DNA from: Nanoarchaeota archaeon SCGC AAA011-G17
Lineage (GTDB): Archaea; Nanobdellota; Nanobdellia; SCGC-AAA011-G17
Assembly: GCA_000402515.1 (NCBI GenBank)
Contig: AQRL01000036.1
Location: forward strand, 4,871 to 68,870
Length of the DNA stretch: 64,000 nt
Reading direction: 5' to 3'
Shown: one piece after another, positions 1 through 64,000 of the stretch
Numbering within the stretch: the first letter of the stretch is position 1
Layout of the letters: every line of letters starts with the position of its first letter
Made by a program: the position numbers and the translations under genes
Notes under the pieces: model-generated
The model's input: the letters and a program-made list of their open reading frames with translations, nothing else
Databases searched by the model: none
Told to the model about the DNA's origin: nothing

Positions 1-418
1 TTTTACTGGTTTTGTAACTGTTTCCCTGTTTCCTGTTCCTTCTACAGGCAATATCTGTGATAGCTGGGCATAATATTCCCCTGGTGCTCTACCACTTGTT
101 GAAAAAAATGCAGTACCTTTTTCATTACAAATATTACATGAACCATGCTCTGTCCTTAAATTTACATTGGCAACAAATTTAGAGCCTAATGGATCTTTTT
201 TATAAATATTCAGAGAAGTATAATATTTTCCACCATTTGGTACAGCTGTAAAGAAAACATTTGCACCCTCAGCTACTTTTGCCGGTGAAACAGTAAGTGT
301 TATTGGATTAGATGAAACTGAATAGCCTGTTGTATCTAATTTTCCTGTGTTATAAAGAGCTAATGATAAAACGAAAACGACTAATATTGTTATAATCCAT
401 TTCTGCTGCATACTATCT
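1..418 (-). CDS. N-terminal part of a secreted/membrane protein (signal peptide MQQKWIITILVVFVLSLALY); gene continues beyond window start
   Basis: Hand translation of minus strand from ATG at 416-418; hydrophobic N-terminus; ORF runs off window so absent from ORF track. Confidence 0.45.
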
Positions 419-434
419 GATTAGTATAATTTAT

Positions 435-1700
435 TTATATATCTTTCGTTTGTATCACGACTTCTTTCTCTGTTATATCTTTTATTTTCTTTGTCAGATT
501 CTGGGAAATATCCTCGATATTCATCGGCTTTTTCTTTTCTAGTTCATTAATTTCATTCTGCAAAGAATTCTTTTTGCTGGTCATGCTGTTTAATTTTTCA
601 TTCAGCACGATTAATGTTTCTTCTATTTTATTTATCGATAATTTTTCCTTTATTGACTGCTGCTCATTTATCAAAGAGGTATATTCAGATAATAAATTTT
701 TCAATGTTTCTTCTGAAATATCTTTTATTGATTCCAGTGTTTTGTCTTTTTTCTCTTCTTTTATGTCCAGCTGGTCATCTATCAATGCAGCTTCTATCTG
801 CTTTAATATATTAAAAATCTTAAAATCTTTATCCTGCTTTAATGCTTTTAATGGATTGTTGATATAGTCCTGAATTATTTCTTCCGGGGATAGTTTGTTA
901 AACTTTCTTAATGATTTATCCAAAGGCAAGAACAAAGCAAGCGCATCTGATTTTAATTTTTCTATTCTGTCTTGCAAGCTCTGATTTTCTTCCTTTAAAT
1001 TATTAAGTTTTTCAAATTCCTCTGTTTTTGAGATTTCTCCTATCTCTTCAAGCATTTTTGACTGTGAAAATTCCAACTGGGCAAACTGCTGCTTTAATGA
1101 GTCTATTTCAACCTGATAATTTTTTTTTATCTGAACTGTATTAAATAATTCTTCTGTTTGTTTTCTTATTTCAATTATCTTGTCTGCATTCTCTTCATGC
1201 AAGAAAAGCTTTATTTCTTTTATATAATCCTCAAGCTCTCTTATTTTTTTTGCTACATTCTCCAATTCATCACCTATAAGATTTTTAGCAACATGAAAGG
1301 ATTTTGTTGATTTCTCAGTAAAGTCTTTCAGGTTTTGCTCAAATTCATAGCAGAACTGCTTTGTTTTTGAAAAAGATAATTCCTCCGGGAGCTTTATTGT
1401 CTCCATGAATATTTTTGTATGCTTAATGTAAGAATTACGATTGTCAAGAATCACGTTGACTATTTTTGGATTCATCTCAGTAATTTTTGCTGTTTTTAGC
1501 TGTGTCAATGCATTATCAAGCTCGGATATTTTCTCTTCAAGCTGCTTAAATAATTCATCCAGTTCTTTTTCTTTCGGCTGAACAAAATTATTTATGTAAT
1601 TAGGAAGCTCAGAATATTCAATATAATCTTTTCTATCTTCTTCTGTTTGTATCTTTCTTTTGAACAGGCTAGTTAACCAGGACATATTTAGATTTACCAA
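435..1700 (-). CDS. Coiled-coil protein (K/E/L-rich heptad-like sequence), function unknown
   Basis: 421-aa ORF, strongly charged and low complexity (IEKLKSD, LEEKISELD patterns). Confidence 0.5.
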   Translation of the reverse strand: MVNLNMSWLTSLFKRKIQTEEDRKDYIEYSELPNYINNFVQPKEKELDELFKQLEEKISELDNALTQLKTAKITEMNPKIVNVILDNRNSYIKHTKIFMETIKLPEELSFSKTKQFCYEFEQNLKDFTEKSTKSFHVAKNLIGDELENVAKKIRELEDYIKEIKLFLHEENADKIIEIRKQTEELFNTVQIKKNYQVEIDSLKQQFAQLEFSQSKMLEEIGEISKTEEFEKLNNLKEENQSLQDRIEKLKSDALALFLPLDKSLRKFNKLSPEEIIQDYINNPLKALKQDKDFKIFNILKQIEAALIDDQLDIKEEKKDKTLESIKDISEETLKNLLSEYTSLINEQQSIKEKLSINKIEETLIVLNEKLNSMTSKKNSLQNEINELEKKKPMNIEDISQNLTKKIKDITEKEVVIQTKDI

Positions 1701-1739
1701 AGAAAGGTATAAAAGGTTATTTATTTTCCATTATACATT

Positions 1740-1985
1740 ATGTATGACTTAGAACTTGATAAGGTTATTGAAAAGATTAAGAAAGAGAAAGCAAAAAGAG
1801 TCTGCATACAATTGGCTGACGGCTTGAAACCAAGAGCAACTGAAATTGCTGATTATATAAAAAAAAGGGTAAATGCCGAAATATTTATATGGATGGACAG
1901 CTGTTTTGGTGCATGCGATGTGCCTGATGTAGATGTTGATTTGCTAATACAATTCGGGCATAACGAGTTTGGGTTTAAAAAATGA
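1740..1985 (+). pseudogene. dph2: N-terminal ~80-aa remnant of diphthamide synthase Dph2 (2-(3-amino-3-carboxypropyl)histidine synthase)
   Basis: AKRVCIQLADGLKPRATEIADYI...FIWMDSCFGACDV...DLLIQFGHNEF matches archaeal Dph2 N-terminus (AKRVLIQxPEGL...YGACD...LIHLGHS). ORF stops after 81 aa; full-length Dph2 is ~330 aa. Confidence 0.6.
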
Positions 1986-2440
1986 GGAAGATAATACTAC
2001 TAATATTATTATTGTATATTTCTGGTTGTTCTATAACTGGAAATGTTATTGGAGAGCCGAAATTAGACGGGCCTTATCTTGTAACAAAGGTAGTTGATGG
2101 TGATACTGCTGATTTACAAGGATTAGGAAGGGTAAGATTCTCAGGGATAAATACGCCTGAAAAGGGAGTCTGTTATTATAGTGAAGCCAAAGAGAAGTTA
2201 ACTAAACTAATTCTAAACAAAGAGGTTTATGCTGAAAAAGACAGGAGTGATAAGGACAAATATGACAGATATTTGAGATATATTTATTTGAATGACACTT
2301 TGGTTAATGGTGTTTTAGTTGAAGGGGGTTATGCAAGAGTTTTCGATAAATACAAGAAAGACACTGGAAGGTATGAGCAGTTGAAGAAGTTAGAAGAAAT
2401 TGCTGTTGAAAATAAAGCAGGTGTCTGGAGCTGCAATTAG
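1982..2440 (+). CDS. Thermonuclease (staphylococcal nuclease, SNase-like) lipoprotein
   Basis: Lipobox LLYISGCS; SNase motif VTKVVDGDTADL...RVRFSGINTPEKG; start overlaps the dph2-remnant stop (ATGA). Confidence 0.75.
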   Translation: MRKIILLILLLYISGCSITGNVIGEPKLDGPYLVTKVVDGDTADLQGLGRVRFSGINTPEKGVCYYSEAKEKLTKLILNKEVYAEKDRSDKDKYDRYLRYIYLNDTLVNGVLVEGGYARVFDKYKKDTGRYEQLKKLEEIAVENKAGVWSCN

Positions 2441-2490
2441 CATATTAAAGAAGAATAAAAGATTTAAACTGGAATAATTTTTATTTTTTT

Positions 2491-2847
2491 ATGGAGGCAT
2501 ATGATTTTGTTATTACAGTATTGGCGCGAAACAGAAGATATTCTAGACTAATTGAAAATAATGGGACTATTAACCATGAATGCCTTTATGAAGATATTAT
2601 AAAATGCCCTCCTGAATTCTTGAAAAAGGTAGGAATAAGAATACATCATATGCATAGATACTCTCCTGCGTTAGATGAAGCATTCTATAATCTTAGTAAG
2701 AATGTTTTAAGAAGATGGGATCCAGGAGCATATTATACCTGGGTTTTTTCAGACACACCAGAAAAATATTTTGAAGAGAAGATAAAGCCAGATCTAAGTG
2801 AAGAAGAAATCAGTGAGATTGAAGATATTGTTAATGCTATAGATTAG
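2491..2847 (+). CDS. Hypothetical protein
   Basis: 118-aa ORF; no recognisable motif. Confidence 0.35.
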   Translation: MEAYDFVITVLARNRRYSRLIENNGTINHECLYEDIIKCPPEFLKKVGIRIHHMHRYSPALDEAFYNLSKNVLRRWDPGAYYTWVFSDTPEKYFEEKIKPDLSEEEISEIEDIVNAID

Positions 2848-4044
2848 CTATTCATATCTAAGTGCATCAACTGGCTTTAGTTTTGAGGCTCTATAAGCTG
2901 GGACTATTCCTGAGATTACTCCTACAAAGAATGCAAACCCCAATGAGAAAATAAATATGTTGAGATTAAACTGAACTTTCAATAATTCAAAGCCTGCTGT
3001 TGCTGCTATAAACCCAACAAAATAAGCCATACCCAGACCAAGCACTGCTCCAATTAATCCTCCTAACAATCCAATTGCTCCTGATTCAATTAAAAAAATA
3101 ATCAAAATATCTGAATTTTTTGCCCCTATGGATTTCATTATTCCAATATCTTTTGTTCTTTCCAAAACAGAGGTGAACATTGCATTTAAAATTCCAATTG
3201 CTCCTACTAATATTGATATTGATGCTATTCCAATAAGAACTGCCTGAACTACACCAAGGATTGTATTAACCTGCGCCTTAAGCTCCTCTGGCGTGATTAC
3301 TTCAAAATCTTCATCATCCCTTGCTCTTTTCAATTCCTTTATTGTTCTTTCTTTTGCCTTTTCCAGTGTTGAGCCTTTTCTCAGATAACCGGCAATTGCA
3401 CTTACTTCTTCCGGCTTGTTAAAAATTTCCCTTCCATCGTCTAAGGAAATCCAGAACATTGTGTCTACTTCTGAAACACCTGTTTTTTTTAAAATTCCAG
3501 AGACCTTAAAATCATAGCCATTAATTTTTATTTTGTTATTAACGCGCATCTCTTTGTCAAATCTCTTATCATCCTTTTCTGTGTATTTGCTACCAACTAC
3601 CACTGCAAACTTTCCTGCTGTCTGGATACTATTACCCTGGGCTACTTCTCTTCCCATCTGTTTCATATCTTCATCAAATGTTTCTTTTGGCACTGCCTGG
3701 ATTGTTCCATACAATTCTTTTTTATTGAATTCGATATTTGCTGGAAGCCATAACATTCCTGCCACTCTTTCAAGGTCCGGAACTCTTGATACTGTTTCAA
3801 CATCTTTTTTTGTAAGACCTTCTGCCCCTAATGGCGGACCTCTAAGCCCTTTAGGCACAATCAGCACTCTATCTGCCCCCATTTGTGAAAATTGGGCTTC
3901 TACAGCATTTTGCAGCCCTTGACCTAATGAATAAAGAGATACAATTGCTGCTATCCCTATTATAATTCCAAGTATTGTAAGCCAAGCTCTTAATTTTCTA
4001 TGAACAATATTTGTTATTACAAGTTTGAATATTCCTATTTTCAT
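2848..4044 (-). CDS. ABC transporter permease, FtsX/MacB family
   Basis: N-terminal TM after HRKLRAWLTILGIIIGIAAIV, large extracytoplasmic domain, C-terminal 3-TM FtsX block (IGIMKSIGA). Confidence 0.8.
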   Translation of the reverse strand: MKIGIFKLVITNIVHRKLRAWLTILGIIIGIAAIVSLYSLGQGLQNAVEAQFSQMGADRVLIVPKGLRGPPLGAEGLTKKDVETVSRVPDLERVAGMLWLPANIEFNKKELYGTIQAVPKETFDEDMKQMGREVAQGNSIQTAGKFAVVVGSKYTEKDDKRFDKEMRVNNKIKINGYDFKVSGILKKTGVSEVDTMFWISLDDGREIFNKPEEVSAIAGYLRKGSTLEKAKERTIKELKRARDDEDFEVITPEELKAQVNTILGVVQAVLIGIASISILVGAIGILNAMFTSVLERTKDIGIMKSIGAKNSDILIIFLIESGAIGLLGGLIGAVLGLGMAYFVGFIAATAGFELLKVQFNLNIFIFSLGFAFFVGVISGIVPAYRASKLKPVDALRYE

Positions 4045-4496
4045 TTTAATACTTCTCTTATTTTTTTAATTTTAATAATGTCCTTTTTTCTTCCTAGTTT
4101 TTCATAGCTCTTGATATGCTCCTTGAGTGGTGTGACGGGAATTTTAATTCCTTCAATAATAATAATTTTTGATAACAAGGCTCTTGAAATCCATTTATCT
4201 TTTATTTTAATCTTAAAATCTCCAACCACTTCTACTTTGGTATTATTGATTTTAAACTCTCCAATATCGGATTTTACAAATTCTGAACTTGAAAATTTCA
4301 TTGGTTTGACTTCAAATTCTTTTAATAAATTGTTTATTTTAAATGCATTTTCTTTGTCAGCAAAGATATCTATGTCTTTTGGATGAACTTTAATCCCTTG
4401 TAAAGCCAAACTTGTGCTACCTCCTATAACATAATCAAATCCTTTTAACATCTTTACCAAGATTATTAGTGTTTTTTTGAATTTTATTGGTAACAT
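4041..4496 (-). CDS. Minimal nucleotidyltransferase-fold protein embedded between the two permease genes
   Basis: YVIGGSTSLALQGIKVHPKDIDIF resembles the GS...DxD nucleotidyltransferase motif; overlaps both neighbours by 4 nt. Confidence 0.5.
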   Translation of the reverse strand: MLPIKFKKTLIILVKMLKGFDYVIGGSTSLALQGIKVHPKDIDIFADKENAFKINNLLKEFEVKPMKFSSSEFVKSDIGEFKINNTKVEVVGDFKIKIKDKWISRALLSKIIIIEGIKIPVTPLKEHIKSYEKLGRKKDIIKIKKIREVLK

Positions 4497-4497
4497 T

Positions 4498-5682
4498 TTA
4501 TTTTCTTAGTGCATCCACTGGTTTTAGTTTTGCTGCCTGACGTGCTGGAAGATATCCTGAGACCAAGCCAACAACGACTGCGAATAATAATCCTCCTAAT
4601 AAGACAAGAGGATTGATTGGGACTTTCAGCATTGCGAATCCAGAGATTTTTGCAATATATTCAACAAGCTTTCCTATCCCCGCTCCAAGAATAATTCCTA
4701 CTAACCCTCCAAAAAATCCCTGTAATCCTGCTTCCACCAAAAAGATTGACAAGATATTTTCATTTCTTGCCCCAATTGATTTCATTATCCCGATTTCTTT
4801 TGTTCTTTCCAGAACATTTGTATACATTGAGTTTGTTATTCCAATTGCTCCGACAATAATTGATATTGCTGCTATTCCAACAAGAACAACTTGGATAACT
4901 CCAAGAATTGTCTGCATCTGCTTTAACACTTGCTCTGGTGTGTATAATTCAAAATTTTCATCGCCTCTTTCTCTTTTTAATTCCTTTTTTATCTTGTCTG
5001 CAACTTCATTAATATCCTTGCCCTGCTTTATTTTTATTTCGGCATAGTGCACTGTTTCTTTTAGATTAAATAAATCACGTGCATCTTCCTCTGGAACCAT
5101 AATCTGATTATCATCTTCAGAACTTCCTATTTCTTCTAAAATCCCATAAACTTCAAATTTTTTATCACTAATCTCCAGCTTGCTGTTAATTCTCAGCACA
5201 AATGGATCAAACATATCTTTTGCTACTTTATAACCTATAATTGCCTTGCCTCTTTCACCACCTGAAAAGAATTTTCCATCAATCAGATTTATATCCATGT
5301 CTGCAAGTTTCTTATCAAGCTTGTCTGTTGAAAGGCCTGCTATTGTTGTGCTTACTTCTTTGTTTGAGAATTTTACTTTCCTATCATAAAAAATAATATA
5401 TGAGTTCACCCAATCAACATCAGGCATTTTCTCTATTAGTTTTATGTCCTTGGTTGTCAGCCCTTGTGTTCCCTGACCAAATGCCCCTTTTGGTGAAAGA
5501 TAAATCCTGCCAGCCCCCATTTTCTGGAATTGCGATTCTATTGAATACTGCAGACCCTGAGAAATAGAAATCAGAGAAACAATTGCTGCAACACCAATAA
5601 TGATTCCAAGAATAGTAAGACTAGTTCTAAGCTTTCTGTGCTTTATGCTTGTAATAGCCAGCTTCAGGTATTCTTTTATCAT
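4498..5682 (-). CDS. ABC transporter permease, FtsX/MacB family (second copy)
   Basis: Paralogous to 2848-4044 (HRKLRTSLTILGIIIGVAAIV...IGIMKSIGA). Confidence 0.8.
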   Translation of the reverse strand: MIKEYLKLAITSIKHRKLRTSLTILGIIIGVAAIVSLISISQGLQYSIESQFQKMGAGRIYLSPKGAFGQGTQGLTTKDIKLIEKMPDVDWVNSYIIFYDRKVKFSNKEVSTTIAGLSTDKLDKKLADMDINLIDGKFFSGGERGKAIIGYKVAKDMFDPFVLRINSKLEISDKKFEVYGILEEIGSSEDDNQIMVPEEDARDLFNLKETVHYAEIKIKQGKDINEVADKIKKELKRERGDENFELYTPEQVLKQMQTILGVIQVVLVGIAAISIIVGAIGITNSMYTNVLERTKEIGIMKSIGARNENILSIFLVEAGLQGFFGGLVGIILGAGIGKLVEYIAKISGFAMLKVPINPLVLLGGLLFAVVVGLVSGYLPARQAAKLKPVDALRK

Positions 5683-5685
5683 CTA

Positions 5686-7068
5686 TCATTCTTTAAGAAA
5701 AGACTTCAATTTAAGCTTTATTCTCTTTGGAAGGGTAATTAGATTCTTTGGATGCAATTGTTTAAGTAATTTAAATACAAAAATCAGTGTTTTTTTTAGT
5801 GTACTCTTTAGTGCTGTTTCAAAATTTCTCAGCCTTCTCCATTCTTTATATAACATATAAATTAAGACTATAACTATTAAATAAAATATTGTAGCTGAAA
5901 GATTAGAGGTTGGCTGCGCTAAACCATATGCTATTGCCTGGCTCTTTGAATACATCGGAAGCTTTACATATTTCGTATCTTCAAATTCCTCATTATAAGC
6001 GGTCTTGTATATTACTTTTAATTTCAGGTCAATTACTTTTGATGTCCTTGCTCTTATCTTGAAATCAACTGTTTCAAAATCATCCGGCTCAAGATTACCA
6101 ATATACGTTCTTGGCGGTGAGACAACATCATACTGATTTGTTGAAACCAATTCTATTGATGAGTATCTTATTTCTGATGCACCGATATTTGAGAAGGCAA
6201 TTATTATATCTCCTACCTGGCCTGCTGTTCCTATCTTTGATTCTTCTAAATCCAGCTGATAATCTATAGGTGCCTCTACAAGAATTCCGGTTTCATAGGT
6301 GTAATTCGAGCCTGTAGAAATCAAGGAACCATCATCATTATAATAATAAATTTCTATTGGGATTTTATACGGCTTGGATTCGATGGTTGGGTTTGCTATC
6401 AAATCAAAAGAAACGGTTTTATTTTTATTTGGCAGAATCCAGGAAATTCTTTTTTCATTTGTTGAACCCACAACTGTAAATCCCTCTGGTGGTTTTACTT
6501 TTACTTCTATATTTCTTGCTGTTGATGATACGATACTTTCAAGATTAATTACTAGAGTGGATATTTGCCCCTGACTTATTCTGTCCGGAATTGTGTAAAT
6601 TAATGGCTCAAGGGATGGCTGGAGAGACTTGACTTCAATATTAAGTGAAACTATTTTTGGTCCGAATTTATAAGAACCCCCTGGATTTAATTCTACTTTT
6701 AGTTCTTGTGAGCCTGATGGGGTTTCTGGATTTACCTTAATATCCTCTATTTTAACAACAACATACTGACCTGGAGGGACTATTCCTGTACTTATTTGCT
6801 GACCTGCGTATGAAAAAGATGAAGATGGAAGAATAGAGACAGACATATCATCTGCTTTCTCTCTTCCTGTATTCTGAATTTTAAGCCATATATCAAAATA
6901 GGTTCCCTGCTGTACTGGATAAGGCTCATATCTTAATGTTGCTATAATAAGATTAGGATTAGACTAGCTAACAACAAGCTCAGAATATTCTTTTGTTATA
7001 TTCTGCTCTATAGCTAGTGATAATGGCGATATAAGCAAAACCATCAACAAATAAATTATTTTTTTCAT
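5686..7068 (-). pseudogene. Secreted CARDB/S-layer-like (COG1361-type) protein with C-terminal TM anchor; signal-peptide exon separated from the mature domain by one in-frame TAG (6964-6966)
   Basis: ATG at 7066-7068 encodes MKKIIYLLMVLLISPLSLAIEQNITKEYSELVVS. TAG is in the same frame as SNPNLIIATLRYEPYPVQQGTYFDIWLKIQNTGREKADD + the 386-aa ORF 5686-6846. Repeated V.N.G..A.NV.V...P.G-type beta-sandwich segments. Confidence 0.5.
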
Positions 7069-7116
7069 AACACCTCTTTACATCTAATGGTCTTTTTATT
7101 TATAAGATTTTGGGTT

Positions 7117-9297
7117 TTATTTCTTTCTTTGCACTATTTTTATTACCTGGCCGTCTTTAAGATAAGCTATTCTTTCTGCATATTTTGTCAGGTCTGGGTC
7201 ATGGGTAATCATTATAATTGTTTTCTTCTCTTCTCTATTGAGTTTCCTTAGAGTTTCCATTACATTTATTCCTGATTGTGAATCAAGATTTCCTGTTGGT
7301 TCGTCTGCTAGTATTACTTCCGGGTCATTTGCAAGTGCGCGTGCAATTGCCACTCTCTGACTCTCCCCTCCTGAATTATGAAGATAAATTCCATGTGTGC
7401 CAATAAATCTATTATTTTCATCTGAGACATCATAAACATATTGTGTCTTATTTATCTTTTTTATTTCTTTTATTTTTACAAAACCAACATCACCCTGAAT
7501 TATTTTTTTGTAATCTTCATGTTTCACCTTAAAAAGGATATAATTTAATAGGCCCTTTTTTATTGAATAATTTCTTTGTATATCCTGCCTCAAGATTGAC
7601 CCAATCCCAGAACATTCTGTTGTAGTAAATAACTTTCTATTTGAATCTATAAATTCAATTAAGTCTTCTTCAAATGGAATGTAATTAGGCAGAATATCTG
7701 TTTTTCCCAAACCATTAACACCAATATTGTTAAAAGTAACATTATATCCCCTTTTGTTTAGTTCCTTAGCAAATATCTCACATTGTTTACCATAAAGACA
7801 TAGTTTGTAGGATTTTCTTCTATCCCTTTGATTTGGAAAATGTGTTTCTATTGCTGGAATATAGCCCAATTGTAGGAATAAGAAATGAAGTTTCTTTGCT
7901 AATATCTCTGAAGTTGTTTTTATAGAAATCTCTCTTCTTTTTTCTTTACCTTTTATTGTTCCTTTCTTCCTATGTGTTCCATCTCCATAAGCTCCTGCTA
8001 AAAATTCTAATTTTAGCTCATTTGAAACGTTGAATAGAATATTTGGGATATTTCTTGAATAACAATTTTCTCCAACCTTAAATATTTTTAGGAAAATTAA
8101 GGAAAGTAGTTTATTGCTTGTCTCTAATTTTATTGTATTGTGCTCTTTTTCTATCTTTTTTCTTATTTTTACTTTAAATATATCTTCGAATATCTTTTTT
8201 ATACTGTTTGCTCTTTCTTTTTCATTAATTCCTAGGGTGAAAGTTATATAGTATCTGCTATTTTTTTGATCGTGCCTTACACAACCTTCTGAAGCAAAAT
8301 CTCCCAAAATCCTACATAAATTTTTATCTATTTTTATTTTAGTTGGGATGGCTTCTTTTAAATGACTTACTTTAAATCTTATTTTATCATTTTTGGTTAT
8401 AATATATTTATATTGTGGTATTTTTTTTAACTCTTTTTTTAAGTCAATAATTTTGTTATCTAAATAGGGATTATTTGGGAGATTCATAGAAATTGGAATT
8501 GTTTCCTCTTTTTTTAAATCTGAAACTTTTTTGGGAAATATCTTTCCATTTTTATAAACAAATATGCTGTGAGATCCTGTACATTCAATACTATAACCAT
8601 ATTCTGTTTTTATTTTGTAGATTGAATTGGATTTATGCCTTATGACTTGTTTTAGGCTGGTGAATATTTGTTTATATTGGTCATTGAATGTTGCTATTTT
8701 TATTGGCTCTCTTACTGTTATTCTTACCCCTTCATTTACATTTGATATTTTTTCAATGTTTTTTGAATTTTTTATTAAACTATCAACAAATTCTCCAATT
8801 TTTATTGGGATTATTATATTATTTTTTTTTACTATAATATATTCATCTTTTCCTACACTTAATTGCGAGGGCAAATGACCAAGTCTTTCTCCCAACCCTA
8901 CTTTTTTTAACAGTTCTGTTGCTCTTTTTTTTCTGTGCTGCTCGGTTGTATCCTGGAAGAGCATTGGAAGCATTACATTTTCTATAGCAGTTAAGCTGGG
9001 GATTAAATTATACTGCTGAAAGACAAAACCAATTTTTCTGCCTCTTATCTGAGCCAGAGTAGATTCTGATAAATGCGCTATGTTATGTTTATCTAGATAG
9101 ATATTTCCTTTTGTTGGAACATCTAAACAACCAATTGAGTTAAGCATTGTTGACTTTCCTGATCCAGAGGGACCAAAGACCATTAAGAATTCTCCCTGTT
9201 TTACTTCAAGATTAACACCTTTTAAAGCAGGAACTTCTACTTCACCTATCTGATATATTTTTTCTACATTATCCAATTTTATTATTATATTAGTCAT
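7117..9297 (-). CDS. ABC transporter ATP-binding protein (MacB/LolD-like) containing an intein
   Basis: Walker A GPSGSGKST, Q-loop, then PSQL|S...HN|SGGESQRVAIARALANDPEVILADEPTGNLD; exteins sum to ~231 aa, the normal size of an ABC ATPase. Confidence 0.85.
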   Translation of the reverse strand: MTNIIIKLDNVEKIYQIGEVEVPALKGVNLEVKQGEFLMVFGPSGSGKSTMLNSIGCLDVPTKGNIYLDKHNIAHLSESTLAQIRGRKIGFVFQQYNLIPSLTAIENVMLPMLFQDTTEQHRKKRATELLKKVGLGERLGHLPSQLSVGKDEYIIVKKNNIIIPIKIGEFVDSLIKNSKNIEKISNVNEGVRITVREPIKIATFNDQYKQIFTSLKQVIRHKSNSIYKIKTEYGYSIECTGSHSIFVYKNGKIFPKKVSDLKKEETIPISMNLPNNPYLDNKIIDLKKELKKIPQYKYIITKNDKIRFKVSHLKEAIPTKIKIDKNLCRILGDFASEGCVRHDQKNSRYYITFTLGINEKERANSIKKIFEDIFKVKIRKKIEKEHNTIKLETSNKLLSLIFLKIFKVGENCYSRNIPNILFNVSNELKLEFLAGAYGDGTHRKKGTIKGKEKRREISIKTTSEILAKKLHFLFLQLGYIPAIETHFPNQRDRRKSYKLCLYGKQCEIFAKELNKRGYNVTFNNIGVNGLGKTDILPNYIPFEEDLIEFIDSNRKLFTTTECSGIGSILRQDIQRNYSIKKGLLNYILFKVKHEDYKKIIQGDVGFVKIKEIKKINKTQYVYDVSDENNRFIGTHGIYLHNSGGESQRVAIARALANDPEVILADEPTGNLDSQSGINVMETLRKLNREEKKTIIMITHDPDLTKYAERIAYLKDGQVIKIVQRKK
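7375..8859 (-). mobile_element. Intein (495 aa) with LAGLIDADG homing-endonuclease domain, inserted between L and SGG of the ABC signature motif
   Basis: Begins with Ser (SVGKDEYIIV...), ends ...GIYLHN followed by S; two LAGLIDADG motifs (LCRILGDFASEG, LEFLAGAYGDGT); extein junction reconstitutes LSGGE. Confidence 0.8.
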
Positions 9298-9434
9298 TAT
9301 CTCTCAAGGGTTTAGAAAGTATAAATAGTTTATGGTAAATCTAGAGCATATTCAAGAACCAGGAATTATATAATCCATGGAAGTTTCATAAAACTCAGAA
9401 AAAATATCTTCTTTTTTTCCAAAAATAATATTTT

Positions 9435-9800
9435 CTATTCTTCAATCCCCTCTTTTACAATTCCTCCAGCAAGATAGTTTACCCCTCCAACTACCATAAG
9501 AACTACAGAAGGGATATAAAATGATTTTACAGTTAAACTACCAAAACTATGATGCTCCTCTTCTTTTAAGAAAGCACTTAGTTTGGAGGGAATTATTTCA
9601 ATGATGGAGCCGGTCCTAGCAGTTATTAAAGCTGTTGCTTGGAATGGCAAACCTACAATGTCAGAAATCCTTGGAGTATAATAGCTTAGTCTCTCAACTT
9701 GTCTTCCTAATCTTGTATTATTGATAGACTGTCCTATTCCAGAGTTATTTCCAAAGTATTTATTATCAAATACAGGTTGCATTAAATAACTAAATTTCAT
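9435..9800 (-). CDS. Hypothetical protein at the head of the ABC operon
   Basis: 121-aa ORF, hydrophobic C-terminus. Confidence 0.35.
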   Translation of the reverse strand: MKFSYLMQPVFDNKYFGNNSGIGQSINNTRLGRQVERLSYYTPRISDIVGLPFQATALITARTGSIIEIIPSKLSAFLKEEEHHSFGSLTVKSFYIPSVVLMVVGGVNYLAGGIVKEGIEE

Positions 9801-9874
9801 ATTCTTAGGAAGAACATTTATTTTTTAAATTTTATGGTAAGGCTTAAAAATGCAAAGTTATTGGAGTTTATTAA

Positions 9875-9988
9875 GTGGGCGTGCCGGAGCGGTCAAACGG
9901 GATAGAGATTTAGTCGTCCAAGCTCAAGAGACCACTTGGGGTACCTATTGGCTTAGTGCCTACGCAGGTTCGAACCCTGCCGCCCACA
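9875..9988 (+). tRNA. tRNA-Leu(CAA)-like gene, 114 nt, with ~30 nt unaccounted for (putative intron(s)); structure not fully resolved
   Basis: Perfect 7-bp acceptor GTGGGCG/CGCCCAC, T-arm GCAGG-TTCGAAC-CCTGC, canonical Leu anticodon loop CTCAAGA flanked by CCAAG...CTTGG, D-arm-like CCGGAGCGGTCAAACGG, variable hairpin GGCttagtGCC. Confidence 0.6.
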
Positions 9989-10031
9989 TTTTCTCAGAAT
10001 AATTTATATACAAGAATTAATTTATAGAATT

Positions 10032-10883
10032 ATGAAAAAGAGGGTTGTTGGCTATATTTACGGCGGCAGACTAAGCAAAGAGGAAAGGATTTTTCTTAAA
10101 GTTGCCAAAAAAAAGAATATCCAACTTGTTATGATTAACATTTCAAAGGATGTAAATTTAAAAGAGCTTGAAAAAAAAATAAAGGACTGCGACATTGTCT
10201 ATAACAACACTGCATTAGAGTTTGCAATTGAATTCAAAAAAACAATAGAAGAGCTTGGAAAAAAAGTTATTGACTCTTCAGAATCCTATTATTTTACTGA
10301 GGATAAATGGCTTTTCTATGTAAAATGCGAAGAGCACAAAATACCAACACCAGACACAATTCTTCTTTCAGATGAAATAAATCTTGTAAAAAGGGAGCTT
10401 AATGAATTTAATCACTGGCCTGTTGTCTTAAAAAGAATATGGGGGGAAATGGGAGAGTTTGTTGAAAGAGCCAAAAATACAAAAGAGGCTATTAAAGTTA
10501 TTAATAAATTCTGGGATAAGGATAATGAAAGACTGCCTATAATTGCCCAAGAGTTTATTACATCACCAAGCTACAGGGTTACTGTAATAGGGGACAAGAT
10601 AGTACAGACAGCGATAAAGGAAAACAAGGGCTGGAAGAAGACAGGGGTATATGAAAATAAATTCAAAAAATTCGGGATAGACAAAGATTTAAGAATAATA
10701 ATCAATAAAATGATTAAAATCTCAAAGATGAAGGTTTTTGGCGTTGATTTGATGAAAAAAAATGGGAAGTGGGTTGTAATTGAAATAAATGCAGAGCCTG
10801 CTTTTGATTTCTTTGAGAATGAAAGGGAAAAACTAGTATGTGATGTACTTACTCTTATGAAGAAAGCTGCAATAAAAAATTAA
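10032..10883 (+). CDS. ATP-grasp domain protein (RimK/LysX-like ligase)
   Basis: ATP-grasp sequence pattern (WPVVLKRIWGEMGEF...VIEINAEP). Confidence 0.55.
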   Translation: MKKRVVGYIYGGRLSKEERIFLKVAKKKNIQLVMINISKDVNLKELEKKIKDCDIVYNNTALEFAIEFKKTIEELGKKVIDSSESYYFTEDKWLFYVKCEEHKIPTPDTILLSDEINLVKRELNEFNHWPVVLKRIWGEMGEFVERAKNTKEAIKVINKFWDKDNERLPIIAQEFITSPSYRVTVIGDKIVQTAIKENKGWKKTGVYENKFKKFGIDKDLRIIINKMIKISKMKVFGVDLMKKNGKWVVIEINAEPAFDFFENEREKLVCDVLTLMKKAAIKN

Positions 10884-11644
10884 GACCTATAAATTTTTGT
10901 TAATTTATTTATTTTATTAAGATCTATTTCTGCTGTTATCATTCCTTCCTTACCAACAATTTTATTTAATATCCTATGCGGAGATGCAATTGCAGAATAA
11001 GAGACCTGATATTTTGAATCCTGCACGGGATTGCAAATCGCAACAAAGAATATATTCTCAAATGCTCTTGCCATAATTAATGACTCAAGAAGCGTTATTT
11101 CTCTTTTCATGTGCTGACTGCTATGCTCTTTTGTTTCATACCACCATTGTGCAGGACAAAAAACTATCTCTGCACCTTTTTTCTTCATTTCTTTGAATAA
11201 TTCCGGGAATGCAATATCCCAACAGATTACAATCCCTATTTTTGCAAAGTCTGTCTTAAAAACATAAACCTTCTTTCCTGGGCTGGTTGTATCTCCGTAA
11301 AGGTGTATTTTCTTATAATGCCCTTTAATATTTCCATTACGGTCTATAAGCATAGCAGTATTGTATTCTTTTTTTCTTATACCCAACAATTTATTCATTC
11401 TAAGGTCTTCTGTCAGGATACACCAGATTGAATTTTTTTTACACTCTTCCCTTATCTCCTTTATTAATTTATGATCAAAATGAAGAATGTCTGTTTTATG
11501 GACACATGACTCTGGAAAACAAATTATATCTGCCTTTGCTTTTTTTGCTAACCTGATATATTTTTTTATTTTTTCTACATTATTCCTTTTTGATATATCA
11601 AAATACTTTATCTGCGCAAGGGCAATTCTTACTTTTCTGGACAT
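10880..11644 (-). CDS. Carbon-nitrogen hydrolase (nitrilase superfamily)
   Basis: IALAQ...FPE...ICWD pattern of the CN-hydrolase E-K-C triad. Confidence 0.6.
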   Translation of the reverse strand: MSRKVRIALAQIKYFDISKRNNVEKIKKYIRLAKKAKADIICFPESCVHKTDILHFDHKLIKEIREECKKNSIWCILTEDLRMNKLLGIRKKEYNTAMLIDRNGNIKGHYKKIHLYGDTTSPGKKVYVFKTDFAKIGIVICWDIAFPELFKEMKKKGAEIVFCPAQWWYETKEHSSQHMKREITLLESLIMARAFENIFFVAICNPVQDSKYQVSYSAIASPHRILNKIVGKEGMITAEIDLNKINKLTKIYRS

Positions 11645-11785
11645 ATATATTATAATGTTTAGTTTATTTAAATACCTTTGCGTGAAAAGGATTTACAATT
11701 CAATCTTTAAGATTCTTTTTATAAACTCTTCAATCCTATCTCCTATCTATAAACATTTATAAATAAGCAGTATGTAATAAGTAAT

Positions 11786-12091
11786 ATGAAAAACGAAACT
11801 ATATTTGTGGAAGTATTTGGAAATAATCCTGTAATGAGAGTTTTAGACTTTCTTATAACTTTCCATGCATTTGACTATCCTTTAACAGAAATAGCAAAGA
11901 ATTCAGGAGTTGGCTACTCTACGCTGCAGACTTTTTGGGATAAGCTAGAAAGAAACTGTATTGTTATAAAAACGAGAAGAGTGGGAAAATCAGATTTATA
12001 CAAGTTAAATACAAATAATCCTGCTGTAAAGCAATTAATAAAACTTGACTGGAATTTAATAAAAGGCAGTGAGCAGGAAGTTTGCTCCTGA
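11786..12091 (+). CDS. Winged-helix DNA-binding protein (putative transcriptional regulator)
   Basis: 101 aa; LTEIAKNSGVGYSTLQTFWDKLE helix-turn-helix-like. Confidence 0.45.
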   Translation: MKNETIFVEVFGNNPVMRVLDFLITFHAFDYPLTEIAKNSGVGYSTLQTFWDKLERNCIVIKTRRVGKSDLYKLNTNNPAVKQLIKLDWNLIKGSEQEVCS

Positions 12092-12154
12092 TTATTCTTT
12101 AATAAATTATTTAATTTGGGTTAAATTTATATATATACTAAACAAAAAAAGACT

Positions 12155-12865
12155 GTGAAAAAGGTATTATACACGAATAAGGGAGATAAGCTGTACTGGG
12201 AGAAGGGAGATTTGCACACCCAATATGGAATGGTCAAGGAGAAAGACATCAAGCAGGGGAAGATAAAGACCCATATTGGAACCAATCTGAAAGTCTTAGA
12301 TGCTGATTTTCTGGATAAATTAGAGAAGGTAAAGAGGGGTCCTGCATTTATGGTTCCTAAAGATATCGGCTTGATTCTTACTAATACAAGCATCAATAAA
12401 AATTCCAATGTATTAGATGCTGGAACAGGCTCTGGAATTCTGAGCGCTTATTTGTCAAGATTTGTAAAAAGGGTTTACAGCTATGAGAGGAATCCTGAAT
12501 TTTTAAAATTAGCAGAAGAGAATTTTAAAAAGCTTGGAATCAAGAATGTTGAGTTAAAAAATGGAGATGTATATGAAGATATCAAAGAGAATGATCTTGA
12601 CTTAATAACATTGGATTTATTAGAGCCATGGAATGCCTTGAAAAATGCACGCAGAGCCTTAAGAAGCGGGGGGTATATTGCTGTTTATACACCTAATGTC
12701 AGCCAGGTCAGCAGATTTGTTAAGGAGTTGGACAAGAATTCATTTATTTTTATAAAGACTATTGAGGTTATTGAGAGGGAGTGGGTAGTGGATGATTTAA
12801 GAATAAGGCCAAAAAACAGAATGCTGGGACATACTGGCTTCTTAACTTTTGTAAGAAAAATTTGA
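12155..12865 (+). CDS. trmI: tRNA (adenine57/58-N1)-methyltransferase TrmI
   Basis: Gcd14/TrmI pattern (GPAFMVPKD, VLDAGTGSGILSAYL, ALRSGG). Confidence 0.7.
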   Translation: MKKVLYTNKGDKLYWEKGDLHTQYGMVKEKDIKQGKIKTHIGTNLKVLDADFLDKLEKVKRGPAFMVPKDIGLILTNTSINKNSNVLDAGTGSGILSAYLSRFVKRVYSYERNPEFLKLAEENFKKLGIKNVELKNGDVYEDIKENDLDLITLDLLEPWNALKNARRALRSGGYIAVYTPNVSQVSRFVKELDKNSFIFIKTIEVIEREWVVDDLRIRPKNRMLGHTGFLTFVRKI

Positions 12866-12868
12866 TTA
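12836..12868. repeat. 33-bp direct repeat (copy 1) covering the 3' end of trmI; copy 2 at 14098-14130
   Basis: ggcttcttaacttttgtaagaaaaatttgatta vs ggcttcttaacttttgtcagaaagatttaatta (3 mismatches). Confidence 0.8.
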
Positions 12869-14015
12869 ACCAAACAAATTCATAAACCAAGAAAGAATCT
12901 TTTCTAAGAAACCCTTACCAATACATTTATTACTTACACAAACATTACTATCACATTCAAAATTATTATTACATTGCATACTTTCTGTTAATTGTGTTTT
13001 TAGTATTTTATCAATATCACAAAATTCATTCTCTGTCCTAACACCAACAGGGACACAATTGTTACTAGAATCTAAACAACCATTACAATTATTCTCTCCT
13101 TCATTAGAAACTATAGCGCTCTTTTCGCTATTAGTTGTTTCCTCATTAGTAGAAATTGTAGACGTTACATCTGGTGATTTAGAACCAACCATTATCATCA
13201 ACCCCCTTTGTACAAAAACCTGTTTCACCACAAATATTCACATCAGTATAATCACACCATTCTTCATAATAAGTGTCAAAGCTACCATCCAAGATGCAAT
13301 GCTCATCATATCGTGATTCACATGCATAATTTCCATAATTTCCTCCCCTGAATATATCTAAGTAAATCAATTGTTCTCCACTAGTAGATTCATTTGTTGC
13401 ACAATCTTTCACAATTCTATGTAATACATAATAATTATCTTCTTCTATACAAGAACCATCCTTACATCCATTTGAGCAGTATTGTTTAGCATACCATTTC
13501 CCCGTTATATCATCGCATGCCAAAACATAATCCCCTTCACTATCACAGGAATAGCTTCCAGACAAACATTCTTTTGTTTCTTGTGGAAATAATTCTATCA
13601 ACTTATTGACACCAACATTTTCACTTAATATCTCTTTATGTTTTACATTTAATTTATCCAAAATTTTTATAAGTTCTGCTTGAAAAACAAAATGGCTTGT
13701 TGGAGAATGTGAACCAACAATAATGACTGCTTCTCCATTATAAACCAAAAGTGTAACTCTATTATCAAGAGTATTTATATCAATCTCACTAAATAATTTA
13801 GCATAGGTTGATGGAATCTCTCCATATTTTAAAGAACCATCATCATTTTTCATAAGTTGTAAAGAAGCTATTATTTCAGATATAATTTTGGTGTCTGAAG
13901 CAGGACCTAAATCATAAACGCCGATAACAGAAAATGTAGCTATGGTGCTTGTTTCCTCAGCAAAAACAAATGAGCTAAGTAAAATTAACAATATTCCTAA
14001 TACTAATTTTTTCAT
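12866..14015 (-). CDS. Cysteine-rich secreted protein; reading frame broken at a G5/C5 homopolymer (13202-13206), appearing as ORFs 13179-14015 and 12866-13231
   Basis: Signal peptide MKKLVLGILLILLSSFVFA; both ORFs Cys-rich and overlapping by 53 nt in different frames across a C5 run. Confidence 0.5.
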
Positions 14016-14097
14016 CTTAATCCCCTATAAAATAATTATAATCACTAATAAGTTGCTATATAAATCTTTTGGTTCTCTCCAACTTGTTTCATTTTAC

Positions 14098-14130
14098 GGC
14101 TTCTTAACTTTTGTCAGAAAGATTTAATTA
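14098..14130. repeat. 33-bp direct repeat (copy 2)
   Basis: See 12836-12868; recreates the ...GFLTFVRKI* C-terminus as a 61-aa pseudo-ORF. Confidence 0.8.
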
Positions 14131-14161
14131 GATTTATATTTCTTTAGTTTATATAAATAAT

Positions 14162-14581
14162 ATGAAAATTGTTTTAATTGCGTGTGCAAGCAAAAAATTG
14201 TCCAAAAAAACTGAGGCAAGGGATTTATACATAAGCCCATTATTCAAATATAATATTAGATATGCCAAATCATTAAATCCTGATAGTATATTTATTCTTT
14301 CTGCAAAATATGGCTTATTAGAATTGAATGAAGAAGTAGGACCTTATAACCAAACATTAAATAGAATGAATAATGAAGAGATTGTAAAATGGGCGGATGG
14401 AGTTATTAATAAACTAAGTAAGAAAACAGACCTTAAGAATGATGAATTTATTTTTTTAGCAGGAGAAAAATATAGAAAATTTTTGATACCCCATATCTCT
14501 AATTATAAAATTCCTTTAGAAGGGCTCGGGATTGGAAAGCAATTAAAATTCCTGAAAGAGAGGATAAAAGATGAGCAATAA
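14162..14581 (+). CDS. Conserved hypothetical protein (139 aa), first gene of a two-gene module
   Basis: MKIVLIACASKK...ARDLYISPLF...ILSAKYGLL; overlaps next gene by 11 nt. Confidence 0.4.
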   Translation: MKIVLIACASKKLSKKTEARDLYISPLFKYNIRYAKSLNPDSIFILSAKYGLLELNEEVGPYNQTLNRMNNEEIVKWADGVINKLSKKTDLKNDEFIFLAGEKYRKFLIPHISNYKIPLEGLGIGKQLKFLKERIKDEQ

Positions 14582-15209
14582 CTGCAATAAATTACATAAG
14601 TTAGTTAATAATTCAAAGAGATTAAAATTTCCTTTTAAGGAAGAAGATATTCCGCTGAATGGAATCTATATATTATTTGAGAAAGATGAATTTGCTCATA
14701 ATGGTGATAGGATTGTTAGAATTGGAAGCCATACTGGAATAGGTCAATTGAGATCTAGATTAAAACAGCATTTTATTAATGAAAACAAAGACAGGAGCAT
14801 TTTCAGAAAAAATATCGGGAGGGCTCTGCTTAACAAGAGTAAAGATAAGTTTCTTGAACAGTGGGAATTAGATTTAACTTCTAAAAAATCCAAAGAGAAA
14901 AATCTGCATTTAATAGATCTTAGTAAACAAAAAGAAATTGAAAAAAAATTTACAGAGTATATCCAGAATAATTTCAGTTTTATTGTTCTAAAGATAGATG
15001 ACAAGAAAAGAAGGCTTGAGAGTGAGTCTAAACTAATTTCAACTGTTTCATTATGCAGGGAATGCAGGCCATCAAAAAACTGGCTTGGCTTATTCTCTCC
15101 AAAAGAGAAGATAGTAAAGAGCGGGCTTTGGCTGGTTAATGAGCTATACAAAGAGCCATTATCTGATAAAGAAACAGATGAGCTAAAGAATTACTTATTC
15201 AAGTCCTGA
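14571..15209 (+). CDS. GIY-YIG nuclease-family protein with C-terminal extension
   Basis: NGIYILFEKDEFAHNGDRIVRIGSHTGIGQLRSRLKQHF matches GIY...YIG...R..H. Confidence 0.5.
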   Translation: MSNNCNKLHKLVNNSKRLKFPFKEEDIPLNGIYILFEKDEFAHNGDRIVRIGSHTGIGQLRSRLKQHFINENKDRSIFRKNIGRALLNKSKDKFLEQWELDLTSKKSKEKNLHLIDLSKQKEIEKKFTEYIQNNFSFIVLKIDDKKRRLESESKLISTVSLCRECRPSKNWLGLFSPKEKIVKSGLWLVNELYKEPLSDKETDELKNYLFKS

Positions 15210-16078
15210 TAAGCTGAGTTTGCTGCTGTTGCTCCCTCTCCGCATGCTGTTATTATCTGCTTCAAAGAATTATTTGTAATATCACCTGCTGCATAGATTC
15301 CATTAATATTTGTTCTCTGCTGCTTGTCTGCTATAATATAACCTTTTGAATCTGTTTTTATTTTTAATTGTGATATCAATCTCTGGTCGGGTATTGCCCC
15401 AACTTCTATAAATAATCCATCTACTTTTAATTTTTTTCCTGATTTCAGCTCTATGGCTTCGAGGAATTTTTCCCCTTCTAATTTAGCTATATCTTCCCTG
15501 AATATTTGTTTTATTTTTTTCTTACCTTTTAGCTGACTCAGCCATACTGGATCTGCCCTGAATTTATCCCCTCTGTATATCAAATAAACAGTGTCTGCAT
15601 AATCAGCCAGAAGCAATGCTGTTGTTACTGCTCCATTTCCCCCGCCAGCAACTGCAACATTCTTATTCCTAAACAAGGGTCCGTCGCAAGTTCCGCAATA
15701 AGAAATTCCACGACCTAGTAATTCCATTTCCCTTGGTATGTTCAGCTTCTTTCTTTCTGTTCCTGCTGCAAGTATCATCTTCTTTGCTTCAAATGTTTTT
15801 CCTTTTGCTGTTTTAACCTTAAATTTATTTGATATTTTAATTACCTCATCATATATCATTTCTGCATTTAATTTTTTTACATGCTCCTCCATCTTTTTCA
15901 TTAAATCAAATCCAGAAATATCTTCATATGTCGGGAAATTACAGATTTTATGGGCTGTTGTTGCTATCCCTCCCGGAATTTTTGTGATTAGTAAGGTCTT
16001 TAATTTATATCTGGATGCATACATTGCTGCTGTCAGTCCGGCTGGCCCTCCCCCTATTATTATTAGGTCATATTTCAT
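15191..16078 (-). CDS. Thioredoxin-disulfide reductase-like flavoprotein
   Basis: LIIIGGGPAGLTAAMY FAD motif, SYCGTCDG redox-active dicysteine, second GxGxxA NAD(P) motif. Confidence 0.7.
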   Translation of the reverse strand: MKYDLIIIGGGPAGLTAAMYASRYKLKTLLITKIPGGIATTAHKICNFPTYEDISGFDLMKKMEEHVKKLNAEMIYDEVIKISNKFKVKTAKGKTFEAKKMILAAGTERKKLNIPREMELLGRGISYCGTCDGPLFRNKNVAVAGGGNGAVTTALLLADYADTVYLIYRGDKFRADPVWLSQLKGKKKIKQIFREDIAKLEGEKFLEAIELKSGKKLKVDGLFIEVGAIPDQRLISQLKIKTDSKGYIIADKQQRTNINGIYAAGDITNNSLKQIITACGEGATAANSAYQDLNK

Positions 16079-16532
16079 ATTCTTCCCTCAATAATGCATA
16101 TCTTTTCTCATCATGTATTTTTCCTGTTGCTTTTGCTCTTCTGCTTTTTATTTTTGTTCCTTCAAATTTAAATCCCATTTTTTCTATCATTGAATAAGAC
16201 GGCTTATTTTCCACATAAACTCCTGCCTCTACTCTTCTTAGTTTTAATTTATCAAATGCAAAGGAGATTAATTTCTTTAATGCCTCGGTTCCTATACCCT
16301 GCCTCCAGTATTCTTCTCCTATCCAACATCCTAATGATGCAGTGCCCTGATATTTATCAACACTAGATAAAGCCACACAACCAATTACTTTCTTCTCTGA
16401 TTTAAGTTCAATTCCAAGATTATAATTTTTTCTTGGTTTAATCTTTGTCTCTTTTGTACATTCGTTGATAAACTCTTTTGCATCTTTTATATTTAAATCC
16501 CTTAAAATTAATCTTTCTGTTGTTAGTTTCAT
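16068..16532 (-). CDS. GNAT family N-acetyltransferase (RimJ/RimL-like)
   Basis: Acetyl-CoA motif WRQGIGTEALKKLISFAF. Confidence 0.65.
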   Translation of the reverse strand: MKLTTERLILRDLNIKDAKEFINECTKETKIKPRKNYNLGIELKSEKKVIGCVALSSVDKYQGTASLGCWIGEEYWRQGIGTEALKKLISFAFDKLKLRRVEAGVYVENKPSYSMIEKMGFKFEGTKIKSRRAKATGKIHDEKRYALLREEYEI

Positions 16533-16609
16533 ATGTTTAGAATAATACTGTAGTTTTTAAAATTATTCATTAGCAAAGATTTAAAAAGTGTTTTCTCTTT
16601 AAAAAAATT

Positions 16610-17764
16610 ATGAAAATCGAGAAATATTTTGACCATGATGTAATGAGCGTACATCTTAAGGAGAAATTAAAGCCCTGTGTAAAGAGGGGTATGCCTGGAA
16701 ACTGGCAGTTTGAAGAATTAAAATTTAATATTCTTAAAAGCAATGATCTTGTTGAAATATATGAGGATTTCATTGAAGAGGTTAATGCAAATAATAAGGG
16801 CTTTATCGAGATGGAGAGAGAGGGAAGCACTATTTTCCAGATTGGAAAGTACAGAATTGTTGTTACAAGACCACCATTTTCAAACTGCTGGGAGATTACT
16901 GCTGTAAGGCCTGTAAAAAAGCTTGAACTAAAAGAGTATAAGATGAGTGAGAAGCTAAAAAAAAGGATTGCAGAGCAGGCAGAGGGGATTTTAATTGCCG
17001 GTAGCCCTGGCATGGGAAAATCTACATTTGCATCTGCCCTTGCTGAATATTATTCTGAGCATGGCAAGATAGTAAAAACTGTTGAGGCTCCAAGGGATTT
17101 ACAATTAAATGACAAAATAGTGCAGTATTCTTTGAAAGATAATTCTGAGGAGATACATGATGTTTTATTATTATCAAGACCAGATTATACAATTTTTGAT
17201 GAGATAAGAAATTACAAGGATTTTGAATTATTCAGTGATTTGAGATTATCCGGGATTGGACTGGCCGGAGTTGTACATGCTACTACTCCAATAGATGCTA
17301 TACAGAGATTTATCGGAAAGACTGAATTAGGAATAATCCCGCATATTATTGATACTGTTATTTTCATTAAAAATGGGGGTGTAGAAAAGGTGCTGGCTTT
17401 GGAGATGACGGTTAAAGTTCCCAGCGGGATGACTGAGGATGATTTGGCAAGGCCAATTGTTGTTGTCAAGGATTTTGAAACAGAAAAACTGGAATATGAG
17501 ATTTATTCTTACGGCGAAGAGACTGTTGTTGTTCCTGTAAAGGGCTTGGAAAAAGAGAAGAAGATTGCTGCGCATGAGCTGGCTGCAAAACAGATTGAGA
17601 AATATCTAGCTGAGTACAAAGTAAAGGCAAGACTTATTTCAGATAATAAGGCAGAGATTTATGTTCCTTCTAAATTTATAGCAGAGATTATTGGAAAGGG
17701 CGGAAAAAATATAGACAAGCTAGAAAAAGAAATTGGAATCAAGCTAGAGGTGAAGGAGTATTGA
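16610..17764 (+). CDS. PilT-family ATPase with C-terminal KH domain (COG1855-like)
   Basis: Walker A AGSPGMGKST; C-terminal KH signature IIGKGGKNIDKLEKEIG. Confidence 0.6.
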   Translation: MKIEKYFDHDVMSVHLKEKLKPCVKRGMPGNWQFEELKFNILKSNDLVEIYEDFIEEVNANNKGFIEMEREGSTIFQIGKYRIVVTRPPFSNCWEITAVRPVKKLELKEYKMSEKLKKRIAEQAEGILIAGSPGMGKSTFASALAEYYSEHGKIVKTVEAPRDLQLNDKIVQYSLKDNSEEIHDVLLLSRPDYTIFDEIRNYKDFELFSDLRLSGIGLAGVVHATTPIDAIQRFIGKTELGIIPHIIDTVIFIKNGGVEKVLALEMTVKVPSGMTEDDLARPIVVVKDFETEKLEYEIYSYGEETVVVPVKGLEKEKKIAAHELAAKQIEKYLAEYKVKARLISDNKAEIYVPSKFIAEIIGKGGKNIDKLEKEIGIKLEVKEY

Positions 17765-17974
17765 ATGAAGATAAACATACTTTCCGGCAGTTTGAGCCAA
17801 ATAAATTCTACCCTTGATGCATATGGTTATGAGCATTATATTGATAATAGTGGTTTTCTTAACGTTGATGAAATCGGTGTAGAGTGCCTTGAAAAAACTC
17901 TAGGGATTAAATATGAAATTATTGAAGGAAAGAATGTAACTGCTAGAGATATTTACCTTTTGCCTAAAAAATAA
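17765..17974 (+). CDS. Small hypothetical protein
   Basis: 69-aa ORF. Confidence 0.3.
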   Translation: MKINILSGSLSQINSTLDAYGYEHYIDNSGFLNVDEIGVECLEKTLGIKYEIIEGKNVTARDIYLLPKK

Positions 17975-18394
17975 CTATTTCTTAAAAAATATATAGAGCG
18001 CATAGGCAACTGCCCCTGCTTTAACTCCCATTACACCCCACTTGTAAGCTGATGTTTTTGTTTCCCAATCTGCATATTTTTCTGGTATTATCATTCTCTC
18101 AATAGGCTCGCTTAATGCAGCTGCTGCTGCGCAGTGTGTTGCAATGGTTTTTATGTCTATATCTATTCCTGCCTGGTTTATTTTATCAACTAATTTTTCT
18201 CCTGTTTTTGCTGCAAGTATTCCGGATGAAATGCCCAAGACAAAGGCTAACTGGGAATCATATTTTTTTGTGTCTCTTATTCCTGGAATAAAACCCTTTA
18301 CAGAATGAAAGGCCTCATTGCACAAAAATAGCAATGGGGTTTTTTCAAAAAATATAACTGGTTTTTCTACTTGTTTATATATTTTATATCTCAT
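17975..18394 (-). CDS. Unknown 139-aa protein translationally coupled to an AbrB-family antitoxin (candidate toxin)
   Basis: ATGA overlap with upstream AbrB gene; no PIN/RelE/MazF motif; hydrophobic C-terminus. Confidence 0.4.
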   Translation of the reverse strand: MRYKIYKQVEKPVIFFEKTPLLFLCNEAFHSVKGFIPGIRDTKKYDSQLAFVLGISSGILAAKTGEKLVDKINQAGIDIDIKTIATHCAAAAALSEPIERMIIPEKYADWETKTSAYKWGVMGVKAGAVAYALYIFFKK

Positions 18395-18678
18395 TATTTA
18401 TTCCCTCTTGATTTATGAACCAAATGGGGGATATCATTTTCCTTTAAACCTATTTTTTCTGCTCTCTTCTTTCCTTCTTTTGCTATCATTTCTAAATCTT
18501 TTATTAACTCTTCTTTAGAAGGAGTCTCTATTTTTTTTAGAATAATAGTATCCTTGGTACCAAAAATTGCAAATGTAGTGCCTTCTTGCATGTTTAATTT
18601 ATTCCTTATGTCTTGAGGAACAACAATCTGTCCTCTAGAGCTCATTTTAGTTATTTCAATTGCCATATTAACCTCCAT
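18394..18678 (-). CDS. AbrB/MazE/SpoVT-family antitoxin-like DNA-binding protein
   Basis: ITKMSSRGQIVVPQDIRNKLNMQEGTTFAIF swapped-hairpin motif. Confidence 0.65.
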   Translation of the reverse strand: MEVNMAIEITKMSSRGQIVVPQDIRNKLNMQEGTTFAIFGTKDTIILKKIETPSKEELIKDLEMIAKEGKKRAEKIGLKENDIPHLVHKSRGNK

Positions 18679-18766
18679 TCTTATTATAAGAAAGTAAGAT
18701 TAACTTATTTATAAACTTTTCTGTTTGGATAGTTTTTTAAAAGCAGATTTCTTTTATTTTTATGTG

Positions 18767-18841
18767 GGCTTGTAGCTCAGCTTGGATAGAGCACCACACT
18801 CCTAATGTGGGGGTCGAGGGTTCGAATCCCTCCAGAGGCTT
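18767..18841 (+). tRNA. tRNA-Arg(CCU)-like partial duplicate with non-pairing acceptor stem (pseudo-tRNA or att remnant)
   Basis: 60 nt (18773-18832) identical to tRNA at 20708-20782, but 5' GGGCTTG cannot pair with 3' CAGAGGC. Confidence 0.5.
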
Positions 18842-18985
18842 TAGATTATAGAAGATTTTATTGTAAAGCCATTTAATGCCTCTAAAATTGAAGAGACTAT
18901 GAAAAAGATTTTGAAGTAGATAACTTAATTATTAGTTTTATTAAGAGAACGAAAGATTTAAATATAAGTTCTATTTAAAATACTT

Positions 18986-20248
18986 ATGTCAAATATAATT
19001 GATACTATAAAATTACTCAATCCTTGGTGGGAAGATGAAAGAGTTAGCGAGGAGCTTGCCAAACAGTATAAAAGAAGCTTTTTTGATAAAATACAAGAAT
19101 TTAAGAAATATAAGCAAATAATTATTCTTACAGGATTAAGGAGAGTTGGAAAAACCACCCTTATCTATCAAACAGTAAAAGAGCTGCTTAATGGAACTGA
19201 CTCAAAAAGAATTTTTTATTTTAGTTTTGACAAGGAGGTTGATGATTTAGTAGAACTTTTTGAAAATTACAAAGAGCTAACGGGAATAAACTACAAAAAA
19301 GAAAAAATTTTTGTTTTTTTTGATGAAATAACCCGATTTAAAAAATGGGCTATTGAACTGAAATTAATTTATGACTCCTGTCCTAATATAAAATTTTGTA
19401 TTTCATCGTCAAGCAGCATTAATTTGGAAGAAGATGCTATAAAAAATCTTGCGGGGAGATATTTCCTAATTAATATAAGCCCTTTGAGCTTTAAAGAATT
19501 TTTAGAATTAAGGGGTAAGGAAAAAATGATTAAAAATTATAGGCTCTACTCAAGGGAAATAAAAAAAGAGTTTTTTTCTTATTTATTGAGGAGCTTTCCA
19601 GAAACAGTAAATTGGGATAATGAACTAGTTATCAAGGATTATCTTAGAACAACAATTATAGATAAGATAATTAAATCAGATCTTCCAGAAAGATTCAACA
19701 ATATTAATAAAGAATTACTGTATAATCTCCTAGAATTATTTTATAAGGAGCCAGGATTTTATCTTGATTATGATAATTTATCAAAAAATTTAAGGATAAG
19801 TAAGAACACACTATACACTCACATTTTCTATCTTGAATTCTGCTATCTAATAAGAATTGTGAAAAATTTCAGGCCCAGCACACTCTCAACAAGCAGAAAG
19901 CTACAAAGAGTTTATCCTTATTGGTGGAATTTGGTATATTGCTATGGAGAAAATAATGACAAAATTTTAGAGTCTTTTGTCTTAAGCATAATAGACGGAA
20001 AGTATTATTGGAGGAATTTAGAAAAAGAAATTGATTTCTTAAAAATTGAAGGCAGGAATATTCTGCCTATTGAAGTTAAAAACAGAGAAAGAGTTGAAGA
20101 GCGAGATTTGAATACATTAAAATTATTTATGAGCAAGTATAAATTAAAAAAATCTCTTCTTTTATATCTTGGAGATGAAAAAATCAGAGATTATGATAGT
20201 GGAAAGATTGAATTTATTCCATTCTGGAAATGGCTCTTAACAGAATAA
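18986..20248 (+). CDS. AAA+ ATPase with DUF4143 C-terminal domain (COG1373 family)
   Basis: Walker A LTGLRRVGKTT, Walker B FFDEI, DUF4143-like C-terminal region. Confidence 0.65.
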   Translation: MSNIIDTIKLLNPWWEDERVSEELAKQYKRSFFDKIQEFKKYKQIIILTGLRRVGKTTLIYQTVKELLNGTDSKRIFYFSFDKEVDDLVELFENYKELTGINYKKEKIFVFFDEITRFKKWAIELKLIYDSCPNIKFCISSSSSINLEEDAIKNLAGRYFLINISPLSFKEFLELRGKEKMIKNYRLYSREIKKEFFSYLLRSFPETVNWDNELVIKDYLRTTIIDKIIKSDLPERFNNINKELLYNLLELFYKEPGFYLDYDNLSKNLRISKNTLYTHIFYLEFCYLIRIVKNFRPSTLSTSRKLQRVYPYWWNLVYCYGENNDKILESFVLSIIDGKYYWRNLEKEIDFLKIEGRNILPIEVKNRERVEERDLNTLKLFMSKYKLKKSLLLYLGDEKIRDYDSGKIEFIPFWKWLLTE

Positions 20249-20249
20249 C

Positions 20250-20624
20250 ATGGGAACAACAACTTTTTATTTAAGGCACAATGATATTGGGAGAAAATTA
20301 AGTGAGATGACTAAAGAAGAATTAGATAAACTTGATAATCTTTCTCCATATAAAAAAGATAACTCTGCTTTTGGATGGTTTGTTCCATTTGAACTCCATA
20401 ATGGAAATGTATATCTTCTAATTTTCTGGAAAGGAAGACTTATTAGATTAGACGAGGCACCAAATAAGCTTAATAGAAAATATTATAGCAGATTAGCAGG
20501 AAAAACTACTAAGGAACATGAGTGGACTGTTCTAAAGAAATTTCTATTAAATGAGATAGAGAAATTGGATAAAGAGTTTAAAAAATCCGTAAGAAGTAAA
20601 CAAATTCATAAATCAAAAGAATAA
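20250..20624 (+). CDS. Hypothetical protein
   Basis: 124-aa ORF immediately downstream of the ATPase. Confidence 0.3.
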   Translation: MGTTTFYLRHNDIGRKLSEMTKEELDKLDNLSPYKKDNSAFGWFVPFELHNGNVYLLIFWKGRLIRLDEAPNKLNRKYYSRLAGKTTKEHEWTVLKKFLLNEIEKLDKEFKKSVRSKQIHKSKE

Positions 20625-20707
20625 AAATAAATATCACTAAGAGAAAGATATTTATAAAAAAGAAAAAGAAGAAATACTTAAAAAACTATAAGCTAGCTCT
20701 TAATTAT

Positions 20708-20782
20708 GCCCGGGTAGCTCAGCTTGGATAGAGCACCACACTCCTAATGTGGGGGTCGAGGGTTCGAATCCCTTCTCGGGCG
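20708..20782 (+). tRNA. tRNA-Arg (anticodon CCU)
   Basis: Acceptor GCCCGGG/CTCGGGC (one G-U), D-arm GCTC-AGCTTGGATA-GAGC, anticodon arm CCACA-CTCCTAA-TGTGG, T-arm GAGGG-TTCGAAT-CCCTT; 75 nt. Confidence 0.85.
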
Positions 20783-20785
20783 CTT

Positions 20786-21631
20786 TTATTTAATGTATTT
20801 TTTATGAACTTTCAAATACCTTCTTGTAAAATAATTAAAGAAATTATCTTCATCCTTCTGCAAAGCCCGATAATAAGATTTTCTCTTTTTATACTCAATT
20901 ATAATCATAGGATAGTTAGCATGCCATAAAATATAATTTATTATTAATCTTCCAACTCTCCCATTTCCATCTCCGAAGGGATGTATCCTCTCAAATTTAT
21001 AATGCATTCTTGCTGCAAACTCAACAGGATTCATTATTTTATTTTTGTTATAGAAACTGATTAAGCTTTTCATTAAGCTATTTACCTTTTGCCAATCTGG
21101 TGCGATATAATCTCCAACTCTGACATGATAATCACGAAACTTTCCAGCAATATCTTGCTTTGTATCCTTAAACAAAGATTTATGCCATTTTAAAATAAGT
21201 TCATTATTAAAATTTTCTTTCTTTCTAAGCATATCCAAAAAAACAGATACATGTGCTTCAGTTTCTTTTACATCTCTCAATGGCTTATTCGGGGCAATTT
21301 TGTATTCAACTAATTCTTTTGTTTCCTCTAATGTTATTTTTGAACCTTCAATAGCATTTGTGTTATATGTGAAAGAGATTGCAATCTGCTCTTTTATTTT
21401 TTCTTTTATCGTTTCCGGATATTTTACCCATTCTTTCTGAAACCCATTTTTTATCTTTTTGAATAATTTAAAAAGATTATTTTTGCTACATTCTTCTAAG
21501 AAAGACTTTTTTATATCTTCAATATTTTCTGGTATTTCTTTGCCCAAATATTTTTCTTTAGTTACTACTTTACTGTCCTTTCTAAAAGAATGCTGTAGAT
21601 AGTAATAGTTCTTTCTTTTTATTATCCTCAT
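20786..21631 (-). CDS. Fic/DOC family protein (putative AMPylator)
   Basis: Canonical Fic motif HPFGDGNGRVGR. Confidence 0.8.
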   Translation of the reverse strand: MRIIKRKNYYYLQHSFRKDSKVVTKEKYLGKEIPENIEDIKKSFLEECSKNNLFKLFKKIKNGFQKEWVKYPETIKEKIKEQIAISFTYNTNAIEGSKITLEETKELVEYKIAPNKPLRDVKETEAHVSVFLDMLRKKENFNNELILKWHKSLFKDTKQDIAGKFRDYHVRVGDYIAPDWQKVNSLMKSLISFYNKNKIMNPVEFAARMHYKFERIHPFGDGNGRVGRLIINYILWHANYPMIIIEYKKRKSYYRALQKDEDNFFNYFTRRYLKVHKKYIK

Positions 21632-21720
21632 ACCAATACTATATCATTACAAATATTTAAATTTATTGTTTTTGTGAAATATGTAATGGTAATTATTGTG
21701 GTGTATATTTTTTATAACCC

Positions 21721-23145
21721 TTATTTTCTATATCTGTAAAAAAGAATTATTATAAACAAATTAACTATTAATACAAAGGCAGAAGTAAATGGCAGAAGGG
21801 ATATTCCTACGCATGGAACCTCTGTCTGGATTTCACTGTCAACAATACCATTTGTCATTACTATTTGTTTTAGTATCTGCTTGCCGTCAACACACGGGCC
21901 ATTTTCATAAGAAATGATTGTTCCATTTCCAAAATCAGAACTGCACTGATCCCAGCAGCCTATAAACGGCTGGTTTGCTGTTTCCTGAGGGCAATCCAGT
22001 GTAAAACCATAGTAATTTCCAACACCATTTATCCTGTCTAAGCCTGTATCTTCCAATATTTTATCACAACATTGGGCAGTTGATTTTTCCCCAGCTATTT
22101 CACAGACAAGAACATTATCACATAAATCACCTATACCGTCACTATCTGCATCTGCCTGATCTGGATTTGGAATAAAGGGGCAGTTGTCGATATCATCCAT
22201 TATACCATCACCATCTAAATCACCAAGGCATCTTCTTGTCCCCAAAATTTCGTTTACAGAACATAATACTCCTGCTTTACAACTATCTTGCTGGCCCACA
22301 CAATCATTACAACCACAGCCCTCCCCCTCTTCACATATCTCATTTTGAGTTATACAACCTTTTACTCCTCCACCACCACAATCTGGATCTTTTGGAGTAC
22401 ATCCACAAATACAACTGTCTCCTGCATTACATGTTGCTCCTCCACATCCAATTTGATTTTTAGATGAACAGTAAGAAGCAGAACAATCGGGATCTGGTAC
22501 TGGACAACCTCGGGCACAGCCATTTCCTGAACTGCATGTAATTCCAGAACAATCTGGGTCTGATAATGGAGCACAATCTATTAAACAGCCATCTCCTGGA
22601 TTGCATGTTGCTCCTCCGCAGCCTTGCTGATTTAGATAAGAGCAATAAGAAGCACCACAATCTGGATCTACAGGATTACCTCCAAGAGCACATCCATCTC
22701 CTGCACTACAGGTAATATCTTCACAAAAAAATCTACATGTCCCATCAGTACAAAGAACCTGCCCATCTTCACAAAGACCCCTACACAAAACACCAGATGG
22801 GTCTAATTTATTATTTTCATTTATGCTGGCTTTACATTCTCCAGGGCTACATTGATTATTATCCAACTGCCAAGAGCATTCTGTTTGTGATGTACAGATA
22901 CATTTTGCACAGGGGTTTACTGTTACTAATGTATTTGGTATTGCTGGGGGATAAAAAACATCTATTGTTGTATTACACCCTGCATAGCCTATTTCTTCAC
23001 TTGAAAGACAGTTTGGATTATCCAATGGACAGGCACAGACATTCAAAGAAGGATAACAGCCTGCTCCACAACAGATTGCATCTGAGGAAGGAACCAGAAT
23101 TATTAATCCTGAAATAAATATGAAAAAAAATAATAGTTTTTTCAT
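21721..23145 (-). CDS. Cysteine-rich secreted protein with repeated Cys modules, a thrombospondin type-3 Ca-binding repeat and C-terminal TM anchor
   Basis: Signal peptide; repeats ...CGASYCS..QGCGGATCN.GD.C...DPDC...; DLDGDGIMDDIDNCPFIPNPDQADADSDGIGDLCDN; C-terminal FVLIVNLFIIILF. Confidence 0.6.
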   Translation of the reverse strand: MKKLLFFFIFISGLIILVPSSDAICCGAGCYPSLNVCACPLDNPNCLSSEEIGYAGCNTTIDVFYPPAIPNTLVTVNPCAKCICTSQTECSWQLDNNQCSPGECKASINENNKLDPSGVLCRGLCEDGQVLCTDGTCRFFCEDITCSAGDGCALGGNPVDPDCGASYCSYLNQQGCGGATCNPGDGCLIDCAPLSDPDCSGITCSSGNGCARGCPVPDPDCSASYCSSKNQIGCGGATCNAGDSCICGCTPKDPDCGGGGVKGCITQNEICEEGEGCGCNDCVGQQDSCKAGVLCSVNEILGTRRCLGDLDGDGIMDDIDNCPFIPNPDQADADSDGIGDLCDNVLVCEIAGEKSTAQCCDKILEDTGLDRINGVGNYYGFTLDCPQETANQPFIGCWDQCSSDFGNGTIISYENGPCVDGKQILKQIVMTNGIVDSEIQTEVPCVGISLLPFTSAFVLIVNLFIIILFYRYRK

Positions 23146-23654
23146 TTTCTTATTTTATGAATTATATAATAAGTTGCAATTGCCACTGCTATTAAAATTG
23201 CTGCTATAACATAATATGGATTTCTTTGCTTTTCTATCTGGGCCTGCTGTGTCTCTTTTTGGAATCCCTGCTTAAATAATTCCAATTGTTTTTTATTTGC
23301 TTTATTTAATTCCTCTCTCTGCTTCAAAACATCTGTTTCTGTTGAGCCAAACTGCAGTTCCTGCTCAAAATTTAATCCGTTAGATGAAGTTATAGTAATT
23401 GTATGCTTGCCTGGCTCTATTGTCGGAAAGATTGAGATTGCTTTTTTTGAGGCTAACCTTTGCACCAGAATGTTTTCTTCCCCTTGATCTATACTATATT
23501 TTAAATCATTGTAATTAATCGCTGTTGGGTTAAGTATTCTCAGCCTTGCTGAGCCTGTTTCTGGTGTGTAGGAAACTATCGAGATTTCTAAATCCTGGGC
23601 AAATGTAATTGGAATTAGGAACAGTGCTATAATTAATAAGATTATTTTTTTCAT
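23142..23654 (-). CDS. Small secreted protein with C-terminal TM anchor
   Basis: Start moved to MKKIILLIIALFLIPITFA (SD-like GGAGG upstream); C-terminal YYVIAAILIAVAIATYYII. Confidence 0.5.
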   Translation of the reverse strand: MKKIILLIIALFLIPITFAQDLEISIVSYTPETGSARLRILNPTAINYNDLKYSIDQGEENILVQRLASKKAISIFPTIEPGKHTITITSSNGLNFEQELQFGSTETDVLKQREELNKANKKQLELFKQGFQKETQQAQIEKQRNPYYVIAAILIAVAIATYYIIHKIRK

Positions 23655-23662
23655 TTTTCCTC

Positions 23663-25678
23663 CTAATAACATGCTGGGTCTTCTGTTAAGGTATTTGGTT
23701 GACATTCTCCATAAGATATTGGCCATAAATCTTTTTCTCCCTTTGCCTGCCTTTGTTGATTTTCACTAACTTTAGCACGACATACATCATATTTATAACA
23801 ACAAGTGGAAGATACCTCTGATGTTAAATCTGTACAGACATTACCTCTACATGCATCATTAGATGAGCATTGGGCATTAGATGTACAGCATTTTTTTCCA
23901 TCTGTTTTTGTAATGCCGGCACAATTTTGGTCTGCACAATCTGCTAATCCATTACAATTATTATCTAGAGTATCTGAGCATAAAGCCTGTGTGTTTTCTA
24001 ATTTACCTGGATTTATATTTACATTATTGTCATTACAATCCTGACTATTTGTTACATATCCTGCTGGTTTGGAGCAAGCAGTTGTTGTTGATGTGCTGCC
24101 ATAATTATCACTATCAGAATCAAGATAATAAGTTATAAGAGGAGTACTTCCAACGCAATTATTATTACAGTCATTTGTTCCACCACAACCACAGGCCTGC
24201 CCATAATAAGAAGGATTTGCAGGGATTGCTGCTGAGCAAGAGCCATCACACTGGATTGTTCCCGGGTTGGTCTGGCCACAGTTGTTTGTCTGAGAGTTAC
24301 ATATCTGCCCAAAATTTTGTACACAACAGGATCCACAATCTTTCGAGCATGATCCACAATCTTCCCCCGATTCACAGATATTGTTACCACAGACTGCTCT
24401 TGGCGGAGGAGGAGAAGGAGGAGTACCGCATGATGCTCCCATCTTGATATTGCCGTTGGTATCAAATCTTCCCCTACATGGCTCATTACAGCCAGATAAT
24501 TCTTCCTTTATATCCCCTGGCGTTCCGGATGAGCAACCGTCATTGTGATTCTCATAATAATAATGAAGCCCTACAGGGTATTTTGAAGATTCTCCCCATC
24601 TTTTCCATATACTATTTACAGTACAAATTATATTCTGTTTTTCACAGACACATTTTGCAACATCATACCAAGAACCAGAGCATGTTGTTACGGGGAGACA
24701 AGTTTGAGTTTCTGCTGGCTTGTTTGCTATTGTACCACAATTCTTTGAATCTGTACATGTTCTTGTTTGTGCTCCATTAGTACATGCTGACCAAGCAGAA
24801 CAACTCCACGATTCCTGACAGGCAATGCTTTGTAATGTCGTCATCAGGCTGTTTTTGTCTGCTGTCCATGGTAAAATATTTTTTGAGTCAAAGGCATCTT
24901 TATTTTCATTATCATAAGCATTACATGTTGCTTTGATTGTTTTACCTGCCCAATTGGTGGGAATTGAAAATGAATATTTAAAATCAGCACCAGACCATTG
25001 CATAGGCTGTGGGTTTATTGTCCATGATTCTCCTAGTGGACCAACCCATACTTTAGCATTTAGGAAAGAGTCCCCTTTGTCATCTGTGAAATCACAAGTT
25101 AGAGTTACTTGTGTGTTAATTGCTGGATTTGAGTTAGAGGTTGTAACTCCTGATATATATTGTGGGGGGTTGTTTATACTTGGAACATAAGTAATAGCTA
25201 TTGATGTTTCTTTTTGATTATTAGCTGTGTCATATGCTTTCGCTTGCAGATTAAATATGTCATATGCTTTCGCTTGCAGAAGAAATTGAGCTGGATTTTG
25301 GAAGGTTATTTGTTTACTCCAAGATGTTGTTCCTGTAGCTAACTCCCAATTACCCTCATCTAACCTTACTTCTACTTTTGCTATTCCAGAAGTATCAGAG
25401 GCTGTTCCTGAGACTGTTATTGTAGGAGTAGTAAATGCCTGACCTGTTGTCGGGGAGGTTATTGTGACTGCCGGAAGGATTGTATCTGAGATTGTACATC
25501 CACACCATCCTTGTCCCATTAGAGATATAGATTCAATAATTGATCTATCTGCATCTCTTGTACAATAATAATTTACGCTGCATATTGTTATTCCTTGTTT
25601 TGAACAGGTAATTGAGTTAACATTAGGGATAATCAATAAAGAGAATACTAAGAATATTATCAATACACCCCTTTTCAT
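23663..25678 (-). CDS. Large cysteine-rich secreted protein (671 aa)
   Basis: Signal peptide MKRGVLIIFLVFSLLIIPNVNS; many CxxC/CGxxxC clusters; internal 30-bp tandem duplication (FNLQAKAYD x2). Confidence 0.6.
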   Translation of the reverse strand: MKRGVLIIFLVFSLLIIPNVNSITCSKQGITICSVNYYCTRDADRSIIESISLMGQGWCGCTISDTILPAVTITSPTTGQAFTTPTITVSGTASDTSGIAKVEVRLDEGNWELATGTTSWSKQITFQNPAQFLLQAKAYDIFNLQAKAYDTANNQKETSIAITYVPSINNPPQYISGVTTSNSNPAINTQVTLTCDFTDDKGDSFLNAKVWVGPLGESWTINPQPMQWSGADFKYSFSIPTNWAGKTIKATCNAYDNENKDAFDSKNILPWTADKNSLMTTLQSIACQESWSCSAWSACTNGAQTRTCTDSKNCGTIANKPAETQTCLPVTTCSGSWYDVAKCVCEKQNIICTVNSIWKRWGESSKYPVGLHYYYENHNDGCSSGTPGDIKEELSGCNEPCRGRFDTNGNIKMGASCGTPPSPPPPRAVCGNNICESGEDCGSCSKDCGSCCVQNFGQICNSQTNNCGQTNPGTIQCDGSCSAAIPANPSYYGQACGCGGTNDCNNNCVGSTPLITYYLDSDSDNYGSTSTTTACSKPAGYVTNSQDCNDNNVNINPGKLENTQALCSDTLDNNCNGLADCADQNCAGITKTDGKKCCTSNAQCSSNDACRGNVCTDLTSEVSSTCCYKYDVCRAKVSENQQRQAKGEKDLWPISYGECQPNTLTEDPACY
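25231..25290. repeat. 30-bp tandem duplication inside the CDS (2 units)
   Basis: gtcatatgctttcgcttgcagattaaatat / gtcatatgctttcgcttgcagaagaaattg. Confidence 0.7.
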
Positions 25679-25722
25679 AGTATAAAAAAGAATATTAGTT
25701 TATAAAAATCTTTTGGTTAAAT

Positions 25723-26303
25723 TTATATTAGATTCAGAATTATTTTCTGCATTCCTTTCGGGTAATGCCTTATATATGAATTTAATTTTTTTCTGTCTAT
25801 CTTACTAATTGTATTCTTTAAAGCTTCTTCGCTTAATTTTTCCTTGAAGTAGAGCATATCAATAAATGTCTTTTCAATGTTGGAGTAAGGAAGAGCAACC
25901 CTATCATTAAAATAATCAAAACCAAAAAAATATTTTTTATTTATTCTTCTTATAAGAACATTCCCCCCCAAGATATTTCTTATTCCCGGCTTTATTTTTC
26001 TTGCTGTTATTATTATTGGGATGGTTTCCTGCTCCAATAAATTATGAAAACTAGAGAATCCTGCAAACCAAGATAGGCTGGCTTGAAACAAAAAACAGCC
26101 AAGGAAGAGTCATTTAAGGAGGTGTAATATCCTTTGGCTAATCTTTTTATCTTTTTCTTCAGCAATAAATTTCTTATCAACTACTTGGTATACTGCCTGA
26201 CATTTTTCCTTTTTTTTACTATCTTTTCAATAGAATTATAACTGACTACCTTACTCTTTTTAAATAATTCCTTTATTTCTTCCTGATATTTTATCTTTCC
26301 CAT
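25723..26303 (-). pseudogene. Disrupted AbiEi-like antitoxin gene (40-aa N-terminal fragment 26181-26303 plus 122-aa C-terminal fragment 25723-26091)
   Basis: C-terminal fragment KKYFFGFDYFNDRVALPYSNIEKTFIDMLYF parallels the intact AbiEi at 32210-32923 (KQKYFFGYNKENYRGYDTFIADPEKAIIDSALF); hand-translated N-terminal fragment MGKIKYQEEIKELFKKSKVVSYNSIEKIVKK... ends in a stop. Confidence 0.55.
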
Positions 26304-26425
26304 TGTTTTATGTAATCAACATGGGTTACTAATATGTATAACTTCCGCTGATTCTTAAATTTTTATTATTTTTTAAAACAATAGTTTATTGCTGGAGTTG
26401 AGGCAGAGCTAATTGCAATACCAAT

Positions 26426-27601
26426 TTACTTATTAGTTAAATGCTTTGACAAATTTATAATATTAGTAAAGATTATTTCGCAATTTTCCTCTTTTATTAT
26501 CTTTTCTTCGCCTTTGTAAAATACAACTAATGCCTTTCTTGGTTTATATTCTTTAATAAATGATAATAACCCCCTCCCTATTTTTTTCGGGTTTGTCAGT
26601 TTTACTTCAATAGGCAAAACTCCCTCTTTTTCTATAACAAAATCAACTTCTGATCCTGATTTTGATCTCCAGTATTTTGGAATAAGGCTGGTTTTTATAA
26701 GTTCATCAAACACATAATTCTCAAACAATGCTCCATCAATTTCAGAATCAAACTTCTTTGAAGTATAATTTCTTATACCAGAATCAATAAAATATATTTT
26801 TGGCTGTTTCGTTATCTCTTTAAGCTTATTCCTAAAAAAAGGGATTGCTGCAAAAACTAAGTTGCTCTTTTCTAAGGCGCATAAATATTTTTTTATTGAC
26901 TGAAACGAGAGGTTAATGTTTTTTGAGATTTCATTATAAGAAATCAAGCCTCCGACAGACAATGAGAGATACCTTGTGAATTCTTCTAGAGATTTTATAT
27001 TTTCTATTGAAAAGTTCTGCGCAACATCTTTTAGCAGCATTATTTCATATAAATCTTTTAGAATTGTTTTTTTAATTTCTAACTCGCTGTTAGCCACCAC
27101 CATCGGATAGCCTCCATAGACTGCATGCTCCCAGACAATTCTTTCTGCTATCTGTTTATTAAGCTCTTTATGGTGCATTGCTTTGGTAAACTCATTTAAT
27201 GAAAGGGGGTACAATCTTAAGATTGACACTCTTCCCACAAGATAGGACAAAACCTGCTTTCCTAAAATTAATTCAGATGAAGAAGTAATCCAAAGCTTAT
27301 GGCCTTTATCTGCCAAATATTTTAAATTTCTTCCAGCTTCCTTGCAGTAATGAACTTCATCTAAAATTGTAACCTCATTGCTTTCTACATACTGCCTTTC
27401 AAATTTCTTGACATCTTCCTCAAATAAGTTTCTTACATCAGGATCATCAAAAAGAACATATTTTGATTTTAGAGTTTTTGCCTGTTCTTTTAAGAAAGTT
27501 GTTTTGCCTGCCTGCCTTGGCCCGACTAAGGCGATTATTGGATAAATTTCTTTAATCTTGTCAAATTGCTCTTTTATCTCTCGTTCAATGTATTCTGCCA
27601 T
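26426..27601 (-). CDS. AAA+ ATPase with DUF4143 domain (second member of COG1373-like family)
   Basis: Walker A LVGPRQAGKTTFLK; paralogous architecture to 18986-20248. Confidence 0.65.
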   Translation of the reverse strand: MAEYIEREIKEQFDKIKEIYPIIALVGPRQAGKTTFLKEQAKTLKSKYVLFDDPDVRNLFEEDVKKFERQYVESNEVTILDEVHYCKEAGRNLKYLADKGHKLWITSSSELILGKQVLSYLVGRVSILRLYPLSLNEFTKAMHHKELNKQIAERIVWEHAVYGGYPMVVANSELEIKKTILKDLYEIMLLKDVAQNFSIENIKSLEEFTRYLSLSVGGLISYNEISKNINLSFQSIKKYLCALEKSNLVFAAIPFFRNKLKEITKQPKIYFIDSGIRNYTSKKFDSEIDGALFENYVFDELIKTSLIPKYWRSKSGSEVDFVIEKEGVLPIEVKLTNPKKIGRGLLSFIKEYKPRKALVVFYKGEEKIIKEENCEIIFTNIINLSKHLTNK

Positions 27602-27634
27602 AATTATCTATAATCATCTGGATTTATAAATTTT

Positions 27635-27699
27635 ACTATTATTAATGTTTAGTTTAATTTTAGTATGACTATTATTAATGTTTAGTTTAATTTTAGTAT
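27635..27699. repeat. Tandem repeat, 2 x 32 bp with 33-bp period, in the upstream region of the ATPase gene
   Basis: actattattaatgtttagtttaattttagtat repeated exactly, separated by g. Confidence 0.8.
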
Positions 27700-27863
27700 T
27701 TTAGGTGGGTTATAATCTTTTTTCCTTTCTTCTCATCTTTTGTTGCACTTATAAGGCAATCTCTGACTTCTTTTGTTGTACGATATCATGACATTTGTCA
27801 CGGTATCACACAATATGACAACATTGGGTTAAATTTATATATAAGTTTTCTTTCTTAATAGAT

Positions 27864-29777
27864 ATGAAAAAAGAGGGAGTAATATTTTTATTAATTGTTA
27901 TTTTATTAATGGGCTCTGCCTATGCTGTTGAGATGAAAATAAAAGAAGAAGTGAATGGGGCTGTTAAGACTTATTATACCTCCGGTGTTGCTGCATGCGT
28001 AGGAAAGCCACCATGCAAAACTGTAAAAATTATTGATTTTGCTAGTGGGCAGCAAGGCTATATTGGTTGCGATAAATATATACCCCCATATTTATATGCA
28101 AAGGCTAGTTGCCAAAATTACAAGTATGCTTTGGTCAGAGACGGCAGTTTAATGTCCAATATTTATTATAATGACGGGAATAGTGCTTGTTCGGACAAGT
28201 GGGGCTTAACATGCTTGTCTATTAATTATGGGAATGATAGAAATGTTCCTTATAATGACAATAGCGGATGCAGTTGGTATTTTGGCTCAAATTTTATTAC
28301 AGCTACATGTGATTATAGTTGTACAGGCACTGTTCCTACAAAGGCTGCATTATGCACAGGTGATGAGACAGGATTAACAGCAGATGCTTCCAGAACTACA
28401 GTAACCAGCTGTACTACTGCTAAAAAATGTGAGTATACCTGTAATGCTGGCTATACTCCATCAGCAGATAAAACTAGCTGCATAACAACATGTACTCCCA
28501 GTTATGTGAATAGCTGTGATAATTCAGATGGGTGCGGAAATACAAGAAGCACTTCTCCTTATAATTCGTGTAATTTAGCAACTGCCGGGGCATGCGGGAC
28601 AGAAACAGCCTGCACTGATAGTGTTGATAATAACTGCAATGGAGAGTCTGACTATGACAGCAGAGATGGAAGGCATGGCGATTCTTCCTGTGCTGTTGGA
28701 GTAACTGGAATCTCTGTAAGCAATGCAAATCCCTATGTAAATACTGCTATTAGTGTTTCATGCACTTCAACTGCTACCAATGTGAATAGCATTAGCGCAA
28801 CTCTTGGGGGAAGTTCCTGTCTCTATAGCTCATGGAGTGGAAATGTTGTTTCTTTCAGCTGCAATACTGGAAGCTCTGCAGGAGCTAAAATGGCAACCTG
28901 CTATGTTGATACAACTAAGAGCTATAAATCCGGAAGCGACCCAAGTAAATATGTTAATGTGCAGGTTCCTGTCTGCTCAAGCTATTCTGCCTCTCCCGGC
29001 TGTAGTTCCAATGCTAATTGCGAGTGGTGTGTTCAGTGCAGTAATCCATTTTCTACTGGACAGGCTGATGCTTGTGTAACCAAAGGAAGCTGCCCTGTTA
29101 GAACGTGCCGCAAAAATCAGTGCGGTGCTGCTTGTGATAATACTGTTGGTGGCTGTCCTGGATTTAGCTGTAATACAAATACATGCAAGTGTGATGGTGT
29201 GGATGGCGTTTGCGGAACTGCAAATGGAAAAACTTATCCATCTGCAACTACCTCATGGGGAAGTGATAGTTTCTGTAACTCTGGTACTGCTAGTCCTACT
29301 AACCCCGCATTCCCCTCTGCTGGCGGAATAACAACATGGTCTTGTGTTGGCACCTATGGAGGAACTGTTGCTTCTTGTTCTGCTTCAAGAAGTACAGCTA
29401 CTTGTACTCCTAATGCTTATCATACAACAGACTGTTACAGCACTACCCAAAGAAAAAAATGTAATTCTCAAGGAACAGCATGGATTGGAGAGACATGCGC
29501 TTCACCAAATACACAATGCTCCGGGAATAATCAGTGTGGTCCTCCTATTGCTGTTTGCAGCTCAAATAACTGCGGGGCTTGTACTAGCTTAAGCAGCTGT
29601 CAGGCACAAGCACAATGTAACTGGGACCAATACCATAATGTTTGTATTCTAGCAACTGCTAACTGTGGAACTCCATGTAATCCCTTTGTTAGTAATTGTT
29701 TTATAGAAGCAAATCAGGCCTGTTGTACTGTAAGCGGTGGGACTGGAGAAGTTTTGTTTGGTATTATTACTTTTTAA
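27864..29777 (+). CDS. Large cysteine-, Thr/Ser- and Gly-rich secreted protein (637 aa)
   Basis: Signal peptide MKKEGVIFLLIVILLMGSAYA; dozens of Cys in CxxxC/CGxxxC contexts; internal + strand ORFs in other frames are shadows. Confidence 0.6.
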   Translation: MKKEGVIFLLIVILLMGSAYAVEMKIKEEVNGAVKTYYTSGVAACVGKPPCKTVKIIDFASGQQGYIGCDKYIPPYLYAKASCQNYKYALVRDGSLMSNIYYNDGNSACSDKWGLTCLSINYGNDRNVPYNDNSGCSWYFGSNFITATCDYSCTGTVPTKAALCTGDETGLTADASRTTVTSCTTAKKCEYTCNAGYTPSADKTSCITTCTPSYVNSCDNSDGCGNTRSTSPYNSCNLATAGACGTETACTDSVDNNCNGESDYDSRDGRHGDSSCAVGVTGISVSNANPYVNTAISVSCTSTATNVNSISATLGGSSCLYSSWSGNVVSFSCNTGSSAGAKMATCYVDTTKSYKSGSDPSKYVNVQVPVCSSYSASPGCSSNANCEWCVQCSNPFSTGQADACVTKGSCPVRTCRKNQCGAACDNTVGGCPGFSCNTNTCKCDGVDGVCGTANGKTYPSATTSWGSDSFCNSGTASPTNPAFPSAGGITTWSCVGTYGGTVASCSASRSTATCTPNAYHTTDCYSTTQRKKCNSQGTAWIGETCASPNTQCSGNNQCGPPIAVCSSNNCGACTSLSSCQAQAQCNWDQYHNVCILATANCGTPCNPFVSNCFIEANQACCTVSGGTGEVLFGIITF

Positions 29778-29787
29778 AATAAAAAAA

Positions 29788-30132
29788 TTATTTAATTTTA
29801 AGTCTTTTGGCTTCTTTTTGTAAGCGTTTCAAATGTGCTTTGTTATCTATATACCATTGTTTTTCACTTCTGTCACAAAAAGATTTATCTCCTTTTTCAG
29901 CTACTTCCTTATCCCATTTTTTAGTTATATCCTCAAAATAATTTAAGGCCTTTAAAACCCTATTTTTGTAAATTGAACTTTTTTTAAATTCATCTAATAA
30001 TTCAGTTGTTTTATTGATATCTTGTTCAATAGATAATATTGATGCCATTGGTAAAGGATCTTCTGGCTTTGCCTTTGAGGCTCTAATTTCTTCCTTAAGT
30101 ATTTCTAATCTATCATATTCCATTTTAATCAC
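29788..30132 (-). CDS. Small charged hypothetical protein (possible partner/immunity to upstream gene)
   Basis: 114 aa; 1-nt intergenic gap to 30134-30718. Confidence 0.3.
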   Translation of the reverse strand: MIKMEYDRLEILKEEIRASKAKPEDPLPMASILSIEQDINKTTELLDEFKKSSIYKNRVLKALNYFEDITKKWDKEVAEKGDKSFCDRSEKQWYIDNKAHLKRLQKEAKRLKIK

Positions 30133-30133
30133 A

Positions 30134-30718
30134 TCATTTGATTTTTTTCCATCTGCCTTTACTCACTTCTTTGAGTACATCAGATTTTGTCTTAGGAAAA
30201 CAGGTTATTATATCTTTTCCATTTATATCCCCAACTGTTAGCATTCCAGTAGAGGGATTATAAGCAATGCTTCTACCATCAGCCACCTGAATATATCTTT
30301 CAATTTTTGATGATTTGCTGTTCATGTTATTTAAACATTCTTTTTTGAATTTGCTTTTTGATGGAGGAACCTTCCAGATATTAGGAAAATCATATCGATG
30401 GTCATATGCATGTTTTGTTAATGTTTTGTAATTATATGCACTATAATATATCCATGTAGAGTAACTAACCCTATAAACAATATATCCAGTGGCAATAACC
30501 GCAACACCTATTGCAATATAAGTAACCCCTACACTAAATAATATTGCAACAATCCATGTAACTAAACCGGGAAAATTATAATAATAGGATGCGGGTATTG
30601 GTTGCTGCTCATTCTTTATTTTTTGCTCTTCATTTATCTCTTGAGCAAAACAAACTGGCAACATTATTAATAATAAAGAGATTAAAATCACAGCAGAAAC
30701 TTTAATATTATGTTTCAT
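30134..30718 (-). CDS. Signal-peptide/membrane-anchored protein with soluble C-terminal domain
   Basis: MKHNIKVSAVILISLLLIMLPVCFA signal, two TM helices, C-terminal RYIQVADGRSIAYNPSTGMLTVGDINGKDIITCF. Confidence 0.4.
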   Translation of the reverse strand: MKHNIKVSAVILISLLLIMLPVCFAQEINEEQKIKNEQQPIPASYYYNFPGLVTWIVAILFSVGVTYIAIGVAVIATGYIVYRVSYSTWIYYSAYNYKTLTKHAYDHRYDFPNIWKVPPSKSKFKKECLNNMNSKSSKIERYIQVADGRSIAYNPSTGMLTVGDINGKDIITCFPKTKSDVLKEVSKGRWKKIK

Positions 30719-30764
30719 AATATCCTCTTATAGATAACAAGATATATAAATATTGCTACAAGGA

Positions 30765-32075
30765 TTAGTATCCCTTTGGCACTAAATGATAAATTGTTCC
30801 TATGTTATCTTTATCCAACTGTGTGAAGTCTTTTGCTATCTGAGAATCATGATATAGTGTTGCAGCTGAATAAGCTGGATTAAAAGTGTCTGACAAATTC
30901 ATATGTGATTGAGAAGCCTCTTCCCTGTATATCCCCTTGCTGTTATCAGTATCACTAAACATATCTAAGTACCATATTCTTGCCCCTGTAACTGTATTTG
31001 TATTCCAATCTACATAAACCTCATATCTTGCCAATGCACCCGAAGGAATATTTGGATTCCCTATTGGAACAAAATAATGCTTGACATTTGCCTGCAGAGA
31101 ATCATTTACTATTTCTGGCTTTATTTCTGACTGGAAATTAACATAATCTTCAGTTATTACTTTTATTAACGCAGGTTTAGCTTGAGATGTGTTTGCATAT
31201 GGATTTAAAGCATTATTCTCCTGTATCCAATCCTTTGGTGTTGTTTCCCATTTTGCTACTGGAACATTCCCCTCATTATACCCTTTTTTCAAGACCTGAT
31301 AAAAAAATTCAATATCAATGTCTTTATTCAAAATAACTCCATATTTATTTAGATTTGAATTAACTTTTGTATCAAAGTAATACCATACAACATAAGGGTT
31401 CCTATCTTCAAAAAATGGATATTTCCAATAGCCATCTGCATCAACACACATCTCATAATCTCCAGGCAATAAATAAACTGAATAATTTCCCTGGGCATCT
31501 GCTGTATCTGCCTTTACCAGATTCCAATTCTTGTCTTTAAAGGAAACAACTGCATTTGGGACTGTAGAGTATTCCGGATTTCCTGCATGTATTCCAAGAA
31601 CTTTTCCAGAAACCTTGTATTTCCCGTAATTTCCTCCAAGAACCTGCAGTAATGTAATCAAGTCAAAGATGTCTGTTTTGCTGTTATTATTGACATCCCC
31701 GGATAGTGCAGGATAGCTCTCTGGATGACCAAGGATTTTAAGCAATTCCAATAAGTCAAAGATATTTGTTTTTCCATCATTATTAACATCAGAATTGGGT
31801 GTTTCTGAGGCTAACTGCGCTAGAGAAAGTGCCTTCTGCTTTCCACTATCATAGGGGGCTATTGCCTCTGCTTCTGAAAGCATTTCCTCCAGTGAGTAAT
31901 TTCCCGACTGCACTAATGGCTCGTATTTCTGTGAAAACTGCTCAACTGTCTGTACAGGCTCTTCATATTTAGGGGAGGTAATGTCTCGTGAGCAGGCTAC
32001 TGGGAGGGATATAGAACCAGCTAATAAATAAGGCGCTATCTTCCTTCTTAGTTTAGTTATTAAGCCCTCTTTCAT
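30765..32075 (-). CDS. Secreted protein containing a dockerin type-I repeat pair
   Basis: DVNNDGKTNIFDLLELLKILG and DVNNNSKTDIFDLITLLQVLGG match the dockerin Ca-binding repeat. Confidence 0.6.
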   Translation of the reverse strand: MKEGLITKLRRKIAPYLLAGSISLPVACSRDITSPKYEEPVQTVEQFSQKYEPLVQSGNYSLEEMLSEAEAIAPYDSGKQKALSLAQLASETPNSDVNNDGKTNIFDLLELLKILGHPESYPALSGDVNNNSKTDIFDLITLLQVLGGNYGKYKVSGKVLGIHAGNPEYSTVPNAVVSFKDKNWNLVKADTADAQGNYSVYLLPGDYEMCVDADGYWKYPFFEDRNPYVVWYYFDTKVNSNLNKYGVILNKDIDIEFFYQVLKKGYNEGNVPVAKWETTPKDWIQENNALNPYANTSQAKPALIKVITEDYVNFQSEIKPEIVNDSLQANVKHYFVPIGNPNIPSGALARYEVYVDWNTNTVTGARIWYLDMFSDTDNSKGIYREEASQSHMNLSDTFNPAYSAATLYHDSQIAKDFTQLDKDNIGTIYHLVPKGY

Positions 32076-32125
32076 AGCTTTTTACAGTGTTTTTAGAGTA
32101 TTTAAATATTATGGTTTGTTACTAC
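32052..32125. repeat. ~73-bp direct repeat (copy 1) covering the start codon/promoter of gene 30765-32075; copy 2 at 33713-33785
   Basis: tttagttattaagccctctttcatagctttttacagtgttttt...atttaaatattatggtt...gttactac shared, ~90% identity. Confidence 0.8.
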
Positions 32126-32209
32126 TTAAATAGAATAAATTAAGGAAGAAGAAAGATTTATATAGTATAATCAATTAACTAATAGTATCAAATTTGATAA
32201 TATAGGTTT

Positions 32210-32923
32210 ATGAAAAGTATAATATTGTTAAAGGAACTTGAAAAATATAAAGTATTTAATAATAAGGTAGTTAGAGACATAATAAAAAAAGATCATAACT
32301 ATACTAGGCTGCTTATATATCGGCTTAAAAAGAGCAACTTAATTATAGAAATAGAGAAAAACAAATACACAGTACACGAAGATCCATTAATTATAGCAGA
32401 TAGTATGGTGTGGCCATCTTACCTTTCCTGCTGGACTGCTTTGAGATTTCATAACTTAACAGAACAGCTTCCAAATACAATCTTTGTTATAACAACAAGG
32501 TCTAGAAAAAACAATAAAATAGTATTTAATAATAATAAAATCATTTTTATAAAAGTAAAACAAAAATATTTTTTTGGGTATAATAAAGAAAATTACAGGG
32601 GTTATGATACATTTATAGCTGACCCAGAAAAAGCCATAATAGATTCAGCATTATTTAAGAAGATATCTTTATCTGAGTTATACACCATTATTAAAAATAA
32701 TTTAAATTCAATAAATGCTGCTTTGTTTATTGATTATTTATTAAGAATAAAAAATAAAACCCTGATAAAAAGATTTGGAATTTTATTTGATAAGCTTAGA
32801 TTAGACTTTTATGACAAATTAAAATCCTTTATTAATAATAAATATATTATATTGGATTATGCATTGCCCAAGAATAAAAACAAAAACATGAAATGGAAGG
32901 TAATTGAAAATGTTAGATATTAA
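32210..32923 (+). CDS. abiEi: AbiEi-family antitoxin/transcriptional regulator
   Basis: Upstream partner of AbiEii with 20-nt overlap; C-terminal domain similar to AbiEi. Confidence 0.6.
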   Translation: MKSIILLKELEKYKVFNNKVVRDIIKKDHNYTRLLIYRLKKSNLIIEIEKNKYTVHEDPLIIADSMVWPSYLSCWTALRFHNLTEQLPNTIFVITTRSRKNNKIVFNNNKIIFIKVKQKYFFGYNKENYRGYDTFIADPEKAIIDSALFKKISLSELYTIIKNNLNSINAALFIDYLLRIKNKTLIKRFGILFDKLRLDFYDKLKSFINNKYIILDYALPKNKNKNMKWKVIENVRY

Positions 32924-33680
32924 TGAACTAAAGAGAATTTCTGAGCTAAAAAGAATTTCATTGATAAATACAGAAAAAGATTATATCCAGGATATTATTT
33001 TATTCAGCCTTTATTCTAATATCGGAAGAGAATTTATATTTAAGGGAGGAACTTGCCTTTATAAGGTGTATAAGTTAAATAGATTTAGTGAAGATTTAGA
33101 TTTTACACTAATAAAAAATGCAGATACCAAAAATATTTTTAATAAATTAATTTATGATTTAAAACTTCTTAATATTAATGGAAATATTAAAGAGATTAAA
33201 GAATATAAAAATGAAATTAATGTGAGATTAATCTTCAATGGCCCCCTCTACAGGGGAAGAAAGGAAGAGCAGTGTTTTATTCCTATAAATATAAGCCTAA
33301 AAGAAAAAGTTCTTATAGAACCAAAAAATGAAATGATAATTTCTATGTACAAAGAAATTCCAAATTTTGAAATTTTCATTATGGATGAACAAGAAATACT
33401 GGCAGAAAAATTCAGAGCTATATTAAGCAGGGAAAAACCAAGAGATATTTATGATGCATGGTTCTTATTAATAAAGAAAAATATAAGCCCCGATATAAAG
33501 ATAATCAATAAAAAGTTATCTCTATATAATCTTAAATTTAACTTGAATAAATTTATAGATAGCGTTGAAAAAAAGAGAGGCTTATGGAATTTAGATCTTA
33601 AAAATTTAATTATAGGAGAGCTTCCTGATTTTGATGAAATTAAGAAAGAAATTATTTCTAAATTAAAAGAAAATCATTAA
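32904..33680 (+). CDS. abiEii: AbiEii/AbiGii nucleotidyltransferase toxin (DUF1814)
   Basis: FKGGTCLYKVYKLNRFSEDLDFT matches the KGGTAL...RFSEDLDF nucleotidyltransferase signature. Confidence 0.8.
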   Translation: MKMLDINELKRISELKRISLINTEKDYIQDIILFSLYSNIGREFIFKGGTCLYKVYKLNRFSEDLDFTLIKNADTKNIFNKLIYDLKLLNINGNIKEIKEYKNEINVRLIFNGPLYRGRKEEQCFIPINISLKEKVLIEPKNEMIISMYKEIPNFEIFIMDEQEILAEKFRAILSREKPRDIYDAWFLLIKKNISPDIKIINKKLSLYNLKFNLNKFIDSVEKKRGLWNLDLKNLIIGELPDFDEIKKEIISKLKENH

Positions 33681-33712
33681 AATTAGCTTGCATTTTTTAG
33701 TTTCTTTCCTAA

Positions 33713-33785
33713 TTTAGTTATTAAGCCCTCTTTCATAGCTTTTTACAGTGTTTTTCAACTATTTAAATATTATGGTTGTTACTAC
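33713..33785. repeat. ~73-bp direct repeat (copy 2)
   Basis: See 32052-32125. Confidence 0.8.
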
Positions 33786-33846
33786 TAATAGTTAATGAAT
33801 AAAGGAAAGAGAAAGGTTTAAATAACAAAAGTAATAAATAATTTTT

Positions 33847-34056
33847 ATGACAGAAACAATAACAATGCCAAGAGGAGAATTTAAGAAATTAATTTCTGAT
33901 GTAGAAATAGTCATAAACGATGTAGAATCAATTCTCTCTAGTGAAGACAAACTTACTAAAAAAAGGATTGATGATATAGAATCCGGAAAAGTAAAGGGTA
34001 AAACTGAAAAAGAATTAGATGAGTATCTTAAGAATAGAGGGATAAGAGTTGGCTAA
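33847..34056 (+). CDS. Small antitoxin-like protein (69 aa)
   Basis: Short charged ORF immediately followed by a RelE-like remnant. Confidence 0.35.
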   Translation: MTETITMPRGEFKKLISDVEIVINDVESILSSEDKLTKKRIDDIESGKVKGKTEKELDEYLKNRGIRVG

Positions 34057-34185
34057 TTGGGAGATAAAAGAGCACCCAGATTTCTTTAAGGACTTAGACA
34101 GATTAAATAAAAGTGAATTAGAAATATTTTATAAAAAGAAAGAAAAAATCAAGAAAAATCCAGACTGGGACAAAAGTTAATAAAA
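34057..34185 (+). pseudogene. RelE/ParE-like toxin remnant (no ATG; stops after ~42 codons)
   Basis: Hand translation WEIKEHPDFFKDLDRLNKSELEIFYKKKEKIKKNPDWDKS* resembles the RelE N-terminus (W.I.F...F.KDLKKL...NP..G). Confidence 0.4.
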
Positions 34186-34355
34186 TTCTTACAATAGAAG
34201 AAAGGTTCAATAAGGTAGAGAATGAGCATAATCTTGTTATGAATAGCAAACTAAAACTCAAAAATAGATAATTCTTGTAAATTTATTTGAATTACATATT
34301 AAAACAATTCTGACCAAAACATTTAAAAGTAAATTTTCTAAGAATCTATTAGTAT

Positions 34356-34378
34356 GCGTCAGTAGTCTAATGGTTAGG
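34356..34378 (+). tRNA. tRNA 5' fragment (acceptor+D-arm, GCGTCAG-TA-GTCTAATGGTTAGG) with no cognate 3' half nearby
   Basis: 19/23 identity to the 5' end of the tRNA-Gly at 35298; possible split-tRNA half or integration remnant. Confidence 0.4.
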
Positions 34379-34421
34379 TAAAATAGATAAACTTTTATAC
34401 TCATTAATCTTATTTTTATTA

Positions 34422-35264
34422 ATGAAATATCTGGATTTTAGTAAAAAAGACCAAATTTCATTTATGAGGTTAGTTAAAGAACGAAGTAATCTTAAATGGG
34501 AAAAAATTGCACATTTTCTTGGTATCCATAGAAGTATGATTTTTTTCTATTTGAATGGTAAATCAAAGATTCCATATGAAAATTATAAAAAATTATGTAG
34601 TTTAGCAAAAATAAAACAATCACACAAATCATATGTTTTTATAAAAAATAAAATACAACCAATAAATAAAATTAATATGATTGATAATAATCTTGCTGAA
34701 TTATTAGGTATTCTTGCAGGAGATGGTCATATTTCCAATATAAATTATGAAGTTTGTGTTAGTGGGCATATGATTCTAGATAAAGAATATATCAACAAAA
34801 ATGTAGTTTTCCTTTTTGAAAAGTTATTTGGTCTTGACTCTAAATTAAAAATATACAAACCATATACCCATCTTAGATGCTGTGTTAATTCAAAATTACT
34901 CATAGAATATTTATCAAAAGAATTTAATTTACCAGTTGGAAAAAAGAAGGGGAATCTACATATTCCCAAACAAATAATTGAAGATAAATTACTATTAAAA
35001 TATTATATACGTGGTCTTTTTGATACTGATGGTAGTGTATATTTTAGACGCAAAAAAGACATTGTTGTATCAATAATTAGTGGAGATTTATTATTTTTGA
35101 ATGAGGTAAAAAATGCATTAAAAATTTTAGGATATAATCCATGCGTAAGTGGAAAAAACCTTTATCTTTATAAAAAAGAAGAGGTAAAAAGATTTTTTTC
35201 TGAAATTAATCCTATAAATAAAAAACATTTGGATAGATATTCTAATTTTTTGAAACTGCGTTAA
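34422..35264 (+). CDS. Free-standing LAGLIDADG homing endonuclease
   Basis: Two LAGLIDADG motifs: LAELLGILAGDGHIS and LKYYIRGLFDTDGSV. Confidence 0.8.
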   Translation: MKYLDFSKKDQISFMRLVKERSNLKWEKIAHFLGIHRSMIFFYLNGKSKIPYENYKKLCSLAKIKQSHKSYVFIKNKIQPINKINMIDNNLAELLGILAGDGHISNINYEVCVSGHMILDKEYINKNVVFLFEKLFGLDSKLKIYKPYTHLRCCVNSKLLIEYLSKEFNLPVGKKKGNLHIPKQIIEDKLLLKYYIRGLFDTDGSVYFRRKKDIVVSIISGDLLFLNEVKNALKILGYNPCVSGKNLYLYKKEEVKRFFSEINPINKKHLDRYSNFLKLR

Positions 35265-35297
35265 ATTTATAAACATATTTTTCACTTAAATAATCAA

Positions 35298-35420
35298 GCG
35301 CTGGTAGTCTAATGGCTAGGAATCCTTTGTGGATTTCACAGGGATTAGCAAATAGGGGCCTTCCAAGCCTCTGATCCGGGAGATGCTCTGCATCCGGAAA
35401 TTCGAGTCCCGGCCAGCGCA
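35298..35420 (+). tRNA. tRNA-Gly (anticodon UCC) with two putative non-canonical introns (~32 nt near position 26/27; 20 nt between positions 53/54 in the T-arm)
   Basis: Acceptor GCGCTGG/CCAGCGC; anticodon arm GGGGC-CTTCCAA-GCCTC (35355-35371); variable TGAT; T-stem CCGGG (35376-35380) | agatgctctgcatccggaaa | TTCGAGT-CCCGG; mature length 71 nt. Confidence 0.6.
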
Positions 35421-35466
35421 TTTTCTCCAAAAGCCTTTTAAACTTAAAACAATCTTTCTGATATAT

Positions 35467-36111
35467 ATGAAGAAACAAACAATTTTGGTTTGTGTATCGC
35501 ATTCTGATGATCAAGTCATTGGGATGGGGAGTTCTATCGCAAAATTTGCAAGCGAGGGAAAGGATGTAATTGTAGTTATTTTCTCTTATGGGGCAGAGTC
35601 AGTGCCATGGATGAAAGAGAAGCATATTATAGAAACGAGAGTCAAGGAGTCAATGAAAATAGATAAATTCCTTGGGGCAAAGAAAACAATATTTCTAGGG
35701 TTATCTGACAAGAATATGGAAGAGAAGATAAAAAAATTCAAAACAGAGAAAAAACTGGAATTAATAATAAGCAAATACAATCCGGAAAAGATATTTACGC
35801 ATGCGCTTGACCCGCATCCAAACCACAGAATTGTACATAAAACTGTGCTTAAGGTCCTTGATTCAATGAAAAAGAATATTCCAGTTTACACCTTTGATAT
35901 ATGGAAGATGTTTGACACAAAAGAGCAGAAAGCAAGAATATATATTGACATAACAGAGACATTCAGCAAGAAGATAAAGGCAATGATGATGTTCAAATCA
36001 CAGATGTATTTCTCGATTTATCCCTTATTACCTTCTGTCTATTTAAAGGCTTTTTTGAACGGGGTGCATATAAAAACAAGATATGCTGAGATGTTTTACA
36101 AAGAAAGATGA
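35467..36111 (+). CDS. PIG-L/LmbE family N-acetylglucosaminyl deacetylase
   Basis: Start moved to MKKQTIL (the long ORF start lies inside the tRNA); VSHSDDQVIGMG matches the PIG-L AHPDDE-type motif. Confidence 0.6.
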   Translation: MKKQTILVCVSHSDDQVIGMGSSIAKFASEGKDVIVVIFSYGAESVPWMKEKHIIETRVKESMKIDKFLGAKKTIFLGLSDKNMEEKIKKFKTEKKLELIISKYNPEKIFTHALDPHPNHRIVHKTVLKVLDSMKKNIPVYTFDIWKMFDTKEQKARIYIDITETFSKKIKAMMMFKSQMYFSIYPLLPSVYLKAFLNGVHIKTRYAEMFYKER

Positions 36112-37139
36112 GAGTATTATTCACAATAACAGGAATAGGATTAGGGCATGCTACAAGGGAGTATGCAATAATAAAGAAATTAAACTGCGATGTGAGAATA
36201 GGCACTTATCTAAGCGCGTATGATTTTTTCAAGGATAAATACGAAACTTTCAAGATTTCGTATATAAAATTCCCTGACAACAAATTCAGGGTTTCTTTTT
36301 ATAAGATAATCATGTATAATTTGTTAGCTCCTTTGAATCTTTATTTAGCTTATTTAAGAATAAAAAAAGAGGTAAAAGAGTTTAATCCTGACCTGATAAT
36401 AAGCGATTCTGAATTAGTAACAGGCTATGCTTCCAAGAGGCTAAAAAAACCTGTAATAGGGATACACAACCATAATCTAGAGAGGATAAAAAATATTGAA
36501 AAATCAAAAGACAGGAATTTAAGATTAGAGGCAGGGTATCTGTACAAGCTTGTTGAGGCTGGGAACAAAAACTGCTCAATGATTATAGTGCCTGAATTAT
36601 TGGGAGGAAAAAGAGACGGGAAGATAAGATATATTGACCCTGTTATTAATGAGAGCAAAAAAACAATAAAAAATAATGCAATCCTGATAATGCTCGGAGG
36701 AAGCAGATTTACACACCCTTTTATTGAAGGAATAATTCCTTTCTTAAAAAAACAAAAAGAGGAATTTATCATCTTTGGGTATAAGGATTTCAAAGAGGGG
36801 AATATTGTTTCTTATAAATTTAATCCTGAATTTATAAAATATTTAAAAAACTGCAAGGGGCTGATTACATTTGCAGGCTATTCAGCTTTATCTGAGGCTC
36901 TTTTTTATAAGGTTCCTTCACTAGTATTTTCAATTCCGGGGCATCTGGAGCAGTACATCAATATCAATACTGTCTCCAAAATATTCATGACTGATGTTGA
37001 CAGCAAGAATCCGGAAGAGAGCATTTCAAGATTTTTAAATGGCATTCCAGAACAAAGGACAAGGTTAAAGAAATTAAAAATTAAGAATGGATTAGACGAG
37101 GCTGTTAGGATAATTAAAAATGAAGTTGCCAAGAGTTGA
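36108..37139 (+). CDS. GT-B glycosyltransferase (MurG/GT28-like)
   Basis: N-terminal TGIGLGHATRE (G-rich loop) and C-terminal GGS...G pattern; overlaps the PIG-L stop. Confidence 0.5.
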   Translation: MRVLFTITGIGLGHATREYAIIKKLNCDVRIGTYLSAYDFFKDKYETFKISYIKFPDNKFRVSFYKIIMYNLLAPLNLYLAYLRIKKEVKEFNPDLIISDSELVTGYASKRLKKPVIGIHNHNLERIKNIEKSKDRNLRLEAGYLYKLVEAGNKNCSMIIVPELLGGKRDGKIRYIDPVINESKKTIKNNAILIMLGGSRFTHPFIEGIIPFLKKQKEEFIIFGYKDFKEGNIVSYKFNPEFIKYLKNCKGLITFAGYSALSEALFYKVPSLVFSIPGHLEQYININTVSKIFMTDVDSKNPEESISRFLNGIPEQRTRLKKLKIKNGLDEAVRIIKNEVAKS

Positions 37140-37788
37140 ATTTAACATAGGACATTTAACATGGGATACAGACATTATAGAACGTTTTTTGAAAACCAAA
37201 AGAAAAGAATTAATTGAACTGAGAAACCGTCTTTTAAAAATATATCCCGATCTTAAAAAAATAAAAAACAGAGATAATATTAGAAAATTTTTGTTAAAAG
37301 AGTATAAAGAAAATTTTAATGAAATTCATAAAAAGATAATATACTTTCATGAAAAATGGGAAAAAATAAATAATAAAGTTTTGAAAGCCATTTCAGATGT
37401 TATTGAAAGCAAGTGGGGGGACAAAAAGGTTATAATTGCATATGTTAGTGTTAATTCAATATGCCCAAGGAATTTGAAAAATTATACATTTTCTGTTTAT
37501 TATAAATCAAATGTTAAGAGGTTTTTACATGTCTGTGTTCATGAATTGGTTCACTTTTTATATTTTAAGAAACTAATAGAAATTTATCCCAAGATAGATA
37601 TAAAAACATTTAATGAAGGGAAGAGATGGAAATTAAGTGAAATTTTGGCTCCAATTTTAATGAATAATCCAAAAATAGTAAAAATTATTGGCAAGAGTGA
37701 CATCAGAAGTTATGTCTGTGATGAAAAAAACAAGCGAGAAATTCTGGAATCTATACCAAGAGAGTTTAAGAAAAAAAGAGAGTTTTGA
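37120..37788 (+). CDS. Hypothetical protein
   Basis: 222 aa; operonic with the GT. Confidence 0.3.
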   Translation: MKLPRVEFNIGHLTWDTDIIERFLKTKRKELIELRNRLLKIYPDLKKIKNRDNIRKFLLKEYKENFNEIHKKIIYFHEKWEKINNKVLKAISDVIESKWGDKKVIIAYVSVNSICPRNLKNYTFSVYYKSNVKRFLHVCVHELVHFLYFKKLIEIYPKIDIKTFNEGKRWKLSEILAPILMNNPKIVKIIGKSDIRSYVCDEKNKREILESIPREFKKKREF

Positions 37789-37826
37789 AATATTTTATAA
37801 AAAGTGTGAAAAGATTAAAATTTAAT

Positions 37827-40502
37827 TTATTTAGCTCTCATGAATGCAAAATTAATCTGCTTTTCTGACCAGCCGTTTTTTGCAAGTACATTTTTTATAT
37901 TTTTTTCAGGGATATTTTTAGATTTTGCGCTTTTTATGTAAGCAACTAGTTTATTTAATTCTACATTAGAAGAGAAGGGAATCTTCTGTTTTATTGAAAG
38001 CATTGCCATTAATTTCTGCACTGGCTTTATTGATGTTATATATCCTGGCTTGAAAACAGAAACTAGCTTTATTGCTCCTGCTACCAAAATAATTATTATT
38101 GTAATCACAAATGCTGTCCATGGGAAGCGCGAGCAGTCAGCTGGGCAGTTAGCTGGAGTTTCTCCCTTGGCTGTTTCACATTTGTTATTCCCGCAGGTAC
38201 AGTCTTCCGGACAGGACAGATAATCCTCTGCAGGGTTGCATATACTGTTCGGACAGTCAAAGGCAATCAGCTTGATGTTAAGATTTTCAGGGGTAAGGAT
38301 AGTGATTATTTTTGATATTGAAAGAAGATTGTCAGTGTTAAGAAGATAAATTATTGAGAGTTCATTTGTAAAGGAGTCAAAACGGTAATTTAGGGTTTGC
38401 TGGTTTACAACCTCGGGTGTTTCTTTTACTGGAGTTAATTGTGAAACAGATAAAGTGGATGGAAGAACTTGTTTTACAAATACTTTTTCAAGAGGGGCTT
38501 TTGTAGTAAATGTTTCTTTTACCAAAACAAAGGATTCCTGCGCTGCATTGATATAGGTTATCTTGACAATCTTTGCCTTGATCTCTTTTTCTATTTTTTC
38601 ATTTATATTCTGTATTGCAAGCTTTGATTCCTCCTGCTCTGCTGGATAGACTGAAGAGATATCACTATAAGTTAGATATGGCTTTATTGTAAGAGAATCC
38701 TGGACAGAGATTAATCTTGGTATTTTTTCTGAGATTGATGCTAATTGTTCATCTATATTAGACAGTTGTGATATGTTTAATTTTGTTTCATAATCATCCA
38801 GAGTAGCTTTTGAATTTTCTATTAAAGCGCCCAAGCCAAGATCTGTGTAAACCTCTTTTATCTCAGCTGGGGCTGTTTGATAGTAAGTATAGGCATTGTC
38901 AAAGCTGTATTTTGTCTCCTGAAAATTTAATGGGGTTCTTGAGATTAAGGTAGAGACTGTAAGCTCTTCTTTTCTTGGAACTGATATTCTTCCTTTTGCA
39001 TCCTTTACTATTAAAGTTACTGTGTATTTTCCTGATTTTGCAAAGGATTTTGTGACTTCTTTAGTTGTAAAACTGGTATTATCTGAGAAAGCCCAATTAT
39101 AAGATAGCAGGGAATCATCTGGTGAAGAAGAGCCCTCTGCTGAGAAAATTGCCTGTTCTCCTGGTGCTAAAAGAGCAGAGGAGATTGAGATATTTGCAAT
39201 TGGCTTTGGAATCACTGAAATATTTTTTTCATCTGAGTAGGATTTGAATTCTGCTTTTAATTTATAGGATTTTAGTTCTGCTGGGACATTCATAGAGAAT
39301 TTCTGCAGATCTATTGGGGTATCTGAGAAGAGCATTAAGGTGCCTGATTCCTCTTTTAAGTTAGCTGCAAATCTGCTTATTGTCCTTACTGTTCCCTGTA
39401 CCTGTTCCTCAAGAACAAGGTCTGATATTTTTAATTCATTAGCATCTCCTGTTTTAATATGAATAGGGATAACACAGTATTCCTTATTATTATAAATTGT
39501 GTAAACACAGTTCTGGAGATAAGCAGCCAGCTTTGTTATTAATAAACTGCCATCCTGATTTGACATAGTAATTGTTTCTTCGGACTTGAGAAAAGAATCA
39601 TGAGCTAATGGCTGGATATTAATTAAATAATCATAGCCGAGCTTTGTGCATTCCCCTCCTGATGAACATTCTGAATAGCCTTCTTTAAGTTCATTTTCTG
39701 CTGTTGTTTTTATCTTATTTGAAACACCTGATGAAAGGCAGAAAGAATAATAACCAATATCAAATATTCCTCTCTGGCCTGATTCTTCCAGAGTAATATT
39801 GCATTCAAGCCAGGCAAAATCTGCTGAGCTTACTGTTCCCTTGCATTTAGAATAATAAATCTCATTAAGGTCTTTGTCAAAAACAGAGACATAAGGGATT
39901 GTATTCTGGGTTGTTTTTACATAGGATTTTAATTTTATCTCCATTGTTTTTTGGGTAAATAATCTTTCACAGTTTGTTGTAATCCTCTGCTCCTCTGTAT
40001 TTTCTGTTGATGTAATTCCTTTGGCTTCTAAATAAGTTATTCCTGGAACACCATTGCTTGTCCAGTCTATTCCGTCATTTCCAAGGTCAATCTTTGGCTC
40101 CTGAACTGGATTAGCTAGTGGAGATATTTTAAAGCTGAACTGAGCATCTTCTGGAATAAGTGAATCTTTTGGGAAGAGAATTCCTACTGTAAAATCTGTT
40201 CCTGATGCATCCGGCAATAAAGAGCCTGAGGCAGAGTAATAGGAGTAAGATTCTTCATAATCCGCTGCTGCTAATAATTCCTTAAGGGTTTTTTCTTTTG
40301 CATCAGTAATTGTGAGCTTTACTTTTTCATTCTGCGAGTAAACTCCCTGCGGTATTATTAAAACACCTGAGAGCAGTTCATTCGGACCAAATTCATCTGG
40401 AGTTGCTAACTCAAAGGAAGAGACTGCATAAACAGGGAGAATTAAGAAAAACCCAGTTAGGAATACTACTGAAAAGAATGTCAAAATATTTTCGTTTTCC
40501 AT
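37827..40502 (-). CDS. Large surface protein (891 aa) with PKD domain, Cys-rich stalk and C-terminal TM anchor
   Basis: Signal/TM N-terminus; PKD-like LSYNWAFSDNTSFTTKEVTKSFAKSGKYTVTLIVKDAKG; CPNSICNPAEDYLSCPEDCTCGNNKC; TM FVITIIIILVAGAI. Confidence 0.6.
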   Translation of the reverse strand: MENENILTFFSVVFLTGFFLILPVYAVSSFELATPDEFGPNELLSGVLIIPQGVYSQNEKVKLTITDAKEKTLKELLAAADYEESYSYYSASGSLLPDASGTDFTVGILFPKDSLIPEDAQFSFKISPLANPVQEPKIDLGNDGIDWTSNGVPGITYLEAKGITSTENTEEQRITTNCERLFTQKTMEIKLKSYVKTTQNTIPYVSVFDKDLNEIYYSKCKGTVSSADFAWLECNITLEESGQRGIFDIGYYSFCLSSGVSNKIKTTAENELKEGYSECSSGGECTKLGYDYLINIQPLAHDSFLKSEETITMSNQDGSLLITKLAAYLQNCVYTIYNNKEYCVIPIHIKTGDANELKISDLVLEEQVQGTVRTISRFAANLKEESGTLMLFSDTPIDLQKFSMNVPAELKSYKLKAEFKSYSDEKNISVIPKPIANISISSALLAPGEQAIFSAEGSSSPDDSLLSYNWAFSDNTSFTTKEVTKSFAKSGKYTVTLIVKDAKGRISVPRKEELTVSTLISRTPLNFQETKYSFDNAYTYYQTAPAEIKEVYTDLGLGALIENSKATLDDYETKLNISQLSNIDEQLASISEKIPRLISVQDSLTIKPYLTYSDISSVYPAEQEESKLAIQNINEKIEKEIKAKIVKITYINAAQESFVLVKETFTTKAPLEKVFVKQVLPSTLSVSQLTPVKETPEVVNQQTLNYRFDSFTNELSIIYLLNTDNLLSISKIITILTPENLNIKLIAFDCPNSICNPAEDYLSCPEDCTCGNNKCETAKGETPANCPADCSRFPWTAFVITIIIILVAGAIKLVSVFKPGYITSIKPVQKLMAMLSIKQKIPFSSNVELNKLVAYIKSAKSKNIPEKNIKNVLAKNGWSEKQINFAFMRAK

Positions 40503-40544
40503 ATTACCTCTTTTTAAATAATATACAATAGAGTATATATAAAG

Positions 40545-41027
40545 TTAATGGATGCTTGTGACTATCTTGCTGATATTTTTAAAAAATTTAAAAGCGTGCT
40601 CTATAGATTCCTTAGCTGGCTCCAGATTTGCCTGCGGAAGCTTTTGGTATGTAAATTTTCCTCTTTTCTGCTTTTCTGCCTTAAATAATTCAAGCAATTC
40701 ATCTGCCCTTATAATCATACTGTTATATATCTTTAATAATTCTACATCCAAAATTCCAGTATCAACAAAATGCTTTTTGAATTCATCTAAAGTTTTTTTA
40801 TGAACTTCTGGAAAATCAGTCTTGATATTTTTTATCAGTAATAATGCCTTTGCACAGTAGAATATACAATAATAAGAATGCGATATGACTGCACTATAGA
40901 AGGTTATTCCCTGAGTAAGGTCAAGAGTTAGCTTTAGATTATCATTCTGTGAAACATCAAGCAAGGCTTTTGCCAAATCCCTTTCATTTTCTGCCCTCTG
41001 TAAGTACAAATTAACCAGTGAATCCAT
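40545..41027 (-). CDS. HEPN-domain protein (partner of the upstream nucleotidyltransferase)
   Basis: HEPN-like N-terminal helices LQRAENERDLAKALL...YYCIFYCAKALLLIKNI; 17-nt overlap with MNT gene. Confidence 0.55.
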   Translation of the reverse strand: MDSLVNLYLQRAENERDLAKALLDVSQNDNLKLTLDLTQGITFYSAVISHSYYCIFYCAKALLLIKNIKTDFPEVHKKTLDEFKKHFVDTGILDVELLKIYNSMIIRADELLELFKAEKQKRGKFTYQKLPQANLEPAKESIEHAFKFFKNISKIVTSIH

Positions 41028-41640
41028 TTTCTCCAGCCTCCTTTATTAATTCATAATATGCGTTTCCCCCCCAGATAATAAGGTGCTTTCTGTATATTTC
41101 TTTTCCAAGATTTTCCTCTTCCCTTAACAACATTTCCTTGAATTCCTCTTTTTCTATAATATGGTAATCAACAGTGATTATTTCTTTTCTTGCAACCTTT
41201 TCAATATACGGCTTTATTTTTATATTCTCTTTGTCTATAATAACTGCTATGTCCAAATCAGAGCCTTTTTTTTGAGTATAATCTGCATGGCTGCCAAATA
41301 CCAACAGAATAAAAAAAGGGGTTATATTTGATATACTTCTCCTTATTTCATTTAAAAGTTCATAAATGTCTTTTGACCATTTTGTTGTGCTTATATCTCC
41401 AAAGTCCAAGGGATCAAAGAATTTTATTAATCCAACGTCATTTAGATTGGCTTTGTATAGATAGCTGTTGTTTACTTTAATTTTCTCTAAAAATTTTAGT
41501 TCCACAAACTTCTTTAAACTATTATACACCCAAGTTTTAGACTCTTTTTTAGCCAGTTCCATTATATCATTAAAGGTTAATGGCTTTAACAGATTCTTTC
41601 TAAAAACATCCAATAATTTTAGTTCCTGTATTGTTATCAT
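41011..41640 (-). CDS. Minimal nucleotidyltransferase (MNT) with N-terminal wHTH
   Basis: LLVFGSHADYTQKKGSDLDIAVII = GS...DxD motif. Confidence 0.7.
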   Translation of the reverse strand: MITIQELKLLDVFRKNLLKPLTFNDIMELAKKESKTWVYNSLKKFVELKFLEKIKVNNSYLYKANLNDVGLIKFFDPLDFGDISTTKWSKDIYELLNEIRRSISNITPFFILLVFGSHADYTQKKGSDLDIAVIIDKENIKIKPYIEKVARKEIITVDYHIIEKEEFKEMLLREEENLGKEIYRKHLIIWGGNAYYELIKEAGENGFTG

Positions 41641-41846
41641 TTTTAGTAACGATTATTACTTATTTTAGTAATATATAAAGTTTTCTGTTAAGGATAAATT
41701 TTAAATGATTATATAAGTTAATGTTTTACAACGGTTTCTTGTTATCTATATACTCTTTAATCCTGTTAATAAACTCTTTTGGGTTTATTGGTTCACAACC
41801 AAGCTCTATGGAAAGGTTTAAATATAGTTACTTAGAAGTAGCTATT

Positions 41847-42245
41847 ATGTCAAAAGATGTTTTATTTGCGGATGATGATTTGCATTTTATTAGAGCGATT
41901 TCCAGGTTTATAGAAAAAAATGGGTTTAACACAGTAACTTTCACAGATTTTCATGGAGCTTTAGATTATGTTAGTAGAGAAAAACCATATGCTTACTTTG
42001 TGGATATGAAGCCTTTGGGGGTTGTCCCAGAGGATGACTCTCTTACAGAAAAACAAATAGAAATATTGGATTTACCAGAAAGAATCTTTGAGAAAGTTAA
42101 AAGAAGAGGTTTACAAGAAAAATTTTATTTTGTTTCTGGACATAGGAGTAAGCATGATATGGAGGTTTTAGCAAGAACTGGTGCTAATTATACTGATAAG
42201 ATGAGTTTATGTTATAGAATGAAAAAGATTTTTAGCGAAGTTTAG
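41847..42245 (+). CDS. CheY-like receiver-domain protein
   Basis: Start moved to MSKDVLFADDD (acidic pocket), FVDMKP phospho-acceptor region. Confidence 0.45.
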   Translation: MSKDVLFADDDLHFIRAISRFIEKNGFNTVTFTDFHGALDYVSREKPYAYFVDMKPLGVVPEDDSLTEKQIEILDLPERIFEKVKRRGLQEKFYFVSGHRSKHDMEVLARTGANYTDKMSLCYRMKKIFSEV

Positions 42246-42279
42246 ATGATTATATAAATTGATATTTCTTAGAAAAATT

Positions 42280-43449
42280 ATGAAAAAACCAGAGCTAATG
42301 AGCGGGGTTGGGAATTTTGTAACTTTACATGCTGCTATTGATGGTGGGGCAGATGCTGTTTATCTCGGCTTGAAAGAGTTTACAATGAGGGCAAATGCCA
42401 AGAATTTCAGCTTAAATGAGGTCAAGAAGGTAATTGAGTTATGCCATAATAAAAAGGTTAAGGTTTATGTTACTCTAAATACAATAATCTATGATAAAGA
42501 GATTAAGAAAATAGAGAATATTATTAAAAAACTAAAAGATGCTGATGGTGTTATTTTCTGGGACTTGTCTGTTTTGGAATTATTAAAGAAATACAAGATA
42601 AAACCAATTTTAAGCACACAGGCTTCTGTAAGTAATTTTGAAAGCGCTAAATTCTATTATGAGCTTGGAGTAAAAAGGATTGTTCTTGCAAGAGAGCTGA
42701 GTTTAGAGCAGATAAAAGAGATTATCAAGAAGATTAAGAAAGAGAAACTGGATTTAGAGATTGAATGCTTTATTCACGGGGCAATGTGTGTCTCTGTTTC
42801 TGGAAGATGCTTTAGTTCACAATTTCTTTTTAACAGGAGTGCAAACAGAGGAGATTGCTTACAGCCATGCAGGAGGGAGTATATTATAAAAGATAAAGAT
42901 GAGGGCTATGAATTAGAATTAGATAATAACTTTGTAATGAGTGCCAAGGATTTATGCTGCCTGCCTTTTATTGATAAACTGATTAAAATTGGAGTAAATG
43001 CTTTCAAGATAGAGGGAAGGAACAGGGATGCAAGGTATGTTGCTGTAACAACTAAAATTTACAGGAAGGCTATTGATGGGAAAGCTGATAAGGATGATTT
43101 GAAGGAATTAGAAAAGGTGTATAACAGAGGATTTAGTTCTGGATTTTATTTTAATGTTCCTGGTAAAGATGAGTTTGTTAATCTCTATGGAAGCCTTGCT
43201 AAAGAGAAGAAGGTCTATGTCGGAAGGGTTGTTAATTATTTTGCTAAAGTTGGTGTTGCTGAGATTAAAACAGAGAATAGCTTTAAGATAAATGAAAGAA
43301 TGGTAATTGAAGGGGATACTACTGGATGTGTTGAGTTCTTAGCTGAGAGCTTTCATGACAACAGGAAAATTGCCAATAAGGGAGAAATTGTTGGTGTTAA
43401 ATCTCCTAAAGTCAGGAAAAGAGATAAGGTTTATGTTATTAGAACATAA
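42280..43449 (+). CDS. Peptidase U32 family protein (collagenase-like)
   Basis: N-terminal ELMSGVGNFVTLHAAIDGGADAVYLG and downstream pattern typical of U32. Confidence 0.7.
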   Translation: MKKPELMSGVGNFVTLHAAIDGGADAVYLGLKEFTMRANAKNFSLNEVKKVIELCHNKKVKVYVTLNTIIYDKEIKKIENIIKKLKDADGVIFWDLSVLELLKKYKIKPILSTQASVSNFESAKFYYELGVKRIVLARELSLEQIKEIIKKIKKEKLDLEIECFIHGAMCVSVSGRCFSSQFLFNRSANRGDCLQPCRREYIIKDKDEGYELELDNNFVMSAKDLCCLPFIDKLIKIGVNAFKIEGRNRDARYVAVTTKIYRKAIDGKADKDDLKELEKVYNRGFSSGFYFNVPGKDEFVNLYGSLAKEKKVYVGRVVNYFAKVGVAEIKTENSFKINERMVIEGDTTGCVEFLAESFHDNRKIANKGEIVGVKSPKVRKRDKVYVIRT

Positions 43450-43498
43450 CTATTAGCTGTCAATAATATTTATATTTAAATTCGGTTGGTTTTATTTT

Positions 43499-43903
43499 AT
43501 GGACCTTGATTTAAATTTTTATTATAATTTATCAGTTGAGGAATATAAGGAAATAGTATCTAAAAAAACCAATTCTTTTTTGGAAGAGAGCAAGGGATTG
43601 GAGGGAAAGATATCAGAATTAAGAGATAGTATCAGAAATTATAGAACTTCTGGAAATTACTTAAAAGAAACTGAGCAATATGATGAAATTTATGATTTAA
43701 TGCGAAAAATTTACTTCAGGGGGATTGAACTCGTAGATTTTTTAAATGAGATAGAACCTGAGGATGAAAAAATTATAACAACACACAATAATCTAATAAA
43801 GCAATTAGAAGAAGGAAATAAGAAAAACTTTGATAACTTATACTGGTTTATCGAAAAGCAATTGGAAGGCGTTATTCCGAGCGCATCAATAGTCCCTTGT
43901 TAG
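43499..43903 (+). CDS. Hypothetical protein
   Basis: 134-aa ORF. Confidence 0.3.
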   Translation: MDLDLNFYYNLSVEEYKEIVSKKTNSFLEESKGLEGKISELRDSIRNYRTSGNYLKETEQYDEIYDLMRKIYFRGIELVDFLNEIEPEDEKIITTHNNLIKQLEEGNKKNFDNLYWFIEKQLEGVIPSASIVPC

Positions 43904-44634
43904 TATTTTACATTCTTTTCAAAAACAAAAACAGTGCAGATAAAACCGCTATCGTTTAAATCCCTTTTTTTATCTAATTTAAAATTAAATTTTTCAAATA
44001 AATCAAGGTAGAACTGCTCTTCCCGGTTATAGTCTATTATTTTCCCTATCTTTGGCACATCGGAGTAGTGCAGCAGCTCCTTGTATTTTTTTCTGTCCAT
44101 TTCTATAATATTATTTTCAATAGAAAGGTCTCTTTTATCTTTTAATTTTTCTTCAAGATATTTTTCATTAGCCACAACTAGAATAAACCTGCCTTTTTTA
44201 TCCAGCATAGAGTAAATCTTTTGCGCTATTTTTTGTAAATCATCAAATCCAAAATGAGGAAATACATAGACTGCAGTAATAAAGTCAAATTTTTCATTTG
44301 TTTGCACATCCTGAAAGGTTTTATTATAAGTCTTTAGTTTAATATTTTTTTTAATTTTTATAGGATTCTTTATAAAATAACTATAATTCTTATCAGAGGG
44401 GTCACACCCTTCAATGGTTATATTTTTATAGCTTTTAGCTAAATCACGGCATAACATCTTGATAAAGAAACCTATTCCAAACCCAATATCAAATATTTTA
44501 ATACTGGGATCTTTTTTCTTCAGGATAATCTCTTTGATAATAAAATTATTTACAAAAGAGTTTATTTTTGTTTTTTCCTGATTTTCCCAATTAATCTTAT
44601 TATATTGTAAATAAAAGAAATTTTTATTCTTCAT
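43900..44634 (-). CDS. Class I SAM-dependent methyltransferase
   Basis: IFDIGFGIGFF motif I. Confidence 0.55.
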   Translation of the reverse strand: MKNKNFFYLQYNKINWENQEKTKINSFVNNFIIKEIILKKKDPSIKIFDIGFGIGFFIKMLCRDLAKSYKNITIEGCDPSDKNYSYFIKNPIKIKKNIKLKTYNKTFQDVQTNEKFDFITAVYVFPHFGFDDLQKIAQKIYSMLDKKGRFILVVANEKYLEEKLKDKRDLSIENNIIEMDRKKYKELLHYSDVPKIGKIIDYNREEQFYLDLFEKFNFKLDKKRDLNDSGFICTVFVFEKNVKY

Positions 44635-44674
44635 ACAGATAAAATTTAATTATTAGTATTAATAAAATTTTCTA

Positions 44675-45199
44675 TTATAAGTTTTTTATAACATTCTTCC
44701 CAATCTTAGCAGGCTTTACTATAATTTTAGCATTCTTAAATTTTAGATTCATTTCTTTTCCCTGAAAGTATTCATGCAAAAACAGAGATAAGGCAGCTAT
44801 TTCAGAATGGGGTTGGTTAGTAACAGAGAGATTAATATCAGCTAGATGATAAATCTCGGGAGGAACTTTTTCTGAGCCAACAACAACAAGGATTTTTTTA
44901 TTCCTGCGTATTTTAGTTATCTCTTTATTCAATTCCAAACCATAGCAGGTAAGATGAACAACAAAATAATTTTCCCTTTTTTTAGCTTTAATCAGCTCAA
45001 TTGGGTTCTTTACATATTCAATTGTAAAATCTCCTCCCCAGTTAGAAACTATTTTATTTACAGAGTCTTCGTAAGAGGAGTCATGCTGGCCAGAGTAATA
45101 TATTTTAGAAGCACCCAGAGCACGAGAAGATAAGGCACAATGAGTAGAGACACGGACATCACGTTTTAACCTGTGGCTTAAGCGGAGAACTTCTATCAT
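44675..45199 (-). CDS. trm56: tRNA (cytidine56-2'-O)-methyltransferase aTrm56 (SPOUT)
   Basis: LRLSHRLKRDVRVSTHCALSSRALGA ... LTCYG ... VVVGSEKVP matches aTrm56. Confidence 0.7.
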   Translation of the reverse strand: MIEVLRLSHRLKRDVRVSTHCALSSRALGASKIYYSGQHDSSYEDSVNKIVSNWGGDFTIEYVKNPIELIKAKKRENYFVVHLTCYGLELNKEITKIRRNKKILVVVGSEKVPPEIYHLADINLSVTNQPHSEIAALSLFLHEYFQGKEMNLKFKNAKIIVKPAKIGKNVIKNL

Positions 45200-45540
45200 T
45201 TTTTAATAATCCTCGTTTCTTTTAAAATTTCATCCATTACACTATCAATCAAATCAAAATTTATATTTTTATAGCCTTTGGATTCTCTTTTCTTAAGCTC
45301 CTTTTTCACTTTATTCCTAACCATTTCTTTTATTTCTTCAGCATCTTTCTCTGGAAATTCACTCTTGGGATTAATTTTTTCCCTATATCTTTTAGCAATC
45401 TCCAAACTGGTTAGAAACTCCCTATCATAATGCTTCCTAATATCCTCCTCATCTATGGCTTTTTCAAGAATTCTATGGATAACTGAATTAGAAACATTAC
45501 CAACAAAAATGTCAATCAGCTTATTCCTATTTTGACTCAT
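45196..45540 (-). CDS. Small charged protein overlapping the upstream nucleotidyltransferase fusion by 14 nt (candidate partner)
   Basis: 114 aa; no clear motif. Confidence 0.3.
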   Translation of the reverse strand: MSQNRNKLIDIFVGNVSNSVIHRILEKAIDEEDIRKHYDREFLTSLEIAKRYREKINPKSEFPEKDAEEIKEMVRNKVKKELKKRESKGYKNINFDLIDSVMDEILKETRIIKK

Positions 45541-46285
45541 TTTTAATTCCTTCCATTATTAATTTTTCTGTTTCATTATAAATTTTTTTATATTTTTTAT
45601 TAAACTCATTTTTATCTATTAAATTTTCTTTGATCTCTTCAAGACCAAACAGCTTGTTTATCTCAGAGTCCACTTTTGCCCTACTTACTTCTTTTTTAGT
45701 TATAAAAGTTTTTATGGCAATTATATTCCTTATTATTTCATATTTTTCTTTTCCTTTTAAAGATTCAAAATTATCAATTTTACTCTTTAGCAAATGCAAA
45801 TCCAACAGCTTATAACTTATCTTTCTCTTAATATTGTAAATAACCCTTTTTTTAGAGACGCATCTGCTCAGCATTAAATTATACAGGGGGTCTGTTTCCA
45901 AACCCTTAATCAAAGCATTATTTGTTATGCTGATTATATGCACTCTTATCCCCAAATAATTCTCCAAAATCTCTTCTTTTATCTTTCCTCCAATTATCAG
46001 GATATCTATATCATTAAACTGGAATCCCCTTTCCAAAAAAGAGCCTGTTATTATAATATTTTCATTATCTGTATTTTTGTCTATTGTTTGCATTATATTT
46101 TTTATTATTTCAACCTTTATTGGCTCTATAGTAACATTATAGAAATACGGCTTGATTTCCTGCTTTTCTGTTGTTAAAGGTTTTACAACTACATAAGAAC
46201 CTACTGGTATGGACTCCCTATTCTTTGGGATGTATATCTGGTCCATTTTACTCCCCTTGCTAACCTTTCCTATTAATTCTACCAT
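45527..46285 (-). CDS. Fusion protein: AbrB/MazE-like N-terminal domain + nucleotidyltransferase domain + helical C-terminal region
   Basis: KVSKGSKMDQIYIPKNRESIPVGSYVVV (swapped-hairpin-like) followed by ITGSFLERGFQFNDIDILIIG (GS...DxD). Confidence 0.5.
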   Translation of the reverse strand: MVELIGKVSKGSKMDQIYIPKNRESIPVGSYVVVKPLTTEKQEIKPYFYNVTIEPIKVEIIKNIMQTIDKNTDNENIIITGSFLERGFQFNDIDILIIGGKIKEEILENYLGIRVHIISITNNALIKGLETDPLYNLMLSRCVSKKRVIYNIKRKISYKLLDLHLLKSKIDNFESLKGKEKYEIIRNIIAIKTFITKKEVSRAKVDSEINKLFGLEEIKENLIDKNEFNKKYKKIYNETEKLIMEGIKNESK

Positions 46286-46333
46286 GTTACGTAATAGTAC
46301 GTTAAAATATATAAATGTTTCTATTCTCTAAAA

Positions 46334-47785
46334 TTAGTAGGGCTTGGCAAGATAAACAACTTCTTTTGCCTCTTTATTACAGACAATGCATTTTCCAGAG
46401 GCTTTTTCCTTTACATCACTTCTTATCCCGCGGACTGTCAATTCTGTTTCTTTCTCTATTTTTTCGGCGCATTTCTCACCATCTTTGTCTATTGAGCAGA
46501 AATTAACTCTAACAAATTTACCATTTATTTTTTTCAGCTCTGAAAAGTTTTTAACATTGATTATGCTGTTCTTGAATTCATCATCTGCTTTTTTGATGAG
46601 ATTCTTTGTTAGTTCCTCTCCGACTTTTTCAATCTTCTTAACTAAATCCTTGAGCTTTACTTTTTCTTTTTTTCTTGTATCTCTTCTGAATAGTGTAACT
46701 TCTGAACTTTTGGCTTCTTTTGGACCTAGTTCTAACCTTATTGGAATGCCTTTCATTTCCCAGTGATAGAATTTTTCACCCATATTTTCTTCCCTTAAAT
46801 CAAGATAAACTCTAAACTTCTCAGCTAGTTTTTTCTGAAGATCTTTTGCTTTCTTCAGCACTTCTTTTTCCTTACCTTTAATCAGCACAGGAACAATTAC
46901 AATCTGGAAGGGAGCAATTTTGAAGGGAAAGATTAAGCCATTATCATCTCCATGTATTGAAATCAAGGAAGCAAATATTCTTGAGATAGCTGGACCATAA
47001 CAGGTAATAAAGCAGTATTTATCCTCTCCATTTTTATCTTTGAATTTTACATCAAAGGGCTTTGAAAAATTTTGTCCAAGAAGATGAGTAGAGGGCTGCT
47101 GGATAACTTTTCCATCCGGCATTAGGGTATCTGCTGCATAGGTATTTACTGCTCCTGCAAATTTGTCCCACTGCGGCCTTTTGAAGAATATAAAAGGAAT
47201 TCCAAATTCATCATGAAGCATTTCCTTTGTTGTCTCCATATCTTCTTTTACCTGTGCTTCTGCTTCTTCTAATGAAGAGAAGGCATCATGGGCTTCTATC
47301 CAGTAGAATTCTCTAGAGCGGATAAATGGACGTGTAGCTTTTGTCTCATATCTCCATACCTGGGCTCTTTGATAGGTTTTAAATGGTAAATCCTTATAGC
47401 TCCTGATCCATAATGAGAACATCTGATAAAAGGCTGTTTCTGATGTTGGGCGTAAAGCTAAAGGTTCTTCTAATTTCTGGTTATCCCCATAGCTTGTTAC
47501 CCAAAATACATCTGGTGAGAAGCCTTTCACATGTTCTTTTTCTTTTAAAAAATTTGATTCTGGAATTACAGCGGGATACCAGTAGGGCAAATGTCCCTTT
47601 TCTTGTAATTTTTTTTCATACAAGGAATACATATTTTCCATTGTTAAGACTGAGAAGGGCTGAAAGACCAAGAATCCTTTTATATTGTACCTTAAATCTG
47701 CCAATTCTGCTCTCTTGACAATTTCAGTATACCACTCTGAGAAATTTTTATTCTTGTCAATATTGAAGGTAACTTTTTCTTGCAT
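46334..47785 (-). CDS. proS: Prolyl-tRNA synthetase, archaeal/eukaryal type
   Basis: 483 aa; class II motifs (RPTSETAFYQMF, FRAELT-like SREFYWIEAHDAF). Confidence 0.85.
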   Translation of the reverse strand: MQEKVTFNIDKNKNFSEWYTEIVKRAELADLRYNIKGFLVFQPFSVLTMENMYSLYEKKLQEKGHLPYWYPAVIPESNFLKEKEHVKGFSPDVFWVTSYGDNQKLEEPLALRPTSETAFYQMFSLWIRSYKDLPFKTYQRAQVWRYETKATRPFIRSREFYWIEAHDAFSSLEEAEAQVKEDMETTKEMLHDEFGIPFIFFKRPQWDKFAGAVNTYAADTLMPDGKVIQQPSTHLLGQNFSKPFDVKFKDKNGEDKYCFITCYGPAISRIFASLISIHGDDNGLIFPFKIAPFQIVIVPVLIKGKEKEVLKKAKDLQKKLAEKFRVYLDLREENMGEKFYHWEMKGIPIRLELGPKEAKSSEVTLFRRDTRKKEKVKLKDLVKKIEKVGEELTKNLIKKADDEFKNSIINVKNFSELKKINGKFVRVNFCSIDKDGEKCAEKIEKETELTVRGIRSDVKEKASGKCIVCNKEAKEVVYLAKPY

Positions 47786-47805
47786 TAGCTTGAATATAAG
47801 ATAGG

Positions 47806-47857
47806 GATATTTAATTCTTTCGGAGAGTATATTTTAAAGGAAATAAATGCTTATAAA
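47806..47857. promoter_or_regulatory. 52-bp element with BRE/TATA-like TTTAAAGG...TTATAAA (copy 1), duplicated exactly at 48663-48714
   Basis: Identical 52-mer gatatttaattctttcggagagtatattttaaaggaaataaatgcttataaa in two divergent intergenic regions. Confidence 0.6.
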
Positions 47858-48297
47858 TGAGTTTAAATAAATGGGGTGTTATGACAAATAAAAGAGAAAT
47901 GAAAAAAATAGAAGATAGAATTTTCAGGCTATTAAGTAAAAAAGGTCTTGAAGGTGTTATGGATGAGATGGAATCTGAAATAAAGAAAAAAAATGAAGAA
48001 CTTATTCTTGATGAGTATACAGTCCTTCTTGCTCTTATAGAGGGTAAATTGATGGGTGATTGTTCTCCTGAATTCCAAATAAATAAGGAGTTAAGCAACC
48101 TTAGATATAAAAGAGGAGTTGGATTGTGTTACGGAGAAGGAGAAAATAAAATAACTATATTGGATGCTGCCAAACTTTATACAAGAAGGAAGGGTGATTC
48201 AGATATTAAGTATGGGATGAGAAGATTAGCACGGGACTTTGATGATGCAGTTAGTAACAGTATTCTGAGCACAATAGATCCTAATGCTGATAAATAA
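47857..48297 (+). CDS. Hypothetical protein
   Basis: 146-aa ORF (alternative start M9 at 47881). Confidence 0.35.
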   Translation: MSLNKWGVMTNKREMKKIEDRIFRLLSKKGLEGVMDEMESEIKKKNEELILDEYTVLLALIEGKLMGDCSPEFQINKELSNLRYKRGVGLCYGEGENKITILDAAKLYTRRKGDSDIKYGMRRLARDFDDAVSNSILSTIDPNADK

Positions 48298-48310
48298 TCA
48301 CAAATATTGT

Positions 48311-48643
48311 TCAATACAACTTTCCGCCAATTGGAACTTCTCTTTCTGGCTTAATCAAAACACATTCCCCATTTTTATCAGGAACTCCAAGAGTTAAAAC
48401 TTCAGATGCTGCAGGCCCAATCTGTCTTGGCGGGAAATTTACAACACAAAGAACTAATTTTCCCTTCAGACTTTCTTTGGAATAATTCTTAACAAGCTGA
48501 GCGCAGGATTTCTTTATTCCAATTTCTTTTCCCAAATCAATTTTTAATTTGTATGACGGCTTTCTTGCTTCTGGAAAATCCTCTGCTTCTATAATCTTTC
48601 CAACACGAATATCCAATTTCTGAAAATCTTCAAATGCTGCCAT
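48311..48643 (-). CDS. tRNA-binding protein (CsaA/Trbp111-like OB-fold)
   Basis: [32 protein letters not shown] matches the tRNA-binding domain. Confidence 0.7.
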
Positions 48644-48662
48644 AAATAAACTGTAAAATAAA

Positions 48663-48714
48663 GATATTTAATTCTTTCGGAGAGTATATTTTAAAGGAAA
48701 TAAATGCTTATAAA
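48663..48714. promoter_or_regulatory. 52-bp BRE/TATA-like element (copy 2)
   Basis: Identical to 47806-47857. Confidence 0.6.
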
Positions 48715-48736
48715 CAACTCCCTTTAACTTAACTGT

Positions 48737-49126
48737 ATGGTTCAAGGTTTTCAAGAAGAACTGAGTGGTATTGATAGAAACATTGAGAAAGATTATAAAC
48801 AACTAATTGTTGCTGCATACAAACCTATTTTTGAAAGACTTGCAAGAACAGCAATATCTCATATGGAACAAGAGAATATTCCTGAAATCAAATTGGATGA
48901 TTATACTGATTTAGTTTTTAGACAGAATGGAAATTTTTTTCAGAAAGGAAATGAAGAATTGGGTTTCTCAATATTGATAGCAGAAATTTACCAAAAAAGA
49001 GTTGATAGAATTGCTGCATTAGCAGATAATAGAGGTCATTCTGGGATAACTCTTAAACAAGCAATGAGAGATGCGGCAGAGGATTTTAAAAATAAGATTT
49101 CGAAATCAATTGAGAATCATCTTTAA
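48737..49126 (+). CDS. Hypothetical protein
   Basis: 129-aa ORF. Confidence 0.3.
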   Translation: MVQGFQEELSGIDRNIEKDYKQLIVAAYKPIFERLARTAISHMEQENIPEIKLDDYTDLVFRQNGNFFQKGNEELGFSILIAEIYQKRVDRIAALADNRGHSGITLKQAMRDAAEDFKNKISKSIENHL

Positions 49127-49392
49127 AGGTATTGTTCAACCACATCATCTGGCCAGCCCTGTTTTTTCAATTCATGTTTTATCTGTTTTTTAGTCAAGCC
49201 CTGTTTCTTTGCCTTGTGAATATACATTACTACATTTGGGTGCTTGTGACTTTTGTTTCTTCTTGATTTTATTATCATTGATTTATGCCACATCCAGTAA
49301 AAGGCAATTATCAGACCAATAAAGAATAGTATTACCAAGATTAAAATAGTGATTTTCAGGGTAGTTTCATCCATATATATTATATAGTTCAA
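49123..49392 (-). CDS. Small membrane protein
   Basis: 89 aa, one TM (ILILVILFFIGLIIAFYWMW). Confidence 0.35.
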   Translation of the reverse strand: MNYIIYMDETTLKITILILVILFFIGLIIAFYWMWHKSMIIKSRRNKSHKHPNVVMYIHKAKKQGLTKKQIKHELKKQGWPDDVVEQYL

Positions 49393-49449
49393 ATTATATA
49401 TAAAGATTGCTATAGAAAAATTTAAAAGAATATAAAAGAGGAATATAGT

Positions 49450-49770
49450 ATGGGAATTGTAATCGGGCTTATAGAAAAGATAAAAATCAATGACAGGGAG
49501 ATAGAGGCAAAAATAGACACCGGGGCAAGCACAAGCTCAATAGACAGCACATTGGCAGAGGAATTAAAGCTAGGGCCCACAATAAAAACAAAGAATATTA
49601 AAAGTGTTCATGGAAATAGCATGAGGCCTGTAATAAAAACAAGGATTATTCTTCAGGGAAAGGCTTTAAATGCAAGGTTTAACCTGATTGACAGGAAAGA
49701 TATGAAATACAGGATTTTAATCGGGAAGAATATATTAAAGAGGGGGTTTATTATTGACCCTAAAAGATGA
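49450..49770 (+). CDS. Retropepsin-like aspartic peptidase (DUF785-type, RimK-associated)
   Basis: Active-site-like DTGAS; overlaps the RimK start. Confidence 0.55.
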   Translation: MGIVIGLIEKIKINDREIEAKIDTGASTSSIDSTLAEELKLGPTIKTKNIKSVHGNSMRPVIKTRIILQGKALNARFNLIDRKDMKYRILIGKNILKRGFIIDPKR

Positions 49771-50843
49771 AATTATGCGTCATAAGCCTGGGGGGTTATA
49801 GCAGCAGATTAATAGCCCAAGAGGCAAGAGAGCTATTCAGCAGTGTAGAAGAGGTTAAGATAAATGAGATTGAGGTAAGGGCAGGCAAGGATGGGTTTAA
49901 GGTTTTACATGATGGAACGGAACTGCCAAATTTTGACTGCGTTTATTTAAGGGGAAGCTACAAATATGCAATATTACAGAGAGCAATAACAGAGGCATTG
50001 CTGGGAAAATGCTATATGCCTTTCAAACCAGATTCTTTTTTTCTTGGGAGAGATAAATTACTTACAATATTAGAGCTGCAGAAATATAATATTAACATTC
50101 CAAAGACCTATCTTGCAAGCACAATCAAGGTTGCAAAAAAAATATTAGAGGAAGTAGAGTTCCCGATTATTATCAAAATACCAAGCGGAACACACGGCAA
50201 AGGGGTAATGAGCGCTGATTCTATTGAAAGTGCGAAAACAATACTGGACGTGCTGGAGGTCTTCAAACAGCCGTATATTATCCAGGAGTTTATTGACACT
50301 GGGGCTGAAGACATAAGAGTAATTGTTGCCGGTGACAGCATTGTCGGCTGTATGAAAAGAAAGGGGATGAAGGGAGATATAAGGGCAAATATCCATCAGG
50401 GCGGAACAGGCATGATTCATAATTTAAAGCCTGAAGAAAGGGAATTAGCAATAAGAACCGCAAGGGCTATCAAGGCTGAGATTGTCGGGATAGATATATT
50501 AGAGAGTTTCAGGGGCCCGATGGTTATCGAGGCTAATTTAAGCCCGGGGTTAAGAGGAATAATGGAAGTAACTAAAAAAAATATGGCAAGGGATATTGCA
50601 TCTTATTTATTTGAAAGGTCAAAGGAATTTAAAGAAACTAAGCTGGCTGATGGCGCAAAGAATGTTCTGAAGGATTTAACCAAAAAACATGAGAAGGGCA
50701 TTTTAATGAATTTAGATATAAGATTAGACACAATAAGAATCCCTCCTGAAATTACAAAGATTACCGGCTTTACAAAAGAAAGGGATGTTTTACTGACTGC
50801 TGATAAAGGCAAACTGACAATTAAGAATTCAGAAGATTTTTAA
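49767..50843 (+). CDS. rimK: RimK-family ATP-grasp alpha-L-glutamate ligase
   Basis: ATP-grasp pattern (FPIIIKIPSGTHGKGV...IIQEFI...GADIRVIV...IVGIDILE). Confidence 0.7.
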   Translation: MKLCVISLGGYSSRLIAQEARELFSSVEEVKINEIEVRAGKDGFKVLHDGTELPNFDCVYLRGSYKYAILQRAITEALLGKCYMPFKPDSFFLGRDKLLTILELQKYNINIPKTYLASTIKVAKKILEEVEFPIIIKIPSGTHGKGVMSADSIESAKTILDVLEVFKQPYIIQEFIDTGAEDIRVIVAGDSIVGCMKRKGMKGDIRANIHQGGTGMIHNLKPEERELAIRTARAIKAEIVGIDILESFRGPMVIEANLSPGLRGIMEVTKKNMARDIASYLFERSKEFKETKLADGAKNVLKDLTKKHEKGILMNLDIRLDTIRIPPEITKITGFTKERDVLLTADKGKLTIKNSEDF

Positions 50844-50865
50844 ACCTAAACCATAAGAAAAGATA

Positions 50866-53559
50866 ATGGAAGAAAATTCTGTTTTAGAAAAAAGAAAAGA
50901 GAAGATATTTTCTTACTTCAAAAAAAATACTAAATGGTACTGGATAGTTCTTATTATAATTGCATGGCTTGGCTATTTTATAAGAACAAGAAATCTTCCA
51001 TTATTGCATGATGTAACAACTGGAAGATATATTCCGGGACCAGAGGCTGACACTTATGTTTTTCTTAGATATGTTGAGTATATTGTCCAAAATGGCCACT
51101 TAATGGCTGCAGACTGCATGAGATATTTCCCGTGGTGCTATGGTGGTGCTTATGGTGGGAACATGAATGAGTATAGTTTCTTAAGTTATTTCATTGCTTA
51201 CCTGTATAAATTCTGGCATTTCTTCAATTCCTCAATAACTGTCCAGTATGCCCATGTTATGTATCCTGTTATTTCTTTTGTTATTGCATTAGTATTCTTC
51301 TTTTTGCTTGTAAAAAAATTATTTGATTATAAGATTGCATTATTAGCAAGCGCTTTTTTAACATTGGTTCCTGCTTATTTACACAGAACAATAGCCGGCT
51401 TCTCTGACAAGGAGAGCCTTGGATTTATATTTATGTTTGCTGCATTTTATTTCTTTGTCTGCGCGTGGCAGAATGAAAAAATAAAGAAGGCAATTATATT
51501 CGGTGCATTGTCTGGGCTGAGCAGCGGACTGATGGGATTAGTATGGGGCGGCTTTAGCTTTGTCATTACAACAATCGGCATTTTTGTTTTGCTTGAGGTT
51601 TTATTAAACAGGATAGATGAAAAAAATTCATATGCTTATATTTCATGGTTTTTGCTTCTAAGTTTTATATTAATTGCCTTTAGGGGCTGGACCTTGGGGA
51701 ACCTTATTGGAAGTATGTACACTGCTATTGATTGCATAGCATTTGTTATGATTATATTAAATTTAGCAATATTAAAAAAAGATTTATTAAAAATAAGGGA
51801 AAGAATAGACAAAAAAATTCCTGTCGGCATCCTGAATTTTCTAGTTACTTTGGTTATTGGTGTTTTAGCAATGATGATAGTGTTCCATCCAGATTTTATC
51901 ATAGACAGAATCAGGGATATTTATGTAACTTTAACAAATCCCTTTGGAACAGGGAGATGGGCTGTAACTGTTGCAGAGGCTCATCAGCCCTATTTAGTTG
52001 ATTGGGTTGGACAAATGTCCTGGACTTATTTCTGGCTGTTTATGGCTGGCTCTGTTCTGATATTTTATAATATTATCAAAATAGTTGAAAAAAATGCATG
52101 GAAACCAACATTAGTATATTTATTATTCCTTTTGGGATTTACATTCAGCAGATACTCTCCTAGTAGCACAGTTCTTAATGGTGAAACAAATACTGCCCGG
52201 TTTATTTACTTTGGCTCATTAATAATGCTTGGTGTGTTTATTATTGCATCCTACTTATACCTATTTTACAAAAATAAAGAGAAATTCAACAAAATAAAAG
52301 AAATAAATGATGTTGCTTTTTTTATTTTAGTCTGGTTTGTAATTATGATTGTCGGGGCAAGAAGCGCCTCAAGATTAATTCTTGTTTTTGTTCCTGTAAC
52401 AACTATACTTGCTGCTTATTTAGCTGTAAATGCAATTGAATATTCAATGAAACTGAAAAAAGATGCATACAAGATAATTGCTTACCTATTAATCTTCTTT
52501 ATTGTATTCTCTCCATTTGGCTCTGCTGTAAGCGCGATTCCCTTGGTTAATAAACTTCCAATAATAAACAAAGATGGAATGCTGGTTGAATTTGGAAGAC
52601 AAACCTATTTGCAGGCAAAATACGTAGGTCCTGGATATAATCAGCAATGGCAATATGCTGGAAAATGGATAAGAGAAAATACTCCAAAGGATGCTGTTTT
52701 TGCCCACTGGTGGGATTATGGATATCTAGTTCAGTACGGAGGGGAGAGGGCAACTATGACAGATGGCGGTAATGCTATGGGCAGCTTAAATTATTTTATG
52801 GGAAGGACAGTTTTAACAGGGCAGAATGAAACTGAGGCATTAGAATTTTTGAAAGCGCATAATGCCACTAATTTGTTAATGATTTCAGATGAGATTGGAA
52901 AGTATCCTGCATTTTCATCAATTGGCTCAGATGTTAACTGGGACAGATATTCATGGCTGCAGGTCTTCCAGATTGATAAAAATAATATTCAGGAAACAAG
53001 AGACGAGACAATTTATTTATACAGAGGAGGGGCTCCATTAGACGAGGATTTCACATATAAAGGACAGCTATATCCAAGGGGAAGTTCTGGCATTGTAGGA
53101 ATATTCCTGCCAGTAAAACAGGATGGAAATGATTCACAGATAGGACAACCAACAGCTGTTCTTGTTTATAATGGTCAGCAGATCAGGATTCCATTAGAGT
53201 GCGTATTTATTAATGGCAGAGAGATAACCTTCCCCGAGAAAGGAATAGTAGGATGCTTAAGAATTATTCCTGTTATACAAGATAATAAAGTTAATCCGGT
53301 TGATGCTGGGATATATATCTCACCAAAGGTTAAGAGAACATTATTTACCAAGTTATACTTATTCGGACAGGATGGAAAATATTTTAAAACTGTTTATAAT
53401 GATGAGCAAAATATGCCATTATCACTCTATAATGGAAGGATTATCGGACCTTTAAAAATCTGGGATATTAGCTATCCAAAAGACCTTGTAATTCCTGATA
53501 TGTATTATGTTGATAAACTTCCAGACCCAAGAGTTGAAAGCCTTGAAGGAAGATTCTAA
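50866..53559 (+). CDS. aglB: Oligosaccharyltransferase AglB (STT3 family)
   Basis: 13 TM N-terminal domain and WWDYGY motif (AHWWDYGYLVQYGGERATMTDGGN). Confidence 0.85.
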   Translation: MEENSVLEKRKEKIFSYFKKNTKWYWIVLIIIAWLGYFIRTRNLPLLHDVTTGRYIPGPEADTYVFLRYVEYIVQNGHLMAADCMRYFPWCYGGAYGGNMNEYSFLSYFIAYLYKFWHFFNSSITVQYAHVMYPVISFVIALVFFFLLVKKLFDYKIALLASAFLTLVPAYLHRTIAGFSDKESLGFIFMFAAFYFFVCAWQNEKIKKAIIFGALSGLSSGLMGLVWGGFSFVITTIGIFVLLEVLLNRIDEKNSYAYISWFLLLSFILIAFRGWTLGNLIGSMYTAIDCIAFVMIILNLAILKKDLLKIRERIDKKIPVGILNFLVTLVIGVLAMMIVFHPDFIIDRIRDIYVTLTNPFGTGRWAVTVAEAHQPYLVDWVGQMSWTYFWLFMAGSVLIFYNIIKIVEKNAWKPTLVYLLFLLGFTFSRYSPSSTVLNGETNTARFIYFGSLIMLGVFIIASYLYLFYKNKEKFNKIKEINDVAFFILVWFVIMIVGARSASRLILVFVPVTTILAAYLAVNAIEYSMKLKKDAYKIIAYLLIFFIVFSPFGSAVSAIPLVNKLPIINKDGMLVEFGRQTYLQAKYVGPGYNQQWQYAGKWIRENTPKDAVFAHWWDYGYLVQYGGERATMTDGGNAMGSLNYFMGRTVLTGQNETEALEFLKAHNATNLLMISDEIGKYPAFSSIGSDVNWDRYSWLQVFQIDKNNIQETRDETIYLYRGGAPLDEDFTYKGQLYPRGSSGIVGIFLPVKQDGNDSQIGQPTAVLVYNGQQIRIPLECVFINGREITFPEKGIVGCLRIIPVIQDNKVNPVDAGIYISPKVKRTLFTKLYLFGQDGKYFKTVYNDEQNMPLSLYNGRIIGPLKIWDISYPKDLVIPDMYYVDKLPDPRVESLEGRF

Positions 53560-53566
53560 TAAAAAA

Positions 53567-54205
53567 ATGGCTTATGAAAAAGATTATCATGAATTTGTAC
53601 ATAAAAATCTATTAAACAATAATAGATATTATTTATTTAGAGCAAAATATGCTGAAAAAACTTATCTAAAACATTTTAATAAAACAGATAAAATATTAGA
53701 ATTTGGGTGTGGTGTTGGACAGAATATCTTTTTAAGAAAAGAAAATAGCATAGGAATTGATATAAGTGATTTCTGTATTGAAGAGTGCAAAAAAAGAGGA
53801 ATAAAGACCAACAAAAAGATAGAAAGTATAAAGGGTTCAAGTATTGATGGAGTTATTAGTATCCACTGCCTAGAACATGTTGAAAACCCAGATTATTATA
53901 TTAAAGAGTTTTGTAGAATATTAAAAAAAGATGGAAAATTAATAGTTGTTTTACCGAATATTCCAAGAAACAGACCTGAAAAGATATTTATTCCAAATGT
54001 CGCCCAGCATTTTTTCAGCTGGAGATTCCACGAATTCAATGAATTGCTAACCCATAATCATTTTAATATCAAATTGAACAAATTTAATTATGCCTATGGT
54101 TTCTCTTTATTTTATAGATTATCTTTCAAATTGTCTCTCTTTTTGATTAAATTACTTGGATATTTAAAAAACAGAAAGGAGATGATTATTGTTGCTCAAA
54201 AATAA
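53567..54205 (+). CDS. Class I SAM-dependent methyltransferase
   Basis: Start moved to MAYEKDY; ILEFGCGVGQN motif I. Confidence 0.55.
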   Translation: MAYEKDYHEFVHKNLLNNNRYYLFRAKYAEKTYLKHFNKTDKILEFGCGVGQNIFLRKENSIGIDISDFCIEECKKRGIKTNKKIESIKGSSIDGVISIHCLEHVENPDYYIKEFCRILKKDGKLIVVLPNIPRNRPEKIFIPNVAQHFFSWRFHEFNELLTHNHFNIKLNKFNYAYGFSLFYRLSFKLSLFLIKLLGYLKNRKEMIIVAQK

Positions 54206-55685
54206 GATTCCGGATAAATGGCTCTATTTTGCAATAATTGTTCTAGTTATATATTTAGTAATAAGAACTGTCAATTTGTATGGAATAGTAGAAGAATTTC
54301 CATTAGATTTTTCTAATGACCATAGTGCACATATGTCTGATTTATATTTCTTAGAAAAATATGGCTATGGTGAAAATATCCTTAACTGGTATACTTTTGT
54401 TGGCGGATATCCTTTGTTAAAATTCTATCACCCTGCAAGAACATTTTATGGTCTGTTCTTTTATTATTTATTAGGGAGTGTAGAGGCAGCTACATATTTT
54501 GCTATGGTTTCTATTGTAATTCTTGGTTTCATTGCAATATATTTTTTCGGAAAGTATCATGGATTATCCCCAATAAAAAGAACTGCTATGTTTGCCTTAT
54601 TCTTTGCTAACCCAATCCTTATTGGGTATTATAGAATAGGTAGGCATTCCGAAATTTTCGGATTTTTATGGATGATACTATTTATTTTCATTGTTCTTTG
54701 GTATAAAGACAAAAAGTTAGACTGGAAATTCCTGTGGTTTATACCTGTCTATTCCTTGTTATTATTAAGCCATATATCTATATTTTTGATATCATCTATG
54801 CTTATCTTAAGTTTATTATTGGTAAAAAAGAACAGAGAAAGGATTGTAATATTATTAAGCTGTTTTGTAACCTTTTTGTTAACTGCATTTTGGACAATTC
54901 CTTTTGTTAGAGATTCAAGTGAGACATTTGTCGGTGGTTTTTATGGATTACAGAGAACATTATTATTATTTACCCAAGAGACATTGATAGATAGAGTTTC
55001 TTCTTATGTCACTCCATTAATTTTCTTTTTTGTATTTTATTTATATTATAAAACAAGTAAAAACAAAAGGGAGCTTATTTTTTATTCTATTCCACTAGTA
55101 ATTGGAGCACTATTTTTTACCAGAATTCTTGCGTTTGTTCCTATCTTAAACAGACCTGTGCCAGATACCTATAATATGTTCTTCTTATTTTTATCAATAT
55201 ATTTATTTTTAAATTTAAGATTTGATAAATTATTATCTTATGAAAAAAATATTATTAAATACGGATTAATTATTGTTCCAATAGCTGCTATTTTGTTATC
55301 CCTAAATTTCACTTCATTTTATCATGGGCATGACCAGGAGAATAAGGATATTATTTCATTATTTCCTTATGTTGATGACCAATTATTAATCATAGGTATT
55401 AACGGTTATCCAAGACCATATTATTCATATGGTGCAATTTATTATAATATTTACACTCCGTCTGGCTGGGGTTCCCAAAGCGTTAGTAGAGAAGCCAGGG
55501 AAAAATCAGGTTTACCAGATAAATATTTGATTGATAGGGATTGTAACTTATTCTTAAAAAGCATGAAAGATATCGGAGGAAAAGAGATTATTACAAGAGA
55601 TGATAACTGTAATTTTTTAATTAAATGTGGAATGAATCCAACCAGATATTCTAATAGTATTTGTTTATTAAAAATTAAAGAATAG
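54189..55685 (+). CDS. Polytopic membrane protein (GT-C-like putative glycosyltransferase)
   Basis: ~12 predicted TM helices, aromatic-rich loops. Confidence 0.4.
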   Translation: MLLKNKIPDKWLYFAIIVLVIYLVIRTVNLYGIVEEFPLDFSNDHSAHMSDLYFLEKYGYGENILNWYTFVGGYPLLKFYHPARTFYGLFFYYLLGSVEAATYFAMVSIVILGFIAIYFFGKYHGLSPIKRTAMFALFFANPILIGYYRIGRHSEIFGFLWMILFIFIVLWYKDKKLDWKFLWFIPVYSLLLLSHISIFLISSMLILSLLLVKKNRERIVILLSCFVTFLLTAFWTIPFVRDSSETFVGGFYGLQRTLLLFTQETLIDRVSSYVTPLIFFFVFYLYYKTSKNKRELIFYSIPLVIGALFFTRILAFVPILNRPVPDTYNMFFLFLSIYLFLNLRFDKLLSYEKNIIKYGLIIVPIAAILLSLNFTSFYHGHDQENKDIISLFPYVDDQLLIIGINGYPRPYYSYGAIYYNIYTPSGWGSQSVSREAREKSGLPDKYLIDRDCNLFLKSMKDIGGKEIITRDDNCNFLIKCGMNPTRYSNSICLLKIKE

Positions 55686-55706
55686 GTTTAAAAGATTTAT
55701 TAAAAT

Positions 55707-56588
55707 ATGATTTATATGGTTTTGTGTAATATTTGTAGTGGAGACACGTATACAGTCATTTATGAAGGGAAAGATGGTAAAAATTATCAGTATTATTCCA
55801 GCGGAAATTATGGAAAGATAATTAGATGTAATAATTGCGGTCTTATTTATGTTAATCCTTTAGGTAAAGATATAGAAAAGAATTATGAAACTATTGAGGA
55901 CAAGGATTATCTAAAATCAAAAGAGGCTAGGATAGAAACGTCCAAGAGAGATTTAAAAGAAATTGAAAAATATAAGAAAGAGGGTAAAATATTGGATATT
56001 GGTTGTGGTCCAGGTTTTTTTCTTAAAGTTGCTAAAGATAATAAATGGGATGAATACGGAGTTGAATTATCCAAATGGGCTTGTGATTATGGAAAAAATA
56101 CTGGTGTTAATATTATAAACAAAAGATTAGAAAGGGCTAAATTCAATGATAAATTTTTTGATGTTATTACCTTATGGGATGTTATAGAACATGTTGAGTA
56201 TCCATCTAGTTTACTTTTAGAGATAAACCGTATCTTAAAGAATGATGGAATTATTGTATTAAACACCCCAAATATCGGAAGTATCTTTGCAAAAATTATG
56301 GGAAAAAGGTGGTGGAATCTTATTGGCATGCATATTTATTATTTTGATAAAAAAACGATTAGAAAAATATTAGAAAAAAATGGATTTAAGATTATTAAAA
56401 TAAAATCATATTCGAGGATTATAACCCCAAGGTATGCAGTTGAATGGTTAAAAAATTATAAAATGATTTATGGTATTTTAAAATTTATTTTTGATAAAAC
56501 TTTTTTAGGAAATGTTAGACCAAGAGTAAACTTTTTTGATAATATAGTTGTTTATGCCAAGAAGTCAGGACCATCTAATAAAGAATAA
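55707..56588 (+). CDS. Methyltransferase with N-terminal Zn-ribbon
   Basis: CNICSG...CNNCG ribbon; ILDIGCGPGFF motif I. Confidence 0.6.
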   Translation: MIYMVLCNICSGDTYTVIYEGKDGKNYQYYSSGNYGKIIRCNNCGLIYVNPLGKDIEKNYETIEDKDYLKSKEARIETSKRDLKEIEKYKKEGKILDIGCGPGFFLKVAKDNKWDEYGVELSKWACDYGKNTGVNIINKRLERAKFNDKFFDVITLWDVIEHVEYPSSLLLEINRILKNDGIIVLNTPNIGSIFAKIMGKRWWNLIGMHIYYFDKKTIRKILEKNGFKIIKIKSYSRIITPRYAVEWLKNYKMIYGILKFIFDKTFLGNVRPRVNFFDNIVVYAKKSGPSNKE

Positions 56589-57263
56589 TTTTATCATCAC
56601 AGGAATATATTTTGGCATAGCCTTTATAAAATTAAATTTTGATGAACCTATTGATCTGTTAGTAAGCACAAGAGGAATTTCTGATATTTTAGCCTTATTC
56701 TTGGTCATCTTAACGGATATTTCCAACTGAATTGAAAAATCATTTTGAGAAAGGTCTAATTTCTTTACAAAAGAAGATTTATACGCTCTATATCCGCTTG
56801 TTAAATCTGTAATCTTTGTGAAGTATATGATTGAAAAGGCCTTATTTGCTAATTTACTCAATAATACTCTCCATAGGGGTACATTTTTCATCCCGCCGCC
56901 CCTAATATAACGAGAAGCTATACAAATATCATTTCCTTCATCAATTTTATTTACCATTTGTGCAACGTGGTCTATTGGCTGAGTCATATCTGCATCTAAT
57001 TCAATTATTATTCTTCCATTGGCTTCTTTTATCCCTGTTTTTATTGCTCCACCCAATCCTTTATTTTTTTCATGACTAATATATCTTAGATTCTTGTATT
57101 TTTTTGTTAATTTTTTTATAATTTCCTCTGTTCTATCAGTTGAGCCATCATTTATAACGAGAATTTCATAATCTTCTTTAAGTTTTAATGCACTAAAAAT
57201 TTTATCTATTGATTTTTCAATAACTTCCTCTTCATTATACGCTGGTAAAAGTATTGTTATCAT
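56565..57263 (-). CDS. GT2 glycosyltransferase (dolichyl-phosphate sugar synthase-like)
   Basis: ITILLPAYNEE...VINDGSTD...ELDADMT DXD-type motifs. Confidence 0.75.
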   Translation of the reverse strand: MITILLPAYNEEEVIEKSIDKIFSALKLKEDYEILVINDGSTDRTEEIIKKLTKKYKNLRYISHEKNKGLGGAIKTGIKEANGRIIIELDADMTQPIDHVAQMVNKIDEGNDICIASRYIRGGGMKNVPLWRVLLSKLANKAFSIIYFTKITDLTSGYRAYKSSFVKKLDLSQNDFSIQLEISVKMTKNKAKISEIPLVLTNRSIGSSKFNFIKAMPKYIPVMIKLFFIRWS

Positions 57264-57264
57264 T

Positions 57265-58713
57265 TTAGTTTATCTTATTTTTTAATAAAAAAGATTCTGG
57301 CATAAAATTATAAAAATTGTGTCTTATTCTAAATCTTGCTATAGGTTTATAAATTTTTGCAGCGGTTTTATAAATAAATGATTCTGACTGAGATTCTATC
57401 TTATCATCAATACATATAGATGTAATCATAATCCTTTTGAATAATTTTAACATTTCTTTGGTTTGATTAAACTCTGATATTTTTGTCCAATCAAAATTTG
57501 CCCACTCTTCTAATTTTTGTGGTTCTTTAAATCCTTGTGAAATTGCAACATTATAAAGAGGTGTTGCTGGGTAAGGCTTATAAATATAAACTGGGCCAGC
57601 CATCGCATGTTTATTATCTTTTAAAAGTTTATATATCAGGCTAGTTGTTTCAAATAAATCTTCTTTATTTTCTGTTGGAAAACCACAAATGAAATTATAC
57701 AACACTAAAAAGCTATAATTTGAAAGTTTTTTATTTACCCTTATTGTTTGTTCCCTAGTTATTAGTTTATTAATTAATTTTAACATTCTATCTGAACCAG
57801 ATTCAACACCTATTTGTAAAAATTTACATCCTGCCTTTTCTAATAAGGATAAATCTTCTGGGATCATTCTATCCAAAGTATCTATTCTTGCTCCCTGACA
57901 GCCAAAAGTTATGTTTAGATTTTCTTTGATAATTAAACTCATAATTTTATTTACTCTATCTTGATCAACAAAAAAATTATCGTCTATAAAATAAAATGAT
58001 TTAATATTATACTCTTTTATGAGTTTCTTTATATTTTTTACTACATTCTCAGGTTTCATTGACCTCCAATATGATTTATTATAGATTGAGTTATAGCAAA
58101 ATCCACATGCGTAGGGGCATCCTCTTGATGTTTCAATGTCTATTACCTCTTTTTGCTTAAAAGATTTATGAGTATATTTTTTTATATCGATAAGATTATA
58201 CGGAAGTTCTGGAAAATTATTGAGATCTGTAAATTCTCTTTCTGGTGTAATAATTACTTTATTTTGTTTTTTATATGCTATTCCTTTAATTTTTTCTATT
58301 GTCTTTTTATTTTGTAATGCTTTTATTAATTTTAAAAATGTATTTTCTCCTTCTTTTATAACAACAAAATCTATATATTTATTTTCTAATGTTTGTTTTG
58401 GAAATAAAGAAGCATGAACACCCCCCCAAATCACATAAGCAGAAGAATTTTCTTTTACTATTTTTGATGCTTCAAGTGCAAATTTTATTTGAGAGCCAGT
58501 CATAGAAGTTATACCTACACAAAGTGGCTCTTTTTTTATAAAATCTTTTAATTCTTTTTCCCAGTCTTTATCTGTCCTTTGATCTATTATCTTTACATTA
58601 TATCCTTCCTTAACTAGCGGTGCTGCTACTGAAAGAACTGCTAATGGAAGTGTTGGCGGCATTACATCATTATAAACCCCATCAAAAGGATGTATCAAAA
58701 GGATAGTGTTCAT
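57265..58713 (-). CDS. B12-binding domain radical SAM protein (class B)
   Basis: Cobalamin-binding N-terminal (CVGITSMTGSQ) and SRGCPYACGFCYNS CxxxCxxC cluster. Confidence 0.75.
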   Translation of the reverse strand: MNTILLIHPFDGVYNDVMPPTLPLAVLSVAAPLVKEGYNVKIIDQRTDKDWEKELKDFIKKEPLCVGITSMTGSQIKFALEASKIVKENSSAYVIWGGVHASLFPKQTLENKYIDFVVIKEGENTFLKLIKALQNKKTIEKIKGIAYKKQNKVIITPEREFTDLNNFPELPYNLIDIKKYTHKSFKQKEVIDIETSRGCPYACGFCYNSIYNKSYWRSMKPENVVKNIKKLIKEYNIKSFYFIDDNFFVDQDRVNKIMSLIIKENLNITFGCQGARIDTLDRMIPEDLSLLEKAGCKFLQIGVESGSDRMLKLINKLITREQTIRVNKKLSNYSFLVLYNFICGFPTENKEDLFETTSLIYKLLKDNKHAMAGPVYIYKPYPATPLYNVAISQGFKEPQKLEEWANFDWTKISEFNQTKEMLKLFKRIMITSICIDDKIESQSESFIYKTAAKIYKPIARFRIRHNFYNFMPESFLLKNKIN

Positions 58714-58766
58714 TTTTATTTTTCCATACAGAGAGATTTATAAAATTATGTATATTAAAAAATAGA

Positions 58767-59786
58767 ATGTCAATTGTTGCCAATAAAGATGTTGGAGAAA
58801 CAAAGGAATCTTTTTTTAAAGCGGTCTCTGATGTTATGGAATTAGCAGAATGGAAGAAATATATTGGAAATAGTGTTTTTTTAAAGTTAAATTGTGTATC
58901 TGACAGGGTCATACCTGGACAATGCACATCTCCATGGGTATTTGAAGCTGTTGTTAAAAAATTAAGAAGTAAAAAAGGCATTAAGATTTATGCTGGTGAT
59001 TCCTACACTGTAACAAACAAACAAATTGAGAGATGTTTTGAGGCATGGGGGTATAATAAAATTGCCAAAGAGTATGGTGTTGAATTAGTAAACCTATCAA
59101 AACAACCAATGATAAGAAAGAATATTGGAGGAGAAATATTCAAGGAGCTTGATATACCCAAAATATTATTAGATGTAGATTCTATTGTCACATTACCTGT
59201 TTTAAAAACCCATTATATAACAAAAATGACTTTCTCTTTAAAGAATCAGTGGGGATGCATAACCACTGTAAGACAAAAATACCATACTGTTGCCAGTCAA
59301 TGTATTGCAGAATTAAATAAATTTCTTAAGGTTAGTTTTGCTGTTGGTGATGCAAGTGTATGCTCAGAGGGGCACGGACCAAGAGTTGGAAAGCCAAAGA
59401 TTATGAATTGTGTTCTTGCATCAAATGATCTTGTTGCACTTGATTCTGTTGGTGCAAAAATGATAGGCATGGATAGTGTAGAACAGATAGAATATGCACA
59501 CAAATTAGGTATTGGAAGCAAAGAGTATAATTTGAAAGGAGATAAAATAAAAATCAGCAAGTTCGAGCCTGCAATCTTGAAAACCCACATAATCTCTCTT
59601 ATAGAAATGAACTTAAGAAAAATTCCTTTATTAAACAAAATTATTTTTGACACTCCCTTATTTAAAATTCCTGCTTATCTAACTGCGCGTATGAATGATT
59701 TGTGGTATTACAAAAAAGGAAGATTTTTACCAGGACCAGTTTTAAAGAATAATATGTACAGAGAAGAGTTTGAAGATTTAGTCTGA
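58767..59786 (+). CDS. DUF362 domain protein
   Basis: DUF362-like pattern (VFLKLNCVSDRVIPGQCTSPWVFEAVV...TLPVLKTH). Confidence 0.5.
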   Translation: MSIVANKDVGETKESFFKAVSDVMELAEWKKYIGNSVFLKLNCVSDRVIPGQCTSPWVFEAVVKKLRSKKGIKIYAGDSYTVTNKQIERCFEAWGYNKIAKEYGVELVNLSKQPMIRKNIGGEIFKELDIPKILLDVDSIVTLPVLKTHYITKMTFSLKNQWGCITTVRQKYHTVASQCIAELNKFLKVSFAVGDASVCSEGHGPRVGKPKIMNCVLASNDLVALDSVGAKMIGMDSVEQIEYAHKLGIGSKEYNLKGDKIKISKFEPAILKTHIISLIEMNLRKIPLLNKIIFDTPLFKIPAYLTARMNDLWYYKKGRFLPGPVLKNNMYREEFEDLV

Positions 59787-61361
59787 TTTAATGTAAATTT
59801 CTGTATACTTATTATTTTTCTCAAATCTTTTTTCCAATGTTAAATTAAATTTATTAATAATTTCTTTTTTTCTTTCTTCTCCAATAAATCCATTATAATA
59901 AAAAATATCAAACTTATTGTCATCTTTTATACTATCAATATCCACATTTCTTATTGATTTTTTTGTATAGCCTGAATAAGGTGATGATAACCCTTGTTTT
60001 GAAAAGAAACCAGATGTTAAAACAACGGAATTTGGATAATTCTCTTCTATGTATCCTATTGCCTGAGATTCAACAGTAACCTCGTCTGCATATTCCATAT
60101 TTGATGACAAATCACCATGATACGGAAGATTCAAATTCCATACAGAAATAAAAAGTACTGCTATAATTAATGCAACCAAATATTTCTTATTCCCAAATAT
60201 CTTTGTTATTGATTTAGAGGCAATTATAACTAACAGTGGGAATATTGGAACAAAATACCTAGCAAGGTTTGTTCTAAACATAGAATGATAAACTACATAA
60301 ATTAGTATTATTGATGAAAAAAGAATTATCTCTTTTTTATTCCATTCTTCAAAAAATAACTTATTTGTTGTTAAAAAGATAAAGAATATTACTGCAATCA
60401 AAAACCTAAAATTATAAACTTCTTGGATATGGTTATTTAAGGTAGGAAAATTTGCTGATTCTATCTGTAATGAAGGAATAAAATAGATTATAACAAGAAG
60501 AAATATACTCAGAATTAAGTAAAATAATGTGGATTTATATTTAAATCTTTTAAAAAATGATTTTATGGTTAATGGCGCCAGAATAATTAATATTGTTAAT
60601 ATCCATCTAAACTCATCAAAAAATATTTTTTTTAATACTCCGAGGAAGATTAATATTATAGGTGAGATACTTGTTAACCTAAATCTTTTCAATTCCGGAT
60701 GAAAAAACCAACCATTTATTATCTTATTTAAAAATAACCAAAAAACAACAAGGAGCAACGGCGAACCATAAATTAACAATTCTCTAAGAAGTACTTTTTT
60801 ATCTTTTTTATAGTCTTTTATTAAAATATACAATAAAACTCCTGGAATAATAAGCATTGAAGATTCATATATTAAAATTGACAATGACATCATCAAAATA
60901 TACAATTTTTTATTTTCTTTTATAACAAAATATATTGCTGCAATATTCAGTGCTGTGCTTGGTATTGCAGTGGAAAAAATTCCAGAGAGTGCAGAATAAG
61001 AGGGGATTGAAAATAATAGAATTACAGAGATTATTGCCGTATCTTTATCAAATATTTTCTCTGCTATCAAGTATGTGAATAATAAAGCAAGAGATGAGAA
61101 TAAAATGATTATTACATAAGCCATTATCGGACTTGTAGTGAAAAAAAAGATTATTGCTAAAACCATAAATAACAAAGGGGTATGCCCAAAAGAAAGACCA
61201 TTAACAAAAGGATTAATTCCATTTTTTACCATATGCTCTGCAGAGGGTACAAGATATGTAAGCGCATCTTCATTAAATGGAAGATTCAATATTGTTATTT
61301 TAGATAAAAACATTACCAAAAAAAATATCAAAAACAATATTATTTTTTTCATTTTTTCCAT
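59778..61361 (-). CDS. Polytopic membrane protein with C-terminal soluble domain (GT-C/PMT-ArnT-like candidate)
   Basis: ~12 TMs followed by a ~150-aa hydrophilic tail. Confidence 0.4.
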   Translation of the reverse strand: MEKMKKIILFLIFFLVMFLSKITILNLPFNEDALTYLVPSAEHMVKNGINPFVNGLSFGHTPLLFMVLAIIFFFTTSPIMAYVIIILFSSLALLFTYLIAEKIFDKDTAIISVILLFSIPSYSALSGIFSTAIPSTALNIAAIYFVIKENKKLYILMMSLSILIYESSMLIIPGVLLYILIKDYKKDKKVLLRELLIYGSPLLLVVFWLFLNKIINGWFFHPELKRFRLTSISPIILIFLGVLKKIFFDEFRWILTILIILAPLTIKSFFKRFKYKSTLFYLILSIFLLVIIYFIPSLQIESANFPTLNNHIQEVYNFRFLIAVIFFIFLTTNKLFFEEWNKKEIILFSSIILIYVVYHSMFRTNLARYFVPIFPLLVIIASKSITKIFGNKKYLVALIIAVLFISVWNLNLPYHGDLSSNMEYADEVTVESQAIGYIEENYPNSVVLTSGFFSKQGLSSPYSGYTKKSIRNVDIDSIKDDNKFDIFYYNGFIGEERKKEIINKFNLTLEKRFEKNNKYTEIYIKSD

Positions 61362-62725
61362 ATAAAATAAATTATTAATAAAATTATAACAAAGGATATT
61401 AAAGTTATTATGGTTGTAATTTGCCAGTCCATATTGTTTATTTTTGTAGATATTAATGTTAGTGTATAACTAGTTAATCCTCTTTCTTTTATAGAATTAA
61501 AATAATAACTTAAATCTTCAAGAGTACACCCAAAATCATACATAACTCCAACAAAATTTATTAGTATTGAAATAGAAGATAAAAAAATTACTATTTTGAG
61601 TGAAATCTTTTCAAAAGTAAATGATAATGGAATTATGATAAATGGTATTATTGGAAGTAGGTATCTTAATCCAAATGTGCATGGACTTCTCCCAGAAAAA
61701 GATGAATAAAAAATAAGTTGTAATAAAAATATAAGAAGAAATAATATACTTTCATTTCTAAACTCTTTTTTTCTGAACCCAAGATAAACACCATAAAATG
61801 ATAAAAACAATATAGGCATATATACAAAAAGACCATATTTCAAAGAAAAGAGATACATAAATATTGTTTCAAATTTAGGAATACCATATGTTATTCCATT
61901 GGGGTTTGTACTATATGATGGGGTTATTTCATGTACTCTGTATTGATAACTTGATGGAATGATACTATCATAGACTGTAATGTTGTATAACATTAAAAAA
62001 GACAAGGGGATCATAATACCTACTATAAAAAGGATTATTTTTCTATCCCTTTTTAATGTTAATAAATAAAGAAATAATAAGAATAAGCTAATAATTTGTG
62101 GGAAATCTATCGTCACTGCATATCCCCCAAATAGCCCCGAGATAAATAGTAACACGTTTCTATTATCTTTCTTATATTGGTATAACAAAAAGAAGGAACA
62201 AAATAAAAAAAATGCGGATAATATTCTTGGATAAAAACCTACCGAGTAAGTAAAAAAAAGTGTTCCAAATGCAAAAGTAAACACAATTAATAGTCTCTTC
62301 TTACTGCTTTTTATTATATCCTCCAAAAAATTATAAATTAAAACAGAGATAAGGACTGATAAAATAGAAAATAGGAAAACAATTGATATTATTGAGATAA
62401 TAACTGTATTAAGTTGTGCTTGTGGTATATTTAACAAATTTGGAATAAAATTAAATATTGGTTTGAAGATTATATAAAATGGAACTATCAAAAAAGTTGT
62501 TCCAGGAGCAAATCCTGAATAGAAGTTTCCATTATAATAAGAATAATCACAACCAGTCTGTTTACATCCCTCTTTCATGTAATCATTCACAACAAAAGTT
62601 CTTTTGTCAACAATAGCCATTGATTCATGAATTATAGATTCCGCTAGATAAGAACCACCATATGTTGAAATAAAAAAAAGATAAACAATCCAGATACTAA
62701 AAAATATTTTATAGCTGATATTCAT
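61349..62725 (-). CDS. Polytopic membrane protein (GT-C-like candidate)
   Basis: ~12 TMs; 13-nt overlap with downstream gene. Confidence 0.4.
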   Translation of the reverse strand: MNISYKIFFSIWIVYLFFISTYGGSYLAESIIHESMAIVDKRTFVVNDYMKEGCKQTGCDYSYYNGNFYSGFAPGTTFLIVPFYIIFKPIFNFIPNLLNIPQAQLNTVIISIISIVFLFSILSVLISVLIYNFLEDIIKSSKKRLLIVFTFAFGTLFFTYSVGFYPRILSAFFLFCSFFLLYQYKKDNRNVLLFISGLFGGYAVTIDFPQIISLFLLFLYLLTLKRDRKIILFIVGIMIPLSFLMLYNITVYDSIIPSSYQYRVHEITPSYSTNPNGITYGIPKFETIFMYLFSLKYGLFVYMPILFLSFYGVYLGFRKKEFRNESILFLLIFLLQLIFYSSFSGRSPCTFGLRYLLPIIPFIIIPLSFTFEKISLKIVIFLSSISILINFVGVMYDFGCTLEDLSYYFNSIKERGLTSYTLTLISTKINNMDWQITTIITLISFVIILLIIYFIWKK

Positions 62726-62726
62726 T

Positions 62727-63959
62727 TTAATTTGCCAGTCTTCTTTTCATATAGCTTAAGAACCATTTTGGTCTGAAATAATATGAAACAAATGCTTTTT
62801 CTTTTAACCTTTCAATTTGTTCTGGTGTTAGATTTTTATGTCTAAAAACAAGTGTATAATTATCAAATTTTTCATAATCATTTGTAAGAAATCTATCTTT
62901 CATATTTTCATAGAACCCCGTTCCAGGTATTGGAGTGTTTATTGCAAATTGTGCTATATGTGTATTAAGTTTTTTTGCATAATTTATTGTGTCTAAAATG
63001 CTCTTTTCTGTATCATCCTCTAATCCAAGAATATAAAAAGCAGAAACTTTTATTCCTATCTTATCACAATAATCTATTATTTTTTCTTGGTGTGTTTTAT
63101 TTATTGATTTTCTCTTTGATTTCTTAAGAATTTCTTCATTTTCTGACTCTATGCCTACATTTATTGCTCTTAATCCTGATTTGTAAAATGTGTCAAGCAA
63201 ATTTTCATCAAGTAAATCAAGTCTTGTTTCACATGCCCATTCTATATCCAAATTATTTTCAATTATCTTTTCTGCTATCTCTTTTGCTCTTTCTTTATCT
63301 AATGAGAATACAGGATCACGGAATAAGAACCCTTTTATCTTAAATTTTCTTTTTAGATATTTCAACTCTTCAATAATTTTATCTGGGTCTCTTGCTCTCC
63401 ATACTGTCCCTTGTGTTGCTGTATATGGACAATAAAAGCTACATGAATATGTACATCCTCTACTCGATTGCATTACCAGAAAGGGTTTTTTATTAATCAC
63501 AGGAGAATAAGAATATTTTTCATAAGGAAATATATCCCATAATGGGAATGGAAGTGAGTCTAAATTTTTTATTGGTTCACTGATAATTTTTCCTTTTGGT
63601 ATTGTTTCTTTTAAATTAATAAGTGCTGCTTCTGGTTCACCACAAATTACAAAATCACAATATGGTAAAAATAAATCTGATTTCACCGATGAAAAAGGAC
63701 CCATAAACCCAACTTTCGAATTTGTTGTTTTTTTTATTTTTTTGGCTATTTCTATTTCATGTTTATAATCAATCATAGAAGAATGAATAATAATAAGATC
63801 AGAGTCTTTTGATATCTTATCTTGTAAAAAAGAAACATCATGACCATTTTTTGATAATATGGCTGCTGCATAAGCTAGAGAAAGAATTGGTAAATTTACA
63901 CCCCTTTTCTTTGACAGTTCAATAAGTTTTGCAGGAATAGATTTCCCTATTCTTGTCAC
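62727..63959 (-). CDS. B12-binding domain radical SAM protein (second copy)
   Basis: N-terminal B12-binding-like domain, SSRGCTYSCSFYCPY Cys cluster. Confidence 0.6.
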   Translation of the reverse strand: MTRIGKSIPAKLIELSKKRGVNLPILSLAYAAAILSKNGHDVSFLQDKISKDSDLIIIHSSMIDYKHEIEIAKKIKKTTNSKVGFMGPFSSVKSDLFLPYCDFVICGEPEAALINLKETIPKGKIISEPIKNLDSLPFPLWDIFPYEKYSYSPVINKKPFLVMQSSRGCTYSCSFYCPYTATQGTVWRARDPDKIIEELKYLKRKFKIKGFLFRDPVFSLDKERAKEIAEKIIENNLDIEWACETRLDLLDENLLDTFYKSGLRAINVGIESENEEILKKSKRKSINKTHQEKIIDYCDKIGIKVSAFYILGLEDDTEKSILDTINYAKKLNTHIAQFAINTPIPGTGFYENMKDRFLTNDYEKFDNYTLVFRHKNLTPEQIERLKEKAFVSYYFRPKWFLSYMKRRLAN

Positions 63960-64000
63960 AGTTCCAAAGTTTCCACTAACGTCCTTATTTGCACACTGTT

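Follow-up and report, generated by a model that had tools for sequence, protein, structure and literature searches.

We show that a segment of about 1.9 kb lying between two copies of a tRNA-Arg(CCU) gene in a 64,000-nt stretch of DNA from the small-genome Nanoarchaeota archaeon SCGC AAA011-G17 (the window) is a real insertion, that the upstream copy, a pseudo-tRNA, is the resident gene, and that the downstream, intact tRNA is foreign. The insert is a mosaic of the tail of a CheY-like gene, a PDC-S01-type ATPase gene and a small partner gene (Table 1). As an islet it is of an ordinary kind; its polarity is unusual. With a probability of roughly 0.5, the insert was acquired by recombination through a conserved tRNA/flank anchor and one illegitimate joint, rather than by integrase-mediated integration.

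Table 1. Features of the islet and of its flanks (positions in the window).
Feature	Position	Strand	Remarks
AbrB/MazE-type gene	ORF 18394-18678	-	MazE_antitoxin 1.9e-06 (Pfam), AbrB domain 4.3e-12 (NCBIfam)
Separate insertion relative to L013	18402..18723	-	Unmatched in blastn of L013 vs. the window
Native 5' flank of the resident tRNA gene	18724..18765	+	37-nt run identical to L013
TATA-like TTTTTTAAAAG box	~25-33 nt upstream of the resident tRNA start		Putative, from archaeal promoter geometry
Pseudo-tRNA-Arg(CCU), resident gene	18766..18842	+	GGGCTTG, 60-nt body, then CCAGAGGCT
Arm directly after the copy 1 body			CCAGAGGC
Gene-tail remnant	18845..18919	+	24 codons (IIEDFIVKPFNASKIEETMKKILK) and stop; six-frame translation
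PDC-S01-type ATPase gene and its own promoter stretch	18926..20248	+	ORF 18986-20248, 420 aa
124-aa partner gene	20250..20624	+	Starts 2 nt past the ATPase stop codon
Foreign upstream flank of the intact tRNA	20625..20707	+	No similarity to the native flank (L013 alignment)
TATA-like TTAAAAAA box	~21-30 nt upstream of the intact tRNA		Putative promoter
Intact tRNA-Arg(CCU)	20708..20783	+	Acceptor GCCCGGG / CTCGGGC, discriminator G; body 20714-20773
Right flank orthologous to the empty site, Fic gene	20784..21631	-	ORF 20786-21631
Islet junction sequences			AATCCCTCCAGAGGCTTTAGATTATAG and TTAATTATGCCCGGGTAGCTC

The preliminary description of this DNA had reported a tRNA body duplicated 1.9 kb upstream, and the tRNA-Arg(CCU) body is indeed covered by a 60/60 exact direct repeat (18772-18831 = 20714-20773) with a spacing of 1942 nt. 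A 21-mer derived from the repeat has two sites only in the window, with 0 expected from shuffles, and no third T-arm copy was found there. The limits of the repeat fall at tRNA positions 7/8 and 64, leaving both acceptor strands outside. ARAGORN called tRNA-Arg(CCT) twice (18766-18842 and 20708-20783), and the upstream copy also exceeded the gathering threshold of the Rfam tRNA model (RF00005) despite its broken acceptor stem, scoring 50.2 bits (downstream 64.0 bits) with some acceptor pairs marked as non-standard. Folding upheld the view of the upstream copy as a pseudo-tRNA with an unpaired acceptor stem. In-register acceptor pairs number 4/7 (one pair, three mismatches, three pairs), the minimum free energy fold leaves the stem open, and the cloverleaf has a dG of -15.1 kcal/mol, as against 7/7 pairs and -28.2 kcal/mol downstream. 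The two copies are not both functional, since only the downstream one has an intact acceptor stem. In the upstream copy, which is truncated at ~position 68, CCAGAGGCT occupies the place of the native 3' strand.

An empty site, to be sought by comparative genomics, was found in a close relative represented by the metagenome contig L013. Here, a single tRNA-Arg(CCU) lies between the same left and right neighbours, in the order KH-ATPase, 69-aa gene, 139-aa gene, one tRNA-Arg(CCT), Fic and Cys-rich protein. The occupied vs. empty comparison rests on this one empty-site relative, the sole match of the metagenome scan. Blocks collinear with L013 extend over 17397-18401 (87.7%), 18724-18835 (95.5% identity, homology stopping at 18835) and 20714-23610 (81%). 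On the right, L013 homology picks up directly after the intact tRNA; over the ~12 nt that come next to GCTTTT, the two sequences are separated by a 3-nt indel and 2 mismatches, which shift the Fic stop codon out of the tRNA.

The upstream copy is the resident gene because its 48-nt upstream flank and its 5' acceptor strand (GGGCTTG) are orthologous to those of L013 (GGGCCTG). These native marks overturn its earlier interpretation as a duplicate or att remnant of the element. The upstream flank and the 5' strand (GCCCGGG) of the downstream copy are non-orthologous to L013, and its 3' strand (CTCGGGC) matches GCCCGGG. At acceptor pairs 2-71, 3-70, 5-68 and 6-67 of this copy, both sides are changed when compared with L013. 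Doubly changed pairs thus number four in the acceptor stem, against 0/14 in the other stem pairs (P = 0.006 if random). A deletion in L013 rather than an insertion here was rejected: L013 is not a deletion derivative, because its own acceptor stem is fully paired (GGGCCTG/CAGGCCC), whereas the computed loop-out product of the two repeats (GGGCTTG/CTCGGGC) would form only 3/7 acceptor pairs.

In four more distant relatives (L006, L008, L011 and L026), tRNA-Arg(CCU) also lies downstream of the KH-ATPase gene or beside Fic; in L026 the tRNA bears an intron and is ~150 nt from Fic. No tRNA adjoins the Fic orthologues of L025, L027 and L034. Since the arrangement recurs, the locus is an ancestral one, whose right flank could also be present in a related donor.

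The Fic gene lies right after the intact tRNA, as had been described, on the minus strand and with its stop codon 3 nt from the tRNA end. Its product is 85% identical in amino acids to that of L013, matches PF02661 (2e-23), and carries the motif HPFGDGNGR (HPFGDGNGRVGR), which fits HxFx(D/E)GNGRxxR. PADLOC returned PDC-S04 (3.9e-38) and SoFic (3.3e-32); because the score of 37 bits is far under the NCBIfam SoFic equivalog cut-off (550 bits), the protein is a family member and not a SoFic equivalog. The Fic region is linked to tRNA-Arg(CCU) in another relative as well. On the left, the AbrB/MazE-type gene belongs to the separate insertion at 18402..18723, and its end overlaps the start of the 139-aa gene. 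Similar genes are grouped around the islet: MazE/AbrB, Fic, a second PDC-S01 ATPase and AbiE.

The insert begins with a gene tail that has no start codon and is ended on its 5' side by the pseudo-tRNA junction. It resembles the extreme C-terminus of CheY-like receiver proteins (best E-value 0.026, phmmer against PDB). Nearly all of the best 60 matches listed are CheY/response-regulator chains; most of these 60 alignments lie at or within a few residues of the C-terminus, and the three alignments given at residue level extend to the very last one. The 24-residue tail, a very short peptide, had no match in Pfam.

The cargo proper agrees with what had been read from the letters, an AAA+/DUF4143 ATPase and a 124-aa protein of no known family. 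The ATPase matches AAA_14 (6.7e-32) and DUF4143 (2e-09), a PD-(D/E)xK-type domain, in Pfam, and PDC-S01 over its full length in PADLOC (PDLC04787, residues 26-419). Its DNA, from ~18926/18932 to 20235/20239, is found with 85-91% identity in four unrelated, tRNA-free contexts (L014-L017). The homology covers promoter and ORF only, and no terminal repeats, target duplications or transposon-like ends were found at the gene ends. The 124-aa ORF had no match in Pfam, PADLOC or NCBIfam. Homologues of its gene directly follow an AAA_14/DUF4143 gene in three other contexts (L018, L019/20 and L021-24), with 87.5% DNA identity to L018 over 20186-20653, and follow an unrelated 120-aa ORF in L035-40; the ATPase gene and the small gene form separate homology blocks. 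No tRNA lies beside the cargo homologues in the 11 fetched contexts (L014-L024, L035 and L037 examined). We regard the cargo as a candidate module of the defence or toxin type.

The insert had been described as integrase-less, and no recombinase domain was found with Pfam, either in the insert, with its ATPase and 124-aa ORFs, or in 46 window ORFs scanned, which include most window ORFs of >=200 aa. The 95 nt and 83 nt of leftover insert sequence hold no ORF remnant except the CheY-like tail. The insert is bounded by direct repeats, the downstream one inside a functional tRNA gene, but other properties argue against the classic tRNA-targeted integration that had been proposed. Classical att repeats reach from the site of crossover to the 3' (or 5') terminus of the tRNA; the repeat here excludes both acceptor strands. 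The 3' strand of the functional copy matches the foreign 5' strand and not that of the orthologue, so the gene is not a host part joined to an element part. Finally, the insert starts on the left with a truncated gene tail, and the cargo is tRNA-free in the other genomes examined. A viral or plasmid source was also rejected: the tRNA body, the GCCCGGG arm and a relaxed GCCCGGG arm are absent from IMG/VR, and matches to the CCAGAGGC arm there are confined to six viral contigs, unrelated to one another or to this locus, and fall for the most part inside tRNA genes of phages. A search for other att-like fragments, with the missing native 3' strand (CAAGCCC) and with a GCCTCTG-type 5' strand, gave chance-level matches only, none adjoining a tRNA body.

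Our data show that DNA was inserted, which copy is resident and which is foreign, that the cargo is a mosaic and that a recombinase is absent; how the DNA recombined and what its donor was, we infer. In the ancestor, a single tRNA-Arg(CCU) would have separated Fic from the 139-aa gene, the arrangement retained in L013. A foreign chromosomal fragment of ~1.9 kb, with the CheY-like tail, the PDC-S01 ATPase gene, the 124-aa gene and a complete tRNA-Arg(CCU) with its own promoter in this order, would have recombined into the resident tRNA gene. The right joint may have passed through sequence common with the recipient, in the tRNA end (G-CTTTT) and/or the Fic region. The left joint would be illegitimate and lie at ~position 68 of the resident tRNA, within its 3' acceptor strand, and the truncated CheY-like tail would be the signature of such a joint in chromosomal DNA. 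The resident gene would thereby have become a promoter-bearing stump with no acceptor stem, and the imported gene would supply tRNA-Arg(CCU). The 60-nt repeat would be the conserved body of two orthologous tRNA genes, possibly held identical by gene conversion, and not an integrase attachment site; for a dead copy still to match a live one at 60/60 positions, either the event must be recent or gene conversion must have acted.

Several points, this required identity among them, count against acquisition by recombination. L013 is the only empty-site relative found, and no locus of the donor type, with CheY, ATPase gene, small gene, GCCCGGG-type tRNA and Fic in this order, was detected. The dS values relative to L013 are similar on both sides (left 0.26-0.62, right 0.70-0.77), and no imported tract is detectable by this comparison to the right of the tRNA. 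Four mismatching bases of the 3' strand are the sole differences from L013 in otherwise continuous homology, which also fits an in-place compensatory change after 5'-distal integration.

Such a change is part of an alternative that we consider possible but rather unlikely. A circular mini-element of ~1.94 kb, with an attachment region that mimics tRNA-Arg(CCU) in its promoter, 5' strand and body, would have targeted the resident tRNA 5'-distally through a single crossover in the 60-nt body. Either an integrase acting in trans or simply the homologous recombination of the host (Campbell-type) would have made this crossover. The product would be GGGCTTG-body-element arm ... GCCCGGG-body-native 3' strand, and four selected substitutions in the native 3' strand (67, 68, 70 and 71) would then have restored pairing with the foreign 5' strand. 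Base 65 of copy 2 and the post-tRNA sequence are host-like, only the four bases mismatching GCCCGGG differ from L013, and one restored pair is only G-U, all of which speaks for this route. A direct repeat with the intact gene downstream matches the 5'-fragment case of Caldiarchaeum (PMC3293823), and 5'-distal integration is rare but known (PMC6563490). What follows the copy 1 body, CCCTC-CAGAGGC, would itself make a plausible 3' end of a tRNA, and it could be an att arm rather than random DNA because the same 22-mer occurs in six viral contigs, in at least four within a called tRNA gene. Other small cassettes lying between direct repeats of local sequence exist in the window and in a relative. 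However, neither the insert nor the window ORFs scanned encode an integrase, and, the CCAGAGGC matches apart, the arms were not found in IMG/VR. The initial product would be two defective tRNAs (3/7 acceptor pairs, cloverleaf dG -11.9 kcal/mol), and four particular transversions would have had to occur with no loss of the 60/60 identity of the dead copy. The putative element would also carry a truncated CheY-like tail along with two cargo genes that are separately mobile and never tRNA-linked in the other contexts examined.

It is improbable that we see here the remainder of a larger element with an integrase gene, or of a tandem array of elements, that integrated at the tRNA and later lost its integrase end to a deletion reaching from the tRNA 3' strand into element DNA. 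That integrated elements decay, and that they form tandem arrays at a single tRNA, is well established (PMC6563490). A deletion would account both for the damaged 3' strand in copy 1 and for the truncated gene tail next to it, but the unassigned 95 nt and 83 nt contain no integrase, replication or structural gene remnant, and the matched foreign acceptor stem on a native right flank would be left unexplained. A local tandem duplication with decay of one copy, or an ancestral two-copy state reduced in L013 by repeat recombination, would account for a perfect 60-nt direct repeat 1.9 kb apart but is highly improbable, and duplication of a local block was rejected: the upstream flanks of the copies are no more alike than shuffles (test not significant), the acceptor strands diverge abruptly at both ends of the perfect body, loop-out would give a mismatched stem where that of L013 is perfect, and the cargo has close homologues elsewhere.

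These data suggest that (i) tiny defence-type modules enter DPANN archaeal genomes without a recombinase of their own, of which this locus is a clean occupied vs. empty example; (ii) a resident tRNA gene may be functionally replaceable by an imported orthologue with a different acceptor stem; and (iii) a conserved small partner gene should be flagged for a subset of PDC-S01 ATPases. Two cautions for annotation follow: a dead copy can be called as a tRNA by both ARAGORN and Rfam, and the reading of a pseudo-tRNA as the att remnant of an element may be reversed. The acceptor-stem swap could act as a lock, making the islet hard to lose because recombination between the repeats would leave the GGGCTTG/CTCGGGC chimera with 3/7 pairs and tRNA-Arg(CCU) would be lost. 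We regard as quite doubtful that the tRNA gene is thus held hostage, an addiction-like stabilisation without a toxin, and equally so the related idea that PDC-S01 ATPase-nuclease genes spread in a homing-like manner between DPANN genomes with conserved tRNA bodies as the homology anchor.

Homology-facilitated illegitimate recombination, with allelic replacement by foreign DNA, is described for naturally transformable bacteria; we know of no demonstration in DPANN archaea. The islet shares with it a short common anchor at one end, a gene-truncating illegitimate joint at the other, and the exchange of a few host bases for kilobases of foreign DNA, although anchor and donor are putative here.

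The ATPase has the AAA_14 and DUF4143 architecture of PDC-S01, a PADLOC candidate defence system (ATPase and PD-(D/E)xK; PMC12988326), with a full-length match at 2.6e-51. PDC-S01 is listed as a single-gene candidate, whereas here and in three other contexts it is followed by a conserved 120-136-aa gene within 2 nt.

As in archaeal tRNA islets and cryptic elements of the pNOB8 and SSV types (She et al., Krupovic et al., PMC6563490), foreign DNA with accessory or defence cargo sits at a tRNA, is bounded by tRNA direct repeats, and has an empty site in a relative. In contrast to these, the islet carries no integrase, its repeat is a tRNA body without acceptor strands instead of a 3'-distal part reaching the gene end, and its functional tRNA has a self-consistent foreign acceptor stem instead of a host-plus-element reconstitution. 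With its 1.9 kb, the insert is smaller than any cryptic element listed in that survey (minimum 2.6 kb).

At the tRNA-Thr locus of Caldiarchaeum subterraneum (Sugahara et al., 2012; PMC3293823), the reconstituted tRNA is preceded, at a distance of about 1.8 kb, by a 5' tRNA fragment. Both loci combine a fragment containing the 5' part with an intact variant tRNA of the same anticodon downstream, both insertions are seen against an uninterrupted allele, and in both cases sequence differences entered the functional copy. The Caldiarchaeum insert, however, encodes a tRNA-adjacent recombinase, lacking here, and recurs six times in its genome; our upstream copy is nearly full length (1 to ~68), and the functional tRNA acquired a swapped acceptor stem here and an added intron there.

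Both tRNA-Arg copies share an exact 60-nt repeat (18772-18831 = 20714-20773), with starts separated by 1,942 nt, in agreement with the preliminary description, in which 60 nt of the tRNA body were duplicated ~1.9 kb upstream. A 21-mer of the repeat had no third occurrence in the window, and shuffles predict zero matches. Within the tRNA, the repeat starts at position 7/8 and stops at 64; it takes in the D, anticodon and T arms and the variable loop, and both acceptor strands fall outside it. The downstream copy (copy 2) has the acceptor GCCCGGG / CTCGGGC, with 7/7 pairs (one G-U) and discriminator G, and it scored 64 bits with the Rfam tRNA model (cloverleaf dG -28.2 kcal/mol). The upstream copy (copy 1) has the acceptor GGGCTTG / CAGAGGC, with in-register pairs at 4/7 positions only, and scored 50.2 bits with non-standard pairs flagged (cloverleaf dG -15.1). 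Its minimum-energy fold leaves the acceptor stem unclosed, so the unpaired stem claimed for this copy was confirmed by folding. The contents of the insert and the Fic gene directly after the intact tRNA were also found as described. No recombinase domain was detected by a Pfam scan in the insert or in 46 window ORFs, which take in most ORFs of at least 200 aa. What the preliminary description had observed was therefore borne out in every particular.

Features of the islet and its right flank (window positions)
Feature	Position	Strand	Remarks
tRNA-Arg(CCT), copy 1	18766-18842	+	ARAGORN
Open frame, 24 codons + stop	18845-18919		IIEDFIVKPFNASKIEETMKKILK*; directly 3' of the pseudo-tRNA
AAA_14 + DUF4143 ATPase, 420 aa	18986-20248		ORF and domain matches
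124-aa ORF	20250-20624		no family match
tRNA-Arg(CCT), copy 2	20708-20783	+	ARAGORN
Fic gene	20786-21631	minus	motif HPFGDGNGR; ends 3 nt past the intact tRNA

When 40 nt from the tRNA body were searched against metagenomes, one contig was returned, L013 (3,950 nt, sample ERZ1292623), from a close relative. Its gene order is that of the window (KH-ATPase end, 69-aa ORF, 139-aa ORF, one tRNA-Arg(CCT), Fic, Cys-rich secreted protein and next ORF), with Fic proteins 85% identical (aa), and the comparative check proposed earlier thus yielded an empty site. L013 is collinear by blastn with window 17397-18401 (87.7%), 18724-18835 (95.5%) and 20714-23610 (81%). Two segments of the window have no counterpart in L013, namely 18402-18723 and the ~1.9 kb between the tRNA copies. 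The former represents another insertion at this tRNA locus, independent of the islet. Within it lies an AbrB/MazE-type gene (ORF 18394-18678, minus strand), absent from L013, whose stop overlaps the start of the 139-aa gene as an operon-like pair.

For the neighbouring KH-domain ATPase, the closest relatives at species level carry the labels Woesearchaeota or Nanoarchaeia (DPANN archaea). A tRNA-Arg(CCU) is also present downstream of the KH-ATPase in more distant relatives (L006, L008 and L011), and near the Fic orthologue in L026, where it is intron-bearing and was overlooked by ARAGORN; judged from this shared position, the tRNA-Arg(CCU) at this locus is ancestral. In the L026 gene (~1497-1585, minus strand), the 5' strand of the anticodon stem is interrupted by an ~18-nt insertion, a non-canonical intron; the alignment gives the L008 tRNA (14828-14905) ~15 additional nt following its D arm. 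Among the relatives examined, all acceptor stems differ.

In L013, the 60-nt tRNA body is identical, the acceptor is GGGCCTG / CAGGCCC and the discriminator is G. The 48 nt 5' of copy 1 match the L013 upstream flank, with an identical 37-nt run that includes a TATA-like TTTTTTAAAAG box; the 5' strand of copy 1, GGGCTTG, has one base different from L013, and homology stops at 18835, four bases beyond the repeat. Alignment of the sequence 5' of copy 2 revealed no similarity to L013. From the body of copy 2 onward, homology to L013 is continuous except for the 3' acceptor bases 67, 68, 70 and 71 and a site just after GCTTTT (3-nt indel and 2 mismatches). Both sides of pairs 2-71, 3-70, 5-68 and 6-67 are altered in copy 2 when compared with L013, and 0 of the 14 other stem pairs are altered (P = 0.006 for four double changes all in the acceptor stem if random among 21 stem pairs). 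Since the native flank and 5' strand are found at copy 1, and a non-native flank and acceptor at copy 2, copy 1, named a "degenerate duplicate" in the preliminary description, is instead the resident gene, with its native promoter flank, 5' strand and body but without the native 3' strand. Copy 2, by the same comparison, has a promoter flank and an acceptor stem that are both foreign, and the stem is self-consistent.

The peptide of the 24-codon frame is similar to the very C-terminal end of CheY-like receiver proteins (DFIVKPF...). Nearly all of its best 60 matches listed among PDB sequences are CheY or response-regulator chains, and most of the listed alignments are at, or a few residues short of, the chain C-terminal ends; the best match (Thermotoga CheY residues 99-120 of 120) had E = 0.026, for a very short peptide. 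A Pfam search gave no match, and a full-length relative was found neither in the window nor in any fetched locus. The evidence, weak but consistent, suggests a truncated gene tail that may have been brought in with the insert.

The insert ATPase is encoded on contig AQYW01000072.1 (assembly GCA_000380905.1). At the DNA level, its gene shares 85-91% identity with genes of four other contigs (L014-L017), over a block from 18926/18932 to 20235/20239 (~55-60 nt 5' of the ATG to ~10 nt short of the stop), and there its neighbours are entirely different from those in the window, without a tRNA. Because the best housekeeping match among species representatives reaches only 57% aa identity, this similarity points to recent horizontal spread of the ATPase gene. 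Over its full length, the protein matches PDC-S01 (2.6e-51), a PADLOC candidate defence family; a recent survey describes PDC-S01 as a fusion of an ATPase with a PD-(D/E)xK domain that is abundant in archaea and awaits validation (PMC12988326). AAA_14/DUF4143 ATPase genes are multi-copy and horizontally mobile. A second one, at 26426-27601 (minus strand), is 5 kb from the islet (PDC-S01, 2.6e-71), and L015 has two inside 6 kb.

The 124-aa gene forms a separate homology block (20186-20653), 87.5% identical to L018. Members of its family start at most 2 nt after an AAA_14/DUF4143 gene in three other distinct contexts (L018, L019/20 and L021-24); in a fourth (L035-40), an unrelated 120-aa ORF lies before the family member and two Fic genes come after it. 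Farther on, these contigs, which carry P0109 and are labelled Planctomycetaceae bacterium by one source, contain an AbiEii gene, or an AAA_14/DUF4143 gene in L037. The small gene thus also travels in Fic/AbiE/PDC-S01 neighbourhoods of other lineages, bacteria seemingly included. The family is tight and small (50 relatives in a search of 1.8 billion cluster representatives), and all are short stand-alone proteins, bar one weak multi-segment match in a 428-aa protein. The structure model had a pLDDT of 67, and a PDB search with the protein gave no match.

The final ~50 nt of the ATPase ORF (20186-20239, coding for ...IPFWKWLL...) are common to loci that match only the ATPase and loci that match only the small gene (L014-L018), and thus behave as a recombination junction joining different ATPase variants to the small gene. 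In L019, an archaeal contig, a 109-nt direct repeat (94% identical; 4494-4602 and 5958-6066) made of the ATPase 3' end and the small-gene 5' end flanks an AAA_14/DUF4143 gene, with a fragment upstream and the intact copy downstream, the same pattern as at the window tRNA. Overall, the insert is a mosaic in which a gene fragment and a complete tRNA gene are combined with two genes that travel separately, and it does not correspond to a recognisable element.

The junctions read native 5' strand, body, foreign DNA, and then foreign promoter, foreign 5' strand, body, matching 3' strand and native right flank. A single crossover inside the shared body alone, by an integrase or host recombination, cannot yield this order, because it always keeps the native 3' strand joined to the native right flank. 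We favour, with a probability of about 0.5, the import of a linear piece of chromosome, donated by a related archaeon that would have had the GCCCGGG/CTCGGGC stem in its own tRNA-Arg(CCU). The right exchange would have occurred in shared sequence at or past the tRNA end, and on the left an illegitimate joint would have formed at ~position 68 of the resident tRNA. Such an import would explain why the CheY-like tail is truncated, why the foreign tRNA is complete and has a promoter, why there is no recombinase and why the cargo is tRNA-free elsewhere.

Possible, but rather unlikely, is a two-step route in which a ~1.94-kb circle with a mimic of the 5' part of the tRNA integrated first, and selection then favoured four compensatory substitutions in the native 3' strand. 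Only four 3'-strand bases differ inside continuous L013 homology, one restored pair is merely G-U, the sequence after copy 1 resembles a real tRNA 3' end, and a published Caldiarchaeum tRNA-Thr case has the same polarity as the window islet (PMC3293823), all of which would fit; the initial product, however, would be two defective tRNA copies, four specific transversions would be required while the dead copy kept 60/60 identity, and the supposed circle would contain a broken gene. The dS values between the window and L013 (0.26-0.62 left, 0.70-0.77 right) do not separate import from circle integration. A decayed larger element is improbable. Duplication or deletion scenarios are hardly credible: the flanks of the two copies are no more similar than shuffled sequence, which excludes a block tandem duplication, and L013 cannot be a deletion derivative, since it would then have GGGCTTG/CTCGGGC with 3/7 pairs after repeat recombination, yet its stem is perfect.

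The neighbourhood of the islet is rich in similar small modules (MazE/AbrB, Fic, the second PDC-S01 ATPase and an AbiEii module). A ~140-nt direct repeat (32041-32185 and 33702-33845; central 76 nt 92% identical) brackets a 1.66-kb module of ~24% GC, whose cassette (32210-33680) consists of a 237-aa ORF without Pfam match and an AbiEii toxin (PF08843, 1.7e-27). It has the anatomy of the tRNA islet: repeats of local sequence on either side of a small TA/defence cassette, and no recombinase. A 33-nt direct repeat (91% identical; 12836-12868 and 14098-14130) flanks two minus-strand ORFs (12866-13231 and 13179-14015) with no Pfam match, and may mark another small repeat-bounded insertion. An intein in the ABC ATPase at 7117-9297 (precomputed Pfam Intein_splicing/LAGLIDADG_3), a free-standing HTH + LAGLIDADG ORF (34422-35264) and a DUF6884 and GIY-YIG-like gene pair (14162-15209) add up to many selfish or nuclease-type genes in the window.

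The resident promoter probably still drives a transcript unable to mature into tRNA, and tRNA-Arg(CCU) function would rest on the imported copy 2. Removal of the islet via repeat recombination would abolish this function, so the islet should be stabilised. That the tRNA is held hostage, with the acceptor-stem mismatch as the lock, or that a homing-like route spreads these ATPase-nuclease genes, is very doubtful.

The preliminary description had proposed "classic tRNA-targeted integration". The islet differs from an integrase-type integrative element in that it has no recombinase and its repeat stops short of the tRNA ends; since both are defining features, we do not file it there. It works like tRNA-adjacent genomic islets, and the description that suits it best is that of a defence-type islet acquired by recombination, with replacement of the tRNA gene.

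Follow-up and report, generated by a model that had tools for sequence, protein, structure and literature searches.

An AbiE gene pair bracketed by direct repeats of a resident divergent promoter region in a nanoarchaeal genome

Results

Within the window, i.e. the whole stretch of 64,000 nucleotides analysed here (Nanoarchaeota archaeon SCGC AAA011-G17, contig AQRL01000036.1, positions 4,871 to 68,870), an intact AbiEi/AbiEii gene pair is bracketed by two direct repeats, R_L (32041..32126) and R_R (33702..33786), which are 92–95% identical and were delineated by repeat search, shuffles, alignments and blastn-short. This repeat-bracketed arrangement is confirmed. As to its origin, we see about an even chance that the module entered at the promoter of the resident dockerin-domain protein gene by Campbell-type insertion-duplication, a mechanism that we infer from the topology of the locus.

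The repeat search aligned positions 32041–32116 with 33702–33777 (76 nt, 92%), and blastn-short aligned 32052–32126 with 33713–33786 at 94.7% identity. Past a 1-nt indel, weaker similarity (73%) continues to about 32164–32178 and 33824–33838, respectively. A perfect 42-nt core (32053–32094 and 33714–33755) has just two copies in the window and was obtained in none of 100 shuffles. Likewise, local alignment of the upstream with the downstream flank of the cassette scored 158, as compared to a maximum of 32 in 100 shuffles. At high identity, the duplicated segment covers 86 nt; inclusion of its right end, where the similarity is of a generic promoter type, extends it to as much as 124 nt. Thus, bracketing repeats as described in the initial annotation do exist, whereas the length given there, 73 bp at ~90% identity, falls short. 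The two copies differ by 5–8%, which rules out both assembly collapse and an amplification chimera as their source. A separately deposited contig, AQYW01000072.1 (L001), which possibly derives from the same single-cell data, is 100% identical over both repeats.

R_L contains codons 1–12 and the promoter of the dockerin gene as well as a conserved ATTATGGTT(T)GTTACTACT block. The dockerin gene (30765..32075, minus strand) encodes a 436-aa protein, which is probably secreted or a lipoprotein and matches Pfam Dockerin_1 above the cut-off (8.5e-06; 26.3 bits). The ATG of the gene at 32075 and the initial 12 codons lie within R_L, and this N-terminus is common to the orthologues, i.e. P0121, which is 78% identical over 99% of the length, and the more distant P0122–P0125, in keeping with the earlier proposal that the first repeat holds the real start and 5' region of this gene. 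A palindromic TATA box, TATTTAAATA (32099..32108), recognized by position and consensus, is found 31 nt 5' of the ATG. Most first-in-operon genes of the window have a TTTAWATA motif beginning at -28 to -31 from the ATG, and the position at -31 implies a leaderless dockerin transcript, provided that the box functions as its sequence suggests.

R_R reads MKEGLITKLGKKLKNAS-stop in place of the dockerin start, leaving a dead start in a 17-codon ORF (33683–33736, minus strand), and keeps an intact palindromic TATA (33760–33769) and the conserved block. On its other side, the TATA box TTTAAATA (33817..33824, plus strand) lies 30 nt upstream of a gene encoding a 69-aa antitoxin-like protein (33847..34056, plus strand). 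To judge from the sequence, TTTAAATA is a working resident rightward promoter in the right half of the duplication, kept beside the 69-aa gene. The second repeat had been regarded as a decaying copy; this holds for the dead start, whereas the right half, with its predicted working promoter and TATA at -30, does not fit decay throughout. Since the insert has the dockerin start and promoter at either end, neither resident gene has lost its TATA box at the usual -30/-31. In this way, the duplication suggests how two genes that share a divergent promoter may both remain correctly expressed after an insertion into it.

Ancestrally, the 69-aa gene was the neighbour of the dockerin gene on the right: residues 1–39 of its product are identical to those of the ORF immediately downstream of the single intergenic region of L005 and L046. 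Its match to Pfam Unstab_antitox stayed below threshold (0.016). It is followed by a truncated remnant of 43 codons (34049..34180, plus strand), identified by homology to L046, of a partner small ORF that is intact (70 aa) in L005 and L046; homology of the window to L046 stops at 34163. The partner ORF has no Pfam match and is regarded as putatively toxin-like.

The empty site sought by the initial annotation is present in relatives. In L005–L010 and L046, a single intergenic copy is joined straight to the same small gene that follows R_R in the window, from which it follows that AbiE is an insertion. Positions 33748–34163 of the window are collinear with the empty site of L046 (4624–5040) at 92.6% identity, and synteny runs on to tRNA-Gly, PIG-L and a glycosyltransferase. 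The insertion target is a divergent promoter region of roughly 125 nt, serving the dockerin gene leftward and the small antitoxin-like gene rightward, at the distal end of a variable toxin–antitoxin islet that reaches the tRNA-Gly gene. Occupancy varies between relatives: the corresponding site harbours MNT-HEPN in L037+L045 and, inverted, in L002, and a large protein gene with a dockerin domain in L004, whose N-terminus and leader resemble those of an RHS-like protein in L050. In L003, the left junction is as in the window, with dockerin gene, intergenic region and AbiE at 90–92% identity; to the right, abiEii is followed by further, unrelated DNA, and no second repeat was found within 528 nt. 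Members of a small family that includes this intergenic region occur in related genomes, beside different genes in L050, L056 and L072; L050, with the RHS-like protein, and L056, with an epimerase-like gene, have theirs next to another left-hand gene. A 24-nt block of the family is invariant in 11 of 11 sequences.

Differences between R_L and R_R are clustered rather than scattered. An AGAGT block in R_L is common to AbiE-bearing L003, and the CAACT found instead in R_R is common to AbiE-free L002, whose single upstream copy is 97–98% identical to R_R over 64–67 nt. This patch is variable in nearly all lineages, with six variants in the 11 aligned sequences. As for the 15 nt that follow GTTACTACT, R_L has the tail typical of the family and R_R one of another type. 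The initial 24 coding nucleotides are the same in R_L and R_R and unlike those of every other lineage.

Positions 32151–33680 represent a complete AbiE module, and Pfam and PADLOC searches bear out the original assignment of both genes. abiEi (32210..32923, plus strand) encodes a predicted 237-aa antitoxin and presumed transcriptional repressor, which matches PADLOC AbiEi (PDLC02267, 6.4e-42) over residues 3–236 and which retrieved neither a Pfam family at 0.01 nor a solved structure. It lies directly upstream of abiEii (32910..33680, plus strand) in the same operon, with an overlap of 14 nt. The product of abiEii, a predicted nucleotidyltransferase toxin of 256 aa from the ATG at 32910 or 258 aa from the TTG at 32904, matches Pfam PF08843 (1.7e-27; 97.3 bits, cut-off 22.5) and, in full length, PADLOC AbiEii (5.2e-65); matches to solved structures are weak only (about 2e-4). 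We retrieved 2871 AbiEii homologues, the best 120 of which are 58–93% identical. AbiE nucleotidyltransferases are characterized by a glycine motif, an acidic DxD motif and a C-terminal K..R..D motif. Alignment shows that AbiEii of the window keeps the motifs GG, SEDLDF and EK-RA-R-KPRDIYD as well as its native C-terminus, the invariant columns being G46 G47, S60-E61-D62-L63-D64-F65, E166 K167 R169 A170, R174, K176 P177 R178 D179 and Y181 D182.

Upstream of abiEi, the layout at other AbiE loci points to a putative BRE/TATA promoter, GAAAG-A-TTTATATA (32151..32164, plus strand), whose TATA box sits 53 nt 5' of the ATG. Between the two lies a perfect 14-nt palindrome, TATCAAATTTGATA (32186..32199), an inverted repeat that is conserved as GTTATCAnnnnGATAAC in L003, L076, L079 and L080 according to alignment as well as in L081 and L082. 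The order of TATA box, operator and ATG is kept across six AbiE loci, with the box at about -57/-58 in L076, L081 and L082 and at about -75 in L079. The palindrome is a candidate site for autorepression by AbiEi, and both genes are presumably transcribed from their own TATA box through this candidate operator. By homology to characterised AbiE, the module should work as a type IV toxin–antitoxin and abortive-infection system, in which AbiEi would serve both to neutralise AbiEii and to repress the operon; freed AbiEii would halt growth of the infected cell. Hallmarks of AbiE are bacteriostatic toxicity, neutralisation without direct binding of toxin and antitoxin, and a phage-abortive phenotype. 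AbiE of Lactococcus and Streptococcus agalactiae and the related MenA/MenT nucleotidyltransferase toxins have the same antitoxin-first, overlapping two-gene operon. The window version also shares with characterised AbiE the PF08843 nucleotidyltransferase with its conserved motifs and, as a candidate operator, an upstream inverted repeat, but belongs to an archaeal subfamily (237 aa plus roughly 255 aa) with an archaeal BRE/TATA promoter. AbiE is among the few defence systems reported to be enriched in DPANN archaea (PMC12988326).

Long flanking repeats made of local sequence occur at three of six independent AbiE loci. In L079/L080, the flanking repeat measures 110 nt (85% identity; perfect block of 30 nt in L079). 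In L081, it comprises 58 nt, with a perfect block of 26 nt, and spans the promoter of a divergent helicase gene as well as the initial 25 nt of that gene; the right copy of this repeat abuts the abiEii stop codon. Flank alignment revealed no such repeat at L076, L082 and L086. Four other small inserts of the window are also repeat-flanked. The initial annotation had noted a like architecture at 12.8, 18.8 and 47.8 kb, and blastn-short indeed verified repeat-bracketed cassettes at 12836/14098, 18772/20714 and 47806/48663; the window holds four such repeat pairs, that of AbiE included, as compared to none in 10 shuffles. Two repeat-flanked window inserts sit at tRNA genes, tRNA-Arg and tRNA-Gly, and at the latter the displaced dead copy retains the ancestral upstream flank. 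Repeat lengths across inserts are about 26 nt at tRNA-Gly (an alignment estimate) and 33, 58, 61, 86–124 and 110 nt elsewhere. Five repeat pairs have no common core, and one integrase can therefore not account for all of them.

Pfam searches detected no integrase between the AbiE repeats, where abiEi and abiEii are the only genes, or among roughly 40 ORFs of the window. The repeat pattern had one chance match in viral contigs and chance matches only in the genome collection, so that the suggested link to att sites of known archaeal integrases did not materialize. Viral contigs encode no AbiEii relatives, and the cassette DNA matched no phage or plasmid. DPANN mobile elements are poorly sampled, which makes the missing intact element with the same att site weak negative evidence. 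Transposases were likewise not found, and the duplications at the window locus, L079 and L081 are of variable length (58–124 nt). At these three loci, terminal inverted repeats at the cassette ends scored no better than shuffles, and there is no conserved 3' flank. Single-strand DNA folding of both strands of both repeats gave no hairpin (z-scores -0.73 to +0.44). On these grounds, we rejected an integrase-encoding element, for which direct repeats with the 42-nt identity core are present but no recombinase gene was found among the roughly 40 ORFs scanned; a transposon or insertion sequence, which would bring a transposase, terminal inverted repeats and a short target duplication of fixed length; and an integron gene cassette, given repeats that lack an attC-like hairpin fold and no integrase.

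Discussion

According to the insertion-duplication model, a small circular DNA would carry AbiE together with its own copy of the dockerin-promoter segment. Its probable source would be a related strain with AbiE already next to the dockerin promoter, as seen in L003, a contig without homology on the far side. A single crossover of this circle with the resident copy, by homologous recombination or by an integrase acting in trans, would yield two repeats representing the recombination joints. Looping out of the insert between the repeats would cost the cell its antitoxin gene; hence, toxin–antitoxin addiction plausibly stabilises the repeat-flanked state, which would account for the frequent occurrence of this signature at AbiE loci. 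As in the Campbell-type integration known from insertion-duplication mutagenesis, prophages and plasmids, direct copies of the shared segment are formed and both neighbouring genes stay intact, but here the shared segment is only about 90–125 nt long, and the insert amounts to a bare operon of 1.5 kb without a vector. The clustered differences between the copies and the lack of terminal inverted repeats, of a conserved 3' flank, of a hairpin and of an integrase among the ORFs scanned support this model. Counting against it, circular form, donor molecule and recombinase have not been observed, and a pre-existing donor allele is needed, whose first origin stays unexplained. Moreover, R_R may retain the ancestral state, with R_L and L003 sharing a derived one, and the AGAGT/CAACT pattern would equally fit in-situ duplication before the window and L003 split. 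The repeats of L079 and L081 consist of local sequence at unrelated loci, which leaves two possibilities: a separate donor of this kind for each of them, or a mechanism that duplicates de novo. Finally, the three AbiE loci without a flanking repeat do not fit.

A less probable origin is a larger integrative element that has decayed in the manner of cis-mobilisable elements (CIMEs), which by definition have lost their recombination genes but retain attL and attR as direct repeats (PMC5704250). R_L and R_R would then be attL and attR, left by a virus or plasmid that entered the dockerin 5' end and promoter site-specifically by means of its integrase, carrying a segment that mimics this site, and of which all but AbiE was later deleted. 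Perfect blocks amid lower identity, such as the 42 nt of this locus and the 26 and 30 nt of L081 and L079, respectively, are att-like, tRNA-Arg and tRNA-Gly are classical integrase targets, the dead tRNA-Gly copy with its ancestral upstream flank fits att-type integration, and the DNA past abiEii in L003 could be leftover element sequence. A precedent for 5'-end integration is given by dusA-specific integrases, whose islands enter the 5' end of a protein gene and keep the target functional through a duplicated gene end (PMC4482086). On the other hand, no integrase lies in or near the five inserts or among the roughly 40 ORFs scanned, the searches of viral contigs, phages and plasmids returned nothing beyond chance, and three independent cassettes would have been trimmed to within 0–97 nt of the abiE promoter and 0–60 nt of the stop codon, while a useless repeat copy survived in each of them. 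The recombination-gene-free direct repeats and the strain-dependent cargo at the site are shared with CIMEs; nonetheless, the present case differs in that no related intact element or integrase is known, in that the repeats correspond to a promoter and gene 5' end instead of a tRNA 3' end, and in its host, an archaeon with a very small genome. Archaeal tRNA-targeted proviruses have att repeats of about 55 nt (PMC4158269); like the dusA islands, they carry an integrase and tens of kilobases, as compared to 1.5 kb without integrase here.

Other explanations assume duplication within the lineage. It is rather improbable that the repeats are a long target-site duplication, formed when target strands were cut 30–125 nt apart, or by replicative template switching, and the gaps were then filled, so that the copies were identical at first and have diverged since. 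This would account for the unrelated local repeats around AbiE at three loci and for the other repeat-flanked cassettes of the window, and the shared 24-nt coding start, unlike other lineages, indeed points to within-lineage duplication. Repeat lengths, however, spread widely from about 26 to 124 nt, transposase, terminal inverted repeats and conserved ends are missing, and the copy differences are clustered and match variants in other lineages; also, we know of no prokaryotic transposition system with duplications that large. We give little credence to a tandem duplication of the dockerin gene and its promoter followed by replacement of the second copy, except for 12 codons, by AbiE. R_R still shows a recognisable dockerin start, and paralogous surface-protein genes and fragments are common in the region, but three events would be needed instead of one, no relative has a tandem dockerin pair, and the like geometry at the helicase gene of L081 argues for a common one-step process. 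Scarcely credible, and largely refuted, is the reading that the repeats have no connection with the acquisition of AbiE and are either two members of a dispersed promoter family or artefacts of assembly or amplification. Such a family exists beside different genes, with its invariant 24-nt block; nevertheless, the window has just two copies, the empty site has exactly one, and the separately deposited contig agrees over both diverged copies. In addition, 35 nt of the duplicated segment are coding sequence specific to the dockerin gene, which marks it as a local, insertion-tied duplication rather than a dispersed element; a dispersed family, which the initial annotation had named as fatal to its proposal, is therefore not what the repeats represent.

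Beyond this locus, we consider it unlikely, yet worth stating, that an undescribed integrase-less route adds operon-sized defence and toxin–antitoxin cassettes to small DPANN-type genomes, duplicating 30–125 nt of a gene end or promoter. In that case, conserved bidirectional promoter regions such as the present one, of which the ATTATGG(T)TTGTTACTACT block is invariant, would be reusable landing pads, at which AbiE, MNT-HEPN, the small antitoxin-like pair and RHS-like toxins would be swapped or stacked, resembling an integron platform in function, with different chemistry. Integron arrays such as the Vibrio superintegron likewise have small promoter-proximal cassettes, often toxin–antitoxin, with direct repeats of about 100 nt, and a conserved promoter platform with variable downstream genes is common to both. 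They differ from the present case, which has no IntI and no hairpin-forming attC, and in which the repeats are local host sequence, different at each locus.

As such, the AbiE module is an ordinary one. Of moderate interest is the integrase-less architecture and its recurrence. The locus offers occupied and empty alleles, strain-variable toxin–antitoxin and toxin cassettes and a recurrent repeat signature, and thereby bears on how tiny DPANN genomes acquire and retain defence genes. If addiction-stabilised insertion-duplication of circles holds true, it would provide a simple, testable route of accessory-gene gain in reduced genomes and would account for the over-representation of toxin–antitoxin systems among repeat-flanked islets.

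A duplicated gene start and promoter flank the AbiE module

A repeat search returned two direct repeats of 76 nt with 92% identity (32041-32116 and 33702-33777) to either side of the genes abiEi and abiEii, and blastn-short aligned them over 75 nt with 94.7% identity. Beyond a 1-nt indel, similarity runs on at 73% up to positions 32178 and 33838, respectively. The copies share an identical core of 42 nt (32053-32094 and 33714-33755), which is present only twice in the 64 kb and was recovered in none of 100 shuffles. When the two 450-nt flanks of the cassette, upstream of abiEi and downstream of abiEii, were aligned locally, the score was 158, as compared to a shuffle maximum of 32. Moreover, the separately deposited contig AQYW01000072.1 (GCA_000380905.1), which possibly stems from the same single-cell data as the window, covers both copies and is 100% identical to window positions 20765-33932. 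This contig stops at 33932, that is within the 69-aa gene and ~100 nt past the right repeat. Assembly collapse and amplification chimerism could be ruled out because the copies differ by 5-8%. Thus, the 73-bp repeats of ~90% identity that the initial annotation had reported around the AbiE genes are real.

The left repeat contains the ATG and the first 12 codons of the dockerin-domain gene (30765-32075, minus strand), which encodes a protein of 436 aa with a dockerin type I domain above the Pfam cut-off and only five similar database proteins. The right repeat encodes MKEGLITKLGKKLKNAS-stop, that is a dead dockerin start, which agrees with the earlier proposal that the first copy holds the real one. 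In the right copy, the bound at dockerin codon 12 falls ~18 nt past the abiEii stop codon. At least part of the weaker similarity that prolongs the repeat rightward (32127-32164) reflects generic BRE/TATA resemblance, and AbiE probably has its own promoter and operator (see below). We therefore confine the high-identity duplication to 32041-32126, with codon 12 of the dockerin-domain gene as its left bound.

A scan for bacterial sigma-70 promoters and terminators is uninformative for an archaeon, and TATA positions were surveyed instead. In the window, most first-in-operon genes have a TTTAWATA box 28-31 nt before the ATG, and position and consensus together imply that their transcripts would be leaderless. 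The predicted box of the dockerin-domain gene is palindromic (TATTTAAATA, 32099-32108) and located at -31, whereas that of the 69-aa gene, which follows the right repeat, is predicted at -30 (33817-33824). Accordingly, the duplication keeps both resident predicted promoters at their normal distance. In front of abiEi, the predicted box lies at -53, and a perfect palindrome, TATCAAATTTGATA (32186-32199), separates it from the ATG. Because this layout is kept at five other AbiE loci, the module likely brought along its own predicted promoter and a likely operator.

Between the repeats there are only two ORFs, abiEi (32210-32923; 237 aa) and abiEii, which overlaps abiEi and extends to 33680 from either an ATG at 32910 (256 aa) or a TTG at 32904 (258 aa). 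The assignment as an AbiEi/AbiEii pair holds: the first ORF matches the PADLOC AbiEi model (6.4e-42) and has no Pfam family match, and the second matches Pfam AbiEii (PF08843, 1.7e-27) and, end to end, the PADLOC AbiEii model (5.2e-65). AbiEii has 2,871 database relatives, the best 120 of which are 58-93% identical, and among the relatives listed several are named by their source as Nanoarchaeota, Woesearchaeota, Altiarchaeales or Omnitrophota. An alignment of AbiEii proteins shows no variation in the nucleotidyltransferase motifs, and the C-terminus of the window protein is native. Exact-protein look-ups in the databases found no entry for the 258-aa TTG-start version, nor for the dockerin-protein relative P0122. 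In sum, this is an ordinary AbiE module, and the family has been reported to be enriched in DPANN archaea (PMC12988326). A DPANN affiliation of the window itself is suggested by its genes and by the names given to their homologues.

Relatives reveal an empty site and a variable neighbourhood

We compared the contigs of the five dockerin-protein relatives and those recovered by a pattern scan (ATTATGGTTN{0,1}GTTACTACT), which yielded six true relatives among 41 matches in metagenomes; all 23 matches in the genome collection were bacterial or unrelated chance matches. In contigs L005-L010 and L046, a dockerin orthologue of 46% identity is followed by a single copy of the intergenic region and then directly by the counterpart of the 69-aa gene, which matches the window protein exactly over the first 39 residues. 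An intact 70-aa partner ORF comes next, and further rightward tRNA-Gly, PIG-L and glycosyltransferase follow as in the window. Window positions 33748-34163 are 92.6% identical to this stretch. These contigs provide the empty site expected from the initial annotation: since one intergenic copy is joined directly to the 69-aa-gene counterpart, AbiE in the window is an insertion.

The small gene pair to the right decays reciprocally (window 33847-34180 versus L005 9464-9877 and L046 4725-5138). In the window, the antitoxin-like 69-aa gene is intact and the partner ORF is cut to 43 codons, whereas in L005 and L046 the 70-aa partner is intact and the first gene is frameshifted in an A-run, which could be a sequencing error. 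As compared to L005, toxin-antitoxin-type cassettes and an AAA_14/DUF4143 gene (window 33748-34163, 40435-41706 and 25635-27697) show 90-92% DNA identity, whereas identity drops to 70-76% in the PIG-L/glycosyltransferase region and a peptidase U32 gene. This difference suggests that the former were exchanged recently between lineages. A toxin-antitoxin islet of 3.3 kb stretches from the intergenic promoter region, at its far end, to tRNA-Gly. Within the same islet, L005 (7950-9256) encodes a winged-helix-like protein of 212 aa and a nucleotidyltransferase of 222 aa that weakly matches AbiEii (7e-4); the two may represent another nucleotidyltransferase toxin-antitoxin pair.

Other relatives carry different genes at this position. 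Contig L003 from the Hainich aquifer has the same left junction (dockerin gene, intergenic region, AbiE) with 90-92% identity, diverges 13 nt before the abiEii stop codon into a winged-helix-like extension and another gene, and contains no second repeat within its remaining 528 nt. Its AbiEii (1741-2685) is annotated with 314 aa, the last codons being replaced by the extension of ~65 residues; neither extension nor downstream gene has a significant Pfam or PHROGs match. Shortly after the abiEi stop codon, the 5' region of abiEii in L003 contains a 100-N scaffolding gap. In L002, an MNT-HEPN pair occupies the AbiE position in opposite orientation, and the one copy upstream matches the right repeat of the window with 97-98% identity. 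In addition, the promoter module is present in L002 as an incomplete, inverted copy at 2613-2680, right after the stop codon of the dockerin-domain gene and upstream of a 252-aa gene, so that the dockerin-domain gene is flanked there by inverted conserved blocks; 34 nt of this copy (TTGTTACTACTAATAGTTAATGAATAAAGGAAAG) recur without mismatch in the tail of the right repeat in the window. The overlapping contigs L037 and L045 carry MNT-HEPN in forward orientation.

The same intergenic family also occurs in L050, L056 and L072 next to different left-hand genes. The right-hand genes encode an RHS-like protein in L050 and a kinase-like protein in L072 (Pfam matches below threshold), and that of L056 encodes a putative epimerase. 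At the AbiE position, L004 has a gene for a large protein with a dockerin domain just below the Pfam cut-off (2.8e-4), which is similar to the RHS-like protein of L050 in its N-terminus and leader. All 11 aligned intergenic sequences contain an invariant 24-nt block, TAAAnATTATGG(T)TTGTTACTACT (window 32104-32126 and 33765-33786), although identity between flanking genes can be as low as 46%. This block may be a regulator site common to secreted-protein genes, or a recombination site. Its invariance, together with the differing right-hand genes, points to a conserved, putatively bidirectional promoter region whose neighbour on the right varies strongly.

Repeat-bounded inserts recur at other loci

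We examined six independent insertion sites of the AbiE subfamily (window, L079/L080, L081, L076, L082 and L086), and three of these have long flanking repeats of local sequence. The repeat comprises 86-124 nt with dockerin start and promoter in the window, and 110 nt of local non-coding or pseudogene sequence with 85% identity at L079/L080. At L081, it consists of 58 nt, the first 26 nt being identical, and covers the first 25 nt and the promoter of a divergent helicase gene; here, the right copy starts at the abiEii stop codon. No flanking repeat was found at L076, L082 and L086. The copies around AbiE loci are 5-16% diverged.

Four pairs of direct repeats that measure at least 25 nt and are spaced 200-3000 nt apart occur in the window, the AbiE pair among them, as compared to none in 10 shuffles, and the similar arrangements previously noticed at 12.8, 18.8 and 47.8 kb were all recovered. 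Repeats of 33 nt with 91% identity (12836-12868 and 14098-14130) bracket two minus-strand ORFs of 121 and 278 aa without Pfam or PHROGs match, and the left copy is the 3' end (last 30 nt and stop codon) of a gene for a GCD14-like tRNA methyltransferase. An ATPase gene (AAA_14/DUF4143) and a 124-aa ORF lie between two tRNA-Arg(CCT) copies (18766-18842 and 20708-20783), with no integrase in the insert. The internal 60 nt of these copies are identical and their acceptor ends differ (Rfam 50 versus 64 bits), the first copy looking like the decaying one. The last pair (47797-47857 and 48654-48714) is a duplicated bidirectional promoter of 61 nt with 95% identity, 52 nt being identical, and flanks two convergent genes, an ORF of 146 aa and a gene for a tRNA-binding-domain protein of 110 aa. 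To its left, each copy is separated by 11-12 nt from a leftward gene (ProRS in one case, the tRNA-binding-domain gene in the other), and a rightward gene follows directly on its other side.

A fifth repeat-flanked case is located next to AbiE. Here, a dead copy (34310-34381), which comprises the upstream flank and the first ~25 nt of tRNA-Gly, is separated by a LAGLIDADG-HTH endonuclease-like gene (34422-35264) from the real tRNA-Gly(TCC) (35298-35420). The latter is interrupted by two insertions, which we estimated by eye in the alignment at about 27-34 and 15-20 nt. It is detected by neither ARAGORN nor Rfam and emerged from alignment with its intronless counterpart in L005 (7683-7754). In its layout, the region 34310-35420 resembles the product of an att-type integration that targeted the 5' part of a tRNA gene.

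Possible origins of the duplication

The AbiE module is inserted in a divergent promoter region, at a site that varies among strains, and no mobility gene is present. Sensitive BLAST with both repeat copies gave nothing further in the window, and in relatives the intergenic family stands beside other genes, each time as a single copy. A dispersed family unrelated to insertion, which the initial annotation had considered, is thus not what we found, and dispersal or artefact is essentially excluded as an explanation. No AbiEii relative is encoded in the viral contigs and the phage and plasmid collections contain no match to the cassette DNA, so that a virus or plasmid origin was set aside for lack of a link to known ones. 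Folding z-scores of -0.73 to +0.44 spoke against an attC-like hairpin. Terminal inverted repeats, conserved cassette ends or a conserved 3' flank were not found, and the repeats are thus not the ends of a transposon. A correspondence to att sites of known archaeal integrases gained no support: Pfam detected no integrase among ~40 ORFs scanned, and the single match of the pattern in viral contigs was a chance match.

For foreign DNA between two copies of one short host segment, a single crossover with a circle is the simplest topology. That is, a circular DNA bearing a short host segment would have crossed over once with the chromosome, in a Campbell-type insertion-duplication. An L003-like allele, in which AbiE abuts the same promoter on the left, is a possible source of the circle. 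The right side of L003 has no homology to the window, so that a double crossover between such alleles is impossible. Differences between the repeat copies are clustered rather than spread: AGAGT is present in the left copy and in AbiE-bearing L003, CAACT in the right copy and in AbiE-free L002, and a 15-nt tail is family-typical in the left copy and of another type in the right copy. This clustering would fit two origins of the copies, but it is only suggestive, since the AGAGT/CAACT patch differs in nearly every lineage and was downgraded as proof.

A rival to the single crossover is a decayed integrase-borne element, similar to the bacterial CIMEs, which are integrase-less att-flanked remnants (PMC5704250). 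The two tRNA-associated cases favour it; however, neither an integrase nor a parent element was found, and the cassette would have to be trimmed near-perfectly time and again. A true long target duplication is disfavoured by varying repeat lengths and by the failure to find any machinery, and a tandem duplication followed by replacement would need three events. Recombination between the repeats would delete abiEi and abiEii together, and post-segregational killing could select against this loss, a possible reason for persistence of the signature around AbiE despite enough time for the copies to diverge by 5-16%.

Relation to known elements

Flanking direct repeats are well known from integrated archaeal elements, which carry integrases and reside mostly at tRNA genes (PMC4158269), whereas the AbiE repeats lack an integrase and lie at a gene start and promoter. 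A limited literature search retrieved no account of the unusual pattern seen here, in which integrase-less inserts the size of an operon recur between duplicated gene ends or promoters of 30-125 nt, three independent AbiE loci being among them. Also unusual is the conserved promoter platform with downstream cargo differing between strains. As a separate observation, an ABC-type ATPase gene at 7117-9297 is split by an intein with a LAGLIDADG endonuclease domain.

Follow-up and report, generated by a model that had tools for sequence, protein, structure and literature searches.

The tRNA-Gly(UCC) locus described here is probably a tRNA-targeting homing-endonuclease cassette, one that heals its target with a new 5′ part and that in this instance is shielded by an intron at the point of the break. 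The evidence that carries this conclusion is a presence/absence polymorphism at a single site. The site is occupied in the window (the whole 64-kb stretch of DNA that was analysed; all features below lie on its + strand) and in the similarly arranged L130/L131, and is empty in two metagenomic alleles, L090 and L132-134, in which the orthologous locus shares its promoter and its downstream PIG-L gene with the window but has an uninterrupted, intron-less tRNA-Gly(UCC) gene.

An insertion between nucleotides 23 and 24 of a tRNA-Gly gene

In L090 the tRNA-Gly is intact and in one piece of 71 nt (GTAGTCTAATGGCTAGGATAGGGGCCTTCCAAGCC), with the acceptor GCGTCAG/CTGACGC and a score of 60.7 bits against the Rfam tRNA model; it is flanked 5′ by the window's promoter region and 3′ by genes for PIG-L and a glycosyltransferase, as in the window. 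The tRNA of the second empty allele, L132-134, scores 67.8 bits. A blastn comparison of L090 with the window aligned L090 positions 388-456 with 34310-34378 and positions 457-485 with 35352-35380. The segment missing from the empty-site alleles (973 nt, 34379-35351) sits exactly between tRNA nt 23 and 24, and this insertion point is the same as the position of the first tRNA intron found by the bulge-helix-bulge (BHB) search described below. The insert contains, in order, a TATA-like box, a gene for a helix-turn-helix (HTH)-LAGLIDADG protein, a second TATA-like box, new tRNA nt 1-23 and a 31-nt intron.

The right flank of the locus is conserved and is formed by a PIG-L family deacetylase gene (35467-36111; public-contig gene call; Pfam PIG-L, 74 bits), whose orthologs in L130-L134 are directly 3′ of a tRNA-Gly. 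It is 99% identical to its L130/L131 counterparts and has 87.6% nucleotide identity to that of L090. An ORF listed for this gene from 35383 begins inside the tRNA. The initial annotation had placed the true start at 35467, and this proved right, since the public-contig gene call starts there, the Pfam match begins at residue 7 of the shorter protein and the L090 and L132 orthologs use the same ATG. The window also holds a duplicated tRNA-Arg(CCU) core on both sides of an ATPase gene, and a G+C-poor toxin-antitoxin stretch is found just 5′ of the locus. The second metagenome match, L089, was uninformative as a relative of the locus, as it is from an unrelated G+C-rich archaeon with a tRNA-Gly(GCC).

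Was the insert gained by the occupied alleles or lost from the empty ones? Parsimony, together with the acceptor strand of the tRNA fragment that lies 5′ of the insert, argues for gain as the direction of change. The converse scenario is an ancient and vertically inherited arrangement, which a partial tandem duplication created in an ancestral DPANN archaeon, with the L090 and L132 alleles as secondary losses. It draws on the observation that the pairing of the ORF with tRNA-Gly looks old, as it spans Nano-, Woese-, Pace- and Iainarchaeota at 30-60% protein identity. We consider it very improbable, however, because loss would have had to take out the ORF and both introns precisely on two occasions, restoring a matching acceptor and a different T-arm each time, because the fragment in the window has the acceptor of the L090 allele and not that of its own tRNA, and because the flanking genes vary among occupied loci whereas the unit of ORF and tRNA is constant. 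The window, L130/L131 and perhaps L002/L003, the closest relative, may represent a single insertion event, which would not imply that homing has recurred recently in this lineage. L002/L003 were not counted as an independent insertion because they share 16 nt of the old promoter; they may derive from the same event, with their flanks rearranged afterwards.

The remnant of the resident tRNA gene

The fragment 5′ of the insert (34356-34378, GCGTCAGTAGTCTAATGGTTAGG) is identical at 19/23 positions to nt 1-23 of the downstream tRNA (35298-35320, GCGCTGGTAGTCTAATGGCTAGG), and the 23-nt acceptor and D-arm piece that the initial annotation had reported upstream of the LAGLIDADG ORF was thus genuine and correctly placed. 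On either strand of the 64-kb window it is the sole site besides the tRNA that matches tRNA nt 1-23 at 17 or more of the 23 positions; in a shuffled-window control (n = 200) the best match was 14-18/23, with 18 reached once. The similarity to the empty-site allele is greater, as 22/23 positions are identical to nt 1-23 of the intact L090 tRNA and the upstream flank is also the same (94% over 69 nt). The length of the fragment is that of exon 1 of the downstream tRNA (exactly 23 nt), and its acceptor strand, GCGTCAG, has two mismatches, which are adjacent, to the downstream tRNA 3′ end, CCAGCGC. The TATA-like box of the old resident tRNA-Gly gene (TTTAAAAG, 34322-34329), a putative promoter element, is 27-34 nt 5′ of the fragment; the box and its spacing recur before the intact tRNA-Gly of L090, and TTTAAAAGTAAATTTT is kept in L002/L003. 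Based on its similarity to exon 1 and to L090 we identify the fragment as the 5′ end (nt 1-23) of the resident gene for tRNA-Gly(UCC), orphaned by the insertion, and refer to it as the remnant. A possible 4-nt repair footprint after the remnant (TAAA before ATAG) was dropped from consideration because it is inconsistent across loci.

Could this piece instead be half of a split tRNA, expressed as a 5′ half and joined in trans to a 3′ half that is encoded elsewhere and ends in CTGACGCA? Its 3′ end coincides with a known splice position (23/24), a TATA-like box precedes it at a suitable distance, and its acceptor strand is unlike that of the neighbouring tRNA, as for a different tRNA. We give this idea almost no credence. 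The orthologous L090 and L132 loci have the same 5′ sequence, behind the same promoter, in a contiguous gene, and because the empty-site relatives carry the gene in this form we conclude that the remnant is a dead, orphaned 5′ end of the resident gene and not a split-tRNA half. Its acceptor part has been deleted in L002/L003, and in other lineages remnants vary from intact through shortened to missing. The 43 nt that follow it are AT-rich and contain the TATA-like box of the ORF, not a G+C-rich splint. A genome-wide search for a 3′ half ending in CTGACGC had been advised in the initial annotation; run on the 64-kb window, it gave no partner, the only occurrence of CTGACGC being on the remnant's own opposite strand.

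A tRNA-Gly(UCC) gene with two introns

The unspliced tRNA gene at 35298-35420 was missed by ARAGORN, with and without its intron options, and by the Rfam tRNA model; that this essential tRNA escapes standard tRNA finders would be explained by a cassette insertion that left its gene with two introns. Running ARAGORN on ~11,760 trial splicings was too permissive for fixing the splice sites, and these were instead fixed by an exhaustive strict hBHBh′ search of the 123-nt pre-tRNA. Such a BHB search was among the checks named in the initial annotation, and it returned exactly two solutions, at 23/24 and 53/54. When both introns are taken out the result is a canonical 72-nt tRNA-Gly(UCC), discriminator A included, with 7/7 acceptor pairs in the ARAGORN cloverleaf, in agreement with the identity that had been assigned to the tRNA at the outset. 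Of the two non-canonical introns claimed in that assignment, both are of the BHB type and the second, of 20 nt at 53/54, was exact, but the first, at 31 nt, is slightly shorter than the ~32 nt given and interrupts the 3′ strand of the D-stem rather than the stretch from D-arm to anticodon stem. An alternative fold with anticodon UUG in the region of the first intron was rejected by eye, as it has U at position 37 and its cloverleaf cannot be completed.

Exon 1 (nt 1-23, 35298-35320) provides a new acceptor strand, GCGCTGG, that pairs 7/7 with CCAGCGC at 35413-35419. Intron 1 (31 nt, 35321-35351, standard position 23/24) is at the same point as the break in the old gene. Its hBHBh′ motif has a central helix GCTA/TAGC, bulges GGA and AAA, an inner helix of 6 bp and an outer helix of 2 bp. 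The window, L002 and L004 have this same central helix, and the homologous intron of L011 has the compensatory GTTA/TAAC, a single double change that backs the BHB motif modestly. Exon 2 (nt 24-53, 35352-35380) comprises the end of the D-stem, the anticodon arm (UCC), the variable loop and the 5′ T-stem and is identical at 28/29 positions to nt 24-52 of the L090 tRNA. Intron 2 (20 nt, 35381-35400, standard position 53/54), which is identical in L002/L003 and L130/L131, has a central helix TCCG/CGGA, bulges GGA and AAT, an inner helix of 5 bp and an outer helix of 3 bp. Exon 3 (35401-35420), as delimited by the BHB search and the spliced cloverleaf, consists of the T-loop, the 3′ T-stem, the 3′ acceptor strand CCAGCGC and the discriminator A.

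The working gene now runs from the new exon 1 through intron 1, exon 2 and the 20-nt BHB intron to exon 3. Its D-arm and anticodon arm, once spliced, are identical to those of the Rfam-positive L090 tRNA-Gly and have one difference from L132, and its acceptor stem and T-arm are unlike those of the resident allele. Exon 3, whose T-arm and acceptor differ from the empty-site alleles, would therefore have arrived with the cassette or have co-evolved with it. Endonucleases have been reported to be associated with raised tRNA gene disruption in DPANN lineages (PMC5829648). At this locus both introns would presumably be removed by host splicing.

We also considered a giant BHB intron with alternative 5′ exons, in which 34378 would be spliced to 35352, the released 973-nt RNA, possibly circular, would be the endonuclease mRNA and the proximal promoter would give rise to the working tRNA. 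LAGLIDADG enzymes are encoded by BHB introns of archaeal rRNA, which form stable circles, GTTA of the remnant can pair with TAGC of the 3′ splice site, one of the pairs being G-U, and the remnants of L009 and L017 share their acceptor strand with the downstream tRNA. Even so, such splicing seems improbable. The long-range BHB between the remnant and the 3′ splice site of intron 1 exists in a relaxed form only, with a 1-bp inner helix in the window, and was rejected as indistinguishable from chance, being no better than dozens of chance solutions. Its spliced product would carry the two adjacent acceptor mismatches, and in L002/L003 the acceptor part is absent and the central helix is weakened. 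In many members of the family the downstream tRNA is intron-less and a 3′ splice site is therefore absent, and the ORF has a TATA-like box of its own.

The LAGLIDADG protein encoded in the insert

That box (TTTTATAC, 34393-34400), a likely promoter element, is ~25 nt before the ATG of the ORF, a spacing which suggests that the mRNA is leaderless. An A-rich stretch and a TATA-like box follow the remnant at the matching position in L009, L011, L014, L017, L019, L022 and L032. The gene itself (34422-35264) encodes 280 aa with an N-terminal HTH and a two-motif (monomeric) LAGLIDADG domain, as judged from Pfam, homologs and an AlphaFold2 model. The claim of a LAGLIDADG ORF was borne out by a Pfam LAGLIDADG_3 match of 43.9 bits (cut-off 22.5); the N-terminal HTH_3 match is weak. 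Motif 1 is LAELLGILAGDGH (D101) and motif 2 is YIRGLFDTDGS (D203). Across 34 homologs (36-60% identity) G100-D101-G102, D201, D203 and G204 are invariant, and both catalytic Asp residues, D101 and D203, are thus kept. The ORF stops 33 nt 5′ of the tRNA, and in between is the second TATA-like box (TTTATAAA, 35266-35273), 25-32 nt 5′ of the new tRNA and perhaps its promoter; L008/L009 have a comparable box, CTTTATAAATG, between the ORF stop and the tRNA.

A profile search of the PDB matched intein endonuclease domains, I-Tsp061I and an I-DmoI chimera. The AlphaFold2 model (pLDDT 94.6) has the pseudo-symmetric double alpha-beta-beta-alpha-beta-beta-alpha LAGLIDADG fold, and its best PDB matches in Foldseek were an intein endonuclease domain (7qsu, E 5e-10), I-Tsp061I (2dch) and I-DmoI (2vs7). 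Because the fold is common to WhiA and LAGLIDADG maturases, a non-nuclease role is possible on structure alone; we infer that the protein is a nuclease.

This bears on whether the insert might have arrived by another route, such as illegitimate recombination or a decayed integrative element, the LAGLIDADG gene having been carried along or domesticated as a DNA-binding regulator rather than driving mobility. Such a route would accord with tRNA genes being general insertion hot spots, with the duplicated tRNA-Arg(CCU) core around the ATPase gene and the G+C-poor toxin-antitoxin stretch upstream, with the WhiA-like fold and the WhiA label that JGI annotators have given to homologs, and with the remnant lying directly 5′ of the ORF promoter, where it could be a site for a regulator. 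On balance we regard it as unlikely. The 973-nt insert has no integrase or transposase and no tyrosine or serine recombinase, the LAGLIDADG ORF being the only protein-family match there. A WhiA-type regulator was rejected on two grounds: NCBIfam models gave no WhiA match to the protein, and both catalytic Asp residues are present and invariant, whereas WhiA is not known to have the catalytic Asp residues of LAGLIDADG enzymes. Furthermore, the pairing of ORF and tRNA, with the tRNA broken near nt 21-25, is seen again in many lineages and tRNA species, which speaks for targeting of specific sequences by the only gene common to these loci. A viral origin of the cassette was likewise rejected, because the viral contigs that were searched gave only distant LAGLIDADG relatives and none that are close, as was a group I intron or ribozyme in the insert, because Rfam gave no match to a group I core (Intron_gpI) or other ribozyme in 34200-35600 at E <= 10.

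Recurrence of the arrangement in other lineages

The layout of 5′ remnant, LAGLIDADG ORF and tRNA was found again in other DPANN lineages. In 18/32 of the closest genome loci a tRNA-Gly (UCC; CCC in L031) begins 2-90 nt 3′ of the ORF. The window, L009, L014, L017, L019 and L032 have complete 5′ remnants 56-143 nt 5′ of the ATG, and L002, L010-12, L021, L022 and L028 have partial D-arm remnants at that place. The acceptor of the remnant is often unlike that of the adjacent tRNA, and L009 has two nested remnants, the inner of which (AGTCTAATGGTTAGG) is of the window type and unlike L009's own tRNA.

The window, L002, L011, L012, L014 and L027 have an intron on the D-arm side, at 22-25; an intron and the ORF occur together in these six and in L004 and L009, and in nine close relatives the tRNA-Gly next to the ORF is intron-less. 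Two loci with an intron-less adjacent tRNA, L019 and L032, have a tRNA D-arm that is strongly unlike the remnant, which fits immunity by target divergence. In 62/80 relatives, from DPANN archaea and CPR bacteria, a same-strand tRNA is directly 3′ of the gene, and each protein subfamily is paired with its own tRNA species, e.g., tRNA-Ser(CGA) in CPR bacteria, where L066 and L069 have 5′ remnants.

A possible route of homing and intron gain

How might such a cassette spread? In the homing scenario that we favor, the LAGLIDADG protein would cut intron-less tRNA-Gly(UCC) genes near nt 21-26, and the break would be repaired from an occupied allele, with the D-arm segment of the remnant (AGTCTAATGGTTAGG) as the left homology arm and the tRNA body as the right arm. 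Repair would co-copy the endonuclease gene, the new tRNA 5′ part and the introns. The insertion would cost little if, as we expect, the host tRNA-splicing endonuclease and ligase excise both introns, and the intron at 23/24 would split the recognition site, making the occupied allele immune despite its wild-type D-arm and anticodon arm. With its free-standing endonuclease gene and ORF-less intron, the arrangement would be an analogue of collaborative homing. For the locus itself we infer cleavage, splicing and promoter use from its sequence. Weighing against the cassette reading are the left homology arm, which at 15-23 nt is short for break repair, and the intron-less downstream tRNA of about half of the family, which indicates that the cassette can do without the intron.

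The origin of archaeal tRNA introns at non-canonical positions is an open question, and a 2014 review stated that the mechanism of tRNA intron transposition was unknown (PMC4090602). This locus offers a concrete route for gain, as it provides a before-and-after pair: the tRNA-Gly of the relative is intron-less, and that of the window has two introns, acquired in the same step as the arrival of the LAGLIDADG gene and with one of them at the break point. Since the layout is also found at other tRNA species in DPANN and CPR, selfish elements that target tRNA genes may form a class that is widespread in reduced genomes. We can go further only tentatively, and put forward as a possibility short of a probable one that a cross-domain class of LAGLIDADG cassettes homes into DPANN and CPR tRNA genes at the 3′ side of the D-loop, with one tRNA species per subfamily, and that the new 5′ part heals the target. 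The junction of an archaeal cassette, where any BHB can be spliced, would then become a non-canonical intron that shields against re-cleavage, and gene conversion driven by the endonuclease would both give birth to such introns and spread them. In the literature that we searched we found no description of such a tRNA-targeting LAGLIDADG cassette class.

Comparison with known systems

The nearest enzymes, I-DmoI, I-PorI and I-Tsp061I of archaeal rRNA BHB introns, are of the same LAGLIDADG family and two-domain monomer fold, and they share with the present case an archaeal host, a stable-RNA gene as target and removal of the interruption by the host's BHB splicing machinery. Their genes are inside the rRNA intron, however, whereas here the gene is outside the spliced introns and upstream of the tRNA, the insert brings a duplicate of the target's 5′ part and its own promoter, and the protein has an extra N-terminal HTH.

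In fungal mitochondria, e.g., Allomyces atp6, free-standing endonuclease genes insert with a duplicate terminal segment and the displaced end becomes a pseudogene. Our locus resembles these self-healing insertions in that the mobile copy restores the gene and the old part stays as a remnant, but there the 3′ ends of protein genes are replaced, and here it is 23 nt of a tRNA 5′ end, with an RNA-level splice at the junction. Split and tri-split tRNAs (Nanoarchaeum equitans; Caldivirga maquilingensis tRNA-Gly) likewise feature a separate 5′ piece with its end at a splice position, the former in a DPANN host and the latter in tRNA-Gly. Of the alternatives that the initial annotation had offered, endonuclease-mediated invasion with duplication of the tRNA 5′ end is upheld by the empty-site alleles, and a split or permuted half fails on four counts: there is no 3′ partner in the 64-kb window and no complementary splint, the sequence is contiguous in relatives, and it is decaying in the closest relative.

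Precedents for collaborative homing are F-CphI with the psbA intron in cyanophage S-PM2 and mobE with the I-TevIII intron in T4 nrdB (PMC6083498, PMC2790892). As in these, a free-standing endonuclease gene adjoins a gene whose ORF-less intron marks the break point of intron-less alleles, and by analogy the intron would shield the resident copy and be passed on together with the endonuclease gene. In the precedents the introns are group I introns of phages, the interrupted genes encode proteins and the nucleases belong to other families, whereas in our case the BHB intron, which is protein-spliced, lies in a cellular tRNA gene, a duplicate of the gene's 5′ end is left behind and cleavage at the intron site is only predicted.

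Some integrative elements and viruses, e.g., Sulfolobus SSV, have tRNA genes as their attachment sites (reviewed in PMC4090602). They resemble the present insert in targeting a tRNA gene, in the partial tRNA repeat that flanks the insert and in the tRNA gene remaining functional. They differ in that here there is no integrase, the insert is <1 kb with a single LAGLIDADG gene, and the repeat is imperfect, with the differences compensated in the 3′ strand of the new gene.

A last parallel is SegB of phage T4, a free-standing GIY-YIG endonuclease gene in a tRNA cluster that cuts the tRNA genes of related phages. Both are free-standing homing endonuclease genes among the tRNA genes that they target, or in our case would target, but SegB is a phage gene of the GIY-YIG family with no introns and no remnant-plus-replacement, unlike this LAGLIDADG gene at a cellular locus. 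The endonuclease elements of T4 have been reviewed (PMC2988022).

Comparison of empty and occupied alleles

The window has a G+C content of about 30%, nearly all homologs of its genes come from DPANN archaea, and the same stretch is also present on NCBI contig AQYW01000079.1 (assembly GCA_000380905.1). The NCBI contig with the ORF ends at window position 33876, and the window extends 33.8 kb further upstream. A second contig, 110.8 kb long, is recorded for the same protein, so the window derives from another, longer assembly of this genome or of one nearly identical to it. A 23-nt tRNA 5' fragment (34356-34378; GCGTCAGTAGTCTAATGGTTAGG) precedes a 280-aa ORF (34422-35264) and a 123-nt tRNA stretch (35298-35420) whose ends pair as a perfect 7-bp acceptor stem. 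The match to the acceptor and D-arm claimed for this piece in the initial annotation was confirmed by alignment, with 19/23 positions identical to nt 1-23 of the tRNA stretch. No other site in the window reached at least 17/23, and 200 shuffled versions of the window gave best matches of 14-18, with 18 reached once.

Scanning metagenome contigs for the 23-mer identified L090, which, read on its minus strand, carries an uninterrupted 71-nt tRNA-Gly(UCC) gene (GCGTCAGTAGTCTAATGGCTAGGATAGGGGCCTTCCAAGCCTCTGATCTGGGTCCGACTCCCAGCTGACGCA), preceded by the same 46 nt as in the window, TATA-like box included, and followed by the same spacer, PIG-L gene and glycosyltransferase gene. By blastn, L090 positions 388-456, 457-485 and 502-1358 (minus strand) match window 34310-34378 (94% identity), 35352-35380 (97%) and 35417-36273 (87.6%), respectively. 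Compared with L090, the window has 973 extra nt (34379-35351), inserted precisely between nt 23 and 24 of the tRNA, and a second intron of 20 nt, and its T-arm and 3' acceptor strand differ. A second metagenomic relative, L132-134 (PIG-L 73% identical), is also in the empty state, with the acceptor GCGCCGG, and the L130/131 contigs (PIG-L 99% identical) are occupied as in the window. With Rfam the two empty-site tRNAs reach 60.7 and 67.8 bits, and the occupied alleles go undetected. Could the arrangement be ancient and the empty alleles secondary losses? This would require two precise, multi-part reversions.

The insert begins with 14 nt and a TATA-like box (34393-34400, ~25 nt before the ATG), followed by the ORF, a second TATA-like box (35266-35273), new tRNA nt 1-23 and a 31-nt intron. 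The acceptor strand of the new copy matches the new 3' strand, and in its D-arm and anticodon arm the new gene agrees fully with L090 and departs from L132 at one base; the intron at the break point is the sole interruption of this sequence in the occupied allele. The fragment's acceptor strand is that of the L090 allele and would leave two adjacent mismatches against the 3' end of the neighbouring tRNA, which marks the fragment as the 5' end that the resident tRNA-Gly gene has lost. The empty alleles, set against the 973-nt insert, thus bear out the endonuclease-associated invasion with a duplicated tRNA 5' end that had been proposed at the outset, cleavage itself being presumed. The other proposal, that the fragment is half of a split or permuted tRNA, is contradicted: orthologs are contiguous, the remnant has decayed in L002/L003 (the loci of the closest ORF relatives), the window contains no 3' partner and the trailer is AT-rich. 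A giant intron with the fragment as alternative 5' exon is improbable: the long-range motif is at chance level and the acceptor of the product would be mismatched.

To the left of the tRNA-Gly locus the DNA varies, with L090, L132 and L002 each having a different sequence there. In the window, a G+C-poor tract (32000-35000; ~24% vs ~31% overall), directly upstream of the old tRNA-Gly promoter, carries small ORFs and a gene for an AbiEii toxin (32904-33680).

The tRNA-Gly(UCC) gene and its introns

Neither ARAGORN nor the Rfam tRNA model detected tRNA-Gly 35298-35420 in the unspliced gene. In the archaeal bulge-helix-bulge (BHB) motif, two bulges of 3 nt, one on each strand, enclose a helix of 4 bp. 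We searched all exon ends for this motif, requiring flanking helices of at least 2 bp and assuming cleavage after the second bulge nucleotide. This strict search of the pre-tRNA gave exactly two solutions: intron 1 (35321-35351, 31 nt), between positions 23/24, with central helix GCTA/TAGC and an inner helix of 6 bp, and intron 2 (35381-35400, 20 nt), between positions 53/54, with central helix TCCG/CGGA and an inner helix of 5 bp. Removal of both leaves a canonical 72-nt tRNA-Gly(UCC). The identity and the 20-nt intron at 53/54 agree with the initial annotation; its first intron, given a length of ~32 nt and placed past the D-arm, is instead 31 nt long and lies at 23/24. This makes exon 1 precisely as long as the upstream fragment, at 23 nt. 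The homologous intron 1 of the related locus L011 has GTTA/TAAC instead of GCTA/TAGC, a compensatory change. Raised tRNA gene disruption has been reported for DPANN archaea (PMC5829648).

Two mechanically called ORFs overlap the tRNA, one of 90 aa (35242-35514, minus strand) and a long form of PIG-L (35383-36111, plus strand), and the public annotation calls a 59-aa gene on the strand opposite the tRNA (L001:1367-1546); ORFs overlapping the tRNA are likely artefacts of its going undetected. In the tRNA-Gly(UCC) genes of two relatives (L004:3858-4050 and L010:2355-2539) the second intron is long, tens of nt with approximate boundaries, and lies within the T-loop or next to it. Because their positions are unlike 53/54 of the window, T-arm introns of tRNA-Gly(UCC) seem to have arisen more than once.

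The LAGLIDADG protein

The ORF product matches Pfam LAGLIDADG_3 (43.9 bits), with a weak HTH_3 match at the N-terminus, and its AlphaFold2 model (pLDDT 94.6) has an N-terminal four-helix domain and a two-domain LAGLIDADG core. The top PDB matches are the V-ATPase intein endonuclease domain, archaeal intron-encoded I-Tsp061I and I-DmoI, with a LAGLIDADG maturase and WhiA further down; an NCBIfam search of the protein gave no WhiA match. D101 and D203, the acidic ends of both motifs, are invariant across 34 aligned homologs (36-60% identity). The gene may be a passenger or a regulator, although the invariance of its catalytic residues and the lack of any other mobility gene in the insert argue against this.

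Recurrence of the layout

The L002/L003 protein is 89% identical to the ORF product. Just two pieces are common to these loci and the window: 34364-35421/4 (90.7%), which begins at nt 9 of the remnant and reaches the 3' end of the tRNA, and 16 nt of the old promoter. The acceptor part of the remnant is deleted in L002/L003. At L004 (protein 61% identical) and L008/L009 (55%) the ORF is directly upstream of a multi-intron tRNA-Gly(UCC). L009 has its own 21-nt remnant and a nested second one of the window type (AGTCTAATGGTTAGG), which suggests that its element carried an older remnant along.

In a scan with one genome per species, tRNA-Gly starts 2-90 nt after the ORF at 18/32 of the closest loci. 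A position-weight scan found complete 5' remnants at six loci, 56-143 nt ahead of the ATG, and partial D-arm remnants at about seven more; after each remnant come an A-rich stretch and a TATA-like box. Several of the tRNAs have introns at positions 22-25, and intron-less downstream tRNAs have a D-arm strongly unlike the remnant. A tRNA-Leu and a tRNA-Arg(CCU) lie just upstream of the LAGLIDADG-tRNA-Gly unit at L018, L019, L028 and L034 (also L017 and L021), which suggests that the ORF inserted into an ancestral tRNA-Leu, tRNA-Arg(CCU), tRNA-Gly(UCC) cluster; in the window, tRNA-Arg(CCU) is 14 kb from the tRNA-Gly locus.

Across 80 loci of ORF relatives, ARAGORN found a same-strand tRNA directly downstream at 62 and an opposite-strand one at 8. 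The tRNA starts 0-200 nt past the ORF end in almost all relatives, from DPANN archaea and CPR/Patescibacteria (L009-L088), with one tRNA species per protein subfamily: Gly in close relatives, Gln, His, Arg and Leu in other DPANN, and Ser(CGA) and Tyr in CPR bacteria. At the bacterial loci L066 and L069 a ~23-nt tRNA-Ser 5' remnant lies ~55 nt ahead of the ATG, and a complete tRNA-Ser is found where the ORF ends. D-arm remnants and a TATA-like box are present at L058 and L071, two archaeal loci with tRNA-Gln.

A possible mechanism of insertion

A question arising from what is directly visible (an insertion at nt 23/24 with a remnant and a new 5' part in its place, a pair of valid BHB introns, an intact LAGLIDADG gene and a recurring layout) is "How did the cassette enter the tRNA gene?" We infer that the LAGLIDADG protein makes its cut near nt 21-26 of tRNA-Gly genes that lack introns. 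The occupied allele would then serve as repair template, with homology supplied by the remnant on one side and the tRNA body on the other. Host splicing enzymes would remove the harm of the insertion, and the intron at the cut site would confer immunity. Self-healing insertions of endonuclease genes exist in mitochondria and are a parallel to this proposed mechanism. As the remnant lies just upstream of the ORF promoter, it is possible that the protein autoregulates through it, by analogy with I-TevI.

Collaborative homing likewise combines a free-standing endonuclease gene with an ORF-less intron (PMC2790892, PMC6083498). Archaeal group I introns have been reported from rRNA genes only (PMC6125680), and for the transposition of tRNA introns in archaea the mechanism has been described as unknown (PMC4090602). 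In full-text literature we found neither a link between LAGLIDADG genes and archaeal tRNA BHB introns nor LAGLIDADG genes beside DPANN/CPR tRNA genes in such an architecture. Homing endonuclease biology is known; the target and the architecture appear new here, with a putative link to BHB intron gain.

Other duplicated tRNA segments

The window has a second layout of tRNA copy, insert and tRNA, without a LAGLIDADG gene: two tRNA-Arg(CCU) copies (18766-18842 and 20708-20783) with an identical 60-nt core lie on either side of a gene for a 420-aa AAA_14/DUF4143 ATPase (18986-20248) and an ORF of 124 aa. The acceptor strands of the first copy (GGGCTTG / CAGAGGC) are unpaired, and it scores 50 vs 64 bits with Rfam. 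On an unrelated G+C-rich archaeal contig (L089:1019-1500), a tRNA-Gly(GCC) with a canonical intron opens with the same 23-mer, and ~100 nt past it and past the next tRNA there is a duplicate of the last ~16 nt of each (AATCCCGGCTGACGCA; ATCCCCCCGGGCCCA), and these duplicates resemble 3' remnants left by insertions into the opposite end of a tRNA gene.
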